Shown piece after piece: positions 1 to 64,000 of a DNA stretch of 64,000 nucleotides (positions are counted from its first letter, which is position 1; each line of letters begins with the position of its first letter). The translations under genes and the position numbers were made by a program. Source of the stretch: Promethearchaeota archaeon (GTDB lineage: Archaea; Asgardarchaeota; Lokiarchaeia; Sigyniarchaeales; SOKP01); assembly GCA_048937405.1 (NCBI GenBank), contig JBHLNF010000003.1, forward strand, positions 216,624 to 280,623, in the 5' to 3' direction. Below the pieces are notes generated by a model. That model did not search any database. It was not told where the DNA came from and saw only the letters and a list, made by a program, of their open reading frames with translations.

Positions 1-364
1 GTTAAAGGTTTCATAATAAATTCTGATTCCATAAATATAATATAATAATAGATGAAATTTAGATGATAATACGAAATAATCCGAAGATTATCCAAAAAAT
101 ACCAGTAAATCTAATATATTTATTGATTTCTATAGATAATAAATTCTTTTTATTTAAAAAGATGATAGTTTTGCTACTTTTACCTATATAACTAAAATAG
201 TATCAATAGAGAATTAAATAACATTTTTAAGAGATTCAGTAAATATATAAACTGTATATTAATCAATGAATTTTTGCATTAATTTTTTTATAAAATTTAG
301 GTTATATATGTTATATCTCTTTTCCCATTCAAAAAATAGAAATTAAAAAAATTAGGTATAAATA

Positions 365-3337
365 ATGAAAATAATAAAAAAAAAGCAATTTGAGATCCTA
401 TTCTTAATAATATCTTTGAATGCATTATTTGTTTCAGCACTATTTACATATCAAGTAATACCTGGTTTTAAGCAATTCGCGCCAATAAATCCAGAGGTCA
501 ATAATTTTCCCAGTGATCTTGATAGAAGACAATTTTTTTCAAATGTTAAAAGTAATAACCTATTATCAAAGCAAAAAAATAATCAAGATTTATTGGAGAA
601 AAGAGAATTAGAACCAGGTTGTGCAGAGATTAATTTATTAAAATCCACTAATGATGGAATTGAAATAGAATTTTTATTAACTGACTTGATAATTGAAAAT
701 ATAAGTTCGTCTGCTGGAGACCTTTATCAGAAATTAAATCTAGTTGGGGGTGGATATTTAGCTGATATTGGGAAACCGGAGTTACCTACAAAAGGGATCT
801 ATTTAGATATCCCAGAAGATGTTGAAATTGAGTTAAATGTGAAAAGTACTGAATTTCATGAAGAAGAAGGATATAATATTTATCCATGCCAACCTTCTAG
901 TTTAGATTACGAAAATGAGATAAAATCATTGGAGAAGGATATGGAAACATATCAGATTGATTCCTTTTACCCAAATGAAATCACTGGAATTATAGATATA
1001 GGAATAATACGATCACATCATTCTATTCTTTTAATCATTTGTCCAGTTAGATATAATCCTGTTGAACAAAAAATTAGATTATATACCAAGATTTTAATTG
1101 AAATAAATTATTCTCCATTAAATTCCGATTCTATGGACTCGACTTCAAATGTGAGAAGTAGATCAAAATATGTTTCAAAGGTTTTTGAATCTATGTTTGA
1201 AGATGTTTTTCTTAATTATCAATCTCCCTCTGACTTTGAGTATGTTCATCATTTATCAAATGGAGTTGGTGGAGATGATTTTGATGGAGCAGATTATCTT
1301 ATTGTTACTCCTGATCAATTTTATGAAAGTATTCTACCTCTCGCGCAAAATAAAGAATTAAAAGGACTTACAACTGCAATTGTTAATTTATCAACTATAG
1401 GTGTAAGTCCAAGTGCCGATAATATTAGTGATTATATTCAAAACGCATATGATACATGGGATCCTGTCCCTACATATGTGCTTTTAGTTGGTGATACTGA
1501 TTTTTTACCTGTACATTACAAAAATCAACATCCTTATTATACATCACAATTGGTAGCAAGTGATCTTTATTATTCAACGGTAGATGGAAGTGATTATTTT
1601 CCAGATTTATTTGTTGGAAGATTACCAGTTCAAACTAACGATGAATTAGATATAATAGTTGATAAAATTGTAAATTATGAAGAGAATATAGATCCTGCGG
1701 ATACTTGGCGTAATAAGGTGTTATTGGCAGCTTATGAACAATCAGGAAGATTTTTTATTAACACTTCTGAACAAATTAGACAATATCTTGAAACAGAAGG
1801 ATTTATTTGCGATACAGTCTATACAGGTGGATCATATACAGGAACAACAGCAGATATAATAAATTGTATTAATGAGGGCACATTTCTAGTAAATCATCGA
1901 AACCATGGCGATGTTGATGGTTGGTCTAACCCAAGATTCGATATTTCAGATATAAATTCACTCACTAATGGAGATATGCTCCCTGTTATGTTTTCGATTA
2001 ATTGTTTAAGTGGATGTTTTGATCAAATGCAAGACTGCTTTGGAGAGGCAATATTAAAAGCAGAAAATAAAGGAGTAGTTGGATATATCGGTTCGACAAG
2101 AGTGAGTTATAGTGGCTATAATGATGAACTAGACAAGGGATTAATAACATCTATTTGGCCTGAATTTACTTCAGGTTATACTAATTATGTAGGAAATTCT
2201 GATAAATTAGGACCAATTTTAAATTTTGGGAAAATTTATATGTATGATAAATATGTACTTACAGGAGGTTCATACTATGGCTGGACTCCAACTCCTGAAG
2301 TAACTCTATGCGAATTTGAAGAATTCAATCTTTTAGGTGATCCTGAATTTTCTTTATTTCCTTCTAGACCAATAAATAATCCACCATATACACCAACTAA
2401 TCCCTTCCCTCCTAATGGAACCGTTGGAATTCCCACCAATACAATTCTAAGTGTAGATGTATCAGATCCCGAAGGTGATAGCATGAATATCTCATTTTAC
2501 GACGCTTCTGATGATAGCTTGATAAACTCTACGTATGGAGTACTTAGTGGGGGAACAGCCGAAATTAATTGGTTTGGGCTTAACGGAAATACTAACTATC
2601 AATGGTATGTGATTATTAATGATGGCAAAAATATTACTCAATCAGGAACATGGTCGTTTACTACTGAAAATAATGCTCCTGATGCCCCATCTAATCCCAC
2701 TCCTATAGATGGTGCTATTGGTGTGTCTGTTAATCCTACATTAAGTGTAGATATATCAGATCCAGATAATGATACCATGAGTATCTCATTTTATGATGCT
2801 TCTGACGATAGCTTGATAAATTCTATGTATGGAGTAATTAGTGGGGGAACTGCTTCTACTGGTTGGTTTGGGCTTTCAGAAGGCAAAATTTATGGTTGGT
2901 ATGTAATAGTTACAGATGGATCTTCTTCTACAACCTCATCTATATGGAAGTTTACTATTTTAAATAACGATCCTATCTGGGATCAACTCATCACAGACCA
3001 AATTATTGAATATGGAAATTCTCTTAATTATGATATAAATGCTTCCGATTTATCAGGTATTGCATCATATTGGGTTAATGATACAACTAATTTTTATATC
3101 GATGGTAATGGTATCTTGATTAATACATCAATACTAACTCCTGGAACTTATTGGTTAGAAATAAGAGCTTATGATCCATACGATAACTATTGTACCAAAA
3201 TTTTTAGTATTATAGTAGAAGAACCTGAAGAACCGATAGATCTTGGAATTCCCGGATTTAATATAATTATTCTAATCAGTTCGATTTCTGTTATTTTTTT
3301 GATATTGATAAAAACTAAGAAGAAATACCTAAATTAA
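365..3337 (+). CDS. Surface peptidase C25 (gingipain-like) with tandem Ig/FN3-like repeats and PGF-CTERM-like anchor
   Basis: N-terminal hydrophobic signal (ILFLIISLNALFVSALF). C25-like core blocks ADYLIVTPDQF, YVLLVGDTDFLPVHY, His motif NHRNHGDVDGW and Cys motif FSINCLSGCF. Two ~95-aa tandem repeats (..SVDVSDPEGDSMNISFYDASDDSLINS.. / ..SVDISDPDNDTMSISFYDASDDSLINS..). C-terminus is GIPGF + hydrophobic helix + KTKKK. Confidence 0.65.
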   Translation: MKIIKKKQFEILFLIISLNALFVSALFTYQVIPGFKQFAPINPEVNNFPSDLDRRQFFSNVKSNNLLSKQKNNQDLLEKRELEPGCAEINLLKSTNDGIEIEFLLTDLIIENISSSAGDLYQKLNLVGGGYLADIGKPELPTKGIYLDIPEDVEIELNVKSTEFHEEEGYNIYPCQPSSLDYENEIKSLEKDMETYQIDSFYPNEITGIIDIGIIRSHHSILLIICPVRYNPVEQKIRLYTKILIEINYSPLNSDSMDSTSNVRSRSKYVSKVFESMFEDVFLNYQSPSDFEYVHHLSNGVGGDDFDGADYLIVTPDQFYESILPLAQNKELKGLTTAIVNLSTIGVSPSADNISDYIQNAYDTWDPVPTYVLLVGDTDFLPVHYKNQHPYYTSQLVASDLYYSTVDGSDYFPDLFVGRLPVQTNDELDIIVDKIVNYEENIDPADTWRNKVLLAAYEQSGRFFINTSEQIRQYLETEGFICDTVYTGGSYTGTTADIINCINEGTFLVNHRNHGDVDGWSNPRFDISDINSLTNGDMLPVMFSINCLSGCFDQMQDCFGEAILKAENKGVVGYIGSTRVSYSGYNDELDKGLITSIWPEFTSGYTNYVGNSDKLGPILNFGKIYMYDKYVLTGGSYYGWTPTPEVTLCEFEEFNLLGDPEFSLFPSRPINNPPYTPTNPFPPNGTVGIPTNTILSVDVSDPEGDSMNISFYDASDDSLINSTYGVLSGGTAEINWFGLNGNTNYQWYVIINDGKNITQSGTWSFTTENNAPDAPSNPTPIDGAIGVSVNPTLSVDISDPDNDTMSISFYDASDDSLINSMYGVISGGTASTGWFGLSEGKIYGWYVIVTDGSSSTTSSIWKFTILNNDPIWDQLITDQIIEYGNSLNYDINASDLSGIASYWVNDTTNFYIDGNGILINTSILTPGTYWLEIRAYDPYDNYCTKIFSIIVEEPEEPIDLGIPGFNIIILISSISVIFLILIKTKKKYLN

Positions 3338-3528
3338 TTAACTTCATTTTTTTCTCTTTAATTTTTATCTATATATCCTACATTATAAATTATTAAAATT
3401 AGAAAAGATAATTCTCTCCAAGAAAAATCAAATGATATAAAATTCCTATTGGATTTATTCAAATATTCATTTAAATTAATATTTGATAATATTTAATTTG
3501 GGTAAAATAATTTTTAAGAGTTAAACTG

Positions 3529-4341
3529 ATGATATTAGAAGAAACTGTTGACTTAATTAAGCAAATTTACAAGATTAATCAAATTATATTTCCCAAAATA
3601 AATAATGTTGTAGTTGGCTTAGGATATACTTGTGTAGAAGTTTATGTTCATGCTCATAAATCTTTTCTAGGCTTAGCATCAATTTTACCAAATGTAATTA
3701 CCAATACAGATTGTAGTAAAATCAATTTTGCTGGTGAACTTACAAATTATTCGATAGAGGAGCTTTTAAATTGGTCCTTTGAAGCACCTAATCTGAAAAA
3801 AATTATAGGGATCGCAGCATTGAATGCTGTTTCTCAACATGTTTTAAAATTTATGAACACTTATAGAAAAGTTGAAAATAACATACTGAAGCTACTTAAT
3901 ATCCATGAAACTACCAAGGTAACGTTCATCGGATTAATGAAACCGATAATAAGAAATATTGCTGAAACCTCAAAACAAATTACAATCATAGAAGATTCAA
4001 TATCAATATCACCAGAATTTAAGAAATTTAAAAATACAAATAATCTTAACCAATTAGAGGAAAATGATCTACATACGGATATATTATTTTGCACAGGATC
4101 TGCATTAATAAATAATACCCTTGAATCAATCTTGGAAAAATTTAAAAGAAAAGCTCAGAAAATAATTTTAATTGGTCCAACTGCGAGTTTGATTCCCGAT
4201 ATTTTATTCGATTATGGAGTAGATATAGTTTGTGGAATGGAAATCTTTGATTCCAGAGCAACAATGAAAGTTGTGCAAGAAGGAGGAGGTACTAAATTAT
4301 TTAAAAAATATGGAAAAAAATATAACTTAATTAAGGATTAA
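3529..4341 (+). CDS. DUF4213/DUF364 (putative heavy-metal chelation, Rossmann-like) domain protein
   Basis: N-terminal VVVGLGYTCVEV block. C-terminal pattern VTFIGLMKP...IIED...DILFCTGSALINNTLESIL...IILIGPTASLIPDILFDYGVDIVCG, typical of DUF364. Confidence 0.55.
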   Translation: MILEETVDLIKQIYKINQIIFPKINNVVVGLGYTCVEVYVHAHKSFLGLASILPNVITNTDCSKINFAGELTNYSIEELLNWSFEAPNLKKIIGIAALNAVSQHVLKFMNTYRKVENNILKLLNIHETTKVTFIGLMKPIIRNIAETSKQITIIEDSISISPEFKKFKNTNNLNQLEENDLHTDILFCTGSALINNTLESILEKFKRKAQKIILIGPTASLIPDILFDYGVDIVCGMEIFDSRATMKVVQEGGGTKLFKKYGKKYNLIKD

Positions 4342-4478
4342 GTTGTTTTATTTTATTGTAGTTTTTCAACTATTTTCATATCGTTTCGAATAGGAATAGA
4401 ATAATAATTATAATTACATTACTTTAATTTTAATAAATTTAAGGATTTTATTTAATTGGTTAGGATGGTACATAAAAA

Positions 4479-5009
4479 ATGTCTCAACTAATATACACTT
4501 TTAAAACAATAATAATTGGTCCAGCAGCAGTAGGAAAATCTAGTCTTATACGTAGATTTGTAGAAAATAAATTTTCTTTACATTATAAATTCACGATTGG
4601 GGTTGATTTTTTAACAAAAGAGGTTGAATTCGAAACAGGAAAGATTTCTAAACTTACATTGTGGGATATAGGTGGACAAGACCGTTTTAAGGTATTGCGT
4701 AAAAGTTTTTATGAAGGAACCAATGGAGCGATTGCTGTATTTGATCTTTCAAGAGCTCAAACTTTTTCAAAAATGAAAGAATGGGTCTCAGATGCTCGTC
4801 AAACTATTGAAACTAATTTTCCGGTTGTTATAATTGGTAATAAATCTGATTTAATTCCGGATATTGGGTTAGTTATTGATCGAAATGAGGTTAAACAATT
4901 CGCTGAGAAAGAAAAAACTATATATATTGAAACTTCTGCTAAAACAGGAGATAATGTTGAAGAAGCTTTTCTTGAACTTACAAAACGAATGATAAAAGAA
5001 TGTTCCTAG
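4479..5009 (+). CDS. Rab/Ras-like small GTPase (paralog 1 of 3)
   Basis: G1 GPAAVGKSSL, switch I FTIGVDF, G3 WDIGGQDRF, G4 GNKSDL, G5 ETSAKTG. 176 aa. Confidence 0.85.
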   Translation: MSQLIYTFKTIIIGPAAVGKSSLIRRFVENKFSLHYKFTIGVDFLTKEVEFETGKISKLTLWDIGGQDRFKVLRKSFYEGTNGAIAVFDLSRAQTFSKMKEWVSDARQTIETNFPVVIIGNKSDLIPDIGLVIDRNEVKQFAEKEKTIYIETSAKTGDNVEEAFLELTKRMIKECS

Positions 5010-5222
5010 TTCTTAAGTAAGATAAAATTTACTATTACCTTAGTTTAACCATATATTTTTTATTTTTTTTAATATCCATAAATCTACTAATTTTGTTCTC
5101 TAAGCTATTTTATTTAATTTTTTGCAGATTTGGGATAGATTTCAATTTGAATATCTAATAACATGAATATAAATTGATGAATTCTTATTCTTAGTCTATA
5201 TAGAAAATTATATTGTTTTCTA

Positions 5223-5747
5223 ATGACGGAATATACCTTTAAGATACTAGTTATTGGACCTGCTGCAGTAGGAAAATCTAGTTTAATACGACGATTTGTT
5301 GATAATGAGTTTTCATTACAATATAAATTCACTATTGGTGTGGATTTTATGACAAAGAATATTATTAATAGACAAAATCAAAGTATTAGACTAACTATTT
5401 GGGATATAGGGGGCCAAGATCGATTCAAAGTATTACTCCGGAGTTTTTACGATGGTGCTCATGGGGCAATTGTAGTTTTTGATCTCTCAAGACCTTATAC
5501 ATATTTAAAGATGAAAGATTGGATTTCTGATATGTACAAAATAATGCAAAAAAGAATTCCTATTGTGATACTAGGAAATAAACTTGATCTGATAAGTGAA
5601 ATTGGTGAAACAATAGATCGAAATGAACTTTTTCAATATACTGAAAAAGAACGTTATTTTTATTTAGAAACATCTGCTAAAACAGGTGAAAATGTAGAAA
5701 ATGCTTTTACAGAAATTACTCAAAGAATTTTAGATAAAAATTATTAA
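5223..5747 (+). CDS. Rab/Ras-like small GTPase (paralog 2 of 3)
   Basis: GPAAVGKSSL, TIGVDF, WDIGGQDRF, GNKLDL, ETSAKTG. 174 aa. Confidence 0.85.
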   Translation: MTEYTFKILVIGPAAVGKSSLIRRFVDNEFSLQYKFTIGVDFMTKNIINRQNQSIRLTIWDIGGQDRFKVLLRSFYDGAHGAIVVFDLSRPYTYLKMKDWISDMYKIMQKRIPIVILGNKLDLISEIGETIDRNELFQYTEKERYFYLETSAKTGENVENAFTEITQRILDKNY

Positions 5748-5884
5748 TTTTTAATCTTAAAAAGTTCGTTTTATAATGATTAAAATGAATTAAAGGCATT
5801 TTTTTTTTCTATTTAAATTCAATGGTTTAGAAAATTTTAAAATATCAAACTAAGATAATTTAATAAAAGTAGCTTTGATACAAA

Positions 5885-6421
5885 ATGACGCTTTATGTAT
5901 TTAAAGTTTTAATAATAGGGCCAGGAGCAGTAGGGAAAACTTCACTTTTACACAGATTTGTGGAAAATAAGTTCTCTTTTCGGTATAAATTAACGATTGG
6001 AGCGGATTTTTTAGCTAAAGTTATTCAAGATCATCCAAAACCAGGATCAACAATAAAAATGCAAATTTGGGATATTGGAGGTCAAGAACGATATAAATTC
6101 CTAAGATCCAGCTTTTTTGATGGTGCCAATGGAGCCCTAATAGTATTCGATTTATCTCGATGGCATACATTTGAAGAAATTGATGAATGGTTATCAGATT
6201 TATATGAATATGCAGGTAAAGATGTTCCTTTTGCGTTAATTGGAAATAAGGCAGATCTAATTAACTCAAAAGACGAACTTTATGAACGAGAAAGCGCACA
6301 AGTATTTGCTAAGAAAGAAAAAACATTTTATGTTGAAACTTCTGCAAAAACAGGCGAAAAAGTAGAGGATGCTTTCTTGAATTTGGCAGAATTAATGATT
6401 AAAAAGATTAATCCTGATTAA
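5885..6421 (+). CDS. Rab/Ras-like small GTPase (paralog 3 of 3)
   Basis: GPGAVGKTSL, TIGADF, WDIGGQERY, GNKADL, ETSAKTG. 178 aa. Confidence 0.85.
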   Translation: MTLYVFKVLIIGPGAVGKTSLLHRFVENKFSFRYKLTIGADFLAKVIQDHPKPGSTIKMQIWDIGGQERYKFLRSSFFDGANGALIVFDLSRWHTFEEIDEWLSDLYEYAGKDVPFALIGNKADLINSKDELYERESAQVFAKKEKTFYVETSAKTGEKVEDAFLNLAELMIKKINPD

Positions 6422-6430
6422 ATTGTTTGT

Positions 6431-9400
6431 TTAATCTAATATTTTAAGCAATGCAAATGATATAATATTTGTATAAAATTTGGATTTATTCTTTTTAATC
6501 ATCTCATTTTTAAGATCTTCATATTCAAATGAAATATCATCCAATTTCCTTTTGGTTAAGATGATATCCTTGTTAATAAAATTAATTTCTTCTTCTAATT
6601 TTTTGATATCATTTAATCGCTCTTGCTTTTTTACTGCATCTGTTATTTTTTCTATATTATGGAGTTGCCGAGCAGTTGGTTTTTTATTATTATTTCTTTC
6701 CAATCTTTGATTTAATGATTCAAGTTTAAGATTTAAAGATCTTTTTTTATAAGAATAAATTTTTTCTTTTTTTTTCATTTCTTGAACAAAGATTTTATCG
6801 TTTAGATCTTTAATCTCTCTTTTCCAGTTTGATGTTTTAGATTTTATAATTTTTTTTGCTTTTTGTTGGAGTTCACTTATGACGTTATAATCTAATGATA
6901 TCATCTCTGGAGGATCATTGAATAATAAAATCTCATTGAAATTTTCGATATTTAGAATTTTATCTGATAAATTTACAATTTCATTACCAGTGTCACCGAT
7001 AACTATTGCAAAAATTTGATTTTCGATTATATAACCCTGAAATTTTACTGAAAAAATAAATAGATATAACTCATCGGTATTGATTGGTTTTAAATCCAAT
7101 AATTTTTCCAATTCTTTCTTTTTAAGATATAAAACACTAAAATTGCCATGAAATGATTTATTTTTAATAAAATCTAAAATGCTATTAATTAAAGGATGTC
7201 CTAAGGCAAAAAAATCAATTTCCTCTTTTTTCCTGGCAAGATCAAGATCAAATGTTCCAATATACTCATTTGAAACGTTAAAAATGAAATTTTTTAATAA
7301 ACTATCTTTAACTTCTATTCTTGATTTAAATTCATTATTTTTTTTCCCATCTTCAGAACCATCATATATATCTTCAAAAGTTCCATAAAGGTGATTATCA
7401 AGTTCGAAGAAATGCTTAATTAATAAATAGAGTTCATTATGGGTTAATTTTACTTCTACACAAGACGCTAATGAACTAATAAGACCTTCCATTTGAAATG
7501 ATTTTCTATCAATCATTAAATCATCTAATTGCATCTCAATTTCCTTTGCTCTCCTTATTTCTTCATCAAGAGTTCTATAAAAATCGTTTAATTTCTTTCT
7601 TTTTTTCCCATCTTCTTCAGCAAAAATTACACCTTTGAAATCTTTTTCGATACTCCCTATAATTGGTTCCAAAATTCCAATTGATTCTTCAAAAAGATTA
7701 ATACGTTTAATTATAGCATGTATTATGTCTGTTTCTACAGTTCCTTCCATGAATATATTATAAATATAGATTTCTTTTGATTCTTGACCAATTCTATCAA
7801 GTCTTCCTATTCTTTGTTCTAATTTCATTGGATTCCAGGGTAGATCATAATTTATCAACACACGACAGAATTGGAAATTTCGACCTTCACCACCGATTTC
7901 TGTAGAAATCAAAATTGAAAATTTTTGGCTTGATCTGAATCTTTCAACTGCTTCATCTTTTTGTAGCTTATCTAATCCTCCATAAAACAATTCAACTGTA
8001 TAGTCCTGATTAAGACTCTCAATTAATGATTTAATAAATTTTAATGTATCAACGAATTGGGTAAAGATAATAATCTTTTCTTTATGATTTTGTGAATATA
8101 TTTGTTCTATTATTTCAATTAATTTATCTGATTTTGAATCATAGGGTAAAGTTTTTAATTTATCATAAAATTCTTTTAAAATTTTCTCTTGATTGAAAAG
8201 CTCTACTGCTTCTTCTTTTTTTTTCTTGAATTCTTTATTATCAAAAAAATCAATTCGTTCTATATCAAGATATTGATCCTCTAATTCTGATTCGTAATAT
8301 TCAGGATCCTCCTGTTTAATTATAGTAGGATCAAGAAAAATATCTTTGTACCTATCAATTTGTTCAAGTCTTCTTTCCAAGCTTTTCAAAAAAGCGAACT
8401 TGGAACTTGTTAATAATTTCTGTAGAGTGGTTATAATAAATCCTATTCCCACATTATCCTTACTTATAGAAGAATTATAAATTTTAGCTAGATATAAACG
8501 GATTTCATTATAAATATCTAATTCTTGTTGATTGGGATTAACCATAATCGTATTTACTATTCTTTTATTTAATAACTCTTTAGAAAATACGTTTTTTTTC
8601 CGATTTCTAATTAAAAATTTAGATAATGTATGATCTTCTTCAATTTTTCTAATTAAGTTTAATTTAAAGGAATTATCTTGAATTTGGGTCAATACTTGGT
8701 TAATTTCCCTTTTTTTGTCAATATATCTGAGCTCTTTTAAAAGTTTTATTGTATTTTTTACTTCAAAATTATTCAATCTATCAAGATTATTCAAATTTGA
8801 AACTAATAAATTAATAAAGGGCATATTTTTTCTAAAGTGCTCAAAATCACTGAAATTTTCAAAAACATCAGGATGAATAAGTTCAATTAAAGAAAATAAT
8901 TCAAATGAGTGAAGTTGTAAAGGAGTAGCAGTCAATAACAGCATACCTTCTGAATTAATACTTAATTTTTTCGCTAATTCATAATTAAGAGTTTCTCGAT
9001 AATTTCCAGTCATTGCATTAATAAGATATCTTCTTAAATGATGAGCTTCGTCAAAAATTACAATGTCCCAATTGATATTGGATAATAGTTCGATATATTT
9101 TTTATTTCGCGCAAATTGAAGTGAACAAATAATTAAATTATCATAATAAAAAGGATTCTGGAGAATTTCAAGATGTTTATAACTTCCCCTTTTTTTTAGT
9201 TCTTTGACTTTCTTACCATCATATATAACAAAATTGATATTAAATTTATTTTGCATTTCAAATTGCCATTGTTTCACTAAAGAGGCAGGAACTATAATTA
9301 AGATTCGTTCTGCTAAATCCCTTGCCATCATCTCCTTAATATATATGCCAGCTTCAATTGTTTTTCCAAGTCCAACTTCATCAGCTAAAATAATTCTTGG

Positions 9401-10039
9401 GAAATGTTCCTCAGACAAACGATGTGTAACATTTATCTGGTGTGGCATTAATGACAAGCGTGAATTTGTAATACACTTGATTTGATATGATTTATAATAA
9501 GAATAAAACAAATTTGCCCAATATTTAATCAAAAAATTTTTAGGAGGATCAGCTATCTGCTTTGAAATAAGACTTTTAATAGGTGTTTCATACTTAGAAT
9601 AAATTTCATTTTCAAAAATCTGAGATTTTTTACCATTTTCCATTAAAAGTTCATAGGAAATTATTCCATCCTTAATCAGAAAATCTCTTTTATTTATATA
9701 ACCATTTCCTTGTTTAGTAACAATTTGTTCATCTTTATCAAAAATATAATGAATGAGATCAATAGGATGGATTAATTTAATTATACTATTTCTGAAAGAA
9801 ACTTTAAATTTAGCAACAATATAAGTATCATCCTCATCTAAAGATTTTGAAGTCGGGATTTCTAACTTTTTTATTACTCGTCCAATCCCTAAATCTGGAT
9901 TCAACCTATATATAACTAGGTTACCTACATTAAATTTCTGCCCTTGACAATAAACATTAAAACATTTAGAAAATCTTGATTCTAGTTCTTTTCCACAGAA
10001 AGGACAATTATAGTTAAGAGGATTTATATTGAAAGCCAT
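6431..10039 (-). CDS. SNF2/Swi2 family helicase-ATPase (RapA/HepA-like) with N-terminal zinc ribbon
   Basis: CPFCGKE..C..YCQG zinc ribbon. Motif I LADEVGLGKTIEAG, motif II FDEAHHLR, motif III LLLTATPLQ. C-terminal helicase block LISTEIGGEGRNFQ..LINYDLPWNPMKLEQRIGRLDRIGQ. Confidence 0.85.
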   Translation of the reverse strand: MAFNINPLNYNCPFCGKELESRFSKCFNVYCQGQKFNVGNLVIYRLNPDLGIGRVIKKLEIPTSKSLDEDDTYIVAKFKVSFRNSIIKLIHPIDLIHYIFDKDEQIVTKQGNGYINKRDFLIKDGIISYELLMENGKKSQIFENEIYSKYETPIKSLISKQIADPPKNFLIKYWANLFYSYYKSYQIKCITNSRLSLMPHQINVTHRLSEEHFPRIILADEVGLGKTIEAGIYIKEMMARDLAERILIIVPASLVKQWQFEMQNKFNINFVIYDGKKVKELKKRGSYKHLEILQNPFYYDNLIICSLQFARNKKYIELLSNINWDIVIFDEAHHLRRYLINAMTGNYRETLNYELAKKLSINSEGMLLLTATPLQLHSFELFSLIELIHPDVFENFSDFEHFRKNMPFINLLVSNLNNLDRLNNFEVKNTIKLLKELRYIDKKREINQVLTQIQDNSFKLNLIRKIEEDHTLSKFLIRNRKKNVFSKELLNKRIVNTIMVNPNQQELDIYNEIRLYLAKIYNSSISKDNVGIGFIITTLQKLLTSSKFAFLKSLERRLEQIDRYKDIFLDPTIIKQEDPEYYESELEDQYLDIERIDFFDNKEFKKKKEEAVELFNQEKILKEFYDKLKTLPYDSKSDKLIEIIEQIYSQNHKEKIIIFTQFVDTLKFIKSLIESLNQDYTVELFYGGLDKLQKDEAVERFRSSQKFSILISTEIGGEGRNFQFCRVLINYDLPWNPMKLEQRIGRLDRIGQESKEIYIYNIFMEGTVETDIIHAIIKRINLFEESIGILEPIIGSIEKDFKGVIFAEEDGKKRKKLNDFYRTLDEEIRRAKEIEMQLDDLMIDRKSFQMEGLISSLASCVEVKLTHNELYLLIKHFFELDNHLYGTFEDIYDGSEDGKKNNEFKSRIEVKDSLLKNFIFNVSNEYIGTFDLDLARKKEEIDFFALGHPLINSILDFIKNKSFHGNFSVLYLKKKELEKLLDLKPINTDELYLFIFSVKFQGYIIENQIFAIVIGDTGNEIVNLSDKILNIENFNEILLFNDPPEMISLDYNVISELQQKAKKIIKSKTSNWKREIKDLNDKIFVQEMKKKEKIYSYKKRSLNLKLESLNQRLERNNNKKPTARQLHNIEKITDAVKKQERLNDIKKLEEEINFINKDIILTKRKLDDISFEYEDLKNEMIKKNKSKFYTNIISFALLKILD

Positions 10040-10499
10040 TATCTTTATATAGTATTTAGTAAACTGTGAAGTAAAAATTTATTTATTTTAAATTAGAAGT
10101 GATTGAAAATCTCAATCGCTGGGATTATTAAAGCGTATCTTTTTTCCATTAGAAAATAAAATATTCTATATGGGGGCTTTAAAAATTGAAAAAGTATTGG
10201 ATATATTTGAAATTATATTAAGAGATGAAAATATAGCTTTCAATGAATGATTATTCTATAAAAACTATCTTAATCTAACGTAGAAGGGGAAAATTTTGTT
10301 TTTTCAATAATATTAGAATATTAATAGATATGATAGTTTTTTCTTTTGCCTGAGTTGATTTTATACAAAAATTAGATTCCTTTGTATTATTATATTACAA
10401 AAAAAATATAATTATTTTATAAAGAAAACATAATAGTTATATTCAAATTAAAATAAGCTTTTTAATATACAATAATATACTTAATGTTCACTACTGAAA

Positions 10500-13262
10500 A
10501 TGACTGAATCTAATAAAAAGGCAGCTGGAGATAAAATCAAGGGAACTTCTTCAATTGAATTACTTAAAAAAGTAAATTCTGCAGCTAATTATTGTTATAA
10601 TTGTAATCGATGTAATAATGTATGCCCCACTGCCTTTCTTGACATCTTTTACCCTCGTAGTTTAATTACTGATTTAATTTATCTAACCCCCGAAGAAGCT
10701 CTGCAAAATAATGATATTTGGAAATGTCTTACTTGTGGCTTATGTTCAATTTATTGTCCAATGACTAAAGAAAACACTGGAGTAAATTTTACGCAAATTA
10801 TTAGGGATCTTCGGTCTCTTGTTTCAGATTATAAACCATTACAAGATGGATTGTTAAGTTGTAATCACGAGAGAGTATACTCAAGTCTGCCAAAATTAAT
10901 GGCTGAAGACAAAATTAAATTTACTAATAAGACTGGTTTCATTGATGGAACAGGATTAAAAATAACAGATAAAGGAGATATTGGTTATTTCATGGGATGT
11001 ATTCCCTTTTTGACAGGAGCAGCTCCGTGCGTTATTGGATGTCCTGCGGGAGTAGATGTCCAAGGATATGTATCACTTATTTCAGAAGGTAAGTTCCAAG
11101 AGGCTCTCGATCTTATTAGAGAAACTAATCCATTACCATATTTATGTGGGAGAATTTGTACTGCTCAATGTGCTTTAAATTGTAACCGTCAACATTTTGA
11201 TGATCCTGTAGCTATACGCGAACTTAAAAGGTTTGTTTGTGATTGGGAAAGAGATCACCCTAACCAGAGTAGAATTAAACCAGTTCCACAAACTAAAGAG
11301 AGGGTTGCCATTATTGGAGCTGGACCGGGGGGATTATCAGCAGCATATTTCCTTGCAAGAATGGGATATAAACCTACGATTTTCGAGAAAGGAGATAAAG
11401 TTGGAGGTGTAGTAAGATATGGTGTCCCACAGTATAGACTTTCTGATGAAGCACTTGACCAAGATGTTGAATTCATAAAAAGTATGGGTGTAGAAATTGT
11501 TTTAAATAAAGAATTTGGTCCCAATTTCACCCTAGAAGATATTTGGAAAGATGGATATAAAGCAGTCTTCATTGCTGTAGGTTTATACGTACCAAAGACT
11601 CTAAGACTCGAAGGGGAAGACTTACCTAATGTAGATGTTGCAATTGATTTTCTATTAGAACGAAAATATAAATGTTCTGAAAATCCAGAGGAATTTAAAG
11701 GTAAAACTTTTGGTATTATTGGAGGAGGTGCTGTTGCTGTAGATGTTGCTGAGACAGTAGTTCGACTCGGAGCTGTTAAAGCTAATTTGGTTGACATATT
11801 AAGTGAAGAAGCTCTTAAAAATGTACTTAAAGATTTACACGAAGCTGAAAGAGAAGTAATTGAATATCATTTTGAAACATCAACAGCTAAAATTTCAAAA
11901 GAACCTAATGGTAAATTAGCTTTAAATTGTTATAAGATTAAATGGGGAGATCTCGACCGTAAAACTGGAAGACGATCCCTGAATAAAATTGATGGTTCAG
12001 AATATAAAATTATTGTTGACCATATTGTAATAGCAATCGGGCAAGGACTTAATTCAGAACCACTTCTAGTTGCTACTGATAATAAGTTAAAGATTGATAG
12101 AGGCAAACTTATCGTTGATAATCTAACATATGAAACAGGTATTCCTGGAGTCTTTGCGGGGGGAGATATTATAAATAATTCATTAATGTGTGCAGTTGAT
12201 GCTATAGGAGATGGAAGAGAAGCGGCTTTTTCGATAGATAGATATCTCCGCGGATTTGATTTAAAAGAAGGAAGAATTAGAAAGAATGATCTAAAACGGT
12301 CTACTATACCTAAAAAATATATTCAAGTTCAATCTTGCCAAGATATGAATTTTATGCCTGGTTCTGAGAGATTGGTCTGTTTTGACGAAATTGAGTTAGG
12401 ATTTACAGAAGAACAAGCGAAAAAGGAAGCTAATCGATGTTTGAATTGTAATTGTTGCTGTAATTCTGACCAAATACCAGAGGATTTTGAAAAATCACTT
12501 AATTCTTCTGGAATAATGATATGTGATTATGGAAGTCAAACTAATTGGAGATCTTTAAATGCTCCTGATTATTTAGAAATTCCAAGAAGTATAATTGGAA
12601 TATTAAATCAAAATGATATTGTTCCAGTTGTTTTATCTGAAGAAAAATGTTGTGGACATGATCTTCTTTGGAGGGGAGATACTGAGAGTTTTAGAAAATT
12701 AGCGGAATATAATGTTAAACTCTTTAAAGATGCAGGAGTAAAGACCCTAATTTTTAGTTGCGCTGAAGGATATTATACCTGGAAATTTGAATATAAAAAA
12801 TTATTTAAAAATAGCGATGATTTCGATTTTAAAATTTATCACATAACAGAATATATTTTAAAGGAGAATTTGCTTGAAAATATCACATTTCCTAACTATG
12901 ATAATATTAAAATAACCTACCACGATCCTTGTAGACTAGGCAGAATGAGTAATGTATTTGATGCTCCACGTGAAGTATTAAAACTTATACCCTATGTAGA
13001 GATAGTTGAAATGGAGGATTCAAAGCAAGATGCTGAATGTTGTGGTGTTTCAGCTTATATTTCATGTAATCAGGATTCGAAAAAATTACAGGAGAAAAAG
13101 ATAAACCAAGCAATTGAGACTGGAGCAGAATACCTTATTTCCTCATGCCCAAAATGTATTGCCCATTTAAATTGTTATTTAAATGAAAATAGAGAATTAA
13201 AAGATAAAATAAAGGTTATAGATCTAGTAAGTTTTCTTGGAAAACAACTTTTTTTGATTTAA
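10500..13262 (+). CDS. Multidomain Fe-S flavoprotein: HdrC-like 2x[4Fe-4S] + GltD/NfnB-like NAD(P)H-FAD oxidoreductase + HdrB-like double CCG domain
   Basis: CYNCNRCNNVCP and CLTCGLCSIYCP (HdrC-like). GltD-type N-domain NPLPYLCGRICTAQCALNC. Dinucleotide folds VAIIGAGPGGLSAAYFLA and FGIIGGGAVAVDVA, plus GVFAGGDI. C-terminal CCG signatures EKCCGHD, HDPCRLGR, ECCGVSAY, SSCPKC. Confidence 0.65.
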   Translation: MTESNKKAAGDKIKGTSSIELLKKVNSAANYCYNCNRCNNVCPTAFLDIFYPRSLITDLIYLTPEEALQNNDIWKCLTCGLCSIYCPMTKENTGVNFTQIIRDLRSLVSDYKPLQDGLLSCNHERVYSSLPKLMAEDKIKFTNKTGFIDGTGLKITDKGDIGYFMGCIPFLTGAAPCVIGCPAGVDVQGYVSLISEGKFQEALDLIRETNPLPYLCGRICTAQCALNCNRQHFDDPVAIRELKRFVCDWERDHPNQSRIKPVPQTKERVAIIGAGPGGLSAAYFLARMGYKPTIFEKGDKVGGVVRYGVPQYRLSDEALDQDVEFIKSMGVEIVLNKEFGPNFTLEDIWKDGYKAVFIAVGLYVPKTLRLEGEDLPNVDVAIDFLLERKYKCSENPEEFKGKTFGIIGGGAVAVDVAETVVRLGAVKANLVDILSEEALKNVLKDLHEAEREVIEYHFETSTAKISKEPNGKLALNCYKIKWGDLDRKTGRRSLNKIDGSEYKIIVDHIVIAIGQGLNSEPLLVATDNKLKIDRGKLIVDNLTYETGIPGVFAGGDIINNSLMCAVDAIGDGREAAFSIDRYLRGFDLKEGRIRKNDLKRSTIPKKYIQVQSCQDMNFMPGSERLVCFDEIELGFTEEQAKKEANRCLNCNCCCNSDQIPEDFEKSLNSSGIMICDYGSQTNWRSLNAPDYLEIPRSIIGILNQNDIVPVVLSEEKCCGHDLLWRGDTESFRKLAEYNVKLFKDAGVKTLIFSCAEGYYTWKFEYKKLFKNSDDFDFKIYHITEYILKENLLENITFPNYDNIKITYHDPCRLGRMSNVFDAPREVLKLIPYVEIVEMEDSKQDAECCGVSAYISCNQDSKKLQEKKINQAIETGAEYLISSCPKCIAHLNCYLNENRELKDKIKVIDLVSFLGKQLFLI

Positions 13263-13499
13263 AATTATTTAAAATCTTATTTATTAAACAGATTTGAATA
13301 GAAATCTGTTTTATTTTAATAATTAACAAATATGTCAATATCTCTAGTTTATTCTTAATTCAAATAGATAAATCTACAGATTGACAATTTTAAAAATAGA
13401 GATTTTTAAGATTAACAAGTAACCTTTAAAATTTTGCTAATTTATTTTAAATATCTACAATCTATTTAAAATATAAATATACAACTAGTTGTGAAAAAC

Positions 13500-15425
13500 A
13501 TGAGTAAAACTAAGGATATACCTGTTCCGGATAAAGTTTCAGGTTTTACACAGGTCAGACTTGATGTAAATCTAACAGATGGAAAGATTAGTAAATCAAC
13601 ACTTTCTAATGAATTCTGTCGTGACTGGATTGGAGGTTATGGTTTTGGTGCTAAAGTACTTTGGGATGAATGTCCTGCTGGAGTTGATCCATTAAGCCCA
13701 GAAAATGTTTTTGTCTACGCTCATGGACCATTTCCAGGTACAATATTACCTACATCAAGTAAATATGGGGTATTTGCTAAATCTCCATTAACTGGTATGT
13801 TTGGAATGGCTATATCTTCAGGATCGGTTGGTGCTCAAGCCCGACGTGCTGGTATCAATATGATTGTTGTTAAAGGTAAGGCTCCAGAACCTGTGTATAT
13901 GGTTGTTGATGATGATGATTATTATTTAGTAAAATGCAAAGATTCCGTGTGGGGAAAGGGTTGCTGGGAAACAGAAGAACTTTTGAGAGAGGAATTCCAA
14001 GATCATCGTCTTGGAATAATGACTATTGGTCCAGGAGGCGAACGTGGAAGTTATATGGGATGTATAACAAATGATCGAAATAGACAAGCAGGGAGGACAG
14101 GTATGGGTGCTGTTATGGGATCAAAAAATCTAAAAGCAATATGCTTCAGAGGTACCAAGGGAATTAGTGTTGCTAATCCTGTCGAATTCTATAAATTAGC
14201 AAAGAAATTAATAAAAGTAGCAAATGGTCCTGCTACGGCTAAATATCGAGATTTAGGTACACCTGCAGGGATAACCAGTTATAATAAACTTGGAATGATG
14301 CCAACTTTCAACCATCGTGAGGGTACATGGGATAAGGTAGATGATGGAACTTTTACTGGTGATACATTAAACCAAGATTGGGTTGTAAAGAAGGTTGCTT
14401 GCTCGCAATGTTCAATAGGATGTGATCATATTACAAAAATACCTAAAGATCATCCTCATTGGCCTAATCTCTATTCTAGTATTGATCAAGAATTATGCTA
14501 TAGCTTTGGATCTGCTTGTGGAAATTATGATTGGCCATCTGTATTTAAATGTGTTTCATTAACAGATGATTTGGGTATTGACGCTATAAGCGGAGGTGTT
14601 ACAGCTGCTATGGCTTGTGAGTGTTATGAAGAAGGAATTATAACTAAAGAAGATTTAGGTTATGAATTACCTTTTGGATCAACTGTTAATCTCGTAAGAT
14701 TCACTGAAGAGATGATTCTTGGTAAAGGATTTGCAGGGAAGGTTTTTGGAGATGGTACAAGAGAAGCAGGAAAGCGATTAGAAGAAATGGGCAGAAAAAA
14801 TGCAAGTTATTATGGTATGCATATTAAGGGATTAGAAATACCTGCATTTGATGTACATGGTATGAATTCTTTTGCTGTTGGAATGAGTGTTTCTATTCGT
14901 GGTGCATGTCATTTACGGAATGGCTCATATGGTCTCGATGCTAAAGGAAATTTCGACAGATTTGGGTATGATAAACCACTTGAGAGAGGAAAAGCAATAA
15001 AAGATCTAGAAGATATATACGCTATAATTGATTCATATATCGTATGTAAATTTACTCGAGGTATCTATGAAAATGATGCTGAAATGGCAAAAGTGTTTGA
15101 ATTAGTAACAGGAATTCCAGTAACAGATAAATTTATACAACATAGAGGAGATGCCATTTTAAATCTTTCAAAGTGTTTTAACATCCGAGAAGGATGGACG
15201 AGAGATGATGATAGACCTCCTGAACGATTCTTCAAGCAACCACACACAAAAGGTCCAGCCAAGGGTGTTACCTTAAAGGAAGATGGTTATCAGAAATTAT
15301 TAAGTGGTTATTATGAAGCTCGAGGTTGGGATACTAAAACTGGAATTCCAACTGATGAAACATTGAAATCACTTGGATTAGATTTTGTAATTGGTAAATT
15401 AAAGCCCGCTGGAGGTAAGAAGTAA
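13500..15425 (+). CDS. aor: Tungsten-containing aldehyde:ferredoxin oxidoreductase (AOR family)
   Basis: AOR-type N-terminus (VRLDVNLTDGKI..DWIGGYGFGAKVLWDE). Fe-S/pterin region KKVACSQCSIGCDH. ~640 aa. The ORF track starts at GTG 13491; ATG 13500 is equally possible. Confidence 0.85.
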   Translation: MSKTKDIPVPDKVSGFTQVRLDVNLTDGKISKSTLSNEFCRDWIGGYGFGAKVLWDECPAGVDPLSPENVFVYAHGPFPGTILPTSSKYGVFAKSPLTGMFGMAISSGSVGAQARRAGINMIVVKGKAPEPVYMVVDDDDYYLVKCKDSVWGKGCWETEELLREEFQDHRLGIMTIGPGGERGSYMGCITNDRNRQAGRTGMGAVMGSKNLKAICFRGTKGISVANPVEFYKLAKKLIKVANGPATAKYRDLGTPAGITSYNKLGMMPTFNHREGTWDKVDDGTFTGDTLNQDWVVKKVACSQCSIGCDHITKIPKDHPHWPNLYSSIDQELCYSFGSACGNYDWPSVFKCVSLTDDLGIDAISGGVTAAMACECYEEGIITKEDLGYELPFGSTVNLVRFTEEMILGKGFAGKVFGDGTREAGKRLEEMGRKNASYYGMHIKGLEIPAFDVHGMNSFAVGMSVSIRGACHLRNGSYGLDAKGNFDRFGYDKPLERGKAIKDLEDIYAIIDSYIVCKFTRGIYENDAEMAKVFELVTGIPVTDKFIQHRGDAILNLSKCFNIREGWTRDDDRPPERFFKQPHTKGPAKGVTLKEDGYQKLLSGYYEARGWDTKTGIPTDETLKSLGLDFVIGKLKPAGGKK

Positions 15426-15980
15426 ATGTCAAAAGCCACAAAAAAGAGAGGCGGAGTAGTTCACCAATTCATTATAGTTGATCCAAACTTATGTACAGGA
15501 TGCGAAACCTGTGAATCAGTTTGTTCATTTGTTCATGATGGAGAATTCAATCCAATAAACACTAGAATTCATAGAGTCAGAATCGAACCCATTTTAAACG
15601 TTGCCTTAGCCTGCCAGAAATGTGATGATGCTCCATGTGTTCGTAGTTGTCCCGAAAAAGCCTTAGAACAAGATAAAAAAACAGGTTCAATTATCGTCGA
15701 TGATGATAAGTGCAATGGTTGCGCTTTTTGTATCCGCGCATGCGATTTTGGTGTTTTGAGTTTACATATTCAATCTCAAAAAGCTTTAATTTGCGATCTT
15801 TGTGAAACTATGAAGGAGGATTATATTGATCCCGAAAGGGGTGAAAAGTACCCAGCTTGCATTGATGTTTGTCCAAAGGAAGCAATCTCATTAAAAGATG
15901 TAGAACAAATAGGGGAAGAAAAGCGTATTGATGCTGTAAAGAGATTGTTCGGGGAGATATTAGAAGAAACTAAAGCGTAA
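15426..15980 (+). CDS. 4Fe-4S dicluster ferredoxin-type subunit, translationally abutting AOR
   Basis: CTGCETCESVC, CQKCDDAPCVRSCP, CNGCAFCIRAC, C..CIDVCP. The ATG directly follows the AOR stop (TAAATG at 15423-15428). Confidence 0.7.
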   Translation: MSKATKKRGGVVHQFIIVDPNLCTGCETCESVCSFVHDGEFNPINTRIHRVRIEPILNVALACQKCDDAPCVRSCPEKALEQDKKTGSIIVDDDKCNGCAFCIRACDFGVLSLHIQSQKALICDLCETMKEDYIDPERGEKYPACIDVCPKEAISLKDVEQIGEEKRIDAVKRLFGEILEETKA

Positions 15981-16098
15981 AACAAACTTTTTTTAAATAT
16001 CTTTTATTTTTTATTCTAATTTTTTGGATTTCAATTAAAAATTAATAATTATTACTTTTTTATGAAAGACTAAATATTTTTCAACTAAGATTATAATT

Positions 16099-16566
16099 AT
16101 GTACTCCCTAAGAAAAGCTAATTTCAATGATATTGATAAACTAATAAAGTTTCGTATTGAATTCTTAAAAGAAACTCAAGAGGCACCTAATGATGAGGAA
16201 ATGCAAATATTCAGAAAAACTCTCAAAGATTATTTTTTAGATAAAATGAAATCCAATGAGTTTATTGCTTGGTTGGCTGAATCTGATAAAAAAATCATCG
16301 CAACAAGTGGTTTATCTTTTTTACAGAGACCCCCTCATTTTGTCAATAAAATTGGAAAATTTGCTTATATTATGAATATGTATACCAGACCTAATTGGCG
16401 TAGAAAAGGAATTGGTTCAGCATTAATTGAGAAATTAATTGAAGAAATAAAGAAAAAAGGAATACAATCAGTAGTATTACATGCAACTCCCTCTGGAAGA
16501 CCATTATATGAAAAGTACGGTTTTAGAGAGAATGATGGTGATAAAGAAATGATATTAAAATTATAA
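16099..16566 (+). CDS. GNAT family N-acetyltransferase
   Basis: Acetyl-CoA motif A RRKGIGSALIEKLIEE. C-terminal LYEKYGF. Confidence 0.75.
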   Translation: MYSLRKANFNDIDKLIKFRIEFLKETQEAPNDEEMQIFRKTLKDYFLDKMKSNEFIAWLAESDKKIIATSGLSFLQRPPHFVNKIGKFAYIMNMYTRPNWRRKGIGSALIEKLIEEIKKKGIQSVVLHATPSGRPLYEKYGFRENDGDKEMILKL

Positions 16567-16922
16567 ATAATAATTAGGTTTAATCTTATCAATCATAATC
16601 AAAAAAACATTAATTAGTAACTTATGCATTTTAAGAAGAAAATTGATCAAAATTGATGCAATTTCAGAACTAATTGCACGGAAATGATAATATTATAACT
16701 CGTTTTTAACGATATTCGTCTATTCTAATTTTGTAAGTCTTTTAGGTATAATAATTACTATAAACTCATTAAACTTCAATGATAGGGAAATTACATGTCA
16801 TAATAATTTAATTTTAATAATATAGACTATTTATTTTATCATTAGAATTTCTGGGATTAGTATTAAAGACTAATCTAAGAGATTATCGATCTTTAAAATT
16901 TAGGAGGTTAAACTAACTAAAG

Positions 16923-18908
16923 GTGAATTATTTGTCTGATAAACAGACCAATGATAATAATAGCGAAGTTCAGCAAAGAATAGGTGTGTTTGTTTGCCAT
17001 TGAGGCGTCAATATCGCAGGAATTCTAGATATTCCTAAGATCGTCGAGGAAATAAATAAATTAGATAATGTTTGGGCCTATCCGTATTTATCATTATGTA
17101 CTGAAGGTGGATCTAGTGAAATTAAAGAAAAACATGAAGAAGTTAAATTTAATAGGGTCTTAGTTGCAGCTTGTACCCCAAAAACTCATCAACCAGTTTT
17201 TCATGCAATATTAAAAGAGATGGGATTACCTCCAAGATATTTAGAATTCGTAAACATTCGAGAACATTGTTCATTCGTACACCAAGCTCCAGAAGTGCGT
17301 GAAAAGGCTACTCTAAAAGCCATTGAATTAATCAAAGCTGGTATCGCTAGAGCAAAATTATTGGAAGATGTACCTACTAAAACTGTCCCAGTAGAACCAA
17401 CAGCTCTAGTGGTAGGAGGAGGAATTTCAGGTTTATCTGCTGCTATTGATCTAGGTGATGCTGGGTACAAAGTCTACTTAATTGAAAAAAATACAACCAT
17501 AGGTGGTCGCATGTCTCAGCTTGACAGAACATTCCCGACAGATGATTGTTCTATATGAATTTTGGGACCAAGAATGCTTGAAGCTAATCGTCATCCAAAC
17601 ATTGAAATCTTATCTTTTAGTGAAGTAGATAAAATAGATGGATATATCGGAAATTTCCAAGTAAATGTCAGAAGAAAAGCTCGATTTGTTCTTGAAGATA
17701 AATGCACAGGTTGTGGTACATGTACAGATGTATGCCCCGTTTATATAAGTAATTATTTTGATGAACATCTATCAGCAAGAAAAGTTATTGATATTGCATT
17801 TGCTCAAGCTGTACCTGCAATATCACAACTCGAAAGAGACGCATGCATTGAATGTTTTGCCTGTGTTGATGCCTGTGAACAATCAGCTATAGATTTTAGC
17901 CAGCAAGATGAGATCGTTGAACTTAAAGTTGGTACGATAGTAGTAGCGACTGGTTGGGATCTTTACAAAGGAGATGACTATGGTTATGGTACTTATGACA
18001 ATATAATTAATCAAATAGAATTAGAGAGGATTCTTGCTCCAAATGGACCAACATATGGCCATTTGAAACGACCTTCTGATGGTAAACGTCCTTCAAAAGT
18101 GCTCTTCATTAATTGTGTTGGATCAAGAGATATCAATAAAAATGCTCATTGTAGTGTTATTTGTTGTAATCTCTCACTAAAAAATTCTAAACTTATCAAA
18201 TCAGAGTATCCAGATTCACAAATCGTTTGTTGTTATATAGATATGAGATGTGCTGGAAAAGATTATGAAGAATACTATAGGAGATCTCGGGATGCAGGAA
18301 TAATTTTTGTTAAAGGATTGGTTGGAAAAATTGAAGAAGATCCATTAACTAAAAACCTTATAGTACAGTTTGAGCCAGTTGGAACAGATTCTGTAGTTAC
18401 TATGGAATTCCATATGGTAGTGTTGTCATCTGCTTCACTTCCATCTCAAGGTACAGTTGAAATTGCTAAAGTACTAAATATGGAAAAAAGTCCTGATGGA
18501 TTTTTAAAAGAATATCACGCTCGACTTGATCCAATTAGTACAAAAGTACCTGGAATATATATCTGTGGTTCTGCTCAAGGTCAGAAGGAAATTGATAAGG
18601 CAGTAAGTCAAGCGAGAGGAGCTGCATCTGTGGCAGGCATTCCAATGGGAAAAGGAGAATATACTATGGAATTAATTCGAGCTACTCCTTCGGATGAAAG
18701 ATGCGCAAAATGTTATAAATGCATAGAAGCATGCCCATATACAGCGATTTCTGTAAATGAAGAAGGTAATATCGTTGTTAACCTAATAAACTGTCGAGGC
18801 TGTGGAACTTGTGCATCTTTATGTCCATCGAAAGCAATTGAGTTAACTTACTATAGAGATGATCAATATATGGCATTAGTAGATGAATTACTGCCTATAG
18901 AGGAATAG
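16923..18908 (+). CDS. hdrA: Heterodisulfide reductase subunit A, selenoprotein (two in-frame UGA = Sec)
   Basis: My translation. The frame is open from GTG 16923 (AGGAGG at 16903-16908; in-frame TAA at 16914) to TAG 18906, except TGA 17001-17003 and TGA 17556-17558. Reads RIGVFVCH-U-GVNIAG and TFPTDDCSI-U-ILGPRM, both at Cys positions of conserved HdrA motifs. Also VVGGGISGLSAAIDL, NCVGSRD..HCSVICC and ferredoxin motifs CTGCGTCTDVCP and CRGCGTCASLCP. The ORF track shows only fragments 17220..17558 and 17562..18908. Confidence 0.8.
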
Positions 18909-18921
18909 AGAGGTAAAGAAA

Positions 18922-19386
18922 ATGACAAAAGAAAATGATAATGAAATCAAAATTATTGTGTTTGCTTGCTGGAAATGAGGATACGGTTCAGCTGATATGG
19001 CAGGTACTATTCGAGCCCAATATCCAGACTCGATTAGAAATGTTTTAGTACCTTGCTCAGGACGTGTAGGACCAGATTTAATTATGAGAGCATTTGGAAG
19101 AGGTGCCGATGGTGTAGTAATTAACGCTTGATATCCTGGTGAATGCGATTATGAGACTGGTAATTATCACGCATATCGACAAGTTGAATATATTAAAGAA
19201 ATACTAGAAGTAATTGGAATGAGTCCAGATAGATTAAAGATAATCTACTGTACCGCTGCTGAAGGTCAGAAATTTCAAAATGAAGCAATAGAAATTGATA
19301 AAACAATACGTAAATTAGGAATAAATCCTCTTCGTACGAAAAGCACACCTAAAAAAGAAAAAACTAAAGCTAAAGCAAAAGCTTGA
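18922..19386 (+). CDS. mvhD: MvhD/VhuD (FlpD-type) hydrogenase delta subunit-like protein, selenoprotein (two in-frame UGA = Sec)
   Basis: My translation from ATG 18922 (GAGGT 7 nt upstream): MTKENDNEIKIIVFACWK-U-GYGSADMAG..VPCSGRV..GADGVVINA-U-YPGECDYETGNYHA. TGA at 18976-18978 and 19129-19131 falls at Cys positions of the MvhD family. Terminal TGA at 19384-19386. Absent from the ORF track. Confidence 0.75.
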
Positions 19387-19400
19387 GTTATTAAATGTGT

Positions 19401-19446
19401 TTACTGATGAGATTGAGTTAAAAAAATGAGAACTCAGTTGAGGTAA
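19401..19446 (+). promoter_or_regulatory. Candidate SECIS element (kink-turn hairpin, AUGA..A-rich loop..GA) in the mvhD 3' UTR
   Basis: Hand fold. Helix I 19401-19405 (UUACU) pairs with 19442-19446 (GGUAA). 3-nt bulge at 19406-19408. Tandem sheared G19409.A19441 and A19410.G19440. 9-bp helix II 19411-19419 with 19431-19439. 11-nt apical loop AAAAAAAUGAG. Confidence 0.45.
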
Positions 19447-19571
19447 TGGATGCACCATATAACACATAAAAAAGTTTAATTATATTTAATAAAAATTTTA
19501 AAAATTGAATCAAAAATTTGGGAAATTTAAGAAAAAATAATTGGTTAATTAATAGTTAGAGTTGGAAATAC

Positions 19572-20711
19572 ATGGAAACCATGGCAGAATACTTAATAAA
19601 GATTGAAGATTTTTCTAAAATCTTAACAACTTTATTAAAAGAAAAAGCAGTGGATAAAATAATAGGGGCTGAATTGAGAGTTGATAAAAAATCTGGAACT
19701 ATTGATAGATTTACTGTTCAACCAAAATTAGTAGAAAAAGAGGAAGATCTAAAAGATTTTCCACTGACTCCTTTAATCGCATTTGGATACGCAAGAACGG
19801 ACTCTGCTTCTAAATTTTTGCATAAATCAGTAGCGGGTGCTATGAAAGAAAAAGTTGGACTTATAGCACGACCATGTGATACTAGAGCATTAATTGAACT
19901 CGCAAAGCTAAAACAAGTAAATCTTGATAATCTTTTTATAATTGGTATCGAAGATCGAGGTATGCTTCCAAAAGCAGGAAGAGAAATGAGAGCGATTAAA
20001 GATGTTGATCCTACTAAGATAATAAAAGAAAAAGTCGGAGATAACGGTCTAATCGTAAAATTTGAAGATGGAAAATCAAAAGAACTTAATCTTACGGTTG
20101 CGGAGAATTGTTTGAGATGTTATCGTAAAATCCCTATAATCGCAGATTTGACGGTTAGTGATCTCGGTATTCCAATTGATTCAGATGAGATTATCTTGAA
20201 AGTTTATTCTGAAAAAGGTAGTAATATTTTAGATAAATCTGGTATTAAAACAAAAAAACTTCCAGATAAAGAGAAGAAGACTCATTTAGATAAATATAAT
20301 GAAATTATTGCAAAAGCTAAAGAAAAAAGAGTAAAGGATTTGGAAGAATGGAAGAACTTATCACAAAAGGAAAAGATAACAGAATTACTTAAATGTACGA
20401 TGTGTAATACTTGTATAAGAGGATGTCCAGTGTGTTACTGTGTTGATTGTATCCTTATGAAAAAGAGAAAAGATAAAAATATTGACAAAGCAACTTATCA
20501 GTTAACACGAATCGCTCATGATGCGGATAGGTGTGTAGAATGTGGAAATTGTGATAACAACTGTCCTCAAAATTTACCGTTATCCCTCTATTTCCAGTCA
20601 TTAAATGACTCTTTTAAAGAAAAATTCGGTTATGAAGCAGGAATGTCTGTTGATGATATTCCATTTCGATCTGGTAAAGCAATTTCCCAGATGGAATTAG
20701 AGAAAACTTAA
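19572..20711 (+). CDS. FrhB/FdhB-like Fe-S protein (putative electron-input subunit linked to HdrA-MvhD)
   Basis: VGLIARPCDTRALIEL...LFIIGIE resembles the FrhB/FdhB core. Two ferredoxin motifs, CTMCNTCIRGCP and CVECGNCDNNCP. The family assignment is tentative. Confidence 0.4.
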   Translation: METMAEYLIKIEDFSKILTTLLKEKAVDKIIGAELRVDKKSGTIDRFTVQPKLVEKEEDLKDFPLTPLIAFGYARTDSASKFLHKSVAGAMKEKVGLIARPCDTRALIELAKLKQVNLDNLFIIGIEDRGMLPKAGREMRAIKDVDPTKIIKEKVGDNGLIVKFEDGKSKELNLTVAENCLRCYRKIPIIADLTVSDLGIPIDSDEIILKVYSEKGSNILDKSGIKTKKLPDKEKKTHLDKYNEIIAKAKEKRVKDLEEWKNLSQKEKITELLKCTMCNTCIRGCPVCYCVDCILMKKRKDKNIDKATYQLTRIAHDADRCVECGNCDNNCPQNLPLSLYFQSLNDSFKEKFGYEAGMSVDDIPFRSGKAISQMELEKT

Positions 20712-20853
20712 ACTATATTTTTTTAATTCTTTATTTTATTGTTTTATTAAAATAATAAAGATCTTTTTTAGAGAATTTTCTTCTTTTTTGTAAAAAAATA
20801 GGTATAAATATTGATATTTTTTTATCGTATTTAAAAAAATTTATGTGAAATTT

Positions 20854-21738
20854 ATGTTATTACAAAATATAGATGCCGAAATGGTATTTAATCTTCTAGT
20901 AGCTCCAGTACTCGCATGTAGTTTGCTTTTTGTTGCTTATTTGATACTACGAAAAAAAGGAAGAGGGATAAATTCCGCAGAGTTTAAGGTTATCTTCATG
21001 TTTCTTACAGCAATAGCGGTAATGGTAACCATTACAATATTAGTAAATGCAGTGTTTGAATATGGTGGTCTCCCTTTAATTTTTGGTTTTATCATAGGAA
21101 TCGGTTATATGTTATTTGGTTTATTTTACATCGGTAGGACGATTTATAGAGCAAATAATAAGATAAATAATTTATTAGAGAATGTAATCAAATCAAGCTC
21201 AGAAGTAGCTATCAATGTGGCTAACATTGCAGCAGAATTAGCGGCAAATGCTAGTGAGATAAATGCGTCATCCGAAGAGATCGCATCCTCTACAGCTGAA
21301 ACAACAAGCCTTACAGAAGGAATTATGAGAGCTTCAAGTGAAATAAATAATGTTAATGAACTAATTACAAACATAGCTGATCAAACAAATTTATTGGCGT
21401 TAAATGCCAGTATTGAAGCAGGTAGAGCTGGTGAACATGGGAGAGGGTTTGCGGTCGTAGCAGATGAAGTTCGAAAACTTGCAGAAGAATCAAAAAGAGC
21501 GGTGAGTAATACTGGCAGTAAGATTACAGATATAATAAAAAATATACAGCTTTCTTTTAATAATATGGAAGGAATAAGTTCGGCATCGGAACAACAAAGT
21601 GCTTCTATGGAAGAGATCACAGCAACTGCAAACAAATTAGGTATATTGGCAGAAGATTTAAAGGATACTCTGAAAGTATCAGATGAACCGACTAAGCAAA
21701 AAAAGAAAATCACCTTAAAAGCAATAAGGAAACATTAA
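20854..21738 (+). CDS. Minimal methyl-accepting chemotaxis protein (MCP-signal domain), copy 1
   Basis: Canonical MCP hairpin tip [39 protein letters not shown]. Three N-terminal hydrophobic helices, no HAMP. The ORF track starts at GTG 20845; ATG 20854 (MLLQN) matches the TTTATGTTATTACAA start context of copy 2. Confidence 0.85.
21181..21738 (+). repeat. MCP 3' cassette, copy 1 (near-identical DNA repeat)
   Basis: Starts at AATGTAATCAAATCAAGCTCAGAAGTAG. Aligns to 22752-23309 and 26313-26795 with only scattered mismatches. Confidence 0.85.
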
Positions 21739-21817
21739 AATCAGTCAGGTAAAAAATCTGCCAAGAAGTTCAAATAGAATATTTTATTTTCTATATATTT
21801 ATTTTTTTTATAGGTAT

Positions 21818-22048
21818 GAACTAAGAAAACTAATTTTTTTAGGGAATAATATTTCAATTAAAGATTTTGATGATGATTTGACTATAGCATCCTTCACGAT
21901 GTAATTTGTTTCATTACATGTTCTATCTCCTAATATTAGTTTTAGAAAAAACGTACCGGGAATCATGAGATCAGTAATATCAGGATTCGGATATTCTTTT
22001 TCACTTTTAATTTTCTCAATTTTTCCGTTGATAAATTCCAGTGCAATT
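21818..22048 (-). pseudogene. Duplicated 3' fragment (~76 codons) of the GNAT gene at 23379..24650
   Basis: 21739-22048 aligns by eye at roughly 95% identity to 23310-23619. It has no upstream gene body and ends at the duplication junction near 22049. Confidence 0.6.
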
Positions 22049-22230
22049 GGTGTATAGAATGCGGAAATTGCGATAAGAATTGTCCGTAAAATTTACCATT
22101 ATCTCTTTATTTCCATTCATTAAATGACTCTTTTAAAGAAAATTTCAGTTATAAAGCAGGGATGTCTATTGATGATATTCCATTTCGATTTGGAAAACCC
22201 ATCGCAAAAATGGAATTAGAGAAAACTTAA
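22049..22230 (+). pseudogene. Duplicated 3' fragment of the FrhB-like gene (parent 20530..20711) with a premature stop
   Basis: Translates WCIECGNCDKNCP*NLPLSLYFHSLNDSFKENFSYKAGMSIDDIPFRFGKPIAKMELEKT*. Parent reads RCVECGNCDNNCPQNLPLSLYFQSLNDSFKEKFGYEAGMSVDDIPFRSGKAISQMELEKT*. CAA changed to TAA; no 5' part. Confidence 0.75.
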
Positions 22231-22412
22231 TTTTTATTCTATTAAATTACATATTCTTATTATGATTATGTGAAAAAAGTGCAAAATTTATGTTCAATAG
22301 TACAAACAATGGTAGAAATATAAAGTTATTTATACAAAAATTTTCTTCAGTTAATAAAATATATTTATTATATTAAGATCAAAAAAGAACTACAGAAAGT
22401 GATGGTAGGTTT

Positions 22413-23309
22413 ATGTTATTACAAGAAATACTTCTTTCCCGAGACCAAGAAATAATACTGTCCGAAATAATACAAACCATAGTTATTTTATCGTTGATGA
22501 TAGTTGCTTCACTTCTAATACTAAAAAGAATAAGAAAAGGAATAAAATCTCCTGAATTTAAGGTTGCTTTTATGTTTCTTTCATCGATTATGGTAATGAT
22601 AGTGATGGTAAAACTTATAGACTTTTTTGAAAAGACTGCTATAGCTCAAGCTTTTGGTTATGTCTTTGGAATTAGTTATATGATAGGGTGCCTATACTTA
22701 ATTATTAAAAGTACTATTAAAGCAAATAGTAAAGTGGATGATTTATCAGATAATGTGATCAAATCAAGCTCAGAAGTAGCTATCAATGTGGCTAACATTG
22801 CAGCAGAATTAGCGGCAAATGCTAGTGAGGTAAATGCGGCATCCGAAGAGATCGCATCCTCTACAGCTGAAACAACAAGCCTTACAGAAGGAATTATGAG
22901 AGCTTCAAGTGAAATAAATAATGTTAATGAACTAATTACAAACATAGCTGATCAAACAAATTTATTGGCGTTAAATGCCAGTATTGAAGCAGGTAGAGCT
23001 GGTGAACATGGGAGAGGGTTTGCGGTCGTAGCAGATGAAGTTCGAAAACTTGCAGAAGAATCAAAAAGAGCGGTGAGTAATACGGGCAGTAAGATTACAG
23101 ATATAATAAAAAATATACAACTCTCTTTTAATAATATGGAAGGAATAAGTTCTGCTGCCGAACAGCAAAGTGCTTCTATGGAAGAGATTACAGCAACTGC
23201 AAACAAATTAGGTACACTGGCAGAAGATTTAAAGGATACTCTGAAAGTAGCAGATGAACCGACTAAGCAAAAAAAGAAAATCACCTTAAAAGCAATAAGG
23301 AAATATTAA
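22413..23309 (+). CDS. Minimal methyl-accepting chemotaxis protein, copy 2
   Basis: Same MCP tip motif. The C-terminal ~185 aa are nearly identical to copies 1 and 3; the N-terminal membrane part is divergent. Confidence 0.85.
22752..23309 (+). repeat. MCP 3' cassette, copy 2
   Basis: See copy 1. Shares diagnostic substitutions with copy 3 ([20 protein letters not shown]), where copy 1 has [20 protein letters not shown]. Confidence 0.85.
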
Positions 23310-23378
23310 AATCAGTCAGATAAAAAATCTGCCAAGAAGTTCAAATAGAATATTTTATTTTCTATATATTTATTTTTT

Positions 23379-24650
23379 TTATAGGTATGAACTAAGAAAA
23401 CTAATTTTTTTAGGGAATAATATTTCAATTAAAGATTTTGATGATGATTTGATTATAGCATCCTTCACGATGTAATTTGTTTCATTAAATGTTCTATCTC
23501 CTAATATTAGTTTTAGAAAAAATGTACCGGGAATCATGAGATCAGTAATATCAGGATTCGGATGTTCTTTTTCACTTTTAATTTTCTGGATTTTTCCATT
23601 GACAAAATCTAGTATGATTGTTTTATGATAATTGGAAAATCTCATAGTTTTGGTTAAACCTTTAAATTCAGAATGTTGTACTCTCTTTTCAATTATTTCC
23701 TTAATTAGGTTAAAAAATGCTTCTAAATTGGGGATTTTTGCCTGCCATCCATAAGTCGAAATATGTATTCCTCCTAAATTTTTAATGAAACGATACAACG
23801 ACGAGTGTTCACTTATACTTAGAGTGATGATATCATCATTAGTATAGTTTCCCATAGTTTTAATAAATTGAAGTAAACTTATCATTTCATCTTTAGTTAA
23901 ATCTGGACAAATAATTTCATAACATTGATCATCATAACTCATTCCTAAGGAAAAGTAATTACTAGCTGCGTCAGATTCTTCAAAAATATATGTAGAACGT
24001 ATTTCTGAGTTAAATATGTCTTTTAAATACATAAACTTAAAACATTCTGAATCAAATTTGTTAAATATATAAAAATTCTCATAAAATTGATTATATTTTC
24101 TTTTAATAAAAGGAATATCGCTTTTTTTTGCTTTTCTAAAGTTGATGTTTTTATAGTTTTTATTTGGAATTTTTGAAACGGGAATAGCTATTCTCTCATC
24201 GAGAGATGAAACATATTCATATCCTAATTTACGATAAAAATATGGTATCCCTTTTATAACTGAAAGAATATAGTTATTTTGAGCCATTATATTTTCATAG
24301 AGATTGTTTAATTTTTTTATAAAACCTTTTCCTCTATATTCTTGGAGGGTTCCAACAAATTCCATTTCACATACAGGTAATGTGGTTCCTCCAATTTGCC
24401 ATTCTAAAGGAGAAAGACATAATGATGAAACTATTTTGTTTTCTCTATCATCTTTAATAAACAGCCATAAAATCTCACTTTTTCTTGGATGCTCTAAAAA
24501 TATGGAAGGAATATAGGTTCTTAATATCTCATTTTGATGAACTTTCATATTGAAATTAACTATAGCTTTTAATTCTTCTTCACTATCAGTAGCAATGTGA
24601 ATGCTGAAGTGATCGTCAACTTTTACACTATAACCTTTTTGAAGTTGCAT
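23379..24650 (-). CDS. GNAT acetyltransferase, Eis-like multidomain type
   Basis: GNAT motif A QEYRGKGFIKKLNNLYENIM. ~420 aa with a second GNAT-like and C-terminal domain, as in Eis-type enzymes (tentative). Confidence 0.5.
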   Translation of the reverse strand: MQLQKGYSVKVDDHFSIHIATDSEEELKAIVNFNMKVHQNEILRTYIPSIFLEHPRKSEILWLFIKDDRENKIVSSLCLSPLEWQIGGTTLPVCEMEFVGTLQEYRGKGFIKKLNNLYENIMAQNNYILSVIKGIPYFYRKLGYEYVSSLDERIAIPVSKIPNKNYKNINFRKAKKSDIPFIKRKYNQFYENFYIFNKFDSECFKFMYLKDIFNSEIRSTYIFEESDAASNYFSLGMSYDDQCYEIICPDLTKDEMISLLQFIKTMGNYTNDDIITLSISEHSSLYRFIKNLGGIHISTYGWQAKIPNLEAFFNLIKEIIEKRVQHSEFKGLTKTMRFSNYHKTIILDFVNGKIQKIKSEKEHPNPDITDLMIPGTFFLKLILGDRTFNETNYIVKDAIIKSSSKSLIEILFPKKISFLSSYL

Positions 24651-24738
24651 AAAATTAAAAGTATATAGCTCAATTTCAATTTTTTGAAAATATAGGATTG
24701 ATTTATAGTGAAAAAGGAAAATTATCTATTATACTGGA

Positions 24739-25725
24739 TTATTTTTGGAATTCTTTTGGAATTTGAATAGAAAATTTACAGAGTAATCCTCCTGTAAGAG
24801 CTGTTTCGATTGGTTCTACCTCTGTTGGTTGATCAAAAATTACATCCCAGTATTTCTTAGTGTATCCAGCACTACAATAGCAGAAATCAGAGAAAAGCTC
24901 CTTATCTGTTCCATTTTTGATCGCACCTCGAATCCAAGGACAGTAACAACTATAAAAACCTTTCATTTTTTCATCTTTTGCTTGTAAATGTTTTTTTATT
25001 TGATAAGGCATTTTAGTTTCAATAATTTTATCTTCTTCTCTAATTCCTGGATTAATTGAGGGTGTATTTTTTACAAATTCTACTACTTCATCATCGATAT
25101 ATTGTGCAAATTCTAGAGTTCCCTCCTGTTGATGTTTTAGTAGTTGTTCAATTAACTCTTGCTTCTTTATTTTTAAAAATTCATCGATATCATTTATTCT
25201 TAAGAAATCCTCTCTATCTTTTTTAGGATCCCCCGGTCGCCCATGCAAGCATGGTTTTAATAATTCTATAGTCTTTTTTTTGCCAATTTTTTCTTTCAAT
25301 CTTTCTAAAACTATTTTAGTAAATTCTGGCTTTTTTTCAGGATGAGTTCCTAACGGAGGAATTTTAAGATCTTTAAATACTTCATTTTTTATTTGTTCAC
25401 CGTGTTCTTTAGCAACCCTTTGATAAAGATTATCCATGGCGTTATAAGATTCTGAAATATCGATAATTTCAGTTATATAGTCATATTTTTTCGTAAAAGT
25501 AGCATAATTGATTAAAGACCTTAAAAAATCTAATATGATTTCACTCTTACGTTCTACTAAAAAATCAGCATATTTAATAATTTCTCCCATAGGAAATGAA
25601 TCAAGATCATTCTTATTATTTTTTAGGTAATCATTAAATTCATTTAATCTTTTAATGTAAATATCTGCTTGTTCCTGAGGAATATTTTTTGTTGATAGAT
25701 ATTCCAAAAATGCTTTTTCTTTCAA
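24739..25725 (-). CDS. Hypothetical protein with Cys-rich C-terminal domain
   Basis: Long uninterrupted ORF. C-terminal CYCPW...FCYCSAG...LLCKF cysteine pattern. No family recognised. Confidence 0.45.
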   Translation of the reverse strand: MKEKAFLEYLSTKNIPQEQADIYIKRLNEFNDYLKNNKNDLDSFPMGEIIKYADFLVERKSEIILDFLRSLINYATFTKKYDYITEIIDISESYNAMDNLYQRVAKEHGEQIKNEVFKDLKIPPLGTHPEKKPEFTKIVLERLKEKIGKKKTIELLKPCLHGRPGDPKKDREDFLRINDIDEFLKIKKQELIEQLLKHQQEGTLEFAQYIDDEVVEFVKNTPSINPGIREEDKIIETKMPYQIKKHLQAKDEKMKGFYSCYCPWIRGAIKNGTDKELFSDFCYCSAGYTKKYWDVIFDQPTEVEPIETALTGGLLCKFSIQIPKEFQK

Positions 25726-25976
25726 AACTGATCCCCATTTAATTTATATTCTCTTATATGTAATTCAAGATCTAAAATTACTAAAATATATATGTATATT
25801 TATACATTTATTTAGCCTTGAACTATATTTAATTTAACATAAATATATAAATACATTTTTATTTGTATCATTTAGAAAATTTAGTACCATAACCTTTTTG
25901 ATTTCAAGGACTTTCAAAATATAATTTTGAAAATTGATATATAATTAAAAATAAATCAATTAAAAAAAAATTTAAG

Positions 25977-26882
25977 ATGATTTTTATGTTTCTACAGGGA
26001 TTTAGTGTTGAAGAAATTTCTTATCTTTTGTTTCCTGCGATAATTTTTTTTGTTTTGACGATTGGTTTTTATTTCTTCATCAAAAGAAGGGGAAAGGGGA
26101 TAAAATCTAAAGAATTCAAAATTATCATCATGTTCTTTAGTTCGGTTATGATTATGGTCTATATGACAGTAATTGGATTATTATGGTTTGCTGATAATGT
26201 GACAGTTCAATTAGTTGTCCAAATTATTGGAATTGGTTCTATAACAGCAGTTGCATTTATTATTATTAGAATTATTTACAACACGGATACTAAATTGGAC
26301 AATTTAGTGAATAATGTAATCAAATCAAGCTCAGAAGTAGCCATCAATGTAGCAAATATTGCAGCAGAATTAGCAGCAAATGCTAGTGAGGTAAATGCGG
26401 CATCCGAAGAGATTGCATCCTCTACAGCTGAAACAACAAGCCTTACAGAAGGAATTATGAGAGCTTCAAGTGAAATAAATAATGTTAATGAACTAATTAC
26501 AAACATAGCTGATCAAACAAATTTATTGGCGTTAAATGCCAGTATTGAAGCAGGTAGAGCTGGTGAACATGGGAGAGGGTTTGCGGTCGTAGCAGATGAA
26601 GTTCGAAAACTTGCAGAAGAATCAAAAAGAGCGGTGAGTAATACGGGCAGTAAGATTACAGATATAATAAAAAATATACAACTCTCTTTTAATAATATGG
26701 AAGGAATTAGTTCTGCTGCCGAACAGCAAAGTGCTTCTATGGAAGAGATTACTGCAACTGCAAACAAATTAGGTACACTGGCAGAAGGTTTGAAGGATTC
26801 TTTGAAAGCAGCAGAAGAATCACCAAAAAAAAAAAAGGCGACAAATATATTATCAAAAATTAAATCATCTAAAGAATATTAA
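25977..26882 (+). CDS. Minimal methyl-accepting chemotaxis protein, copy 3
   Basis: Same MCP tip motif and near-identical cassette 26313-26795. Divergent N-terminal membrane region and a different Lys-rich tail. An alternative ATG at 25986 (MFLQG) parallels copies 1 and 2. Confidence 0.85.
26313..26795 (+). repeat. MCP 3' cassette, copy 3
   Basis: See copies 1 and 2. Similarity ends after ..AACAAATTAGGTACACTGGCAGAAG. Confidence 0.85.
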
Positions 26883-26964
26883 ATAAAAATAAAGAGAAAT
26901 AAAAAATCAGAATTAATTCATAAAGGATGAGCGAAAAATAATAAAAGAAATCTTTATCCTTTTA

Positions 26965-27384
26965 TCATTTTTTATTTAGTCTTATTATAAAAGTATAACC
27001 TTTATTTCTTTCCTCAGATTCTACAATTTTTTGCCTACCGTATAAATCTACAATTTCTTTTGAGAGATATAACCCTAATCCATATCTTTCAATATCTACC
27101 CCCAAATCCAATCTATATCTCTCAATTTTTCCAAACTTTTCAAATAATTTTTCTTTTTCTTTCTTAGTTATTCCCACTCCAGTATCTTTTACCCAGATAT
27201 CAATATTTTCAGGATTTTCGATAAGATTAACTAAAATTTCACCTCCTTTTGGAGTGTTCTTCATTGTATTTGAAATAATATTTGAAATCATCTGTCTGAA
27301 ACTAATTTTATCTATCTCTATATAGATTTCACTTGTCATATCAAATTTCAATTTTAACTTACAATTAGCTGCTAAGTAGTTCAT
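26965..27384 (-). CDS. Stand-alone histidine-kinase ATPase (HATPase_c) domain, no HisKA/H-box (truncated or split kinase)
   Basis: N box ISNIISNTMKNTP, G1 DTGVGI, G2 YGLGLYL. Only 139 aa. The upstream 180 nt is non-coding-looking. Confidence 0.55.
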   Translation of the reverse strand: MNYLAANCKLKLKFDMTSEIYIEIDKISFRQMISNIISNTMKNTPKGGEILVNLIENPENIDIWVKDTGVGITKKEKEKLFEKFGKIERYRLDLGVDIERYGLGLYLSKEIVDLYGRQKIVESEERNKGYTFIIRLNKK

Positions 27385-27562
27385 ATCTTTAGCACAATTA
27401 AATAAAAGCTTAAGACAAAATTAATTATACCTATTTTTTGATTTCAAATTACTAAATATTAGATCCTTAACCAAAAAATCAATTTCATTAGAGGATTAAA
27501 TTTTAATAAAAAAAAGAATGTAAGAAAATTAGTTAAGTAGGAAAAAAAAAATTATAAAAATC

Positions 27563-28228
27563 ATGACAAATTTTAAATCTGTTGTTAATAAACTTCAAAA
27601 ACACTACTCTGATGCTGAAGATGTAGTAATCGTTAGTAATAAAGGAAAAATCCTTTACTCTACGAATAAATGGGATGTTAAGCATGATATTTTAAGTGTT
27701 TTAAATAGCTGGAAAACTGGTAATGCGCAATTTGTTAACTTATGTGGTATAAAATATTCTATTCTTCAAATGGAACCCGAACGCTTTATTGGTACTAATC
27801 GCCATAAAAAAGGACATCTAATTGGAGCTACTACTCCAGATGGAAAAATTTATATGATAGCTCATATTAAACCTAAAGCAAAAGGATGGTTTCATATGGC
27901 ATATCCTGCTGTTGCCAGAGCTGCTGCAATGTTAAAAAAAGGTTCAGAATCAAAATTTATTGACACTGAAGTTGAAAAATCTAGTAGAAATAAAATTGAG
28001 CCAATTTATGAAAGTTCAACAAGTCAGATGGCAGTAAATCAAGTTTTTCCCGCGCGATCCATTTTAGATCCATATCTTAAAGCGGAAATTGAAGGTTTTT
28101 TACAATGGATTAACAATCCCCAAGGATTAGCAGGATATATTACCAATACATTGCTACAAAATGACCATTTTAGGATTTCTAAACTTGCTGAGATATATAA
28201 TAGGTTATATTCAATATGTTATGAATAA
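27563..28228 (+). CDS. Profilin-like protein with ~95-aa C-terminal extension
   Basis: aa 1-125: VVIVSNKGKILYSTNKWDV...CGIKYSILQMEPERFIGTNRHKKGHLIGATTPDGKIYMIAHI...AYPAVARAAAML. This parallels the profilin pattern G-x-KY-x-x-I/Q...GKKG...T...I..y...a...v..l. By-eye call only. Confidence 0.5.
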   Translation: MTNFKSVVNKLQKHYSDAEDVVIVSNKGKILYSTNKWDVKHDILSVLNSWKTGNAQFVNLCGIKYSILQMEPERFIGTNRHKKGHLIGATTPDGKIYMIAHIKPKAKGWFHMAYPAVARAAAMLKKGSESKFIDTEVEKSSRNKIEPIYESSTSQMAVNQVFPARSILDPYLKAEIEGFLQWINNPQGLAGYITNTLLQNDHFRISKLAEIYNRLYSICYE

Positions 28229-28551
28229 ATAAGAAGATCTTTGGAAATCTTTTCCAAAAACTAATAACTTTTTACATTTAAGAGAAGAAATTAGGATCTA
28301 TATATTTAACCTTTTTATATCAGTTATTAACTTGCAATGAATTGAAAAATGATAGATTGTATTTTTTTAAGATGAATAGTTGTTAGATGCCTTATCGCAT
28401 CTCAATTTTTTACCAAAGAATTTTCTTTATTTTAATTATCCTCATTTTTTGACAAAAATATAAGTAATTGATTATCATAACTATCTTTGTCAGCTTAATG
28501 ACAATATAATTCATTTATAAGGTAATTTTTTTATTGTTTGAGGTAATTCTA

Positions 28552-30717
28552 ATGAGTTATGTAATATTAGATGAAGAAAAATATGATATAAAAGGAGGAA
28601 AACTAGATCTAAATTCTAAAAACATTGAAAATATAACTGAAATTAGAGGTTTAAAGACTTTTTCTGATTTACAGGTATTATATCTTAATAAAAACAAAAT
28701 AAAAGAGATTAATGGCTTAAAGCATTTAAATAAGTTGAAAGTGTTGGCCCTAAGTGATAATTTGATTACTGAAATAAAAGGTTTAGAATCAAATATTGAT
28801 CTAGAATGGTTGAATTTAAGAAGTAATCAAATTACTGAGCTTAGAAACCTAGCTTCATTAAGTAACTTAAAAATTTTAAACTTACGTGATAATAGAATTA
28901 CAGAGATTAAAGGATTAGAATCTTTAACTAATCTACAAGAATTAATTTTAACAGATAATCAAATTGCTGAAATTAGAGAACTACGCTATTTGTCAGATTT
29001 ACAAGAGATAGATTTAAAAAACAATTTAATTACTGAAATTAAAGGGTTGGAAAATCTTACTAAATTACAGCAGATTGATATGACGAATAATCAAATTTTT
29101 GAAATAAAAGGATTGGAAAATCTTACAAACTTGCAAGAATTAGTTCTTGCAGATAATAAAATTTCAGAAATTAAAGGGTTAGAAAATCTTACACGATTAC
29201 GAGTGCTAAACCTCAGCAATAATCAAATTACAGATGTTAGAGGGTTAGAATCTTTAACTAATTTAAAATTTTTGAATCTTAAAGGTAATCCAATTTCATA
29301 TAGATTGCTTAGAGAATTAGATGGTTTTGATCAAAAAGGAAATGCTAAAAAACCTCAAAAATTTGTAGAATATTGCCAATATAGATTGGAAGAGGAGAGG
29401 AAAAAAGTAGAAAGGATTTGGAACAATACCATTCAATACATTAAAAAGTCGAGTTCAATATATAGTGAAATAACATTAGATAAAATTAGTTCAAAAACAG
29501 GAATTCAATCAAAAAATTTAGAAAGTCTTATTGAGAATATGATTTATAATAAAGAGATAGATGCCCAAATCAGAGGAAATTTGCTAATTTTTAAAAAACA
29601 AGTAATAAAACCAAAACTAGAGCCTAAATTAGAAGAAATGCCGAAGTTATCTCAATTTTTAGATGAATCTATAAAAAAAAATGTTAAAGTTTTAAGGGGA
29701 GGAGATTGGAAAATTGAAGCAAACCAGAGTGTTTTTAATTATAAAGTAAAAATAAAAAACTTATCTAAGTATATTATTTCAGACATTCAAGTAATCTTTG
29801 GAGATATACCTCCAGGATTAGAATTAAGAATGGATAAATTAATCGAATTTTCAAAATTAAATCCTAATAGTGAGGTTGCCCCAACATATAAATTATATGC
29901 TACTGACAATTGTGTGGGAAGTGAAATAAAAGGTATCGTAAATTACAATGATCATTTTGGCCAAATGCACACAGTTCAAATAGAGCCATTTGAAATTTGC
30001 TATGTATGTAATTTACTTGTACCAAGGAGAGTATCTAGAGAGGAGTTTGAGAATACAATACAAAACATGGAAGGAAGGATTATGCATATAGATAGTAATA
30101 TGGATCCATATAAAATTGAGGCTCTTATTAAAAGAAAAATGGAAGAATGTAATTTTGCTTTGCTTAAAGAAATCACAGAAGCCCAACAAAATGGTTTTAG
30201 GAAAATCGAAGGATTAGCTCAAGGATTATATGATAAGCAAGATGTAGCTATATCAATTGCGATGAAAAAACTCGAGGAAGGTTCAGACATAGAAATAAAG
30301 ACTTTAAGTGATAAGGTGGAAAAAACAACTGATCTTTTAAAAGATATTAGTATTAAAATTGAAGACATAAAAAGTGATACTCAAAAAGTTCAAGATATTA
30401 TTTATTATTTGGATGAATCTAAAATCAGAGAAACTTTAAGTATTGTAATTGAAAATCCTAAAGATTTAAATAGAGTTATCTATAAAGTTATTAAAAATCC
30501 AAATTGGAGTGATGAAGAAAAAGATAAATGGGCTAAAATTGTTATGGAAACTCTCAATTATTACAAAATGTTTAAAACTCCGTTGTGGTTAAAATTCCTC
30601 AAAGGAATTACTAAAATCACATTAGGCGAACCAGCATCAAGAGCCATTACGGCTGGAGTGGAAGAATTAGTAGATTGGTTAAATTTAAAAATTGCTAAAC
30701 GGCATATTAATAAATAA
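28552..30717 (+). CDS. LRR protein: ~10 leucine-rich repeats + winged-helix module + unknown ~350-aa C-terminal domain
   Basis: Ten 22-aa repeats of type L..L..L.L..N.ItEIkGLE.L. WH-like segment ITLDKISSKTGIQSKNLESLIENMIYNKEIDAQIRGNLLIFKK. The ORF track starts at TTG 28534; ATG 28552 (MSYVILDE) is likelier. Confidence 0.8.
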   Translation: MSYVILDEEKYDIKGGKLDLNSKNIENITEIRGLKTFSDLQVLYLNKNKIKEINGLKHLNKLKVLALSDNLITEIKGLESNIDLEWLNLRSNQITELRNLASLSNLKILNLRDNRITEIKGLESLTNLQELILTDNQIAEIRELRYLSDLQEIDLKNNLITEIKGLENLTKLQQIDMTNNQIFEIKGLENLTNLQELVLADNKISEIKGLENLTRLRVLNLSNNQITDVRGLESLTNLKFLNLKGNPISYRLLRELDGFDQKGNAKKPQKFVEYCQYRLEEERKKVERIWNNTIQYIKKSSSIYSEITLDKISSKTGIQSKNLESLIENMIYNKEIDAQIRGNLLIFKKQVIKPKLEPKLEEMPKLSQFLDESIKKNVKVLRGGDWKIEANQSVFNYKVKIKNLSKYIISDIQVIFGDIPPGLELRMDKLIEFSKLNPNSEVAPTYKLYATDNCVGSEIKGIVNYNDHFGQMHTVQIEPFEICYVCNLLVPRRVSREEFENTIQNMEGRIMHIDSNMDPYKIEALIKRKMEECNFALLKEITEAQQNGFRKIEGLAQGLYDKQDVAISIAMKKLEEGSDIEIKTLSDKVEKTTDLLKDISIKIEDIKSDTQKVQDIIYYLDESKIRETLSIVIENPKDLNRVIYKVIKNPNWSDEEKDKWAKIVMETLNYYKMFKTPLWLKFLKGITKITLGEPASRAITAGVEELVDWLNLKIAKRHINK
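28612..29296 (+). repeat. 66-bp periodic coding repeats (LRR array)
   Basis: In-frame 22-codon periodicity. Recurrent ATTACTGAAATTAAAGGGTTAGAAAATCTTAC-like units. Confidence 0.8.
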
Positions 30718-30833
30718 TTTCCTCAACTTTTTTCTTATGCAATATTTAAGAATTAAGGAAAAAAAATAAAAAATTTCTTAGAGAATTTTTCCAGATGATT
30801 ATTTAATTCTCTAATTTTAAATCTAAAAAATTA

Positions 30834-33800
30834 TTATCTTAAGATTTCTTCATAGAGATTCTGGATAAATCCTTCGAAATCATCTTTAGTAAATTTAACA
30901 TTTAACATTTGCCATAGTAATCGAGGTATATGGTCTTCATCTTCATAAACAGGGATAATTTTCATCAGCCCTTTTTTAACCATTTGATATGCTGATTGCC
31001 ATTCACCTTTTACTGCATCAGATTTTATGGAATTTTCTGAGCAAAATAATACGAAAACATTAGTTTTTTTAAGAGTCTCTTCCATAAATTCTACGATATT
31101 TTGCTTGCTATCTACTTCCCAGAATAAGACCTGATCTATTTCAGGATATAATTCTAGTCGTCTAACAATTCTAGAAACTTGAAAGTAATCTGTGTCTAAT
31201 GTTGAATAACTTATGAAAACATTATGTTTTGCCATAATTTCTTCTTTAGGTATAAGTACTGCCGCTTCTAATGCCAGAGCTTTAGAGCTTGAAAAGTATT
31301 CACCTTGGATTTCTTTATTTTTAATCATATCTTGAATTACATTCTCAATTATAGTTTCATCTATTATACCGCTCTTTTCACTTATATCTACGAGTTGTAA
31401 ACGAGTAAATTTCGCCCCTAAGGTTAAGATTGTCTGCTTAATTCGATTAATTGTTTCTACTTGTGACTTTTTACAAATTAATATTTTTTCTTCAGCTGCA
31501 TTCACTAAGTCTATTAATTCAAAAGTCTGAGCTTCGTTTTGAATTTCTGTTAAATTTTCTATAGCTTTATCTAATTCATTCGCCTTAATTAGAGAATCTA
31601 CAAAAGACATTCTTTCTTGAAGTTCTTCTTCAGTTTTAGTTTTCTTTTCTTTAACTTTTTGTTCATCTATTTTAATCTGATAATATGCGATTGTAGTTTT
31701 AATTTGAGTTTTATTTGATTTTATTTTTTCTTTATATTCAATGAGATTATAATTTTTAACAATTTCTTTAGCTTCTTTAATTTGTTTTTGAGCTTGGTTT
31801 AAGGTCTCTATGGCATCACTATATTCTTGTTTCTGAGCAAACTTATTAGCCGTATCAATGAGGGATGTAGCTTTATTATAATATTTATCAACTTTTGCCT
31901 CTTGTTTAATCATTTCTTTAGTTTTTTTTTCAATGGGTGCTTCTGCGGATGGTTTCACTTTAGGAGGCTTCCTTTTCTTTGAAACAACAAGAAGACTTAC
32001 TAATATTAATCCTAAAATACCCACACTAACTACAATGATAATTAATACGAGGTAATTTTTACCGTCTCCAGGAGTACCTTTACTCAAGGTAAGAGGATCT
32101 ACGGCTAATTCGAGTTCAAAATATTTATCTGAATATCCGTTAGCAGAAATGGTCATATTTAACAAAATGGGCTCTTCTCCTGGTTCTACGGTTATCGGCT
32201 CAAAAGTTGTAAAATAGGTTCCCCCTCCAAGGTTTTGAACATTACTAGACACATCACTGCCATTCCACCACATCTGAAATGTTGCATCAGAAATTCCATG
32301 ATTAGTCTTATTATAGACAGAATAAGTAAGATTGAATTCGTCTAAAGAGAAATTAGAATCTGTCACTTCTATAAATAGATTCCTTTCTGGAGCCCATTGA
32401 CATGTATAGAAGTATGGCCAATTCAAAACATTCGGCAGAAATCCAGTTAAGGCAACGTGATGTGCAAAAATCACTTTTAAACAATATGCCCATACATGTG
32501 CAGAATCATTAATTAAAAGTTCTTGAATTCTGTCGTACATTACTTCTCTTGCAGGCCCGTCAGGGGTAATGAGCGCTTGTTCCATTAATAGCTGTACGTT
32601 ATCATTGATATTCTCAGGGTCTCTACCAGCATAACCTGCCTCTAAATATCCATCATATTGAGCAATATTAGAAGCTTCTGATCTATTGGTAAACAATGGA
32701 TTGATAAAGTCGCTAGCATCATTATAGTCAGGTCCCCAGCCAACAAGTAATAGCTCTAGATGATTTCTTGTATACCCGTTCCACTCGAACATTTTAGAGG
32801 TAAGAGTAATTAAATCACTCCCTGCATCCGTTACTCGAATTCCGATTTTCTTTAGATCTCTGATTAACATTGTATATACATCTTCTCGAAGTTCGGAGCC
32901 GATGTTATAAGAATAGTTAAAGGTTCTAAATGGAGAAGTCTCTGTTGCTGCAACCCATTCAGCGTCGTCATCTAGATTAAAGCCTTCCCCATATCCCATT
33001 GATTGCATTATTATTCTTGCCTTTGTTAAGTTATATATGGGAACAGGGAATGTCCAGTTGGAGTACTTAAAACCCATTGGAATAGGAGATTTCATTCTGA
33101 TGGCATAACCTAATTTGGTAGTATTAATCAGATAATCATAATTAAATGCATAAGAAATTGCTTCTCTCCATGTCCTATTTATCAGCATATTGTTCATTAC
33201 TAAGTATTGAAAAGTTCCACCAGTATCTCCAGTATTTATCACTGCTATGTCAGGATCATCTGTAAACATATCCACAAATTCTGCTACCGGGTCTTTTAAA
33301 AAGTGGATGTCCCCTGTTAATAATGCCGCATTTCTAGCATCCGGATCTTCAATTTCTGAAAAAACTAAATTATCAATGCCCCCCCAATATCCTCTCCAAT
33401 AATTATCATAAGCATGCAAGGTTACTTCGACATCCTCCTCATATGAATCATACACAAAAGGACCAGTTCCCACAACATCCCCATCAAGTTCAACAATACC
33501 GCCTGTTTCATTATAGTATGTGTCGGTCAATATGGATGAGGCCGTATAGCATAACAAGTCCTCGAAAGGCGCATAGACACCATTTAACTCAAACCTTACA
33601 GTATCACTATCTACTTTAACAACATCTTTTATAATTTGAGTACCATTAGGGTATACATATAATGATCTTACCAGGGGAATGCCGCCTGTATTAAGACCTG
33701 TGAAATTATACAACCAAGCTTGTCTATCAAAACTAAATACAACATCATCTGCGTCAAATGTGGAACCATCGTGGAAAGTGACACCAGTTCGGAGATTAAC

Positions 33801-34133
33801 AGTATAATTTGTGTGACTTACGTCCCAGGTACCCATTTCTGCGGCGAGTAGGGGCATGATCGGCAGAGTGGGATCGCTTAAAGTATAAGTAAATAATGTT
33901 TCCACAACCTGAAAGAGTACATCCATTGATGACTCATCCCAGCAATTTTGGGGATCAATTGTATTGAGTAAGTTCGGTACACCATAAACAAAGGGAATGC
34001 TCGCAGAATCTGCACTAAATAATAAACTTGAATCAATAGCATTTTTGCGATAATCTCTAAAATTAATGAAACCATTTGATAAAGAAAGTAATATTGTTAT
34101 AATTAAAAAAATTGTTTTATACTTTTTTTTCAT
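30834..34133 (-). CDS. Receptor-like membrane protein: signal peptide + SBP family-5 (peptide/nickel-type) ectodomain + Ig-like region + TM + coiled coil + WH + TIR domain
   Basis: MKKKYKTIFLIITILLSLS signal (ATG at 34133; the ORF track extends to 34205). SBP_bac_5-like blocks (DPQNCWDESSMDVLFQVVETLFTY, VTFHDGSTFDADDVVFSF, GTGPFVYDSY). TM YLVLIIIVVSVGILGLILVSLLVV followed by KKRKPPK. K/E-rich coiled coil. WH-like LQLVDISEKSGIIDETIIENVIQDMIKNKEIQG. TIR-like HNVFISYSTLD...VFVLFCSENSIKSDAVKGEWQ. Confidence 0.75.
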   Translation of the reverse strand: MKKKYKTIFLIITILLSLSNGFINFRDYRKNAIDSSLLFSADSASIPFVYGVPNLLNTIDPQNCWDESSMDVLFQVVETLFTYTLSDPTLPIMPLLAAEMGTWDVSHTNYTVNLRTGVTFHDGSTFDADDVVFSFDRQAWLYNFTGLNTGGIPLVRSLYVYPNGTQIIKDVVKVDSDTVRFELNGVYAPFEDLLCYTASSILTDTYYNETGGIVELDGDVVGTGPFVYDSYEEDVEVTLHAYDNYWRGYWGGIDNLVFSEIEDPDARNAALLTGDIHFLKDPVAEFVDMFTDDPDIAVINTGDTGGTFQYLVMNNMLINRTWREAISYAFNYDYLINTTKLGYAIRMKSPIPMGFKYSNWTFPVPIYNLTKARIIMQSMGYGEGFNLDDDAEWVAATETSPFRTFNYSYNIGSELREDVYTMLIRDLKKIGIRVTDAGSDLITLTSKMFEWNGYTRNHLELLLVGWGPDYNDASDFINPLFTNRSEASNIAQYDGYLEAGYAGRDPENINDNVQLLMEQALITPDGPAREVMYDRIQELLINDSAHVWAYCLKVIFAHHVALTGFLPNVLNWPYFYTCQWAPERNLFIEVTDSNFSLDEFNLTYSVYNKTNHGISDATFQMWWNGSDVSSNVQNLGGGTYFTTFEPITVEPGEEPILLNMTISANGYSDKYFELELAVDPLTLSKGTPGDGKNYLVLIIIVVSVGILGLILVSLLVVSKKRKPPKVKPSAEAPIEKKTKEMIKQEAKVDKYYNKATSLIDTANKFAQKQEYSDAIETLNQAQKQIKEAKEIVKNYNLIEYKEKIKSNKTQIKTTIAYYQIKIDEQKVKEKKTKTEEELQERMSFVDSLIKANELDKAIENLTEIQNEAQTFELIDLVNAAEEKILICKKSQVETINRIKQTILTLGAKFTRLQLVDISEKSGIIDETIIENVIQDMIKNKEIQGEYFSSSKALALEAAVLIPKEEIMAKHNVFISYSTLDTDYFQVSRIVRRLELYPEIDQVLFWEVDSKQNIVEFMEETLKKTNVFVLFCSENSIKSDAVKGEWQSAYQMVKKGLMKIIPVYEDEDHIPRLLWQMLNVKFTKDDFEGFIQNLYEEILR

Positions 34134-34715
34134 AAATTTGACCCTATTTTTTGTTATGATTATTTTAGATAGAAATGTATAAAAACATTTTTGTCTAAAT
34201 TTCAAAACTAGAAAGTTGACCTGAAAAAACCAACGTTAAGAGATTGAATCGTTAAGAGATTAAATAAAGAGAGACATAACTATTAATTTGTAGTTATTAC
34301 TGTAGGAGTGCAAATAGTAATAACCAATATCTGTCATATTTTTAAAATATATGGAAATATTTTCGAATCATTTACTGGACATCATTATTTATACTTTGCT
34401 TGTATTTTATTTTAGATATTGCAATATCTTTAATGTTTTAATATAGTTCACTTAAACAACTTACTGTTTTTTAAATTACTAAATCTACAATCTTAATAAC
34501 ATATTAAGAGAAGATTTTTAAAGAAATCTAAAGCAATTTAAAATGATAATTCAATATTGGTGGTGAAAAATGATGATTCATTGTCATGAAATGAAAGATG
34601 GAGATATATATAAAAGTAAATAATCAAATATAGAATGTTATGAATGGTGAAACTTTTATTATCTTATTTGAATTATAAATAATTAATTTAATTTTCAAAA
34701 CGAAAAAATAAGAAA

Positions 34716-35489
34716 ATGTCGCTTCCATCAAAAAAAGCTATTCAAGTTGATGAGAATACAGTTAATTATGAGTATAAAATGTTAAACCATGTAATGTCGC
34801 TGGTTTACCACGAAGATAAATGCATTGAATGTGGATTTTGTCATCGAGTTTGCCCTGTTACTGTTTCAATTTATGATGAGCCTTTAAAAAAAACTGCAAT
34901 AGGAACACCAAAAGAGATGAGCATTGAATCAGACAAAAAAATCGTAGTTGATACAGAGAAATGTGTATGGTGTGGCTGTTGTACCTGGATCTGTCCAGGT
35001 TATACGTTAGAACTTTTCATAAATGGAGAGAAAAAGTTAAATGTTGTCGAGAATGGTTCACTTCCAGAATTCGAAGAAGAAGTAAGGACATTAGAAGATG
35101 GAAAAAAAGTTCGAAAAGTAGTAGAAGGTTCTATAACAATTACGTGTAATGAGAAAGATAAAAAAATAATAGAGGCATTTTGCGACGAATGTACCGTCAG
35201 TGCGATGGAAAGAAAGGATACTGAAATTGAAATAGATGGAGATAAATGCATTCTATGTTTTAAATGCTCTGAAGCAGCTAAGGAATATGATAATATTACT
35301 GTTGAAATTCATCGTGATAGATTTAAAAATGTAAAAGGAGAGCCTTCTTCTGTGTGGAATGGTATTATGTTAAGAGTTCTTGGAAAAGAAGGTAAAGTTA
35401 AGGGTATTTTGAGTCGAAGCCAAAATAAACTTGCTGATGCAGTTATGAGATTAATGGGAAAAGAATTTGAAGAAGAAGAGGAAGCTTAA
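34716..35489 (+). CDS. 4Fe-4S ferredoxin-domain (polyferredoxin-like) protein
   Basis: CIECGFCHRVCP, CVWCGCCTWICP, CILCFKCSEA. Confidence 0.6.
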   Translation: MSLPSKKAIQVDENTVNYEYKMLNHVMSLVYHEDKCIECGFCHRVCPVTVSIYDEPLKKTAIGTPKEMSIESDKKIVVDTEKCVWCGCCTWICPGYTLELFINGEKKLNVVENGSLPEFEEEVRTLEDGKKVRKVVEGSITITCNEKDKKIIEAFCDECTVSAMERKDTEIEIDGDKCILCFKCSEAAKEYDNITVEIHRDRFKNVKGEPSSVWNGIMLRVLGKEGKVKGILSRSQNKLADAVMRLMGKEFEEEEEA

Positions 35490-35534
35490 ATTACCACTTT
35501 CTTTATCCTATTTTTGTTATTTTATCATAAGAAT

Positions 35535-36410
35535 TTATTGTTTGTATAATTTATTTTGTTGAAATGCCTGTAAAATAGCATTCATTCGTCTTTTAATATT
35601 TCTCTTATACATCAAGTCAGTATGGGTTAATATATAAAACACTTCATCCCTTATTGCTTGAAATACAATGTCACCTACATTATTAGGTGAAAGTCCTGCC
35701 TTTAACATTTGACGAGTCATTTCTAATACTTGCTTAGATTCTGGATACTTCTCAATCAGTTTTTCTGCAACGGGTTTATAATCTGGTCCGCGATACTTAG
35801 CAGGACGATTACGTTCACAATCCATAATTTTTGTATCAACAAATGATGGGCAAAGAACAGAAACCTTTATTTTTGAGTGTACTTGTTCAAGTTGCTGAGC
35901 TAAAGCTTCAGAGAGGACAATAATACCATGTTTTGTAGCACCATAAATCCCATTTCCCGCACCTGACATGAGTCCAGCAAGAGACGATGTATTTAATATA
36001 TGACATTCATTTTGTTGTTTAAGCATGATTGGAACAAAATTACGTATACCATGGATTACACCCCAAAAGTTTACATTAATAATCCATTTCCAATCGGGTA
36101 GAGAATGTTCCCACATAAGGCCAGGCATCATCACACCAGCATTATTACATAATAAATGCACTTCTCCAAAAGTATCTATTGATTTTTGGGCTAATGCCTT
36201 AACTTCTTTTGCTTTTGAAACATCTGTTAATACAGATATAACATTCGCTCTTACTGCTTTCAATTCCTTTTCGGCGTTAGATAATGCATCTATATCAATG
36301 TCGGCAAGGACGACGTTCATTCCTTCCTTAACAGCTCTATTTGCAATTCCACGTCCTATGCCATTTGCACCGCCCGTGATAACAGCAACTTTATCTTTAA
36401 AATCTTTCAT
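35535..36410 (-). CDS. Short-chain dehydrogenase/reductase (SDR)
   Basis: VAVITGGANGIGRGIA, NNAG, and catalytic YGATKHG (YxxxK). Confidence 0.85.
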   Translation of the reverse strand: MKDFKDKVAVITGGANGIGRGIANRAVKEGMNVVLADIDIDALSNAEKELKAVRANVISVLTDVSKAKEVKALAQKSIDTFGEVHLLCNNAGVMMPGLMWEHSLPDWKWIINVNFWGVIHGIRNFVPIMLKQQNECHILNTSSLAGLMSGAGNGIYGATKHGIIVLSEALAQQLEQVHSKIKVSVLCPSFVDTKIMDCERNRPAKYRGPDYKPVAEKLIEKYPESKQVLEMTRQMLKAGLSPNNVGDIVFQAIRDEVFYILTHTDLMYKRNIKRRMNAILQAFQQNKLYKQ

Positions 36411-36676
36411 AAGGATCTCGTTATAATTACTTAATTATAAAATCTAAAATTAGATATTAATAAAAAAAAATAAGATAAAATATAACATTTTTCAAAAAAA
36501 ATGACAATTATATAAAAAAATCAAAATTTAACTTTTATCCGCAAATACAATATTTCTAATAATTATAAGAGGTAGAAAATTATAAAACTAAAAAATTAAA
36601 AAACTATCTACCACATATTTAGATTGTTATTTCTAATAAAACAAAACCTATTAAAAAATTGATAAAGTGATATAAA

Positions 36677-37684
36677 ATGGCAAAAAGAGTTGCAATCAAC
36701 GGTTTTGGGCGTATAGGACGTCTATTTTTCCGAGCTGTTTATGATAATTTCTGGAATGATATTGATATTGTGTCAATCAACGATCTTTTTGAACCAAAAT
36801 ATTTGGCGTATGCGTTAAAATATGACTCTGTCTTTGGAAGATTTAAAGGAAAAGTAGAATCTACTGAAAACTCATTGATAATTGATGGTAAGAACATACC
36901 AATAACTGCTGAGAGAGATCCTGCAGCTTTACCACATGCTAGCAATAATATTGATGTTGCTGTTGAATCTACTGGTCGATTCGTAAATAGAGAAGGAGCT
37001 AGTAAGCATTTAACTGCTGGGGCAAAAAGAGTTTTAATTAGTGCTCCCGCAACAGATCCAGATATTACTGTTGTTCTTGGATGTAATGATGATAAATTAA
37101 CAAGTGATCATAAAATTATTTCAAATGCATCTTGTACGACTAATTGTTTAGCTCCCGTAGTAAAAGTTTTACAAGAATCTGTAAAAATTAAGTACGGTAT
37201 AATGACTACAATCCATTCGTATACTAATGATCAATCCACAGCAGATATAGCACGTGCTGGAACTCCAGAGAAAATGATCCGAGGAAGAGCTGCCGCAGCC
37301 AACATGATCCCAACTTCAACGGGAGCAGCTAAAGCTATTGGATTGGTTTTTCCTGAATTGCAAGGAAAATTAGATGGAATAGCAATGAGAGTTCCAACTC
37401 CAGATGGTAGTGTTGTAGATCTTAAAGCAGTAGTCGAGAATCCAATCTCAGCAGTAGAGATTAATGCAAAGATGAGAGAAGCAGCTAACGGATCCTTAAA
37501 GGGTATCTTAGATTATACCGATGATCCAATAGTAAGTAGTGATATTGTTGGAAATCCTCATAGTTCTGTCTTTAGTAGCCTCTGGACGAAAGTAATCAAT
37601 GATGAAGTCTCCGTTTTATCATGGTACGATAATGAATGGGGATTTTCTAACCGTATGGCTGAATTAATCATTAAAAAGCTATAA
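36677..37684 (+). CDS. gap: Glyceraldehyde-3-phosphate dehydrogenase, class I (bacterial/eukaryotic type)
   Basis: VAINGFGRIGRLFFRA, active site SNASCTTNCLAP, WYDNEWGFS. 335 aa. Confidence 0.9.
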   Translation: MAKRVAINGFGRIGRLFFRAVYDNFWNDIDIVSINDLFEPKYLAYALKYDSVFGRFKGKVESTENSLIIDGKNIPITAERDPAALPHASNNIDVAVESTGRFVNREGASKHLTAGAKRVLISAPATDPDITVVLGCNDDKLTSDHKIISNASCTTNCLAPVVKVLQESVKIKYGIMTTIHSYTNDQSTADIARAGTPEKMIRGRAAAANMIPTSTGAAKAIGLVFPELQGKLDGIAMRVPTPDGSVVDLKAVVENPISAVEINAKMREAANGSLKGILDYTDDPIVSSDIVGNPHSSVFSSLWTKVINDEVSVLSWYDNEWGFSNRMAELIIKKL

Positions 37685-37836
37685 ATATCTAACTTTTTTA
37701 ATTCCTTTTTTTATTTTTCGCATTAAAATTAGATTAGAAATAGTTCAAGAAAATCTAAACTTTCTTAATCCAACCTAAGTTCTTAAAAAATTTTACAATT
37801 AAATTTTAAAGTGTTTATATTAAAAAAAAATTGAAT

Positions 37837-38547
37837 TTAAATTTTAATTCTTAACTCTTTTTGCTTTCTCATAAGAATAATCAATGAGATAATAGTTATT
37901 ATAGGAAAAACTAAGAAGATTTCGAAACTTGGAATTCCATTTCCTTCTCCAGATTGAGAGGTAAACATATTTGTGTCTGTTAATGTAAAAATGAGGGGAT
38001 TACCTACAGGTCTTTGGAATGTACCATTAATAAGTAGTCCAGTACTCCGTTCATACCAAACTTGAGTTGAATAAATCATATCTTCTAAAACCCATATATC
38101 TAAACTTCCGAATCCTGGATAATTCACTGTTAATTCGTCAGTAACGTTAAAAGTACGATCGGAGGAACCAACAATTACAATTGGTATTAAATCCCCGATA
38201 GAAACATCTGTGAATATCCATATTACTGAATGATTCCCATCCCCAAATGCTAATGTGTTAGAATTTGAAATTAGTCGAGTTTGTATATTTTCAAACCAAG
38301 ATACCATAGCATCATATTCAGGAACCCTCAGAGTAACATTATATAAATCACCTGAATAATGAGCGTAACTATAATCGTGACTATAGGTTAATCCAAAGTC
38401 ATATGTATAATTAGCATACAATCCATCAAAAATTTTTCCTTGAGATGTTCTAAGATTACCTTGTTCTCCAAAACTATATGAAGAAAAAGTCATAAATAGT
38501 GAAAAACTTAAAAAAATTATTAAAAAAAATGTTTTTTTCGATTGCAT
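37837..38547 (-). CDS. Secreted protein with C-terminal PGF-CTERM-like (PSF variant) membrane anchor
   Basis: N-terminal signal FFLIIFLSFSLFMTFSS. Several N-x-S/T sequons. C-terminus GNGIPSFEIFLVFPIITIISLIILMRKQK. Confidence 0.45.
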   Translation of the reverse strand: MQSKKTFFLIIFLSFSLFMTFSSYSFGEQGNLRTSQGKIFDGLYANYTYDFGLTYSHDYSYAHYSGDLYNVTLRVPEYDAMVSWFENIQTRLISNSNTLAFGDGNHSVIWIFTDVSIGDLIPIVIVGSSDRTFNVTDELTVNYPGFGSLDIWVLEDMIYSTQVWYERSTGLLINGTFQRPVGNPLIFTLTDTNMFTSQSGEGNGIPSFEIFLVFPIITIISLIILMRKQKELRIKI

Positions 38548-38832
38548 GATTTTTAGATTTCTAAAAAAATTTTATTAGTTTTATATAAGATTTTCACTTT
38601 TAAAAAGACTTCATTTTATTAAAAAGGATTTTACTAAAATTTATTTAGAATAAATTGAACGTGAGAAAATAAATTTCTGATATAAAGCATGTATTTTGAT
38701 AAGAAATTTCTAACTCAATTCATAAATTAGATTGTATTTATACTTTGTAATTGATATTAAAATTTAATTAAAGCAATAATAAAATCAATAAAAGAATAAT
38801 ACTTTTAAAGCTCTCTAAATAATAATTAAAAC

Positions 38833-39765
38833 ATGGACCTTAGCGCAGGAAAACCTATTGAAATATCAGATAAGAGTCTTTTCGATAAATATTTTCAAAA
38901 ATTTCCACCAGACATCTCTGAATTTACTTTCACTAACCTTTTCATGTGGAGGAATTATTATAATTTCTCATTTATCGTATTTAAGGAACATTTAATCCTA
39001 TTTTCTTATGATTATTTGAAGAATAGAAGAAAGCCTATTAATACAGACTCAAAAGATTATCTTTATTTTTTTCCTCCGATTGGTCCAAATCCTGATAAAA
39101 TCATTCTTGAATTATTTGAAAATCTTGGGAATGTAGAGGTTCATAGGGTTCCAGAAGACATCTGTGAAAAACTAAAGGAAAGTAAGAAATTTGCCAAATT
39201 AAATTTAAAATATCTTGAAGATCGCAATAATTGGGATTATGTACATGATAAAGAAGAAATATTGAATTTAGCGGGAAATAAGTATCGGCAAAATAGAAGA
39301 TGGTTACAGAAATTCAAAAATACCTACAATTACGATTTCCAATTATTATCAGTAGATCTCATTGAAAAATGTAAAGAATTGCAGCTTGAATGGTGTATCA
39401 TGCGAGCATGTACAGAAGATGAAAGTTTAGATGCTGAACAAGATGCTATCTATGAAGCCTTAAATAATTTTGATGCTCTTGGATTTAGTGGAGGTATACT
39501 ATGTGTAAACGATAAATGTGCTGCTTATACTTTTGGTGAAAAGCTTAATGAAAAAGTTTTAGTGATTCATATTGAAAAGGCTCATATGGAATATGACGGG
39601 GCTTATCAAGCAATTAACAATTTTTTCTTAAAAAATAGTTATGAAGAGGCAGTTTATGTTAATAGAGAACAAGATTTAGGTATAGAGGGGTTAAGAAGAG
39701 CGAAAGAGTCCTATAAACCTATTCATATGATTAAAAAAAGTATTATTTACAGAAAAAAAATGTAA
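38833..39765 (+). CDS. DUF2156 (lysyl-phosphatidylglycerol synthase C-terminal-like, GNAT fold) protein
   Basis: N-terminal FTFTNLFMWRNYYNFSF signature and ~300-aa length, typical of DUF2156. Tentative. Confidence 0.45.
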   Translation: MDLSAGKPIEISDKSLFDKYFQKFPPDISEFTFTNLFMWRNYYNFSFIVFKEHLILFSYDYLKNRRKPINTDSKDYLYFFPPIGPNPDKIILELFENLGNVEVHRVPEDICEKLKESKKFAKLNLKYLEDRNNWDYVHDKEEILNLAGNKYRQNRRWLQKFKNTYNYDFQLLSVDLIEKCKELQLEWCIMRACTEDESLDAEQDAIYEALNNFDALGFSGGILCVNDKCAAYTFGEKLNEKVLVIHIEKAHMEYDGAYQAINNFFLKNSYEEAVYVNREQDLGIEGLRRAKESYKPIHMIKKSIIYRKKM

Positions 39766-39884
39766 AATAACCCTTAATAAATTCTTTATAGGATATTTAT
39801 TCAATGTTATATTATGTATTCTTATAAGTTTAAATCTTTTATATTCTGGAAGAGGAATCTTAAGAAGTTTAAAGGGATTTAACT

Positions 39885-40295
39885 GTGGTCAAAGCTATTC
39901 GAGATTTATGGATTCAAAGATTAGATGGAATTGTTATATTTAGTAGAGTTTTTCATCAAAAAATAGAAGATCAACTATTTGGAGCCCTCTTAAGCGCTCT
40001 TAATTCATTTACTCAGGAGATAGCTGATGGAGAATTGACCAATTTTGAGATAAAAAATATTCGCTTTACAATTATCAAAAGAGAAAACCTTTTCTTTATA
40101 GCAAATTCCTCAAAAAAACATAAAGAAAAGAAAATTTTAGCAGAATTGGAGACTATTGCTAAGAGATTCTTAGAACAATATCCTGAAACAAAAAATCATA
40201 ATTGGAATGGATGTATTGATGAATATAAAAACTTCGAAAGTAAAATCACGGATACTTTAGAAGATCCAGTTAAAAAATTCTGGGATGATTTTTAA
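39885..40295 (+). CDS. Small longin/roadblock-like domain protein
   Basis: GIVIFSRVF...DQLFGALLSALNSFTQEI...IRFTIIKRENLFFIANS...ILAELETIAKRFLEQY, a beta-beta-alpha-beta-beta-beta-alpha pattern by eye. GTG start. Confidence 0.35.
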   Translation: MVKAIRDLWIQRLDGIVIFSRVFHQKIEDQLFGALLSALNSFTQEIADGELTNFEIKNIRFTIIKRENLFFIANSSKKHKEKKILAELETIAKRFLEQYPETKNHNWNGCIDEYKNFESKITDTLEDPVKKFWDDF

Positions 40296-40442
40296 GAATT
40301 AATCTAAATCACAGAAATACTTATTTGATTGGTTTACTTCTTTCAAAAATAAGAAAGGGAAAATATTGGATTTATAAATGTTTACATTAATATATGTGAA
40401 ATTACTTATAATACTAAAAAATCGAATAATATGTGAAAATTT

Positions 40443-42101
40443 ATGTCAGATGAGGGTTCACAAGAAGAAAAACCAGTGGGGAGATTAACAGGAAAGACTA
40501 CAACTCATACAGTTACAGCGGTACTTGAGGGTCCTTCGGTTGAAAGGAATAATTATTTAGTGCTTTATGGGGAAAAAGATGAAGAAGGGAAAAGGCAATA
40601 TTATGTATTTTATATTACCGAAATGTGGACAGATGAAAAGGGGCGTATGGCAAAATTGGGAGTACTTGGAGAAAGACCAACAAGGCCTTTTGAGATTGGA
40701 GCAGATATTTTTATGGCAAAAGAAGAGCAAATTTCAAAAATCTTAGGAATCTTTAATCCCCCAGAAGAATCCCTCTCCTTAGGAAAGCTAATTGGTTATC
40801 CATATGAAGTATATCTATTGATTAAAAATTTTGGCAGAATCTTCATTACTGGAAAATCTGGTTCGGGTAAATCTTATACAATGGGAGTATTATGTGAGGA
40901 ATTTCTTAAAAAGGGAATTCCTTTAGTTATATTAGATAGACATGGAGAATATGGCTCATTAAAAGTTGCTGGTGAGGATTTACCAGAGGGAGAGAGTGAA
41001 TTTGTTGATAGAATAATAGAATTTTCTGATTTAAAGAAGAATAAGGGTGGAGATGTTGATATTGAATATTTATTTTCATTAAAACCTTCGGATATTGTTG
41101 CACCTAATCTATGTTGTGTAGTAAATTTAAATGGTATGGCTTTAGAAGTTCAAGAAGCTATAGCAGGAAAATTGTTAAAGAAGTTATATGATGCAAGTAC
41201 AACAAGAGGAATTCCTCCTTTCTACTTATTTCTAGATGAAGCCCACTTATTTGCTGGAAAGAAACAAACAGAAACTTGCGAAGTTGTAAAACTATTTGCT
41301 CAAGAAGGTAGAAAATTTGGAGCAAATATAGTTATAGGTACACAACGTCCTCAACTATTAGATACAACAATCAGAGCTCAAGCAGGAACCTGGGTTGTTC
41401 ATAATCTTTCTGATATAAGGGATATTGGGATTACAATTTCAAGCGCAGAAGATTTAAGTAATGAAAATAAATCAGATATTTCAGGATTAGACAAAGGACA
41501 GGCTATAATCTGTGGAGAAGCTGTTAAAGGAATTCCTTTATTTGTAAAAATTAGAAAGAGAAGAACAAAGCATGGTGGGGTAAGTTTTAATCCTTTAGAT
41601 TTTCTCTCAGAAAATACAGTTGAGGAACTTCAAAAACGTAAGGAACGTCTTTTGGGTGGAAAATCTGCCGATGAACTAGAAACTGGAAAGTCTATGTTTG
41701 AAGAGATGTTGGAACCAAAGAAGGCAACCGATTATTTAGATGAGATTGCGGCTCTTAAAGTAAGAATTCAAGAATTAGAGGATGAGGTCTCACGTCTTAA
41801 AGAAAAAGTAGCAAATGTTAAAGAAGGAAAAGATATTCCGCTTATAGCTACAGATGAAACAATAGAAGAATTGCAAACTGAAATAAACGTATGGAAAGAG
41901 AAATACAATTTCTTGAAAGAAATGGCGGAAAAAGGCGGAGATGACATGATTCCATTAGATGAAGATAGTGAACAATTATTAGATTTGAATAATCGAATTA
42001 TCGAACTTGAAGCACAAGTTAAAAAATATAAATCAAGATCAGATGATGCTTTGATACTAGCAGAAAAATCTATAGCTGAACTTAAGAAGCGGAAGAAATA
42101 A
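40443..42101 (+). CDS. HerA/FtsK-like (DUF87) ATPase with HAS-barrel N-terminus and ~150-aa C-terminal coiled coil
   Basis: Walker A ITGKSGSGKSYT, Walker B FYLFLDEAHLF, GRKFGANIVIGTQRPQ. Heptad-rich E/K tail (LKVRIQELEDEVSRLKEK..). Confidence 0.75.
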   Translation: MSDEGSQEEKPVGRLTGKTTTHTVTAVLEGPSVERNNYLVLYGEKDEEGKRQYYVFYITEMWTDEKGRMAKLGVLGERPTRPFEIGADIFMAKEEQISKILGIFNPPEESLSLGKLIGYPYEVYLLIKNFGRIFITGKSGSGKSYTMGVLCEEFLKKGIPLVILDRHGEYGSLKVAGEDLPEGESEFVDRIIEFSDLKKNKGGDVDIEYLFSLKPSDIVAPNLCCVVNLNGMALEVQEAIAGKLLKKLYDASTTRGIPPFYLFLDEAHLFAGKKQTETCEVVKLFAQEGRKFGANIVIGTQRPQLLDTTIRAQAGTWVVHNLSDIRDIGITISSAEDLSNENKSDISGLDKGQAIICGEAVKGIPLFVKIRKRRTKHGGVSFNPLDFLSENTVEELQKRKERLLGGKSADELETGKSMFEEMLEPKKATDYLDEIAALKVRIQELEDEVSRLKEKVANVKEGKDIPLIATDETIEELQTEINVWKEKYNFLKEMAEKGGDDMIPLDEDSEQLLDLNNRIIELEAQVKKYKSRSDDALILAEKSIAELKKRKK

Positions 42102-42299
42102 TAAAAAATCTAATTAATTTAAGATGTTGAATATGTTCTATCTTTTTTCAATTTTTTAAAAATCTTCGATTTGTTTGATTAGGATTATTTGAGAATTAAC
42201 AGTTGACATTCCGCAATAATCATAATAAAACTTTATAATCACCATAAAAATATTAAATAATTCTAAACTATTCTAAGGAATTCTGCAAAAATTAAGTTA

Positions 42300-43748
42300 T
42301 TATTTGATGAATATATCTTTTTCCTCAATATCCATTATTTCTTTCTCAGTGAATTTCTTTTCTAATTTAATTCGACTTAGAAAGAATAAGCTTATTAAGT
42401 AGAAAAGTCCCATTGACGCCATCGTGAGAGTAATTATAATTGGATTTTTTTCGTTGTTTCCTGTAAGAACTATTCCTATTGATAGTGAGGCGAGTGCTTG
42501 ACCGATTGCCATAATAAAAGCAGCCAGACCAAAATACCCTCCAGAAATTCTTGAAACAGATTCCTCAAAATCAGATTCTACTTCCCTATCAGCAGCTTCA
42601 TATACTAAAACGCTTGCTAAAGGGGGATTAAATAATCCCGCGCCATACATAGAACCTAAAATTGTACCCATAGAACAAATGAATAATACAGTAACAAATT
42701 CAAAAGATAATCCTTTAACTAAAAATATTAATTCCATAAAAGAAGCAATCACTAAGGCTAATATACATATTTTAAAAGTTTTAAGGATTGAATTCTTTTT
42801 AAGTAATTTCCGCCAGATATAAAATCCAATAAATTTACTTGAAAATGAAACAATAACATAAATGTAGAATTTAGGTCCTGTAAACAGGAGAACATAAGTT
42901 AGAAAAGGAATCACTAAAGCACCTAAAATTCTACCTGATATCCCATTGAAGAACCTTACACCTAAATATTTTTTGAATTTTTTATCACTAAAGGGTGCTC
43001 GCATTTGTGTTAAATAATCCCGAACACTAATTCGACTACTTGAAATTTCTAGATTTGAAGAGTTATGAAAACTCTCGTCGACGGAAAAAAAAGTTATAAT
43101 AATTGTTATTAATCCAAAAATTGTAAAAATTATTCCTACCCATGGGATAATAGCAAGGATTATCTTTCCTGATGGTTCCCACCATTTAACATTTTTCGGT
43201 TCTGGTAATATGCTCTGCACCATTAATGGAAGCATTAGTGCTAATCCTGATGCAATTATTTGTAAAAAAGTTGTTGCAGCAGCAATTTTCTGTCTATTCT
43301 TATGAGTTTGCGATTGTTCAGTCAACATAGAAAGATGGACAGTTATAATTGATGCTCCTGTTATAGCCTTAATAATTAATATAATCCATAAAAATAAAGC
43401 AGTTGGCAAATATAAGGAATTATTTTGGGGGCATTTCCAAGGAAACCAAACAATAATGCTAGATAATGCCCATAAAGGTAACCCATACAAAAGATATGGT
43501 CGACGTTTTCCATATTTTCCAGGTTTTTTATTATCGGCAAGTATTCCAAAAACTATTGAAGAAATTGCGTTAACAATAAGCTGGAAGAAGACTCCTGCCG
43601 AAGTTAGGAATGAATCTAAATTAACGGTATAAACATAAAATTGAAATATAAAAGTACCTACCAACATGTTTGCCATAATAATACCGAAGTTACCTATGAT
43701 ATATCCTATCAGCGGTTTTCCATGTAATTCTCTTGGGACCTCTACCAT
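42300..43748 (-). CDS. MFS/GPH-family transporter (12 TM)
   Basis: ~12 hydrophobic helices. GKYGKRRPYLLYG loop, typical of the GPH/MFS loop 2-3 motif. Confidence 0.6.
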   Translation of the reverse strand: MVEVPRELHGKPLIGYIIGNFGIIMANMLVGTFIFQFYVYTVNLDSFLTSAGVFFQLIVNAISSIVFGILADNKKPGKYGKRRPYLLYGLPLWALSSIIVWFPWKCPQNNSLYLPTALFLWIILIIKAITGASIITVHLSMLTEQSQTHKNRQKIAAATTFLQIIASGLALMLPLMVQSILPEPKNVKWWEPSGKIILAIIPWVGIIFTIFGLITIIITFFSVDESFHNSSNLEISSSRISVRDYLTQMRAPFSDKKFKKYLGVRFFNGISGRILGALVIPFLTYVLLFTGPKFYIYVIVSFSSKFIGFYIWRKLLKKNSILKTFKICILALVIASFMELIFLVKGLSFEFVTVLFICSMGTILGSMYGAGLFNPPLASVLVYEAADREVESDFEESVSRISGGYFGLAAFIMAIGQALASLSIGIVLTGNNEKNPIIITLTMASMGLFYLISLFFLSRIKLEKKFTEKEIMDIEEKDIFIK

Positions 43749-44041
43749 ATCAATATAAAGTGTATATTAATAATTAACTTTTCGATTTCGCAAAGAATAA
43801 ATTAAATTAGTAGAAATTTTTAAAGAAATTTCTAATCTTCTTTTTTATCTCTTGTCATTTCTAAACTTTTTTTCATTACAATTCTATAACTGATAAATCG
43901 GGTTATAGAATTTAAGTGTATAATTTTAATTTAAGTATTTTTACTAATATAATTTGAATTTCCTTTTCTTTGTTTTATTTAACTTAATGTATTATTTGCA
44001 ATTAAAAATTTTAAATTAGATTAAGTCTTATTTTTGTAGTA

Positions 44042-45082
44042 ATGAGTCAAAACCAGATATTGTGTGTTACTTACTTTGATCAAGTAATTGGCCCTAGTTT
44101 TCTTTATTCCAGTGAACCGTTAATTGAATCCATTGATATTCCCGATATTAATAGGATCCTTGAATTTAATGAAGAAGAAGGGACATTCATTTTTGCATAT
44201 AGAAAATATCAAACGGTAAATCATATTTTTTATATAGATTCTGATTTAGCACGAGGAGGAAGAGAATTAATGATGATTTCATATATGATCAAGACTGCTA
44301 TCTTTAAAGATGAAATTGTAGATGTTTTCAAGTATTTGGACTCGAAAGGACCAATTTTGGAGGATTTTGCCTTGGAGGTTAAAAATATAAAAGATCTAAC
44401 CTCCTTCTTACATGAGAAGAAGAGTGGGTTGACTGGTGATTTTTTGCTAGAACTCGCTAATAATAATTTAAAGAGCATATTTTTGGAAATTTTTAATAAA
44501 TACTTTGCAAAATTAGCTCCTAAATACCGATTAGAAACCCCAATTAAAGATAGACGTCTGATCAAGAAAATATTTATTGTTGGGGCTCCAAGAGTAGGAA
44601 AGACTACATTTTTGAAAAATATTGAATTAATTCAATTTTTGAATATAAAAAGAAATGATTTACCAAGTAGAATTTTTGAAGTAGTTGTTGAAAACATTGA
44701 TATCTTAGATTATGATCCTAATTCAAGTGAGTTTGAATGTAAGGAATTTGAAAATTTAGAAAACTGTGTAAATTTCTCACAAGGTTTTATTCTCCTTTTT
44801 GATTTATCTGATAAGCATTCAGCATTAAGAACAAAAGAAATTTTTCAAATTGTCGATAATACACGATTGGAAATGCAAAGACAATTAGCACCAATTTTAA
44901 TAATTGGAAATAAATTCCACAGTGAGAAAGAACTTGATCCAAAATTTATTAATGAAACCTTTGAAATTGAAAAATTAAAAGAACTTGGAGTTAAAATTAA
45001 TTATATTCCCATAAATATTTTGAAAGAAGATGAAAAAATGATGAATGCTTTACGATGGCTAATAATTAATATATTAGAGTAG
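44042..45082 (+). CDS. Longin/roadblock-like N-domain fused to a degenerate Ras-superfamily GTPase domain
   Basis: C-half: P-loop IVGAPRVGKT. No DxxGQ (has DILDYDP). NKxD replaced by GNKFH. No SAK. N-half has an ILCVTYFDQVIGPS.. mixed alpha/beta pattern. Confidence 0.5.
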   Translation: MSQNQILCVTYFDQVIGPSFLYSSEPLIESIDIPDINRILEFNEEEGTFIFAYRKYQTVNHIFYIDSDLARGGRELMMISYMIKTAIFKDEIVDVFKYLDSKGPILEDFALEVKNIKDLTSFLHEKKSGLTGDFLLELANNNLKSIFLEIFNKYFAKLAPKYRLETPIKDRRLIKKIFIVGAPRVGKTTFLKNIELIQFLNIKRNDLPSRIFEVVVENIDILDYDPNSSEFECKEFENLENCVNFSQGFILLFDLSDKHSALRTKEIFQIVDNTRLEMQRQLAPILIIGNKFHSEKELDPKFINETFEIEKLKELGVKINYIPINILKEDEKMMNALRWLIINILE

Positions 45083-45218
45083 TAATTATAGAAAAAAAAT
45101 TCAATTTTAGACTTTTTATCAATAATATGGACATCCAACAAATCTTTTAAATTATTATAAATATATTAAATAAAAGCAATAAAGCATTCTGACTCAAATA
45201 ATTTCATAAAAGATAAAG

Positions 45219-45569
45219 ATGGGAATCAAAGGTATTGGATGGGGAATAATTTTCTTAATTACTGCAGTGATCTATTCTGCAATTCCTACTTATTTAATAA
45301 TAAGATTTTGGGTTTGGTTAAACGGTTTTCCGGTATATACGTTATCATTATTCATGCTATTTTTATGGATTGTAGCTATAATTGTTGTTTTAATATACAT
45401 TGTAGCGATGATAAGAGCTTTTATTCAAAGAAATAATGAAGAAGGTTTAGGTATACCAAAAGGAGTTAAAGGATTTGGATTAGTTTCAAGTATAATCGTT
45501 CTCTCATTTATGTTGATTTGGTATTTTATTTTTAACCAGATTGCTTTTTTCTCTATGATACCTACTTAA
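45219..45569 (+). CDS. Small integral membrane protein (3-4 TM)
   Basis: Hydrophobic helices only; no family recognised. Confidence 0.4.
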   Translation: MGIKGIGWGIIFLITAVIYSAIPTYLIIRFWVWLNGFPVYTLSLFMLFLWIVAIIVVLIYIVAMIRAFIQRNNEEGLGIPKGVKGFGLVSSIIVLSFMLIWYFIFNQIAFFSMIPT

Positions 45570-45830
45570 AAAATTTTAAAAGTAGAAAATATTACTTAAG
45601 GATCTCTTCGATATTTACCAGATTTTTGAGTTGCTTCAATCAATGATTTTACATCCTGGATTTTTCAGCAGGGTGCATATTAGCTACGAAGAATATCAAA
45701 TCATCATCAGTAGATTTAGGCTTAATAATTACTTTAATGTAAAATTTATAAATATTCAAAGGATATATGTCTATATCCATTAAAAAATATGAATATATTA
45801 AATCCAATATAATATTCTTTGTGATTTAAA

Positions 45831-46919
45831 ATGTCTGTCGAATATGGTGGGCAGTTTTTTAAAGTTATTAATAAAAAAAGTTCGCTAATTCTTGATTTAA
45901 GTAATCAAGGAATAAGAGATATATCTGAAATTAAGGGGCTTGATAATCTTGTAAATTTAAGATATCTTAATCTTAATAAAAATCAAATTACTGAAATTAA
46001 GGGTCTCGATAATCTAAGGATATTAGAGACTTTATCACTAGAAAACAATAATATTTCCGAGATTAAAGGTCTTGATAATTTAAATTTATTACAGCATCTG
46101 TTACTCAATGGAAATAATATTACTGAGATTAAAGGTCTTGGTAATCTTTCAAGTTTAAAGAGAATTGAACTACAAGATAATCCAGTTAGGGCTTCTGCAA
46201 AAGAGATGTTTGGAAGATATTGGTCAAATCCACAACCTATGGTAAAATATTGTCAACAAAAGGTTCCAGAGATTAGAGAACATGAAAAAGTTAAAAAATC
46301 AAAAGAAGAAACAATTCAATACCTCAAAAATTTACCATCTATATATGAGGAAATAACATTTGAAGAAATTAGCTTAAAAACAGGCTATAGTAAAAGAGAA
46401 CTTAAGGCTTTAACTGAAGATTTAATTTTAAAAGGAGATATACCAGGGTCAATTAGAGAAAATATTATAATATTTAAGAAAGAATTATTAACGGAAGCTC
46501 TGCAAGAAGAAACTATTCCCATAGAAAAACAAAGTAAAAAAATTTTTGTAAGTTATGCTACAAAAGACGCGGAATTATTCAAAATAAAGGAAATCGCAAA
46601 AGGTCTTAGAATTTATGATGAGATAGAGGAGGTTCTTTATTATGAAGCAGAATCATATGATAATTTTGTTAAATATATGAACGATAATCTCGGTAGATGT
46701 GATGTGGTACTCCTATTTTGCTCTCCAAATTCATTAGAATCTGGACCAGTTGAAAAAGAGTGGACTGCTGCGGATGCAATGAACAAACCTATTATTCCAG
46801 TATTTATAAGAGCGGATCATATTCCTCCACTTTTAAAATCAAGGTTAGGTGTTGAATTTGATACTTTTAATATGGAAAAAAATATTGAAGAGATTTATAG
46901 GATAATAATGAAAAGATGA
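45831..46919 (+). CDS. LRR (4 repeats) + winged-helix module + C-terminal TIR domain protein
   Basis: LRRs N.ItEIKGLDNL..L. WH-like ITFEEISLKTGYSKRELKALTEDLILKGDIPGSIRENIIIFKK. TIR-like KKIFVSYATKD...CDVVLLFCSPNSLESGPVEKEW...PIIPV. Confidence 0.75.
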   Translation: MSVEYGGQFFKVINKKSSLILDLSNQGIRDISEIKGLDNLVNLRYLNLNKNQITEIKGLDNLRILETLSLENNNISEIKGLDNLNLLQHLLLNGNNITEIKGLGNLSSLKRIELQDNPVRASAKEMFGRYWSNPQPMVKYCQQKVPEIREHEKVKKSKEETIQYLKNLPSIYEEITFEEISLKTGYSKRELKALTEDLILKGDIPGSIRENIIIFKKELLTEALQEETIPIEKQSKKIFVSYATKDAELFKIKEIAKGLRIYDEIEEVLYYEAESYDNFVKYMNDNLGRCDVVLLFCSPNSLESGPVEKEWTAADAMNKPIIPVFIRADHIPPLLKSRLGVEFDTFNMEKNIEEIYRIIMKR

Positions 46920-47066
46920 GTAATTTCAGTAAAATTACAAGTAAGATTTTCAAAATCTTTTTAGAGATAGTTATTCTTAATTTCTAATGTTATTATTCTT
47001 ATAATAATACTATTAGAATAAAGAGAAAAAAAAACCTAAAGGATTAAAAAAGATAGTAGAATAACT

Positions 47067-47276
47067 TTATTCTTTTCTAATCATAATAATTAATATAATA
47101 ATTATTAACACTTCAAAAATGATACCGAATGTAAGCATTATAGCGAAAACTAGTTCAATGTCAACGTTTGGGTTTTCTGGATCAACAAGAGCGGGATTAA
47201 TTATAAACGCCAAAAAATTAAAGATTGCAATAATGACTAAAAGTATAACAATAATTTTATCTGGTTTTTTCCACAT
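47067..47276 (-). CDS. Small membrane protein (2 TM)
   Basis: 69 aa with two hydrophobic helices. Weak support. Confidence 0.3.
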   Translation of the reverse strand: MWKKPDKIIVILLVIIAIFNFLAFIINPALVDPENPNVDIELVFAIMLTFGIIFEVLIIIILIIMIRKE

Positions 47277-47428
47277 TTTAAATCACAACCTAATTTGCTT
47301 ATATAATTAATATTGAATTTGCAAATTATTTACTTTATCAATATAGAATTTTATTTAAAAGTTCCCAAAATTGTCTATTTTTATACTAGATATTTCTTTA
47401 AGTTTTGATTGTATTCTTATTTTTTTGG

Positions 47429-48637
47429 TTAATTTAGCAAGATTTTCAAGATTCTGAGAATAAATTTTGGATTTTTCATAATAAATTTGAAAAAGAAAGA
47501 AATTACGAAAGGTACTTTTAGTAGTTGATAGAGGATAGCTTTTGGAAAGTCCATATCTCCATATAAAGAAATTTTATTTTCAATTTTAGCAGATTTTATT
47601 ATTTGAAGCAATTTTTCAAAATCATCATTTGTAAATTTTTCCAATACAGACCGAATTAAATAATGGATTTTTAATTCTCTTCCTATAATGGATCTACATG
47701 GATTTTCATAATATTTTTGAATAATCTTTTTTGAGAATTTACTATATTTAAAGCATTTTTTAACACAGCTTGTCGCATACTTTGCTGCAATTAATAGCAT
47801 TACAATTCCACCTCCTGTACTAGCTTTAACTTGACACGCAGAATCACCTAACAATAAAATGTTATCAAATGAGAGTTTATTCATTAAACCATAAGGTATA
47901 AGCCCTCCTTGCTGATCGATTTTTTGACGAGAATTAATATTAATTCTTTTTAGAAAAACCTGAAAGTTCTTTGCAATGTTTTTTGAACATGCCAAACCAA
48001 TACGATAGATTTTTCTTCCTTCAGGAACAATCCAACCAAATAATTCTTTCCATCTTTTATCAAAAAACATTGTAGCTTCATTTTCATCAAATTGCGCTTC
48101 GATACGAATTTGAGTAGCAAATAAATTCCTATTCTTTATACCTAGCAATCCTGCTACTGACGACAAAGGTCCATCACACCCAATAAGCATATTAACTTTA
48201 ATCTTTCTCTTTGAAGTTTCGACGAGTATATATTTTTGCTGAGCATCCTTTATATATTTGAAATTTTTGAATTTTTCTCCAAGCAAATATAATATATTTT
48301 CGTTCAGTTTTACTTTATTATAGAATAAACGATCAAAAGCTATTCTATCGATAATATATGGTTTTTCATTTCCTGATAATTTAATATAAGTTCCTGTTGG
48401 ACCAATAATTTTGGCAGTTTTTACTTGATTCAATATGATTTCATGAGGTAAATTAACTAATTTACTTAATTTTTGAGAAACTATCCCTGCGCATTGAAAA
48501 GGCATTCCAATCTCTTCATGTTCTTCAATAACTATAATTTTCAAATCTGTATTAGATAGTAAATAGCATAAATAGTTTCCGGCTAAACTTGCTCCAATGA
48601 TAGCTAAATCGAATTTCTCTATGTTTTGAATCATCAA
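47429..48637 (-). CDS. Geranylgeranyl reductase family FAD-dependent oxidoreductase
   Basis: FDLAIIGASLAGNYL dinucleotide fold. LLLGDSACQVKASTGGGI motif. Confidence 0.7.
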   Translation of the reverse strand: MMIQNIEKFDLAIIGASLAGNYLCYLLSNTDLKIIVIEEHEEIGMPFQCAGIVSQKLSKLVNLPHEIILNQVKTAKIIGPTGTYIKLSGNEKPYIIDRIAFDRLFYNKVKLNENILYLLGEKFKNFKYIKDAQQKYILVETSKRKIKVNMLIGCDGPLSSVAGLLGIKNRNLFATQIRIEAQFDENEATMFFDKRWKELFGWIVPEGRKIYRIGLACSKNIAKNFQVFLKRININSRQKIDQQGGLIPYGLMNKLSFDNILLLGDSACQVKASTGGGIVMLLIAAKYATSCVKKCFKYSKFSKKIIQKYYENPCRSIIGRELKIHYLIRSVLEKFTNDDFEKLLQIIKSAKIENKISLYGDMDFPKAILYQLLKVPFVISFFFKFIMKNPKFILRILKILLN

Positions 48638-48790
48638 AAGAAATAAGTAATGTAAAAATTAGAATTTTATCAATTAAGCATTATATACAATAAATATTTA
48701 GTAATATAATATTAGATTGTAATTTTATGAATGTTGAGTCCTTAAAGATAAATTTAGATTGTTAGAAAAATAGATTTGACTAGTTAAAAC

Positions 48791-49816
48791 CTAGAATTTT
48801 AAGTATTTTTTTTCGTTTTTTGGGATTGAACGTAATCCTAAAGAGAGCATCATTCCATATACAACTGCTAAAGTAATATTCCTAAAAAGAGGATGACTAT
48901 CATAAGGTAAATCAATTCGAGGTATAAAAACTGGAAGAATCTTTTCAACAATGTATTTAGTTTCAGGTTTCTCATTGTGATATTTTATAATGAGCGATTT
49001 AAATTTCTTCATAAGATTTTTATGTTCTAAAAGGATTTCATGAACATTCTTTTGTCCATTAATAATACCGAAATGGCCAAAACCTGCCATTAAAGGATTA
49101 AGTTTAAGAATATTTTCTAATGTGTTCATATAATCTTCATGATTATAATAGACAGGCATAGATGCAGGCATAGTTAATAATTTAGAACTATGATAAAGTG
49201 TTCCTACTGCTTCTCCTAAAAATATAAAATCAATTAAATTATCTTTAATAAAGATTGGAGTTTGATGATCTGGAGTATGACCAGGAGTTTTTAATATTGC
49301 TAATTTTATTTCTGATCCATTGATAGTAAATTTATCAATAATATCTAATATATTCGGATTAGAACCAAAATTTAAACTTGGATCAATAATTTTAAATGCC
49401 TCATCTTCTATAGGTTTCATTTCACCAACAAAATTTCCATATGTACTTCTTCCACGATTCAAATGGTACTCAAAATCATTTAAAAGTGCTTTAGTTTTTA
49501 AATTGGTGAGAATTTTTACATCTGGATTGTACTTTTTAATTTCCTCATATAATTTCCACATTCCACCATTATGATCGAAATGATGGTGAGAAGGTATCAA
49601 ATACTTAAATGATGATAAAGAAATATGACTTTTTTTGAAGAATCTTAGTCCTTTTTCAACATCTAAAGATGATCCACAATCAAGTAAAACAGAATAGTTA
49701 TCAAATTCTCCTAAAAACACAGATAACATCCTGTTAGCCCCATAGGCTTTCATATCTATGTGATAGAGATATTCATTAACTTTTCCTGATCTAAGAATTC
49801 TGGTTTCTTTCTCCAT
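48791..49816 (-). CDS. Metallo-beta-lactamase fold hydrolase
   Basis: SHHHFDHNGG (HxHxDH) and a downstream TPGHTPDH. Confidence 0.75.
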   Translation of the reverse strand: MEKETRILRSGKVNEYLYHIDMKAYGANRMLSVFLGEFDNYSVLLDCGSSLDVEKGLRFFKKSHISLSSFKYLIPSHHHFDHNGGMWKLYEEIKKYNPDVKILTNLKTKALLNDFEYHLNRGRSTYGNFVGEMKPIEDEAFKIIDPSLNFGSNPNILDIIDKFTINGSEIKLAILKTPGHTPDHQTPIFIKDNLIDFIFLGEAVGTLYHSSKLLTMPASMPVYYNHEDYMNTLENILKLNPLMAGFGHFGIINGQKNVHEILLEHKNLMKKFKSLIIKYHNEKPETKYIVEKILPVFIPRIDLPYDSHPLFRNITLAVVYGMMLSLGLRSIPKNEKKYLKF

Positions 49817-49912
49817 CTTTAAAGGAATAAAAATAATAGTTAAAAGTAATTTTTTATTAGAAATCCATAGTAATAAATTCTTTATCTAATTTATTAGAAA
49901 AAAAGGAATTTT

Positions 49913-52105
49913 TTAAAGATTTAATTTTTGTTTCCATATTTTCATAGATAATTTTAATTCTTCTCTTTCTGGTCGACTTAAGATTTCAGGATTGCTTTTA
50001 AGTTCAGTGCTAGTAGAATGAATACTTTTCAATATACTACTATAACCTTCCAATTTAACAAATTCATTTTGAAATCTTTCTAATGCTAATGAGATTTCTG
50101 TACCGGTCATATTATCCATATTGTTAACAATTTCATCAAATTTATTTGATAAAATTACCGCCTTAGGTGCTTCAGTTGTGTCTTTTTCTTCAGGAGGAGT
50201 AACACCTTCTTTAGGGGGAATAGTAATTGCTGGTGTCGATACAAAAGGTTCTTCTTTTAATGGTTCTTCCAAACCAGGTTTTTTTATAGTTCGAATGATT
50301 TCTTTTCGAGCTCCTACCCAAGCATCTTCAAGTATGGGGACAAAAATTTTGATATGCTCCTCAATTATACTCCCAATTCCAGCAATTTCTGTCACATCTT
50401 CTCCTCGAAATTCTGTTTTTGAAAGCACACAAAGGATAACTTCTTCATAGTCTTTATTAATCCCCCATAAATTTTGTAAAGCTCGATTTCTATAATCAAC
50501 GTTATCCATCTTATCCATTTCTTGCATAATTTGATTATGTTCATAACTTGTCGTATCTATATATGTAGCAATTCTGAAGTTTATTCGGGATGGTCTGGCT
50601 TTAATTGCTTCAATATCAATATCAGAAAGATTTGGTGCTACTATTAAAACTCGCATCTTGGCTTTTAATATTTCCTCAGTTATGTGAGCTTTCGCACTTT
50701 CTGGAGAACGAATAAACCAGATATCTTTCATAGTGAAACCCCTCTTACCTTTAGCTTGATCCCAAAATTCTCTAGTGGTTATTTCGCTGACTTCTAACCT
50801 TCTCAAAATATCCGATAGTGTATTATCTAGTGTATCCACAATTCCTTTTGAGAAAATATCTCTAATATTACCAAATGATTGAAATATACCTCCAGAAAGG
50901 CCATCAATTCTTTCTTCAGCTAACTTTACTGCTTTATTAAAATTATCAGAAATTTCTCCAAAAACTTTCTCTTTATCTTCCCCTGATTTAGCAGTTATAC
51001 TTTCGACATTTTTAACCGCATCTGTTAATGAGTCTTTCATTTTTGCTATAATTTCTGTATTAATTCCTTCTGTTGCTTTTTTTAACTCATCAGCGAAAAC
51101 TGTTTGACTTACACTCAATTGAACGTTAAGATTATCGGTAATATCTTTTAAACGATTTTCAATAACTTTATCAATTACATCACCTACAGCTTGTTGAATT
51201 ACTCCTAAACGTAATTTCTGTAAATTATCCGTTACTGTTTTTTTAATATCCCCAAATTGATTTTTTAGATCAGCAACTTGATTTCTGATTATTTGAGATG
51301 TTTTCGTATTAAGATTTTCAAATTGTTTTGTTAAAGAGCTAATTTGATCATCTGGGAGAGTTTTAGAAAGATCTCCTAACTGAGAAATATCTTCAGTTAT
51401 ATTTCTTATTTGATCGATTGCTGAAATAGTATCATCAAATTCTTTTTGTTGAGCGTGGATTTGAGAGAGCATTTTTTCCTTTAAATCTGACATTATCTCA
51501 GTAGAATCTTTAACTTTTTCCATATCTTGTGCTTCTGTTTCAAGTTGAGCAAAGGATTTTTCTAACTGCTTAGGTATAGTGGATTTTATATCTGAGATAT
51601 ATGAATAAAAATTCTTTAATTGTGCTATTAGAGCCGCGTATGGAGGTAAAGCTTGATAGTGAGGAGTTGCACCAATAATTTCCTTGAATAACCCTTTTTC
51701 AAGAAATTTATCTGCAATTTTTTTACATTCTTCTTTAGGTTTGTTAATGAGAATCGCCATTTCTCCAATAGAAACTGCCTCTCGTCCAGTGGTTCGAAAA
51801 TATAGCTCAATTTCTTCATCTGAAAGATCTATTTCACTTAAAACTTGTCTGGTTAACTCTTTTGAATATTCAACTTGCTCTTCCTTTTCTATAACATCTT
51901 TTATTTCAAAATTCTCAACTTCTAAATATTGATTTATAAAGACTGTTAATTTATGAGGTGGCTCACCATGAACATCCTCTTTTTTAATTGGAAACTTTTT
52001 TATATCTCTGTATTGATCAACCGAAATTGGAAATTTGATTTCTTTTAAACAGATTTTACATGTAACTGCAACATCAACTACATCTTTATCTTTAAATAAG
52101 TACAT
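49913..52105 (-). CDS. TrmB-like wHTH protein with a ~300-aa inserted coiled coil and TrmB-C/PLD-like C-domain
   Basis: LSDEEIELYFRTTGREAVSIGEMAILINKPKEECKKIADKFLEKGLF (TrmB-type wHTH). Long heptad region. C-terminal MRVLIVAPNLSDIDIEAIK.. block. N-terminal CKIC..H motif. Confidence 0.45.
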   Translation of the reverse strand: MYLFKDKDVVDVAVTCKICLKEIKFPISVDQYRDIKKFPIKKEDVHGEPPHKLTVFINQYLEVENFEIKDVIEKEEQVEYSKELTRQVLSEIDLSDEEIELYFRTTGREAVSIGEMAILINKPKEECKKIADKFLEKGLFKEIIGATPHYQALPPYAALIAQLKNFYSYISDIKSTIPKQLEKSFAQLETEAQDMEKVKDSTEIMSDLKEKMLSQIHAQQKEFDDTISAIDQIRNITEDISQLGDLSKTLPDDQISSLTKQFENLNTKTSQIIRNQVADLKNQFGDIKKTVTDNLQKLRLGVIQQAVGDVIDKVIENRLKDITDNLNVQLSVSQTVFADELKKATEGINTEIIAKMKDSLTDAVKNVESITAKSGEDKEKVFGEISDNFNKAVKLAEERIDGLSGGIFQSFGNIRDIFSKGIVDTLDNTLSDILRRLEVSEITTREFWDQAKGKRGFTMKDIWFIRSPESAKAHITEEILKAKMRVLIVAPNLSDIDIEAIKARPSRINFRIATYIDTTSYEHNQIMQEMDKMDNVDYRNRALQNLWGINKDYEEVILCVLSKTEFRGEDVTEIAGIGSIIEEHIKIFVPILEDAWVGARKEIIRTIKKPGLEEPLKEEPFVSTPAITIPPKEGVTPPEEKDTTEAPKAVILSNKFDEIVNNMDNMTGTEISLALERFQNEFVKLEGYSSILKSIHSTSTELKSNPEILSRPEREELKLSMKIWKQKLNL

Positions 52106-52138
52106 TTTTTATAATCATCTCTTGCTAATTTATTTATT

Positions 52139-53392
52139 TTAAAATTCAACTTTTTCAGGATAGGTTATTTCTAGCAAACTTAATGCTTTTTTTGCAATTT
52201 CATATGTAATATCGCCATCAGTTTCTTGACTTTTATATGCTGCTCTTATTTTAGGAAGTAAATATTCTGGAAATATTATTAAAGGTTTTATATCTGTTAA
52301 TAGACAAATCCATTTTCTATCATTCTTATCTATAACTTCTGTGATAATATTTAAATTTTTTAAATCCTCTAATAATATCTCGGTTACAGCAAACTCTGAG
52401 AATATTTTTGGAATTTTATCCAATGGATAATGATTGTGCCTCATTAATACAAAAAAATCATAAACATCAGGATTTAAAAGAATTGAGGCAATTTTTTTTG
52501 TTTCTTCTAATGTTTCTGTATATGGATCGTAATTTGAAAAGAAATCTACAACTTTTTGTCTGTAGAGTGGTAAGAGTTCATTATTAGTTTCACTAAAATG
52601 GTTTAATAAATTTTCATTAGGGATACGACTAAGTATTAAGTCTTTTACAAGAAATAAATATTCTCCTTGGTGAGTAATTTGTCCTGTTTTCTTATTTTTC
52701 TCTCCTTTTATCCAATCTCTACGAATAATATTCAATTCCAAAAACGGTTGAAGTAAAATGTCAATATTCACATTAGTACTCATTTTATCTAAAGTTTTTT
52801 TTATTTCCTTTTTTGATGTTGGTGATTCCCGTAATATCTCTAAGATTTTTAATCTCTCAGGACTATTATAGATCAATGCTGTTTTTTGAAGTTTATCTAA
52901 ATTGGATAATCGATCTATTTGAAATATGGTGAATTTTAATTCGTTTTTCAATCTTATATTAATATTTTCAATTAAGGAGAGTTGTTTTGAGTTTCTCGCT
53001 CTTGTTAATTTATCAAAAATAGTATCTAATCGATCTCCCATTGTTTTAATCAAATCTTCAAAAATCGCTATTTCATCATCTAATTCAAAGATAGAAATTG
53101 CGAGATATTGGGTTCCATCAGCAACCTGCTTAAAATAAGACATTACTTGATATGGTGTTTCTTTTAACCTTCCTTCATAATAATTGCTATAACTATATTT
53201 TACACTGGAAAGTCCTGTAGTGTGCTGATAAAAAATCGCAAATATGTCATTTTCATCAAGCAATTCTGAAAAATTATTTTCATCATACTCATCTTCCCGA
53301 AATACTAATTGATTCGGTTCGAATTCTGGTTCTATTTCTCCCGTCTCTTTCTGATTTATTTTGAACTGAAATGCTAATATTCCTTGGATCAC
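52139..53392 (-). CDS. Hypothetical protein: longin-like N-domain + ArsR-like winged helix
   Basis: RLKILEILRESPTSKKEIKKTL wHTH-like segment. The N-domain resembles that of 44042..45082 by eye. 34-nt gap to the downstream gene suggests an operon. Confidence 0.35.
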   Translation of the reverse strand: MIQGILAFQFKINQKETGEIEPEFEPNQLVFREDEYDENNFSELLDENDIFAIFYQHTTGLSSVKYSYSNYYEGRLKETPYQVMSYFKQVADGTQYLAISIFELDDEIAIFEDLIKTMGDRLDTIFDKLTRARNSKQLSLIENINIRLKNELKFTIFQIDRLSNLDKLQKTALIYNSPERLKILEILRESPTSKKEIKKTLDKMSTNVNIDILLQPFLELNIIRRDWIKGEKNKKTGQITHQGEYLFLVKDLILSRIPNENLLNHFSETNNELLPLYRQKVVDFFSNYDPYTETLEETKKIASILLNPDVYDFFVLMRHNHYPLDKIPKIFSEFAVTEILLEDLKNLNIITEVIDKNDRKWICLLTDIKPLIIFPEYLLPKIRAAYKSQETDGDITYEIAKKALSLLEITYPEKVEF

Positions 53393-53858
53393 TTATATCA
53401 CTTTAAAATGTTGATAAATATATATTTTGAATTAAAATTTTTAAATTCTTTCTTAAGTATTTTTATTATTAATATTTAATTAAAGTTTATTCAAATTAAA
53501 TCAGTTTATATATTAGTATTTGGAAATGATTTATTCATTTCCCTAAATGAAAATTATAAGTAAACATAGAAGGAATAATTTCTATTTAATTATTAATTAT
53601 ATGTATTATTTCCTTACTAAATTTACAGATAGGACTGAGTTCTTAAAATAGGATTTATAAAGGTTCAAAATCAATTTAATGACTATTTAGTCCTTGTTTG
53701 ATTTACCCTTTAATTTATATAATATGATTTCTTAATGAATTTCATATCAGAATAGATTTCAGAATAATTCAAGATCAAGTGGCAAATTATTTATTAAATA
53801 ATTTAGTATACTACCTAAATAATAATTTTTTAATTAATAAACCAATGAATACCCAATT

Positions 53859-56800
53859 ATGACATCTAAAATAATTAAAAGAAAGGATTTTTCAGTTTTT
53901 AGTATTATTTGTATGATCATGTTATCATCCTTATTCATTTTATTAATATATACTAATCAGAATATTGATTCATCTTTTAATGATAAAAATAAAGAATCTG
54001 AATATAACAATTTTAGAAATCCTCAAATGTCAACAGCTAAAGAGAATCTTACTGCGATATGGTATAAGAATCCTGGTTTTGATGATCCAATTGAACCAAC
54101 ATGGTATTCAAAATTTGAAGGTGACCAATCAGATATAAATGCAACTTCTGGTTCTGGTCAAGCAAATTATGAGATTCTAGGTGAGACGAGAACTTACTCT
54201 CGAATAAACGGCACACCAACGTCGACATATTGGAAGAATGTTACAAATCCCGAACGTCCCGCTTTACCTGATTTTAATGAAATCGATAATTATGGTTGTC
54301 ATGTATCTCATACTTGGATAGATCCTGACGATCCTTCTCAGATGGTAAGTGTACATTGGGATAGAAATATTACTTTACCAGTTGATATGTCAGATTATTT
54401 TATTACCTCAGTTTCATTAAGTGCAGAAGTAAATGCTACAGTTACCACTGTTGGCAGTGGTCCTCTTTATCGAGGTGGTGTAGACGTTGCTGGTGATAGT
54501 ATTGATACAGCTAGCCCTGATTTTGCAAAAGAATATGATTATGTAAGGTTTTATGTATTGATTTCAGATTTAGAAAAAAATGATGTATTTGAAGCGGCTT
54601 ATAATCAAACAACTAACCTAGGGCAAGACCCAGTTCCAGGTCCGAGTATCCCTAGTATATCAGATACAGTAATTTTTACAAGACCAGAAGAAAGTTTAAT
54701 ATCATTTTTAAATACTGTTTTAGAGAATGATCCTAACCATGAATCATTTACATTGTCATTAGGAATGAGAATATTTTGTGCTGATAATGGACAAGGTGAT
54801 CGAGATACATGGGACTCGCTTCGATTTAAATCTTGCAATTTTTCATTTACTTATGAGAAAAAGATTGATGAATTTACGACTGGATCATGGTGTCAAGATG
54901 GAGATAAAATAACTCAGGTCGTTAATGACACATATGTTACTATTAATGATGCGAAATTGAATTTTAAGTATAAAATAAATGAAGATTGGACCGATTTATC
55001 TCCAAACTCAGAAATTAGAATTTATATAAATAACAATAAACTTCCTGAGGTACTTAATCTTAGTAAAGCTACTACAAGCTTTCAATTAGCTAATAACCTA
55101 GGAGGTTTCGATGTATATGATATTATTAACTATGATATTTACCTAAATCTCTCTATTCAAGTTTATCTTGCAGAGAATTTTCATTTAGGCACTAAGAAGA
55201 TTATATCGATAGATGATGTTTATTTGAATATTTCCTATACAGTTGAATTTCCCGAATATCAAACAGATATTGAAGTATATTTTAATAATAACAATATAAC
55301 AGCCAATCCTATATTCGAAATATCAGCTAAGACAGACCTAAATATCACAATTAAATATCCTGATGAATTTGGGATTCATATTCCTCAAGCAGTTGTAAAT
55401 TTAATTGGAAATTTAACAGCTACCTTAATTGAGGATGATCTCCGAGGACAATATACAATTATTCTCAATACTGAAGATTTACCTATAGGACAAATATACT
55501 TTAATATGTTAGCACACAGAATAAACTATGAAGCTCAACAGCTTGGTGCCCTATTAATTATTTCTAAAATAGAGACAGAAAAGATACAGTTATTTATAGA
55601 TGGCGAAGAAAAGACAACTTTACCATCTGTGGACGTTCCTCTGCAAAAGTCATTAAATATAACAGTTAAATATAAAGATACCATAGGAGATCATGTTCCT
55701 GGTGCAACAATTCAATTAGTTGGCGATGGAGTATTTGAAAATTTAGATGAATCTTTAGAATTTGAGCAATATTCAATAATACTTAATACAACATTGAAGT
55801 TTAGATTAGGTCTTAATGATTTATCAATCAATGCTCAAAAAGATAGATATGAGGAACAAAGTGCATATCCAAAAATTACGGTACGAAAGATCAATACCCT
55901 AATTACACCCGTTTCTGGCTCCAATAATATAAATATTAAGCCAGGACAGAATGCGGATATTAGTGTAATTATTAATGATGCAGACTTTAATGAAACCATT
56001 AAAGGAGCAATAGTTACTTATACTTGGGAATTTGGAAATGGTATTTTAACTGATGATAATAATGATGGTATATATGAGGAAATTTTAGAAAATGTACCTT
56101 CTGGTACGCATTCAGTTAATATTACCGTTTATAAAAGCGATATTTATAATTTTGAAAGTTATGAATTCATAATCTATGCTTTGAGACCAAAACAGGATTT
56201 ACTTCTTTTCCAAATATTATTGATAATAGGTATTATAGTTTCAATAGGAATAGGAGGTTATCTTTATGCATATCAAAAAGTATTAAAATATCCTAAACAA
56301 GTCAGAAAAGTTCGTAAGTATCGAAAAACCCTAAATAAAAAACATGCACCTAATATTAGTATAAATGACCGTGAAAAAAGTTTTAATTCTGAGTATAAAC
56401 AAGAAGTAAAAAATTCATCAAAATTTATAAGAGGTAAACCTTCAATTAAAAAACCTGAAGAAAGTGGAAAACAAAAAAAAAAATCGGAAAAATCTGACAT
56501 AAAGCTAGGATCTAAAAATGAGGTCGACTCAAATATAAAAATGAGTGATGTAAATCTCAATAACCAAAAATCATATCATAGAAAAACTTTAAAAAGGCTA
56601 AGAAAATTAAAGTTTGGAATTCTTAAATTAAAAAAATTCCAAAAATTCATGTCAATTTTAATAATAACAATTTTACTATTCAATTTTCTTATTGTTAGTC
56701 ATTATCTCTACCAAAATTCAAAAAATTCATTCTATTCCCAAAAAGATGATTTTAAAGATAATCTTGGTATATCAGGACAAAAGATTTATAGTAATATACA

Positions 56801-59321
56801 ATGGCTAAATGATACATCCTTTGAAAATAATTTAATTCCAAATCCTTTCTGGTTTGAATCCTATGGAAATATAGGGGATAATTCTGATGTTAGCGCAAAA
56901 CTAGAATATACTGATAACTATGCAAATTTGACTGTTATAGGAGAAAACCACACTTTTTCGGATATCTCAGGAACTCCTCTTATTAGTAATTGGATAAGAG
57001 TTAATAATCCTGACTATCCTGATCTTCCAGATGATTCTGATATTACTGCAGAAGGATGTTGGGTTACCCATTACTGGAATGAAAGATCTGATCAATCTCC
57101 GAGTGTTCATTGGGATCAAAATGTTACAGTAGATCATGATATGTCAGATTACATAATTACATCAGTAAACTTAAGTGTTCTAGTCAATGCTACGGTTCAA
57201 GGTAATAACCCAGAAGGAGGAGGAATTGATATTGATGGTGATCCTAGTGTTTTTGGAGATACATATGATTATGTTAAATTTTATGTATTATTTTCTGACA
57301 TACCTAAGAATAAAGTATATGAGGTTGCTTCTTATCAATCAACAGACTTGGGGAATGATAGCGCCGGAACATGGGATTATCTTTATGATACCTATTTGGA
57401 TAATGTACCTCAAGATAGATTAATTGAATATCTCACTTCAGTCTTAAATACTGATAATAGAAACTTCACAATTACCTTAGGTATAAGGTTATGGTGTGAA
57501 GATAGTTCAACTGATGATATAGATAATTGGGATGAGCTATTAATTAAAAGTTGTAATTTTTCATTTACATATGAGAAAAAAATAAATCGATTTACAACTG
57601 TATCATGGAATCAAGATGCCCAGAAAATTAGCGATATCAGCCATTTTGAGAACGAAACGATAGTTCTTAATGAAGCAATACTTAATTTCACATATAGAAT
57701 TGATCCCAATTGGACCCAATCATCAATTAATTCTAAATTAAGAATTCTTATAAATAATAATCCCCATACCGAGACAATTGAATTAAATACTACTAATGGA
57801 GATTTCCAGCCAGCAAAAATCGAAGGATTTGATGTCACTCATCTAATAATCGATGATATTAATGTGTCAATACAACTTTTTCTAGCAGATGAATTTAGTT
57901 TAGATCATAATATTACTATCTCCATAGACGATGTTGAGCTTAATATCACTTACACAATAATTTCTCCTCCTCAACTAACTGATTTACAGTTATTTTTAAA
58001 TGGTGACCCTACCCCTAGTTTAGAATTATATGTAGGGCAGCAATTAAATATCACAGTGAAATATGTAAATAAAACGGGTGAGCATATTCCCAACGCCACG
58101 ATTTCACTTTCAGGTAATTTTACTGGAATTTTGGTAGAAAATAAATCATTGGAACAATATACTATCATTTTAGATACAGAAATAGAAGACGTTGGTGCCA
58201 ATTTCCTCACGATTATAGCTTATGCTGAAGATTATGAAATACAAGAAATATATCCTGCAATAACAATAAAGAAATATCCCTCGCAAGGTCTACACGTAAT
58301 CTTAAATAATGAAAATGTGACTACTGATCCGCAATTTGAACTCAACCTTGATGAAGAATTAAATATCACAATAAAATATCTAGATTCAATGGGCAATTTT
58401 ATACCTAATGCTAGTGTAAGATTAATATCCGAAGGAATAACAAAAGATCTAAATGAAAGCTCAATATTCGATCAATATAGTACTATTATTAATACATCTG
58501 ATAGATTAAGAGTTGGTCTGAATTATTTGACAATTGAAGCTCAACACCAAATTTATGAAACTAACTCTTCAATTATAAGGCTTTATATTAGAAAATTTAA
58601 CGTAGATATTTCTCCAGTATCAGGATCAAATAGAATAGAAATAAAAGCAGGTGGAGATATCAATTTAAGAATAAATTTGAATAATACTGATATTGAAGAA
58701 TTAGTGAAAGGTGCTATTGTTACTTTTGTTTGGGAGGAAGGAGATGGGATTCTAACGGATTCTGATAATGATGGTATTTATGAGGGAACTATTGAAGATA
58801 TTCCAGAAGGTGCTTTTACTATTACTATCTCAGGTTTTGCAGGTGATGAATATGATATTCAAAATTATGATTTAACTATCATAGCAATAGGAGAATCCCA
58901 TCCTGAAACAACATTATTTCATATTTTATTCATTCTGTCTGTTATATTAATAATTGGACTACTAAGTTATCTAATTGCTTATCAAACCTATTTGAAATAT
59001 CCAAGACAAGTACGAAAAGTAAGAAAATATAGAAAAACTTTGAAACGTGAACGAGATCCTAGTGTTTTTATTATGGGGCGAGAAGATACCTTTAAAAAAC
59101 TCTATAGGAAAAATTTAATTTTTCTTCATATTCCTAAATTGAAAAGCCCCCCTTCAAAATCCTCATCTCAGGAAAAAAAGAAGACTTCTGATAAATTAGA
59201 AGCTGAAAAGGAAACCCAGAAGGTAGAATCTGAAAAATTAATTGAAAAGTCTCTAGAAAAGAAAGAAGAATTGGACAGAATAGTTGATAAATCACCAGAT
59301 GAAAATTCCAAATCTGCTTAA
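53859..59321 (+). CDS. 1820-aa surface protein made of two homologous halves (4 TM, two sequon-rich ectodomains)
   Basis: Each half has an N-terminal TM, a ~330-aa domain ending FSFTYEKKI(D/N)xFTT, Ig-like repeats (LNITVKY..G.HIP.A), TDxxNDGIYE, a TM, and the basic motif LKYP(K/R)QVRKVRKYRKTL. Confidence 0.6.
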   Translation: MTSKIIKRKDFSVFSIICMIMLSSLFILLIYTNQNIDSSFNDKNKESEYNNFRNPQMSTAKENLTAIWYKNPGFDDPIEPTWYSKFEGDQSDINATSGSGQANYEILGETRTYSRINGTPTSTYWKNVTNPERPALPDFNEIDNYGCHVSHTWIDPDDPSQMVSVHWDRNITLPVDMSDYFITSVSLSAEVNATVTTVGSGPLYRGGVDVAGDSIDTASPDFAKEYDYVRFYVLISDLEKNDVFEAAYNQTTNLGQDPVPGPSIPSISDTVIFTRPEESLISFLNTVLENDPNHESFTLSLGMRIFCADNGQGDRDTWDSLRFKSCNFSFTYEKKIDEFTTGSWCQDGDKITQVVNDTYVTINDAKLNFKYKINEDWTDLSPNSEIRIYINNNKLPEVLNLSKATTSFQLANNLGGFDVYDIINYDIYLNLSIQVYLAENFHLGTKKIISIDDVYLNISYTVEFPEYQTDIEVYFNNNNITANPIFEISAKTDLNITIKYPDEFGIHIPQAVVNLIGNLTATLIEDDLRGQYTIILNTEDLPIGQIYFNMLAHRINYEAQQLGALLIISKIETEKIQLFIDGEEKTTLPSVDVPLQKSLNITVKYKDTIGDHVPGATIQLVGDGVFENLDESLEFEQYSIILNTTLKFRLGLNDLSINAQKDRYEEQSAYPKITVRKINTLITPVSGSNNINIKPGQNADISVIINDADFNETIKGAIVTYTWEFGNGILTDDNNDGIYEEILENVPSGTHSVNITVYKSDIYNFESYEFIIYALRPKQDLLLFQILLIIGIIVSIGIGGYLYAYQKVLKYPKQVRKVRKYRKTLNKKHAPNISINDREKSFNSEYKQEVKNSSKFIRGKPSIKKPEESGKQKKKSEKSDIKLGSKNEVDSNIKMSDVNLNNQKSYHRKTLKRLRKLKFGILKLKKFQKFMSILIITILLFNFLIVSHYLYQNSKNSFYSQKDDFKDNLGISGQKIYSNIQWLNDTSFENNLIPNPFWFESYGNIGDNSDVSAKLEYTDNYANLTVIGENHTFSDISGTPLISNWIRVNNPDYPDLPDDSDITAEGCWVTHYWNERSDQSPSVHWDQNVTVDHDMSDYIITSVNLSVLVNATVQGNNPEGGGIDIDGDPSVFGDTYDYVKFYVLFSDIPKNKVYEVASYQSTDLGNDSAGTWDYLYDTYLDNVPQDRLIEYLTSVLNTDNRNFTITLGIRLWCEDSSTDDIDNWDELLIKSCNFSFTYEKKINRFTTVSWNQDAQKISDISHFENETIVLNEAILNFTYRIDPNWTQSSINSKLRILINNNPHTETIELNTTNGDFQPAKIEGFDVTHLIIDDINVSIQLFLADEFSLDHNITISIDDVELNITYTIISPPQLTDLQLFLNGDPTPSLELYVGQQLNITVKYVNKTGEHIPNATISLSGNFTGILVENKSLEQYTIILDTEIEDVGANFLTIIAYAEDYEIQEIYPAITIKKYPSQGLHVILNNENVTTDPQFELNLDEELNITIKYLDSMGNFIPNASVRLISEGITKDLNESSIFDQYSTIINTSDRLRVGLNYLTIEAQHQIYETNSSIIRLYIRKFNVDISPVSGSNRIEIKAGGDINLRINLNNTDIEELVKGAIVTFVWEEGDGILTDSDNDGIYEGTIEDIPEGAFTITISGFAGDEYDIQNYDLTIIAIGESHPETTLFHILFILSVILIIGLLSYLIAYQTYLKYPRQVRKVRKYRKTLKRERDPSVFIMGREDTFKKLYRKNLIFLHIPKLKSPPSKSSSQEKKKTSDKLEAEKETQKVESEKLIEKSLEKKEELDRIVDKSPDENSKSA

Positions 59322-59339
59322 TTAACTTCTTTTTTCTTA

Positions 59340-59900
59340 TCACTTTTGCATATCGCGTTTTAATAGAGCTAATATTATAGCATCATGATATTCTCCTTGA
59401 AAAATTAAATATTGTTTTAAAATTCCTTCAATAATAAAGCCGCATTTTTCAAAAAGAGAAACTGATCTATGGTTTTTAATTGCAATATATGCTTCAAGTC
59501 TATTCATTTTTAGATGATTAAAAGCGATTTTTTTAATTAAATTTAAGGATCTCTCTCCCAATCCTTTACCCCAAAAGGATGGAAGTAGCCAAATTCCAAT
59601 TTGAGTTCTTTTATGTTGCCAATTAATATTCCAAAGACTTATTGAGCCGATTTTAATTTTATCAATATTATGTAATTCGATAATATAATTAAATTGAAGA
59701 TATTTGTCCCAATATCTTAAATAATTTTTAATTAATCCTTTCGAATGCTCTAATGATTCTAATGGCCTCAAAGATAAGTAATTTGTCAAATCTTTTTCAC
59801 TCAGACTATTGAAAAAGAAATCAGCATCGTTTTTCAAAACCTTTCTAAGAAAAAGGTTGTGATCTTCAATTACTTCAACTATTTCTAAGTTATTTTTCAT
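59340..59900 (-). CDS. GNAT acetyltransferase (RimJ/RimL-like)
   Basis: WGKGLGERSLNLIKKIAF motif A. LFEKCGF. Confidence 0.75.
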   Translation of the reverse strand: MKNNLEIVEVIEDHNLFLRKVLKNDADFFFNSLSEKDLTNYLSLRPLESLEHSKGLIKNYLRYWDKYLQFNYIIELHNIDKIKIGSISLWNINWQHKRTQIGIWLLPSFWGKGLGERSLNLIKKIAFNHLKMNRLEAYIAIKNHRSVSLFEKCGFIIEGILKQYLIFQGEYHDAIILALLKRDMQK

Positions 59901-60007
59901 ACTTGAACACTACAGAGTTCTATCTGTATAATAAAAAAAAGATATAATAAATCTTTCAAAAAAAAAGTTAAATAATTATTATTGAATAAATAGGGAAATT
60001 CGAGAGT

Positions 60008-60847
60008 TTACATTCCCCCAGTGAATTTTGGTTCTCTTTTTTGTAGAAAGGCTTGGACACCTTCATTAACATCTTTAGATCCCGCATTTACTCCAAATCC
60101 TAACATTTCGAATTGGTTTCCAATTTCTATAGGTACTTGGGTTCCAAACTTTACTGCTTTCTTAATTAATAATAGAGCAGTTGTAGCTGCATTTCCTAAC
60201 AATGAAGATTTTTCATGAATAAGCTTTTCAAATTCTTCACCCTCGTCGCATAGATAACTTACATGTCCCCATTCAAGCATTTTGTCTGCTGGAACACGCT
60301 CTCCAAAATAGCACATATTTAGCGCTCGATTCACTCCTATACGTCTTGCCATTCTTTGAGTACCTCCATTTCCAGGGAAAATACCTCTTGCTATTTCAGG
60401 AAATCCAAAAAATGATCTTTTAGTCGCAAGAATTATATCACAAACAAGAGTTAATTCACATCCTCCTCCAAAAGCATAACCATCAACAGCTGCAATTACA
60501 GGTTTTGGAAATTGTTCAATCAAGCTATAATATCTGTGTTTTTGTTGCATAGAAATACTCCAATGAACTGGAATATTTGGTTTCATTCCTTTTCCCATAG
60601 GAGCAGCTAAATCAGCACCAGCAGAAAAAGCTGCTTTTTTTGTTACATTTTTTGTTCCTCGAATGACAATACATCTAACAGTACTATCAAGCTCGAATTG
60701 TTCCATTGCTTCATAAATTTCTCTTAAAGTTTGCGTTGTTAGGGCATTTAATTTATCTGGTCTATTAATCGAAATTACAGCATAATTACCTTCTTCATTC
60801 TTCTCTACTTCAACATGTTCAAATTTCTTTTCTGACATTCCTTCCAA
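60008..60847 (-). CDS. Enoyl-CoA hydratase/isomerase (crotonase) family
   Basis: FSAGADL and AAVDGYAFGGGCELTLVCD oxyanion-hole motifs. Confidence 0.85.
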   Translation of the reverse strand: MEGMSEKKFEHVEVEKNEEGNYAVISINRPDKLNALTTQTLREIYEAMEQFELDSTVRCIVIRGTKNVTKKAAFSAGADLAAPMGKGMKPNIPVHWSISMQQKHRYYSLIEQFPKPVIAAVDGYAFGGGCELTLVCDIILATKRSFFGFPEIARGIFPGNGGTQRMARRIGVNRALNMCYFGERVPADKMLEWGHVSYLCDEGEEFEKLIHEKSSLLGNAATTALLLIKKAVKFGTQVPIEIGNQFEMLGFGVNAGSKDVNEGVQAFLQKREPKFTGGM

Positions 60848-61016
60848 CCTCTTTTATATTGTTTTTAAAAATTATCAATATCTTGATTAAAAGATAATTA
60901 GTAATATTTTTACTAAAATTAAAAATTTGCAAATTGAATTGTCATTTTAAATTTTTAGAATTTAGACAGAATCAAAAAAAGAAAGAAAAAAAAGAGGAAT
61001 ATTAGATTTGATTTTA

Positions 61017-62201
61017 TTATTTCATCTCTACCCATTTACCAGATTTTAATAATTCACATGGTTTAAAATATTCTTTTCCTGTAAGTTCAACAAGCTCATT
61101 TAAAACTTCAACTTGTCTCTGCCATGTATTTACATTTGCAGCCATAGGCCCAGGCATATTCATCCCTGCTTTTAACGTCTCATCAATTACTTCCCAACTA
61201 GTTGTTACTCCTTCCTCTAAAACTCTGCATGCTTCATTTAACATAATTGCGATTGGATATTTCAACTGATAAATTTTCGCTTTACCTGCTTTTTTATCAA
61301 CTTGTGGTCTCCCTTTAGACCAATCTCGAAATCCTTGACCTGTTTTCATACCTAATTTTCCTTCATTATATAGTTTTGTTATTACTTTTCCAGGCGCAAA
61401 ATTAGGAGATAAGGTTTTAGAATAATACAATGCATTATGGTATATAACATCGATCCCAACAAAATCAGCTAGGATTGTCATTGACATAGGACCACCTAGG
61501 CCATCATTATCAAGTTGGTCCCAAGAGAAACCCTCTTCAGCGGCTCTATCAAAAACATAACTTTGATAAATTGTAACAGGAGCAGTAACTCGATTGCAGA
61601 TAAATCCAGGTCTATCCTTTAATACCTTTGCTATATATCTTTCTCCTCTAAGACAAGGTATCGATTTTGCAAATTCTATTCCTAAGTTAATGATTTCATC
61701 AGATGAATGCTCACTATAAATGACCTCAATCAATCTCATTAAAGGTACGGGATTAAAAAAGTGCATTCCAATACATTTATCTGGTCTCCCTGATTCTTTT
61801 CCAATATCAGTAATACTCATTGTAGAGGTGTTTGAGGCAAGTATACAGTGAGGTGGAGCATTATCACCGCAGGTTTTAAAAACTTGTTGTTTAACATCCA
61901 TTTTTTCAACAACTGCTTCAATCATTATATCTGCATCCTTTACTGCCGATGCTAAATCTGTTGATTTTTTACAATTTGCCATAAGATCAGCACCACTTTT
62001 TCCTTCTGGTAATGTCCCTTTTGCTTCGAGCTTTTTTATTCCCTCGTCAATTTTACTCCATCCTTTATCTACAAACTCATCTTTTATATCCACCATAGTA
62101 ACATTATAACCAGCTAACAGCGCCATTTGACCAACTCCATGGCCCATTTGGCCAGCACCTACCACTACTAAATTTTTAATATTAACCATTTTTTTTTCCA
62201 C
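61017..62201 (-). CDS. 3-hydroxyacyl-CoA dehydrogenase (NAD-binding + C-terminal domains)
   Basis: VVVGAGQMGHGVGQMALLAGYNV, SNTSTMSITD, HFFNPVPLMRLIEV. Confidence 0.85.
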   Translation of the reverse strand: MEKKMVNIKNLVVVGAGQMGHGVGQMALLAGYNVTMVDIKDEFVDKGWSKIDEGIKKLEAKGTLPEGKSGADLMANCKKSTDLASAVKDADIMIEAVVEKMDVKQQVFKTCGDNAPPHCILASNTSTMSITDIGKESGRPDKCIGMHFFNPVPLMRLIEVIYSEHSSDEIINLGIEFAKSIPCLRGERYIAKVLKDRPGFICNRVTAPVTIYQSYVFDRAAEEGFSWDQLDNDGLGGPMSMTILADFVGIDVIYHNALYYSKTLSPNFAPGKVITKLYNEGKLGMKTGQGFRDWSKGRPQVDKKAGKAKIYQLKYPIAIMLNEACRVLEEGVTTSWEVIDETLKAGMNMPGPMAANVNTWQRQVEVLNELVELTGKEYFKPCELLKSGKWVEMK

Positions 62202-62645
62202 CTATTTAGTTTTATTTTAAAATAAAATTTTTGTAAAGTTTAATTTAACATATGTTATATTTTTTTTTCAAATTTGATAATGAAATCGATTTTTTGAGTG
62301 AATTAATATACATATTCCATCAATTTCTCGACCATAGATTTAAAAACATTTTTTTTTTTTCATAAAATAGAATCTAGTTTGATTTTAGGATATAACGTCC
62401 CAATAAAAAATAGTTTAGATTAATAAACAAATAGAATTTATTTATGAAACATCATAAATATCTTAGAATTAATTGTTTTAAGTATAAAGTACAAATAATT
62501 ATAAATTTCAATTTAAAGGTTAGGTTAAAAAGAGGTTTGAAAAATAAAAATAGCTAAAATTTATGGGATTGATATCAAACTACATCTGTCAACTTTATTA
62601 ATTATAGTTTTAGTTGGCTTTTATTCAACAAATTTTTATCTTTCC

Positions 62646-63671
62646 TTGATATCAAATGCAACCATTATCGATTTAATAATTGTTGGTTTGTTAAATGGCT
62701 TGATATTACTGTTTTCAATTTTAATCCATGAATTAAGCCATTCAATTATGGCACAAAAATATGGACTTGAAGTTAAAGAAATTGAATTATACCTCTTTGG
62801 AGGTGTTTCAAAAATAGAAGAAGAACCTAGAACACCTAAATCTGAAATGATTATTTCAATAGTTGGACCATTATCAAGTTTATTAATTGGATTAGGATTG
62901 ATTTTATTATTTTTTCTACCTATCAACATGCCCACTATTCTTTCCATTACATTATTATATTCTGGTATTACAAATATCGGATTAGGTTTTTTTAATCTTA
63001 TACCTGCTTTTCCTATTGATGGTGGAAGAATATTAAGAGCTTATTTATGGAAAAGAAAAAATAATCTATTATCTGCTACGAAATTCACTACCAAGGTAGG
63101 AATAGTTATTAGTTATGGATTTATGATTTATGGTCTTCTCCAGATGTTTACTTTTGACCTTTTTAGTGGATTTTGGTTAGTACTTATTGGTTCTTTCTTG
63201 AACTCTTCTGCAAAGCAATCATATCAGCAAACTAAAAATGATTTTATTTTATCTAATATAACTGTCAAGGATATACTTAGCGTACCATTCAAGGGGATAC
63301 CAGTTGATAAATCTCTCAATCAAGCTATAAGAGATTATTTTATTCTTTATAAAAAATCATATTTCCCGGTAATTGATAATGATAAGATAATAGGAATAAT
63401 TTATTTTAAAGATATTAGAAACATACCGAACATAGAGCGAGAAAAATATAGTGTCGGTGAATTTATGAGAGGAATCTCTGAATTTCAATATATTGAAGAA
63501 GATCTATCTGGAAAGGAGGCTTTGAAAAAATTAAATAAATTAAGCTATGTTCCTCCACTTTTAATCGTAGAAGAAAAAAGTAGTAAAAAAGTAATTGGAT
63601 TTGTAGGAAAGAGTGATCTTATCTCATCTATAGAATTTTGGAGCCAGAATATAGACCAAAAGCAAACTTAA
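62646..63671 (+). CDS. Site-2 protease family M50 metalloprotease with CBS pair
   Basis: HELSHS (HExxH), NLIPAFPIDGGR, and a C-terminal CBS pair (ITVKDIL..FPVIDNDKIIGII). A conserved N-terminal segment continues in frame upstream to 62541 (see findings). Confidence 0.8.
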   Translation: MISNATIIDLIIVGLLNGLILLFSILIHELSHSIMAQKYGLEVKEIELYLFGGVSKIEEEPRTPKSEMIISIVGPLSSLLIGLGLILLFFLPINMPTILSITLLYSGITNIGLGFFNLIPAFPIDGGRILRAYLWKRKNNLLSATKFTTKVGIVISYGFMIYGLLQMFTFDLFSGFWLVLIGSFLNSSAKQSYQQTKNDFILSNITVKDILSVPFKGIPVDKSLNQAIRDYFILYKKSYFPVIDNDKIIGIIYFKDIRNIPNIEREKYSVGEFMRGISEFQYIEEDLSGKEALKKLNKLSYVPPLLIVEEKSSKKVIGFVGKSDLISSIEFWSQNIDQKQT

Positions 63672-63698
63672 TGGAATTATTTTACTGCAACTTATAAT

Positions 63699-63980
63699 TC
63701 AGTAATAAAATATTAGCTCCTCAATACAAAGATCTTTTTCAACATCATTTTCTAGATAATTTATTTCTACTTTCTTTAATTTACTACCTAATAATATTCT
63801 AAAAGCTGTTTCAAAATAACCTTTGTTTATTCTACAAAAAGCTTTACCAAATTTTAATTTTCCTCTATGTTTAATAGTTTCTCTTAGAAAACAATGGTTT
63901 TCAATAATTATTCTTACTTTTTCTGGGTATTGTTGAACTTCCCGAACCTGTAATGAATAAAATTCTTTAAGTTCATTCAT
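63699..63980 (-). CDS. Hypothetical small protein
   Basis: 93-aa ORF with an ATG start. No motif recognised. Confidence 0.3.
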   Translation of the reverse strand: MNELKEFYSLQVREVQQYPEKVRIIIENHCFLRETIKHRGKLKFGKAFCRINKGYFETAFRILLGSKLKKVEINYLENDVEKDLCIEELIFYY

Positions 63981-64000
63981 TAAGATTTCAAGAATTTCTA

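What the first reader, a model, noticed from the sequence alone, without database searches (positions are those of the whole stretch)
45831..46919. LRR-WH-TIR protein: cytosolic sensor-like paralog of the same module family
This 362-aa protein has four 22-aa LRRs and a linker containing a conserved Cys motif (VKYCQQK; compare VEYCQYR in the 28552 gene). It then has a WH-like segment (ITFEEISLKTGYSKRELKALTEDLILKGDIPGSIRENIIIFKK) and a TIR-like domain (KKIFVSYATKD..VVLLFCSPNSLESGPVEKEW). LRR plus TIR is the plant-TNL and animal-TLR combination. Here it occurs without an NB-ARC/STAND ATPase and without a TM. The WH-TIR C-terminus is clearly paralogous to that of the SBP-TM-TIR gene 12 kb away, which suggests one signalling family with interchangeable sensor heads.
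Basis: partly seen in the sequence, partly recalled or inferred. Interest (0 to 1): 0.7.

Follow-up and report, generated by a model that had tools for sequence, protein, structure and literature searches.

The report
Asgard archaeal LRR–winged-helix–TIR protein
This is a real, conserved gene of a Loki-type Asgard archaeon that joins a leucine-rich-repeat binding domain, a PCI-like winged helix and a TIR domain with an intact catalytic glutamate, and it belongs to a large TIR family, found here only in Asgard archaea and not treated in any paper found, in which the same TIR is attached to many different "head" domains.

Summary
ORF 45831..46919 (+) encodes a soluble 362-aa protein with three domains:
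- an SDS22/internalin-type LRR;
- a winged helix whose closest profile is PCI;
- a C-terminal TIR_2-type TIR.

The TIR is not a look-alike fold. It passes Pfam's threshold, and the model matches solved bacterial TIRs. E310 aligns with the catalytic Glu position of SARM1 and is kept in 245 of 248 family TIRs.

The protein is already in NCBI (MFX1371888.1, "TIR domain-containing protein", Promethearchaeota MAG). No paper I could search treats the family.

The family has about 500 cluster representatives at 50% identity (phmmer E ≤ 1e-10). A motif scan of 185,579 species genomes found it only in Asgard MAGs. Its heads include LRR, Ras/Roc GTPase, ubiquitin, SPFH, TPR and WD40.

The LRR–WH head also occurs on an adaptin-appendage-like output, in the paralog at 28534.

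There is no STAND ATPase, no conserved neighbour gene, no PADLOC hit and no nucleotide-reader gene. The LRR and TIR are under purifying selection.

Most likely it is a ligand- or partner-gated TIR NAD+-cleaving sensor. That mechanism is inferred, not shown.

I rate it a new variant of a known kind, of moderate interest.

The parts
45831..46919 (+). Complete gene: 362-aa LRR-WH-TIR protein (identical to NCBI MFX1371888.1)
   Evidence: ORF. Exact match in the protein collection. dN/dS is 0.18 against the 80%-identical ortholog.
45831..45878 (+). N-terminal beta-strand cap (aa 1-16, MSVEYGGQFFKVINKK)
   Evidence: Strands E2-5, E8-11 and E13-15 in the AF2 model. The V-E/K-Y-x-G motif is conserved in LRR-headed relatives.
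45879..46217 (+). LRR domain (aa 17-129): three canonical 22-aa repeats plus an irregular first repeat and a capping last repeat; SDS22/internalin class
   Evidence: Pfam LRR_4, LRR_8 and LRR_14. Internalin models in NCBIfam. Foldseek SDS22 6obn at rmsd 1.0 A and 39% identity, plus InlB and the C. tepidum Roco LRR. Repeat register.
46218..46301 (+). Helix after the last repeat (aa 135-144), read here as the LRR C-terminal cap, carrying the conserved Cys (C141, nt 46251-46253), followed by a disordered linker (aa 147-157)
   Evidence: Helix 135-144 and low pLDDT at 147-152. Translation MVKYCQQKVP. The Cys is conserved only in LRR-headed members.
46302..46478 (+). Winged-helix domain, PCI-like (aa 158-216)
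   Evidence: H158-170, E174-176, H177-184, H188-200, E206-209, E212-215. Pfam PCI E=0.0098 here, E<=0.01 in 26 of 52 relatives, and above cutoff in the 28534 paralog and in P0064. Mean net charge is about 0 and the third helix is about -1.2 on average, so it is not a typical DNA reader.
46479..46535 (+). Disordered, fast-evolving linker (aa 217-235)
   Evidence: pLDDT below 50 at aa 219-232. dN/dS is 1.3 and identity 37% against the ortholog.
46536..46916 (+). TIR domain (aa 236-362), subtype A of the Asgard family
   Evidence: Pfam TIR_2 at 54.4 bits, cutoff 28. Foldseek BtpA/TcpB, BtTir, PdTIR and Hydra TRR-2 at TMt 0.55-0.70. 62-68% identical to the TIRs of relatives with other heads.
46758..46760 (+). 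Codon of E310, the putative catalytic glutamate (S304-G-P-V-E-K-E310-W)
   Evidence: Translation. Glu in 245 of 248 family TIR instances. Aligned by HMMER with the Glu of the WVHKE motif in SARM1/TIR-1 and of VKKE in 9m0n.
30834..34205 (-). Paralog: SBP_bac_5 - TM - coiled coil - WH - TIR (subtype B; TIR at nt 31220..30837)
   Evidence: Pfam SBP_bac_5 and TIR_2. BLASTP 34% over 218 aa, E=4e-27. tblastn. Subtype comparison.
28534..30717 (+). Paralog of the head: LRR - PCI-like WH - adaptin/COPI-appendage-like domain - helical tail (no TIR)
   Evidence: BLASTP 44% over LRR, cap and WH, E=2e-41. Pfam PCI 31.9 bits. AF2 model and Foldseek gamma-COP, beta2-adaptin and alpha-adaptin appendages, E down to 1.5e-11.
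44042..45082 (+). Upstream neighbour: unknown 165-aa head plus an Arf/Ras-like GTPase. The same head is fused to this TIR in another Asgard protein (P0054).
   Evidence: Pfam Arf. 56% identity over 169 aa to the N-terminus of P0054, E=4e-60. Synteny is kept in the close relative L001.

Best explanation
**What it is (shown).** It is a soluble, stand-alone, single-chain protein of a Loki-lineage Asgard archaeon with three folded domains:
- an SDS22/internalin-type LRR solenoid with its own N- and C-terminal caps;
- a PCI-like winged helix;
- a C-terminal TIR_2-type TIR that keeps the catalytic-position glutamate.

It is one member of a TIR expansion found here only in Asgard archaea. In this family an almost invariant TIR, usually preceded by the WH, is placed behind many different protein-interaction or regulatory heads.

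**How it most likely works (inferred).**
1. The concave face of the LRR binds a conserved partner, most likely a protein.
2. Binding changes the oligomeric state of the protein. The PCI-like WH and the TIR itself supply the self-association surfaces.
3. Juxtaposed TIR domains form the composite active site around E310.
4. The active site cleaves NAD+, either to make an ADP-ribose-derived signal or to lower NAD+.

LRR, GTPase, ubiquitin-like, SPFH, TPR, WD40 and periplasmic-SBP heads would then feed different inputs into one common TIR output.

The evidence leans towards a conserved cellular partner rather than a fast-evolving viral one. It does not decide this.
For: **Domain identities**
- Pfam TIR_2 and LRR_4 score above their cutoffs.
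- The AF2 model has pLDDT 88.4 and three well-folded domains.
- Foldseek matches SDS22, InlB and the Roco LRR, and the BtpA, TcpB, BtTir and PdTIR TIRs.
- PCI is matched by 26 of 52 relatives at E<=0.01, and above cutoff in two of them.

**Catalytic residue**
- E310 is invariant in alignment A1 and is Glu in 245 of 248 TIR instances.
- HMMER aligns it with the WVHKE Glu of SARM1/TIR-1.
- F239, S241, Y242 and D246 of the betaA-alphaA motif are also more than 92% conserved.

**One output, many inputs**
- The same TIR, 55-70% identical, sits at the C-terminus of proteins of 197 to 2712 aa.
- Heads include LRR, Ras/Roc/Arf, ubiquitin, SPFH, TPR, WD40 and HhH.
- Multi-TIR proteins exist.

**Selection**
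- dN/dS against the 80% ortholog is 0.10 for the LRR, 0.14 for the TIR, 0.50 for the WH and 1.3 for the linker.
- Synteny is kept in that relative.

**WH.** It is near-neutral or acidic, so it is more likely a protein-protein module. PCI-type WH domains are oligomerisation modules, as summarised in PMC10936438.
Against: - No activity was or could be tested.
- The Trp of the usual W-x-x-x-E motif is missing. The motif here is SGPVEKEW, with the Trp after the Glu.
- Sequence similarity to proven NADase TIRs is weak: SARM1/TIR-1 E=0.4 and Cat1 E=0.86. Single-sequence phmmer finds no solved TIR.
- No gene for a reader of TIR products (SLOG, Macro, SAVED, SIR2) occurs among the Pfam-scanned ORFs of at least 120 aa (all but two that overlap other genes).
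- No gene recurs next to the family in 43 loci.
- The very high TIR conservation across paralogs would also fit a pure interaction module.
- dN/dS rests on one pair of sequences.
- The LRR ligand is unknown.
Confidence: 0.45

Rival explanations
1. Non-enzymatic adaptor. The TIR is a homotypic or heterotypic docking module, as in TLR-MyD88. It brings the many differently headed paralogs into common assemblies. These may be tied to the Asgard ESCRT, GTPase or trafficking-like machinery, and the PCI-like WH would be a second assembly element.
For: - TIR conservation is unusually high (55-70% identity) among paralogs with unrelated heads.
- There is no partner effector or reader gene.
- The same LRR-WH head is used by an adaptin-appendage protein of the kind linked to Asgard ESCRT.
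- Heads are enriched in trafficking and regulatory modules: small GTPases, SPFH, ubiquitin.
- The upstream GTPase gene shares its head with a TIR protein.
Against: - The catalytic-position Glu is kept in 245 of 248 TIRs, together with the betaA-alphaA motif. By general knowledge, scaffolding TIRs such as MyD88 have lost this Glu.
- No direct link to ESCRT genes is seen in this window or in the 43 loci.
Confidence: 0.25
2. Antiviral abortive-infection sensor. The LRR recognises a viral protein and the TIR then depletes NAD+ or makes an immune signal. This would be a STAND-less analogue of bacterial TIR defence proteins and of TNL/TLR receptors.
For: - By general knowledge, the prokaryotic TIRs with a catalytic Glu that have been characterised act in defence or virulence. 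The solved structural neighbours found here are BtpA/TcpB and BtTir.
- Weak cross-hits to ThsB_TIR occur in 20 of 52 and 43 of 129 relatives, and to Thoeris ThcB4.
- A lineage-specific expansion with variable repeat heads is typical of immune receptors.
Against: - No PADLOC model matches this or its paralogs.
- The gene lies among housekeeping genes rather than in a defence island.
- It is syntenic in a relative at dS of about 0.6.
- The LRR is under strong purifying selection, dN/dS 0.10.
- There is no ThsA-like or other effector nearby.
- It was not found in viral contigs.
Confidence: 0.2
3. Transcription-type regulator. The winged helix binds DNA and the LRR and TIR modulate it.
For: One relative is named 'DNA-binding Lrp family transcriptional regulator' by JGI (P0037). 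Weak hits to Rpc34 and Cdc6 WH models occur in a few members.
Against: - The WH has a mean net charge of about 0, and its third helix is net negative.
- Its best profile is PCI, a protein-protein WH.
- The WH is the least constrained folded domain, dN/dS 0.50.
- Many family members lack a recognisable WH.
Confidence: 0.05

Closest known systems
Bacterial TIR_2-type TIR proteins (BtpA/TcpB, BtTir, PdTIR, AbTir-like NADases)
   Same: - Same Pfam family (TIR_2).
- Same fold: Foldseek TMt 0.55-0.64.
- A Glu at the position that HMMER aligns with the catalytic Glu of SARM1/TIR-1.
   Different: - 16-22% sequence identity, and not detectable by single-sequence search.
- The motif is S-x-P-V-x-K-E-W instead of W-x-x-x-E.
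- It is fused to an LRR and a PCI-like WH.
- It is archaeal and not virulence- or defence-linked by context.
Thoeris ThsB / type III ThcB4
   Same: A stand-alone TIR-containing sensor idea. There are weak profile cross-hits.
   Different: - Below the ThsB_TIR cutoff (13.2 bits, cutoff 21.2).
- No ThsA or other reader gene nearby.
- No PADLOC hit.
Animal TLRs and plant TNLs (LRR + TIR receptors)
   Same: They combine an LRR recognition domain with a TIR output.
   Different: - No TM or ectodomain (TLR) and no NB-ARC (TNL).
- The order is LRR-WH-TIR.
- The LRR is the 22-aa SDS22/internalin class.
- The TIR is TIR_2-like. PF01582 is hit by only 3 of 52 and 6 of 129 relatives.
- It is most simply an independent assembly of the same domains.
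SARM1 / TIR-1
   Same: A TIR with a catalytic Glu, regulated by N-terminal repeat and oligomerisation domains. E310 aligns with the WVHKE Glu.
   Different: The similarity is marginal (E=0.4). SARM1 uses ARM and SAM domains, not an LRR and a WH.
Asgard multidomain adaptin-appendage / PCI / TPR proteins linked to ESCRT-I/0 (Makarova et al. 2024, PMC10936438)
   Same: - The head of this gene (LRR plus PCI-like WH) is 44% identical to that of the 28534 protein.
- The C-terminus of the 28534 protein folds as an adaptin/COPI appendage.
- The same heads (LRR, TPR, WD40, PCI) are used with either output.
   Different: - This gene carries a TIR instead of the appendage domain.
- The whole-word terms TIR, LRR and 'leucine' do not occur in that paper's main text.
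- No ESCRT gene is adjacent.
ROCO proteins (LRR-Roc-COR)
   Same: The best whole-model structural hit is the C. tepidum Roco LRR. Asgard relatives join the same LRR type to Roc/Ras GTPases (P0024).
   Different: This protein has no Roc or COR domain.

Membership tests
TIR domain superfamily (Pfam TIR_2, PF13676) | Profile match above the curated threshold | tested here: met
   54.4 bits against cutoff 28, E=2.2e-14, aa 238-345. All 52 and all 129 relatives also match.
TIR domain superfamily (Pfam TIR_2, PF13676) | Flavodoxin-like alternating beta/alpha fold that superposes on solved TIR domains | tested here: met
   AF2 gives strands 236-241, 265-270, 292-297 and 321-325 with intervening helices. 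Foldseek matches BtpA 4lzp, TcpB 4lqc, BtTir 7uxr, PdTIR 3h16 and TRR-2 4w8g at TMt 0.55-0.70.
Catalytic (NADase-type) TIR | Conserved glutamate at the catalytic position of the S-x(5)-E motif that follows strand betaC | tested here: met
   E310 is Glu in 245 of 248 family TIRs. It aligns to the WVHKE Glu of SARM1/TIR-1 and to VKKE of 9m0n.
Catalytic (NADase-type) TIR | NAD+ cleavage or cyclase activity that depends on that Glu and on self-association | not testable with these tools
   This needs an enzyme assay of the wild type against E310A.
SDS22/internalin-class LRR | Tandem 22-residue LxxLxLxxNxIxxIxxLxxL repeats forming a curved solenoid | tested here: met
   Repeat register. Pfam LRR_4. 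NCBIfam internalin models. Foldseek SDS22 at rmsd 1.0 A over 98 columns.
PCI domain (PF01399) | Profile match above threshold, with helical-repeat N-terminal part followed by a WH | tested here: inconclusive
   - This protein scores 16.5 bits against cutoff 22, and only the WH part of the profile (positions 26-77 of 84) is matched.
- Paralog 28534 scores 31.9 bits and P0064 scores 26.2 bits, both above cutoff.
- 26 of 52 relatives score E<=0.01.
- eIF3c scores E=0.008 in the PDB profile search.
- The WH topology is clear. No TPR-like helical part precedes it.
Thoeris (ThsB sensor + ThsA effector) | ThsB_TIR-type TIR | tested here: not met
   13.2 bits against cutoff 21.2, E=0.12. No PADLOC model matches.
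Thoeris (ThsB sensor + ThsA effector) | Adjacent ThsA-type effector (SIR2 or TM plus Macro/SLOG) | tested here: not met
   None among the Pfam-scanned window ORFs of at least 120 aa. No recurrent neighbour in 43 family loci.
Toll-like receptor architecture | Extracellular LRR, a single TM helix, cytoplasmic TIR | tested here: not met
   No hydrophobic segment: the maximum KD19 is 0.68. The N-terminus folds as a beta-strand cap rather than a hydrophobic leader.
NLR/TNL/Avs-type STAND receptors | Central NB-ARC, NACHT or other STAND NTPase | tested here: not met
   No NTPase domain in Pfam or NCBIfam. None among the top 25 families in 129 relatives.
Asgard adaptin-appendage multidomain proteins (PMC10936438) | Adaptin/COPI appendage-like Ig plus platform domain | tested here: not met
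   The feature is absent from this gene. It is present in the head-paralog 28534: Foldseek gamma-COP appendage E=1.5e-11. A Vps28-C-like tail was not detected by Pfam.

The most novel reading that the evidence does not exclude
Asgard archaea may run a housekeeping, non-immune TIR signalling network. Dozens of sensors would converge on one conserved catalytic TIR output, either an NAD-derived messenger or TIR-TIR assembly. Their heads are eukaryote-like: LRR, small GTPase, ubiquitin-like, SPFH, WD40 and TPR. They share a PCI-like winged helix with adaptin-appendage and ESCRT-linked adaptors. This would be a prokaryotic forerunner, or a deep analogue, of eukaryotic TIR adaptor and SARM1-type signalling, wired to the proto-endomembrane machinery.
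Probability: 0.18. Interest if true: 0.85.

Novelty: new variant of a known kind. Interest (0 to 1): 0.55.

Why it matters
TIR domains are the shared currency of innate immunity in animals, plants and bacteria. Their presence and role in the archaeal relatives of eukaryotes have hardly been examined. The surveys of Asgard defence and of Asgard eukaryotic signature proteins that I could read do not treat this family.

This gene shows three things:
- Loki-type Asgard archaea keep a conserved, probably catalytic TIR under purifying selection.
- They combine it with the same interaction heads that they use for adaptin-appendage and small-GTPase proteins.
- They do so outside defence islands.

If the TIR is active, the family offers a tractable set of single-chain sensors for asking two questions: what NAD-derived signalling does in an archaeon with eukaryote-like cell biology, and whether TIR signalling predates eukaryotes as a cellular rather than purely antiviral system.

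If the TIR turns out to be a scaffold, or an ordinary abortive-infection toxin, the finding reduces to a lineage-specific domain shuffle.

Tried and rejected
1. **Flavodoxin or CheY-like look-alike instead of TIR.** Rejected by Pfam and Foldseek.
2. **Known defence system.** PADLOC gave no hit for this gene, for either paralog or, meaningfully, for the neighbour. NCBIfam gave only a 16-bit ThcB4 cross-hit.
3. **Conserved operon or partner.**
   - Contexts of four orthologs differ, apart from synteny in the 80% relative.
   - Clustering ORFs from 43 family loci found no recurrent neighbour beyond generic Fe-S and methyltransferase genes.
4. **Link to a metallo-beta-lactamase (possible cyclic-nucleotide phosphodiesterase).** An MBL gene lies downstream in the window, in L001 and in L002. 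The window and L002 MBLs are only 25% identical, so this is coincidence.
5. **TIR-signal readers in the window.** Pfam scans of all but two overlapping ORFs of at least 120 aa found no SLOG, Macro, SAVED or SIR2.
6. **DNA-level tandem repeats in the LRR.** None found, so the repeats are old.
7. **RNA genes.** No tRNA and no Rfam feature in the window.
8. **Viral origin.** No relative in IMG/VR contigs.
9. **Deep conservation argued from 'Hod-', 'Hermod-' and 'Prometh-' labelled orthologs.** Abandoned, because those proteins are about 100% identical, so the labels are unreliable.
10. **Link to the glycosylated solute-binding protein of P. syntrophicum (PMC11284389).** Nothing ties it to the SBP-TM-TIR paralog.
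11. **Literature.** Nine full-text searches and several papers gave no description of an Asgard WH/PCI-TIR family. PDB entry 9m0n, the best sequence match, could not be traced to a paper.
Full report
**Observation.** The window has about 28-30% G+C and no tRNA or Rfam feature. The identical protein is in NCBI as MFX1371888.1, [quoted passage not shown]. NCBI's phylum Promethearchaeota sits in the kingdom Promethearchaeati; I equate these with the Loki lineage and the Asgard archaea from general knowledge. The gene is real. An ortholog with 80% identity has the same length and start, and overall dN/dS is 0.18.

**Anatomy.** Pfam gives TIR_2 (aa 238-345, E=2.2e-14, 54.4 bits against cutoff 28) and LRR_4 (E=3.5e-14). 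It also gives a sub-threshold PCI hit at aa 158-210 (E=0.0098). An AlphaFold2 model built on 52 relatives has mean pLDDT 88.4. It shows these parts:
- an N-terminal beta-strand cap (aa 1-16);
- five LRR strands: three canonical 22-aa repeats at aa 42-107, plus an irregular first repeat and a capping last repeat;
- a disordered linker;
- a canonical a1-b1-a2-a3-b2-b3 winged helix (aa 158-216);
- a second disordered linker (aa 219-232);
- a compact TIR (aa 236-362).

Foldseek against the PDB matches the LRR to SDS22 (rmsd 1.0 A, 39% identity), to internalin B and to the LRR of the C. tepidum Roco protein. It matches the C-terminal domain to the solved TIRs of BtpA/TcpB, BtTir, PdTIR and Hydra TRR-2, with TM-scores of 0.55-0.70 normalised to the target. 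There is no hydrophobic segment and no NTPase domain.

The Cys is conserved only in LRR-headed relatives, including the 28534 paralog. It therefore goes with the LRR head and not with the WH.

**The winged helix.** PCI is the best profile.
- 26 of 52 relatives hit it at E<=0.01, best 5.7e-7.
- The paralog at 28534 scores 31.9 bits and the relative P0064 scores 26.2 bits. Both exceed Pfam's cutoff of 22.
- A family profile weakly hits the eIF3c PCI domain in the PDB, E=0.008.
- Only the WH half of PCI is present.
- The domain is near-neutral and its third helix is net negative. This argues for protein-protein contacts rather than DNA binding.

PCI-type winged helices have been noted as oligomerisation modules in archaeal and Asgard ESCRT-associated proteins (PMC10936438).

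**The TIR.** In the 52-sequence alignment, 14 positions are invariant, among them E310 and W311.
- S304 is conserved in 244, D246 in 241 and Y242 in 238.
- A TIR-only profile finds few solved relatives: an N-terminal TIR of a TPR protein (9m0n, E=9e-6), a bacterial SEFIR (E=0.01), SARM1/TIR-1 (E=0.4) and Cat1 (E=0.86).
- In these alignments E310 pairs with the Glu of the W-V-H-K-E motif. By general knowledge this is the catalytic Glu of SARM1 (E642).
- The usual Trp four residues upstream is absent. The motif here is S-G-P-V-E-K-E-W.

The catalytic position is thus retained under strong constraint, but activity is an inference.

**Family and distribution.**
- A word-indexed search gave more than 1,000 hits.
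- An exhaustive phmmer search with the TIR alone, against 1.84 billion cluster representatives, gave 901 proteins at E<=1e-3, 504 at E<=1e-10 and 131 at E<=1e-30.
- The TIR is mostly C-terminal, in proteins of 197 to 2712 aa. It is sometimes N-terminal or repeated up to four times.
- Heads confirmed by Pfam include LRR (13 of 129 representatives), Ras/Roc/Arf GTPases, TPR, WD40, ubiquitin, SPFH/Band 7, HhH and PCI. The window itself adds a periplasmic SBP_bac_5 plus TM head, in the gene at 30834..34205.
- A motif-based scan of one genome for each of 185,579 prokaryotic species confirmed 43 loci. All are in MAGs that are either labelled Prometh-, Thor-, Hel-, Hod- or Hermodarchaeota or left unclassified ("uncultured archaeon").
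- Every named TIR-bearing protein hit is also Asgard.
- The motif scan sees only members that carry the two motifs used. "Asgard-only" therefore applies to this subfamily as defined.
- No relative was found in viral contigs.
- Some taxon labels are unreliable. Proteins labelled Hod-, Hermod- and Promethearchaeota are about 100% identical.

**Paralogs in the window.**
- The C-terminal 218 aa align with the SBP-TM-TIR protein at 34% identity, E=4e-27.
- The two TIRs belong to different subtypes. Subtype A has LFCSPNAL...KPIIPVF, and subtype B has LFCS[KE]NS...KKGxxKIIPVY. They are about 40% identical between subtypes and 59-77% within.
- LRR heads occur with both subtypes, so heads and TIRs have been recombined or have long diverged.
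- The N-terminal 225 aa (LRR, cap and WH) align with the 727-aa protein at 28534..30717 at 44% identity, E=2e-41. That protein has no TIR.
- Its C-terminal region has 48 homologs. The source names they carry are Asgard taxa or marine-sediment metagenomes, and the domain sits behind LRR+PCI, TPR, WD40, PCI or Clp_N heads.
- That region models (pLDDT 75.6) as an Ig-sandwich plus platform. It matches the gamma-COP, beta2-adaptin and alpha-adaptin appendage domains, with Foldseek E down to 1.5e-11.
- This fits the Asgard adaptin-appendage, PCI and TPR multidomain proteins that Makarova et al. (2024) regard as ESCRT-0-like adaptors.

Both the input and the output are therefore interchangeable around the WH. 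The TIR shares its heads with a trafficking-type module.

The upstream gene 44042..45082 adds a further link. Its 165-aa N-terminal head is 56% identical to the head of P0054, where it is fused to this TIR instead of a GTPase.

**Context and selection.**
- The gene has its own 260-bp upstream spacer and no conserved operon.
- The 80% ortholog is syntenic, with gene insertions between it and the GTPase gene. More distant orthologs lie in unrelated neighbourhoods.
- No gene recurs next to the family in 43 loci.
- The window is mostly housekeeping metabolism plus signalling genes. None of the ORFs of at least 120 aa that were scanned (all but two that overlap other genes) has a SLOG, Macro, SAVED or SIR2 domain.
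- PADLOC recognises none of the three family genes.
- Against the ortholog, Nei-Gojobori dN/dS is 0.10 for the LRR, 0.14 for the TIR, 0.50 for the WH and 1.3 for the inter-domain linker. This is one pair only, with dS of 0.4-0.8.
- An LRR this constrained, in a stable genomic position, looks more like a reader of a conserved cellular partner than like an arms-race receptor.

**Mechanism.**
- Shown: the three domains, their order, solubility, the conserved catalytic-position Glu, the combinatorial family, and the lack of partner genes.
- Inferred: partner binding by the LRR relieves or induces self-association through the WH and TIR. Assembled TIRs then cleave NAD+ at a site built around E310, giving a signal or NAD+ depletion. 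I put this at about 0.45.
- Main rival (0.25): a non-catalytic TIR-TIR adaptor network tied to the GTPase and ESCRT-like machinery. The extreme TIR conservation across paralogs and the shared heads favour it. The near-invariant Glu disfavours it.
- A conventional antiviral abortive-infection sensor (0.2) shares the chemistry. It fits poorly with the context, the selection pattern and the lack of any defence-model hit.
- A DNA-binding regulator is unlikely (0.05).

**Comparison and novelty.** By the tested criteria the protein is a member of the TIR_2 superfamily and of the SDS22/internalin LRR class. It is not a Thoeris ThsB, a TLR, or a TNL/NLR-type receptor, because the defining features were tested and not met. 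Its WH is PCI-like but not a full PCI domain.

The resemblance to TLR and TNL is one of domain content only. At the level of automatic annotation the gene is known as a "TIR domain-containing protein". The family architecture is a different matter. I mean by this the PCI-like WH plus conserved catalytic-type TIR behind interchangeable eukaryote-like heads, found here only in Asgard archaea, with heads shared with adaptin-appendage proteins. I found it in no paper that I could search. That library lacks most subscription journals.

I therefore class it as a new variant of a known kind, with interest about 0.55.

Noticed in passing
window 28534..30717 (+), C-terminal part about nt 29647..30714: This is an LRR - PCI-like WH protein whose C-terminus models as an adaptin/COPI appendage (ear) domain followed by a helical tail. 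Foldseek matches gamma-COP 9qpq_H at E=1.5e-11. The same module sits behind TPR, WD40, PCI and Clp_N heads in Asgard proteins. It fits the ESCRT-linked class of PMC10936438, whose main text does not contain 'LRR' or 'leucine'.
   Followed up: partly
window 44042..45082 (+): This protein is annotated as hypothetical. It has an unknown 165-aa N-terminal head with no Pfam hit, followed by an Arf/Ras-like GTPase. The same head (56% identity) is fused to the family TIR in P0054.
   Followed up: partly
window 30834..34205 (-): This 1123-aa protein has a periplasmic-type SBP_bac_5 domain, a TM helix, a long coiled coil, a WH and a subtype-B TIR. It looks like a transmembrane receptor-style member of the same family.
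   Followed up: partly
window 4479..5009, 5223..5747, 5885..6421 (+): Three tandem Ras/Roc-type small GTPase genes of about 175 aa each.
   Followed up: no
window 20845..21738, 22413..23309, 25977..26882 (+); 26965..27384 (-): Three short (about 300 aa) proteins with an MCP signalling domain, and an orphan HATPase_c fragment. This is a cluster of chemotaxis- or two-component-like parts in an Asgard genome.
   Followed up: no
window 39885..40295 (+): A 136-aa longin-like protein (Fuz_longin_1, E=1.6e-5, just under the cutoff), next to a HerA-like ATPase at 40443..42101.
   Followed up: no
window 53859..59321 (+); 49913..52105 and 52139..53392 (-): Very large or conserved ORFs (1820, 730 and 417 aa) with no significant Pfam match. 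The 730-aa and 417-aa genes are syntenic with the LRR-TIR gene in the close relative L001.
   Followed up: no
proteins P0064, P0067, P0084 (547 aa; loci L011, L014): These family members have two N-terminal domains with weak TIR-like similarity, then a PCI WH and a TIR. They are about 100% identical although labelled Hodarchaeota, Promethearchaeota and Hermodarchaeota, so the taxon labels of these MAGs are unreliable.
   Followed up: partly
proteins P0121, P0136, P0171, P0199: These family members have two to four tandem TIR domains and little else. P0121 is 604 aa with 4 TIRs.
   Followed up: no
window 365..3337 (+): A 990-aa gingipain-type Peptidase_C25 with its propeptide domain, in an archaeal genome.
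   Followed up: no
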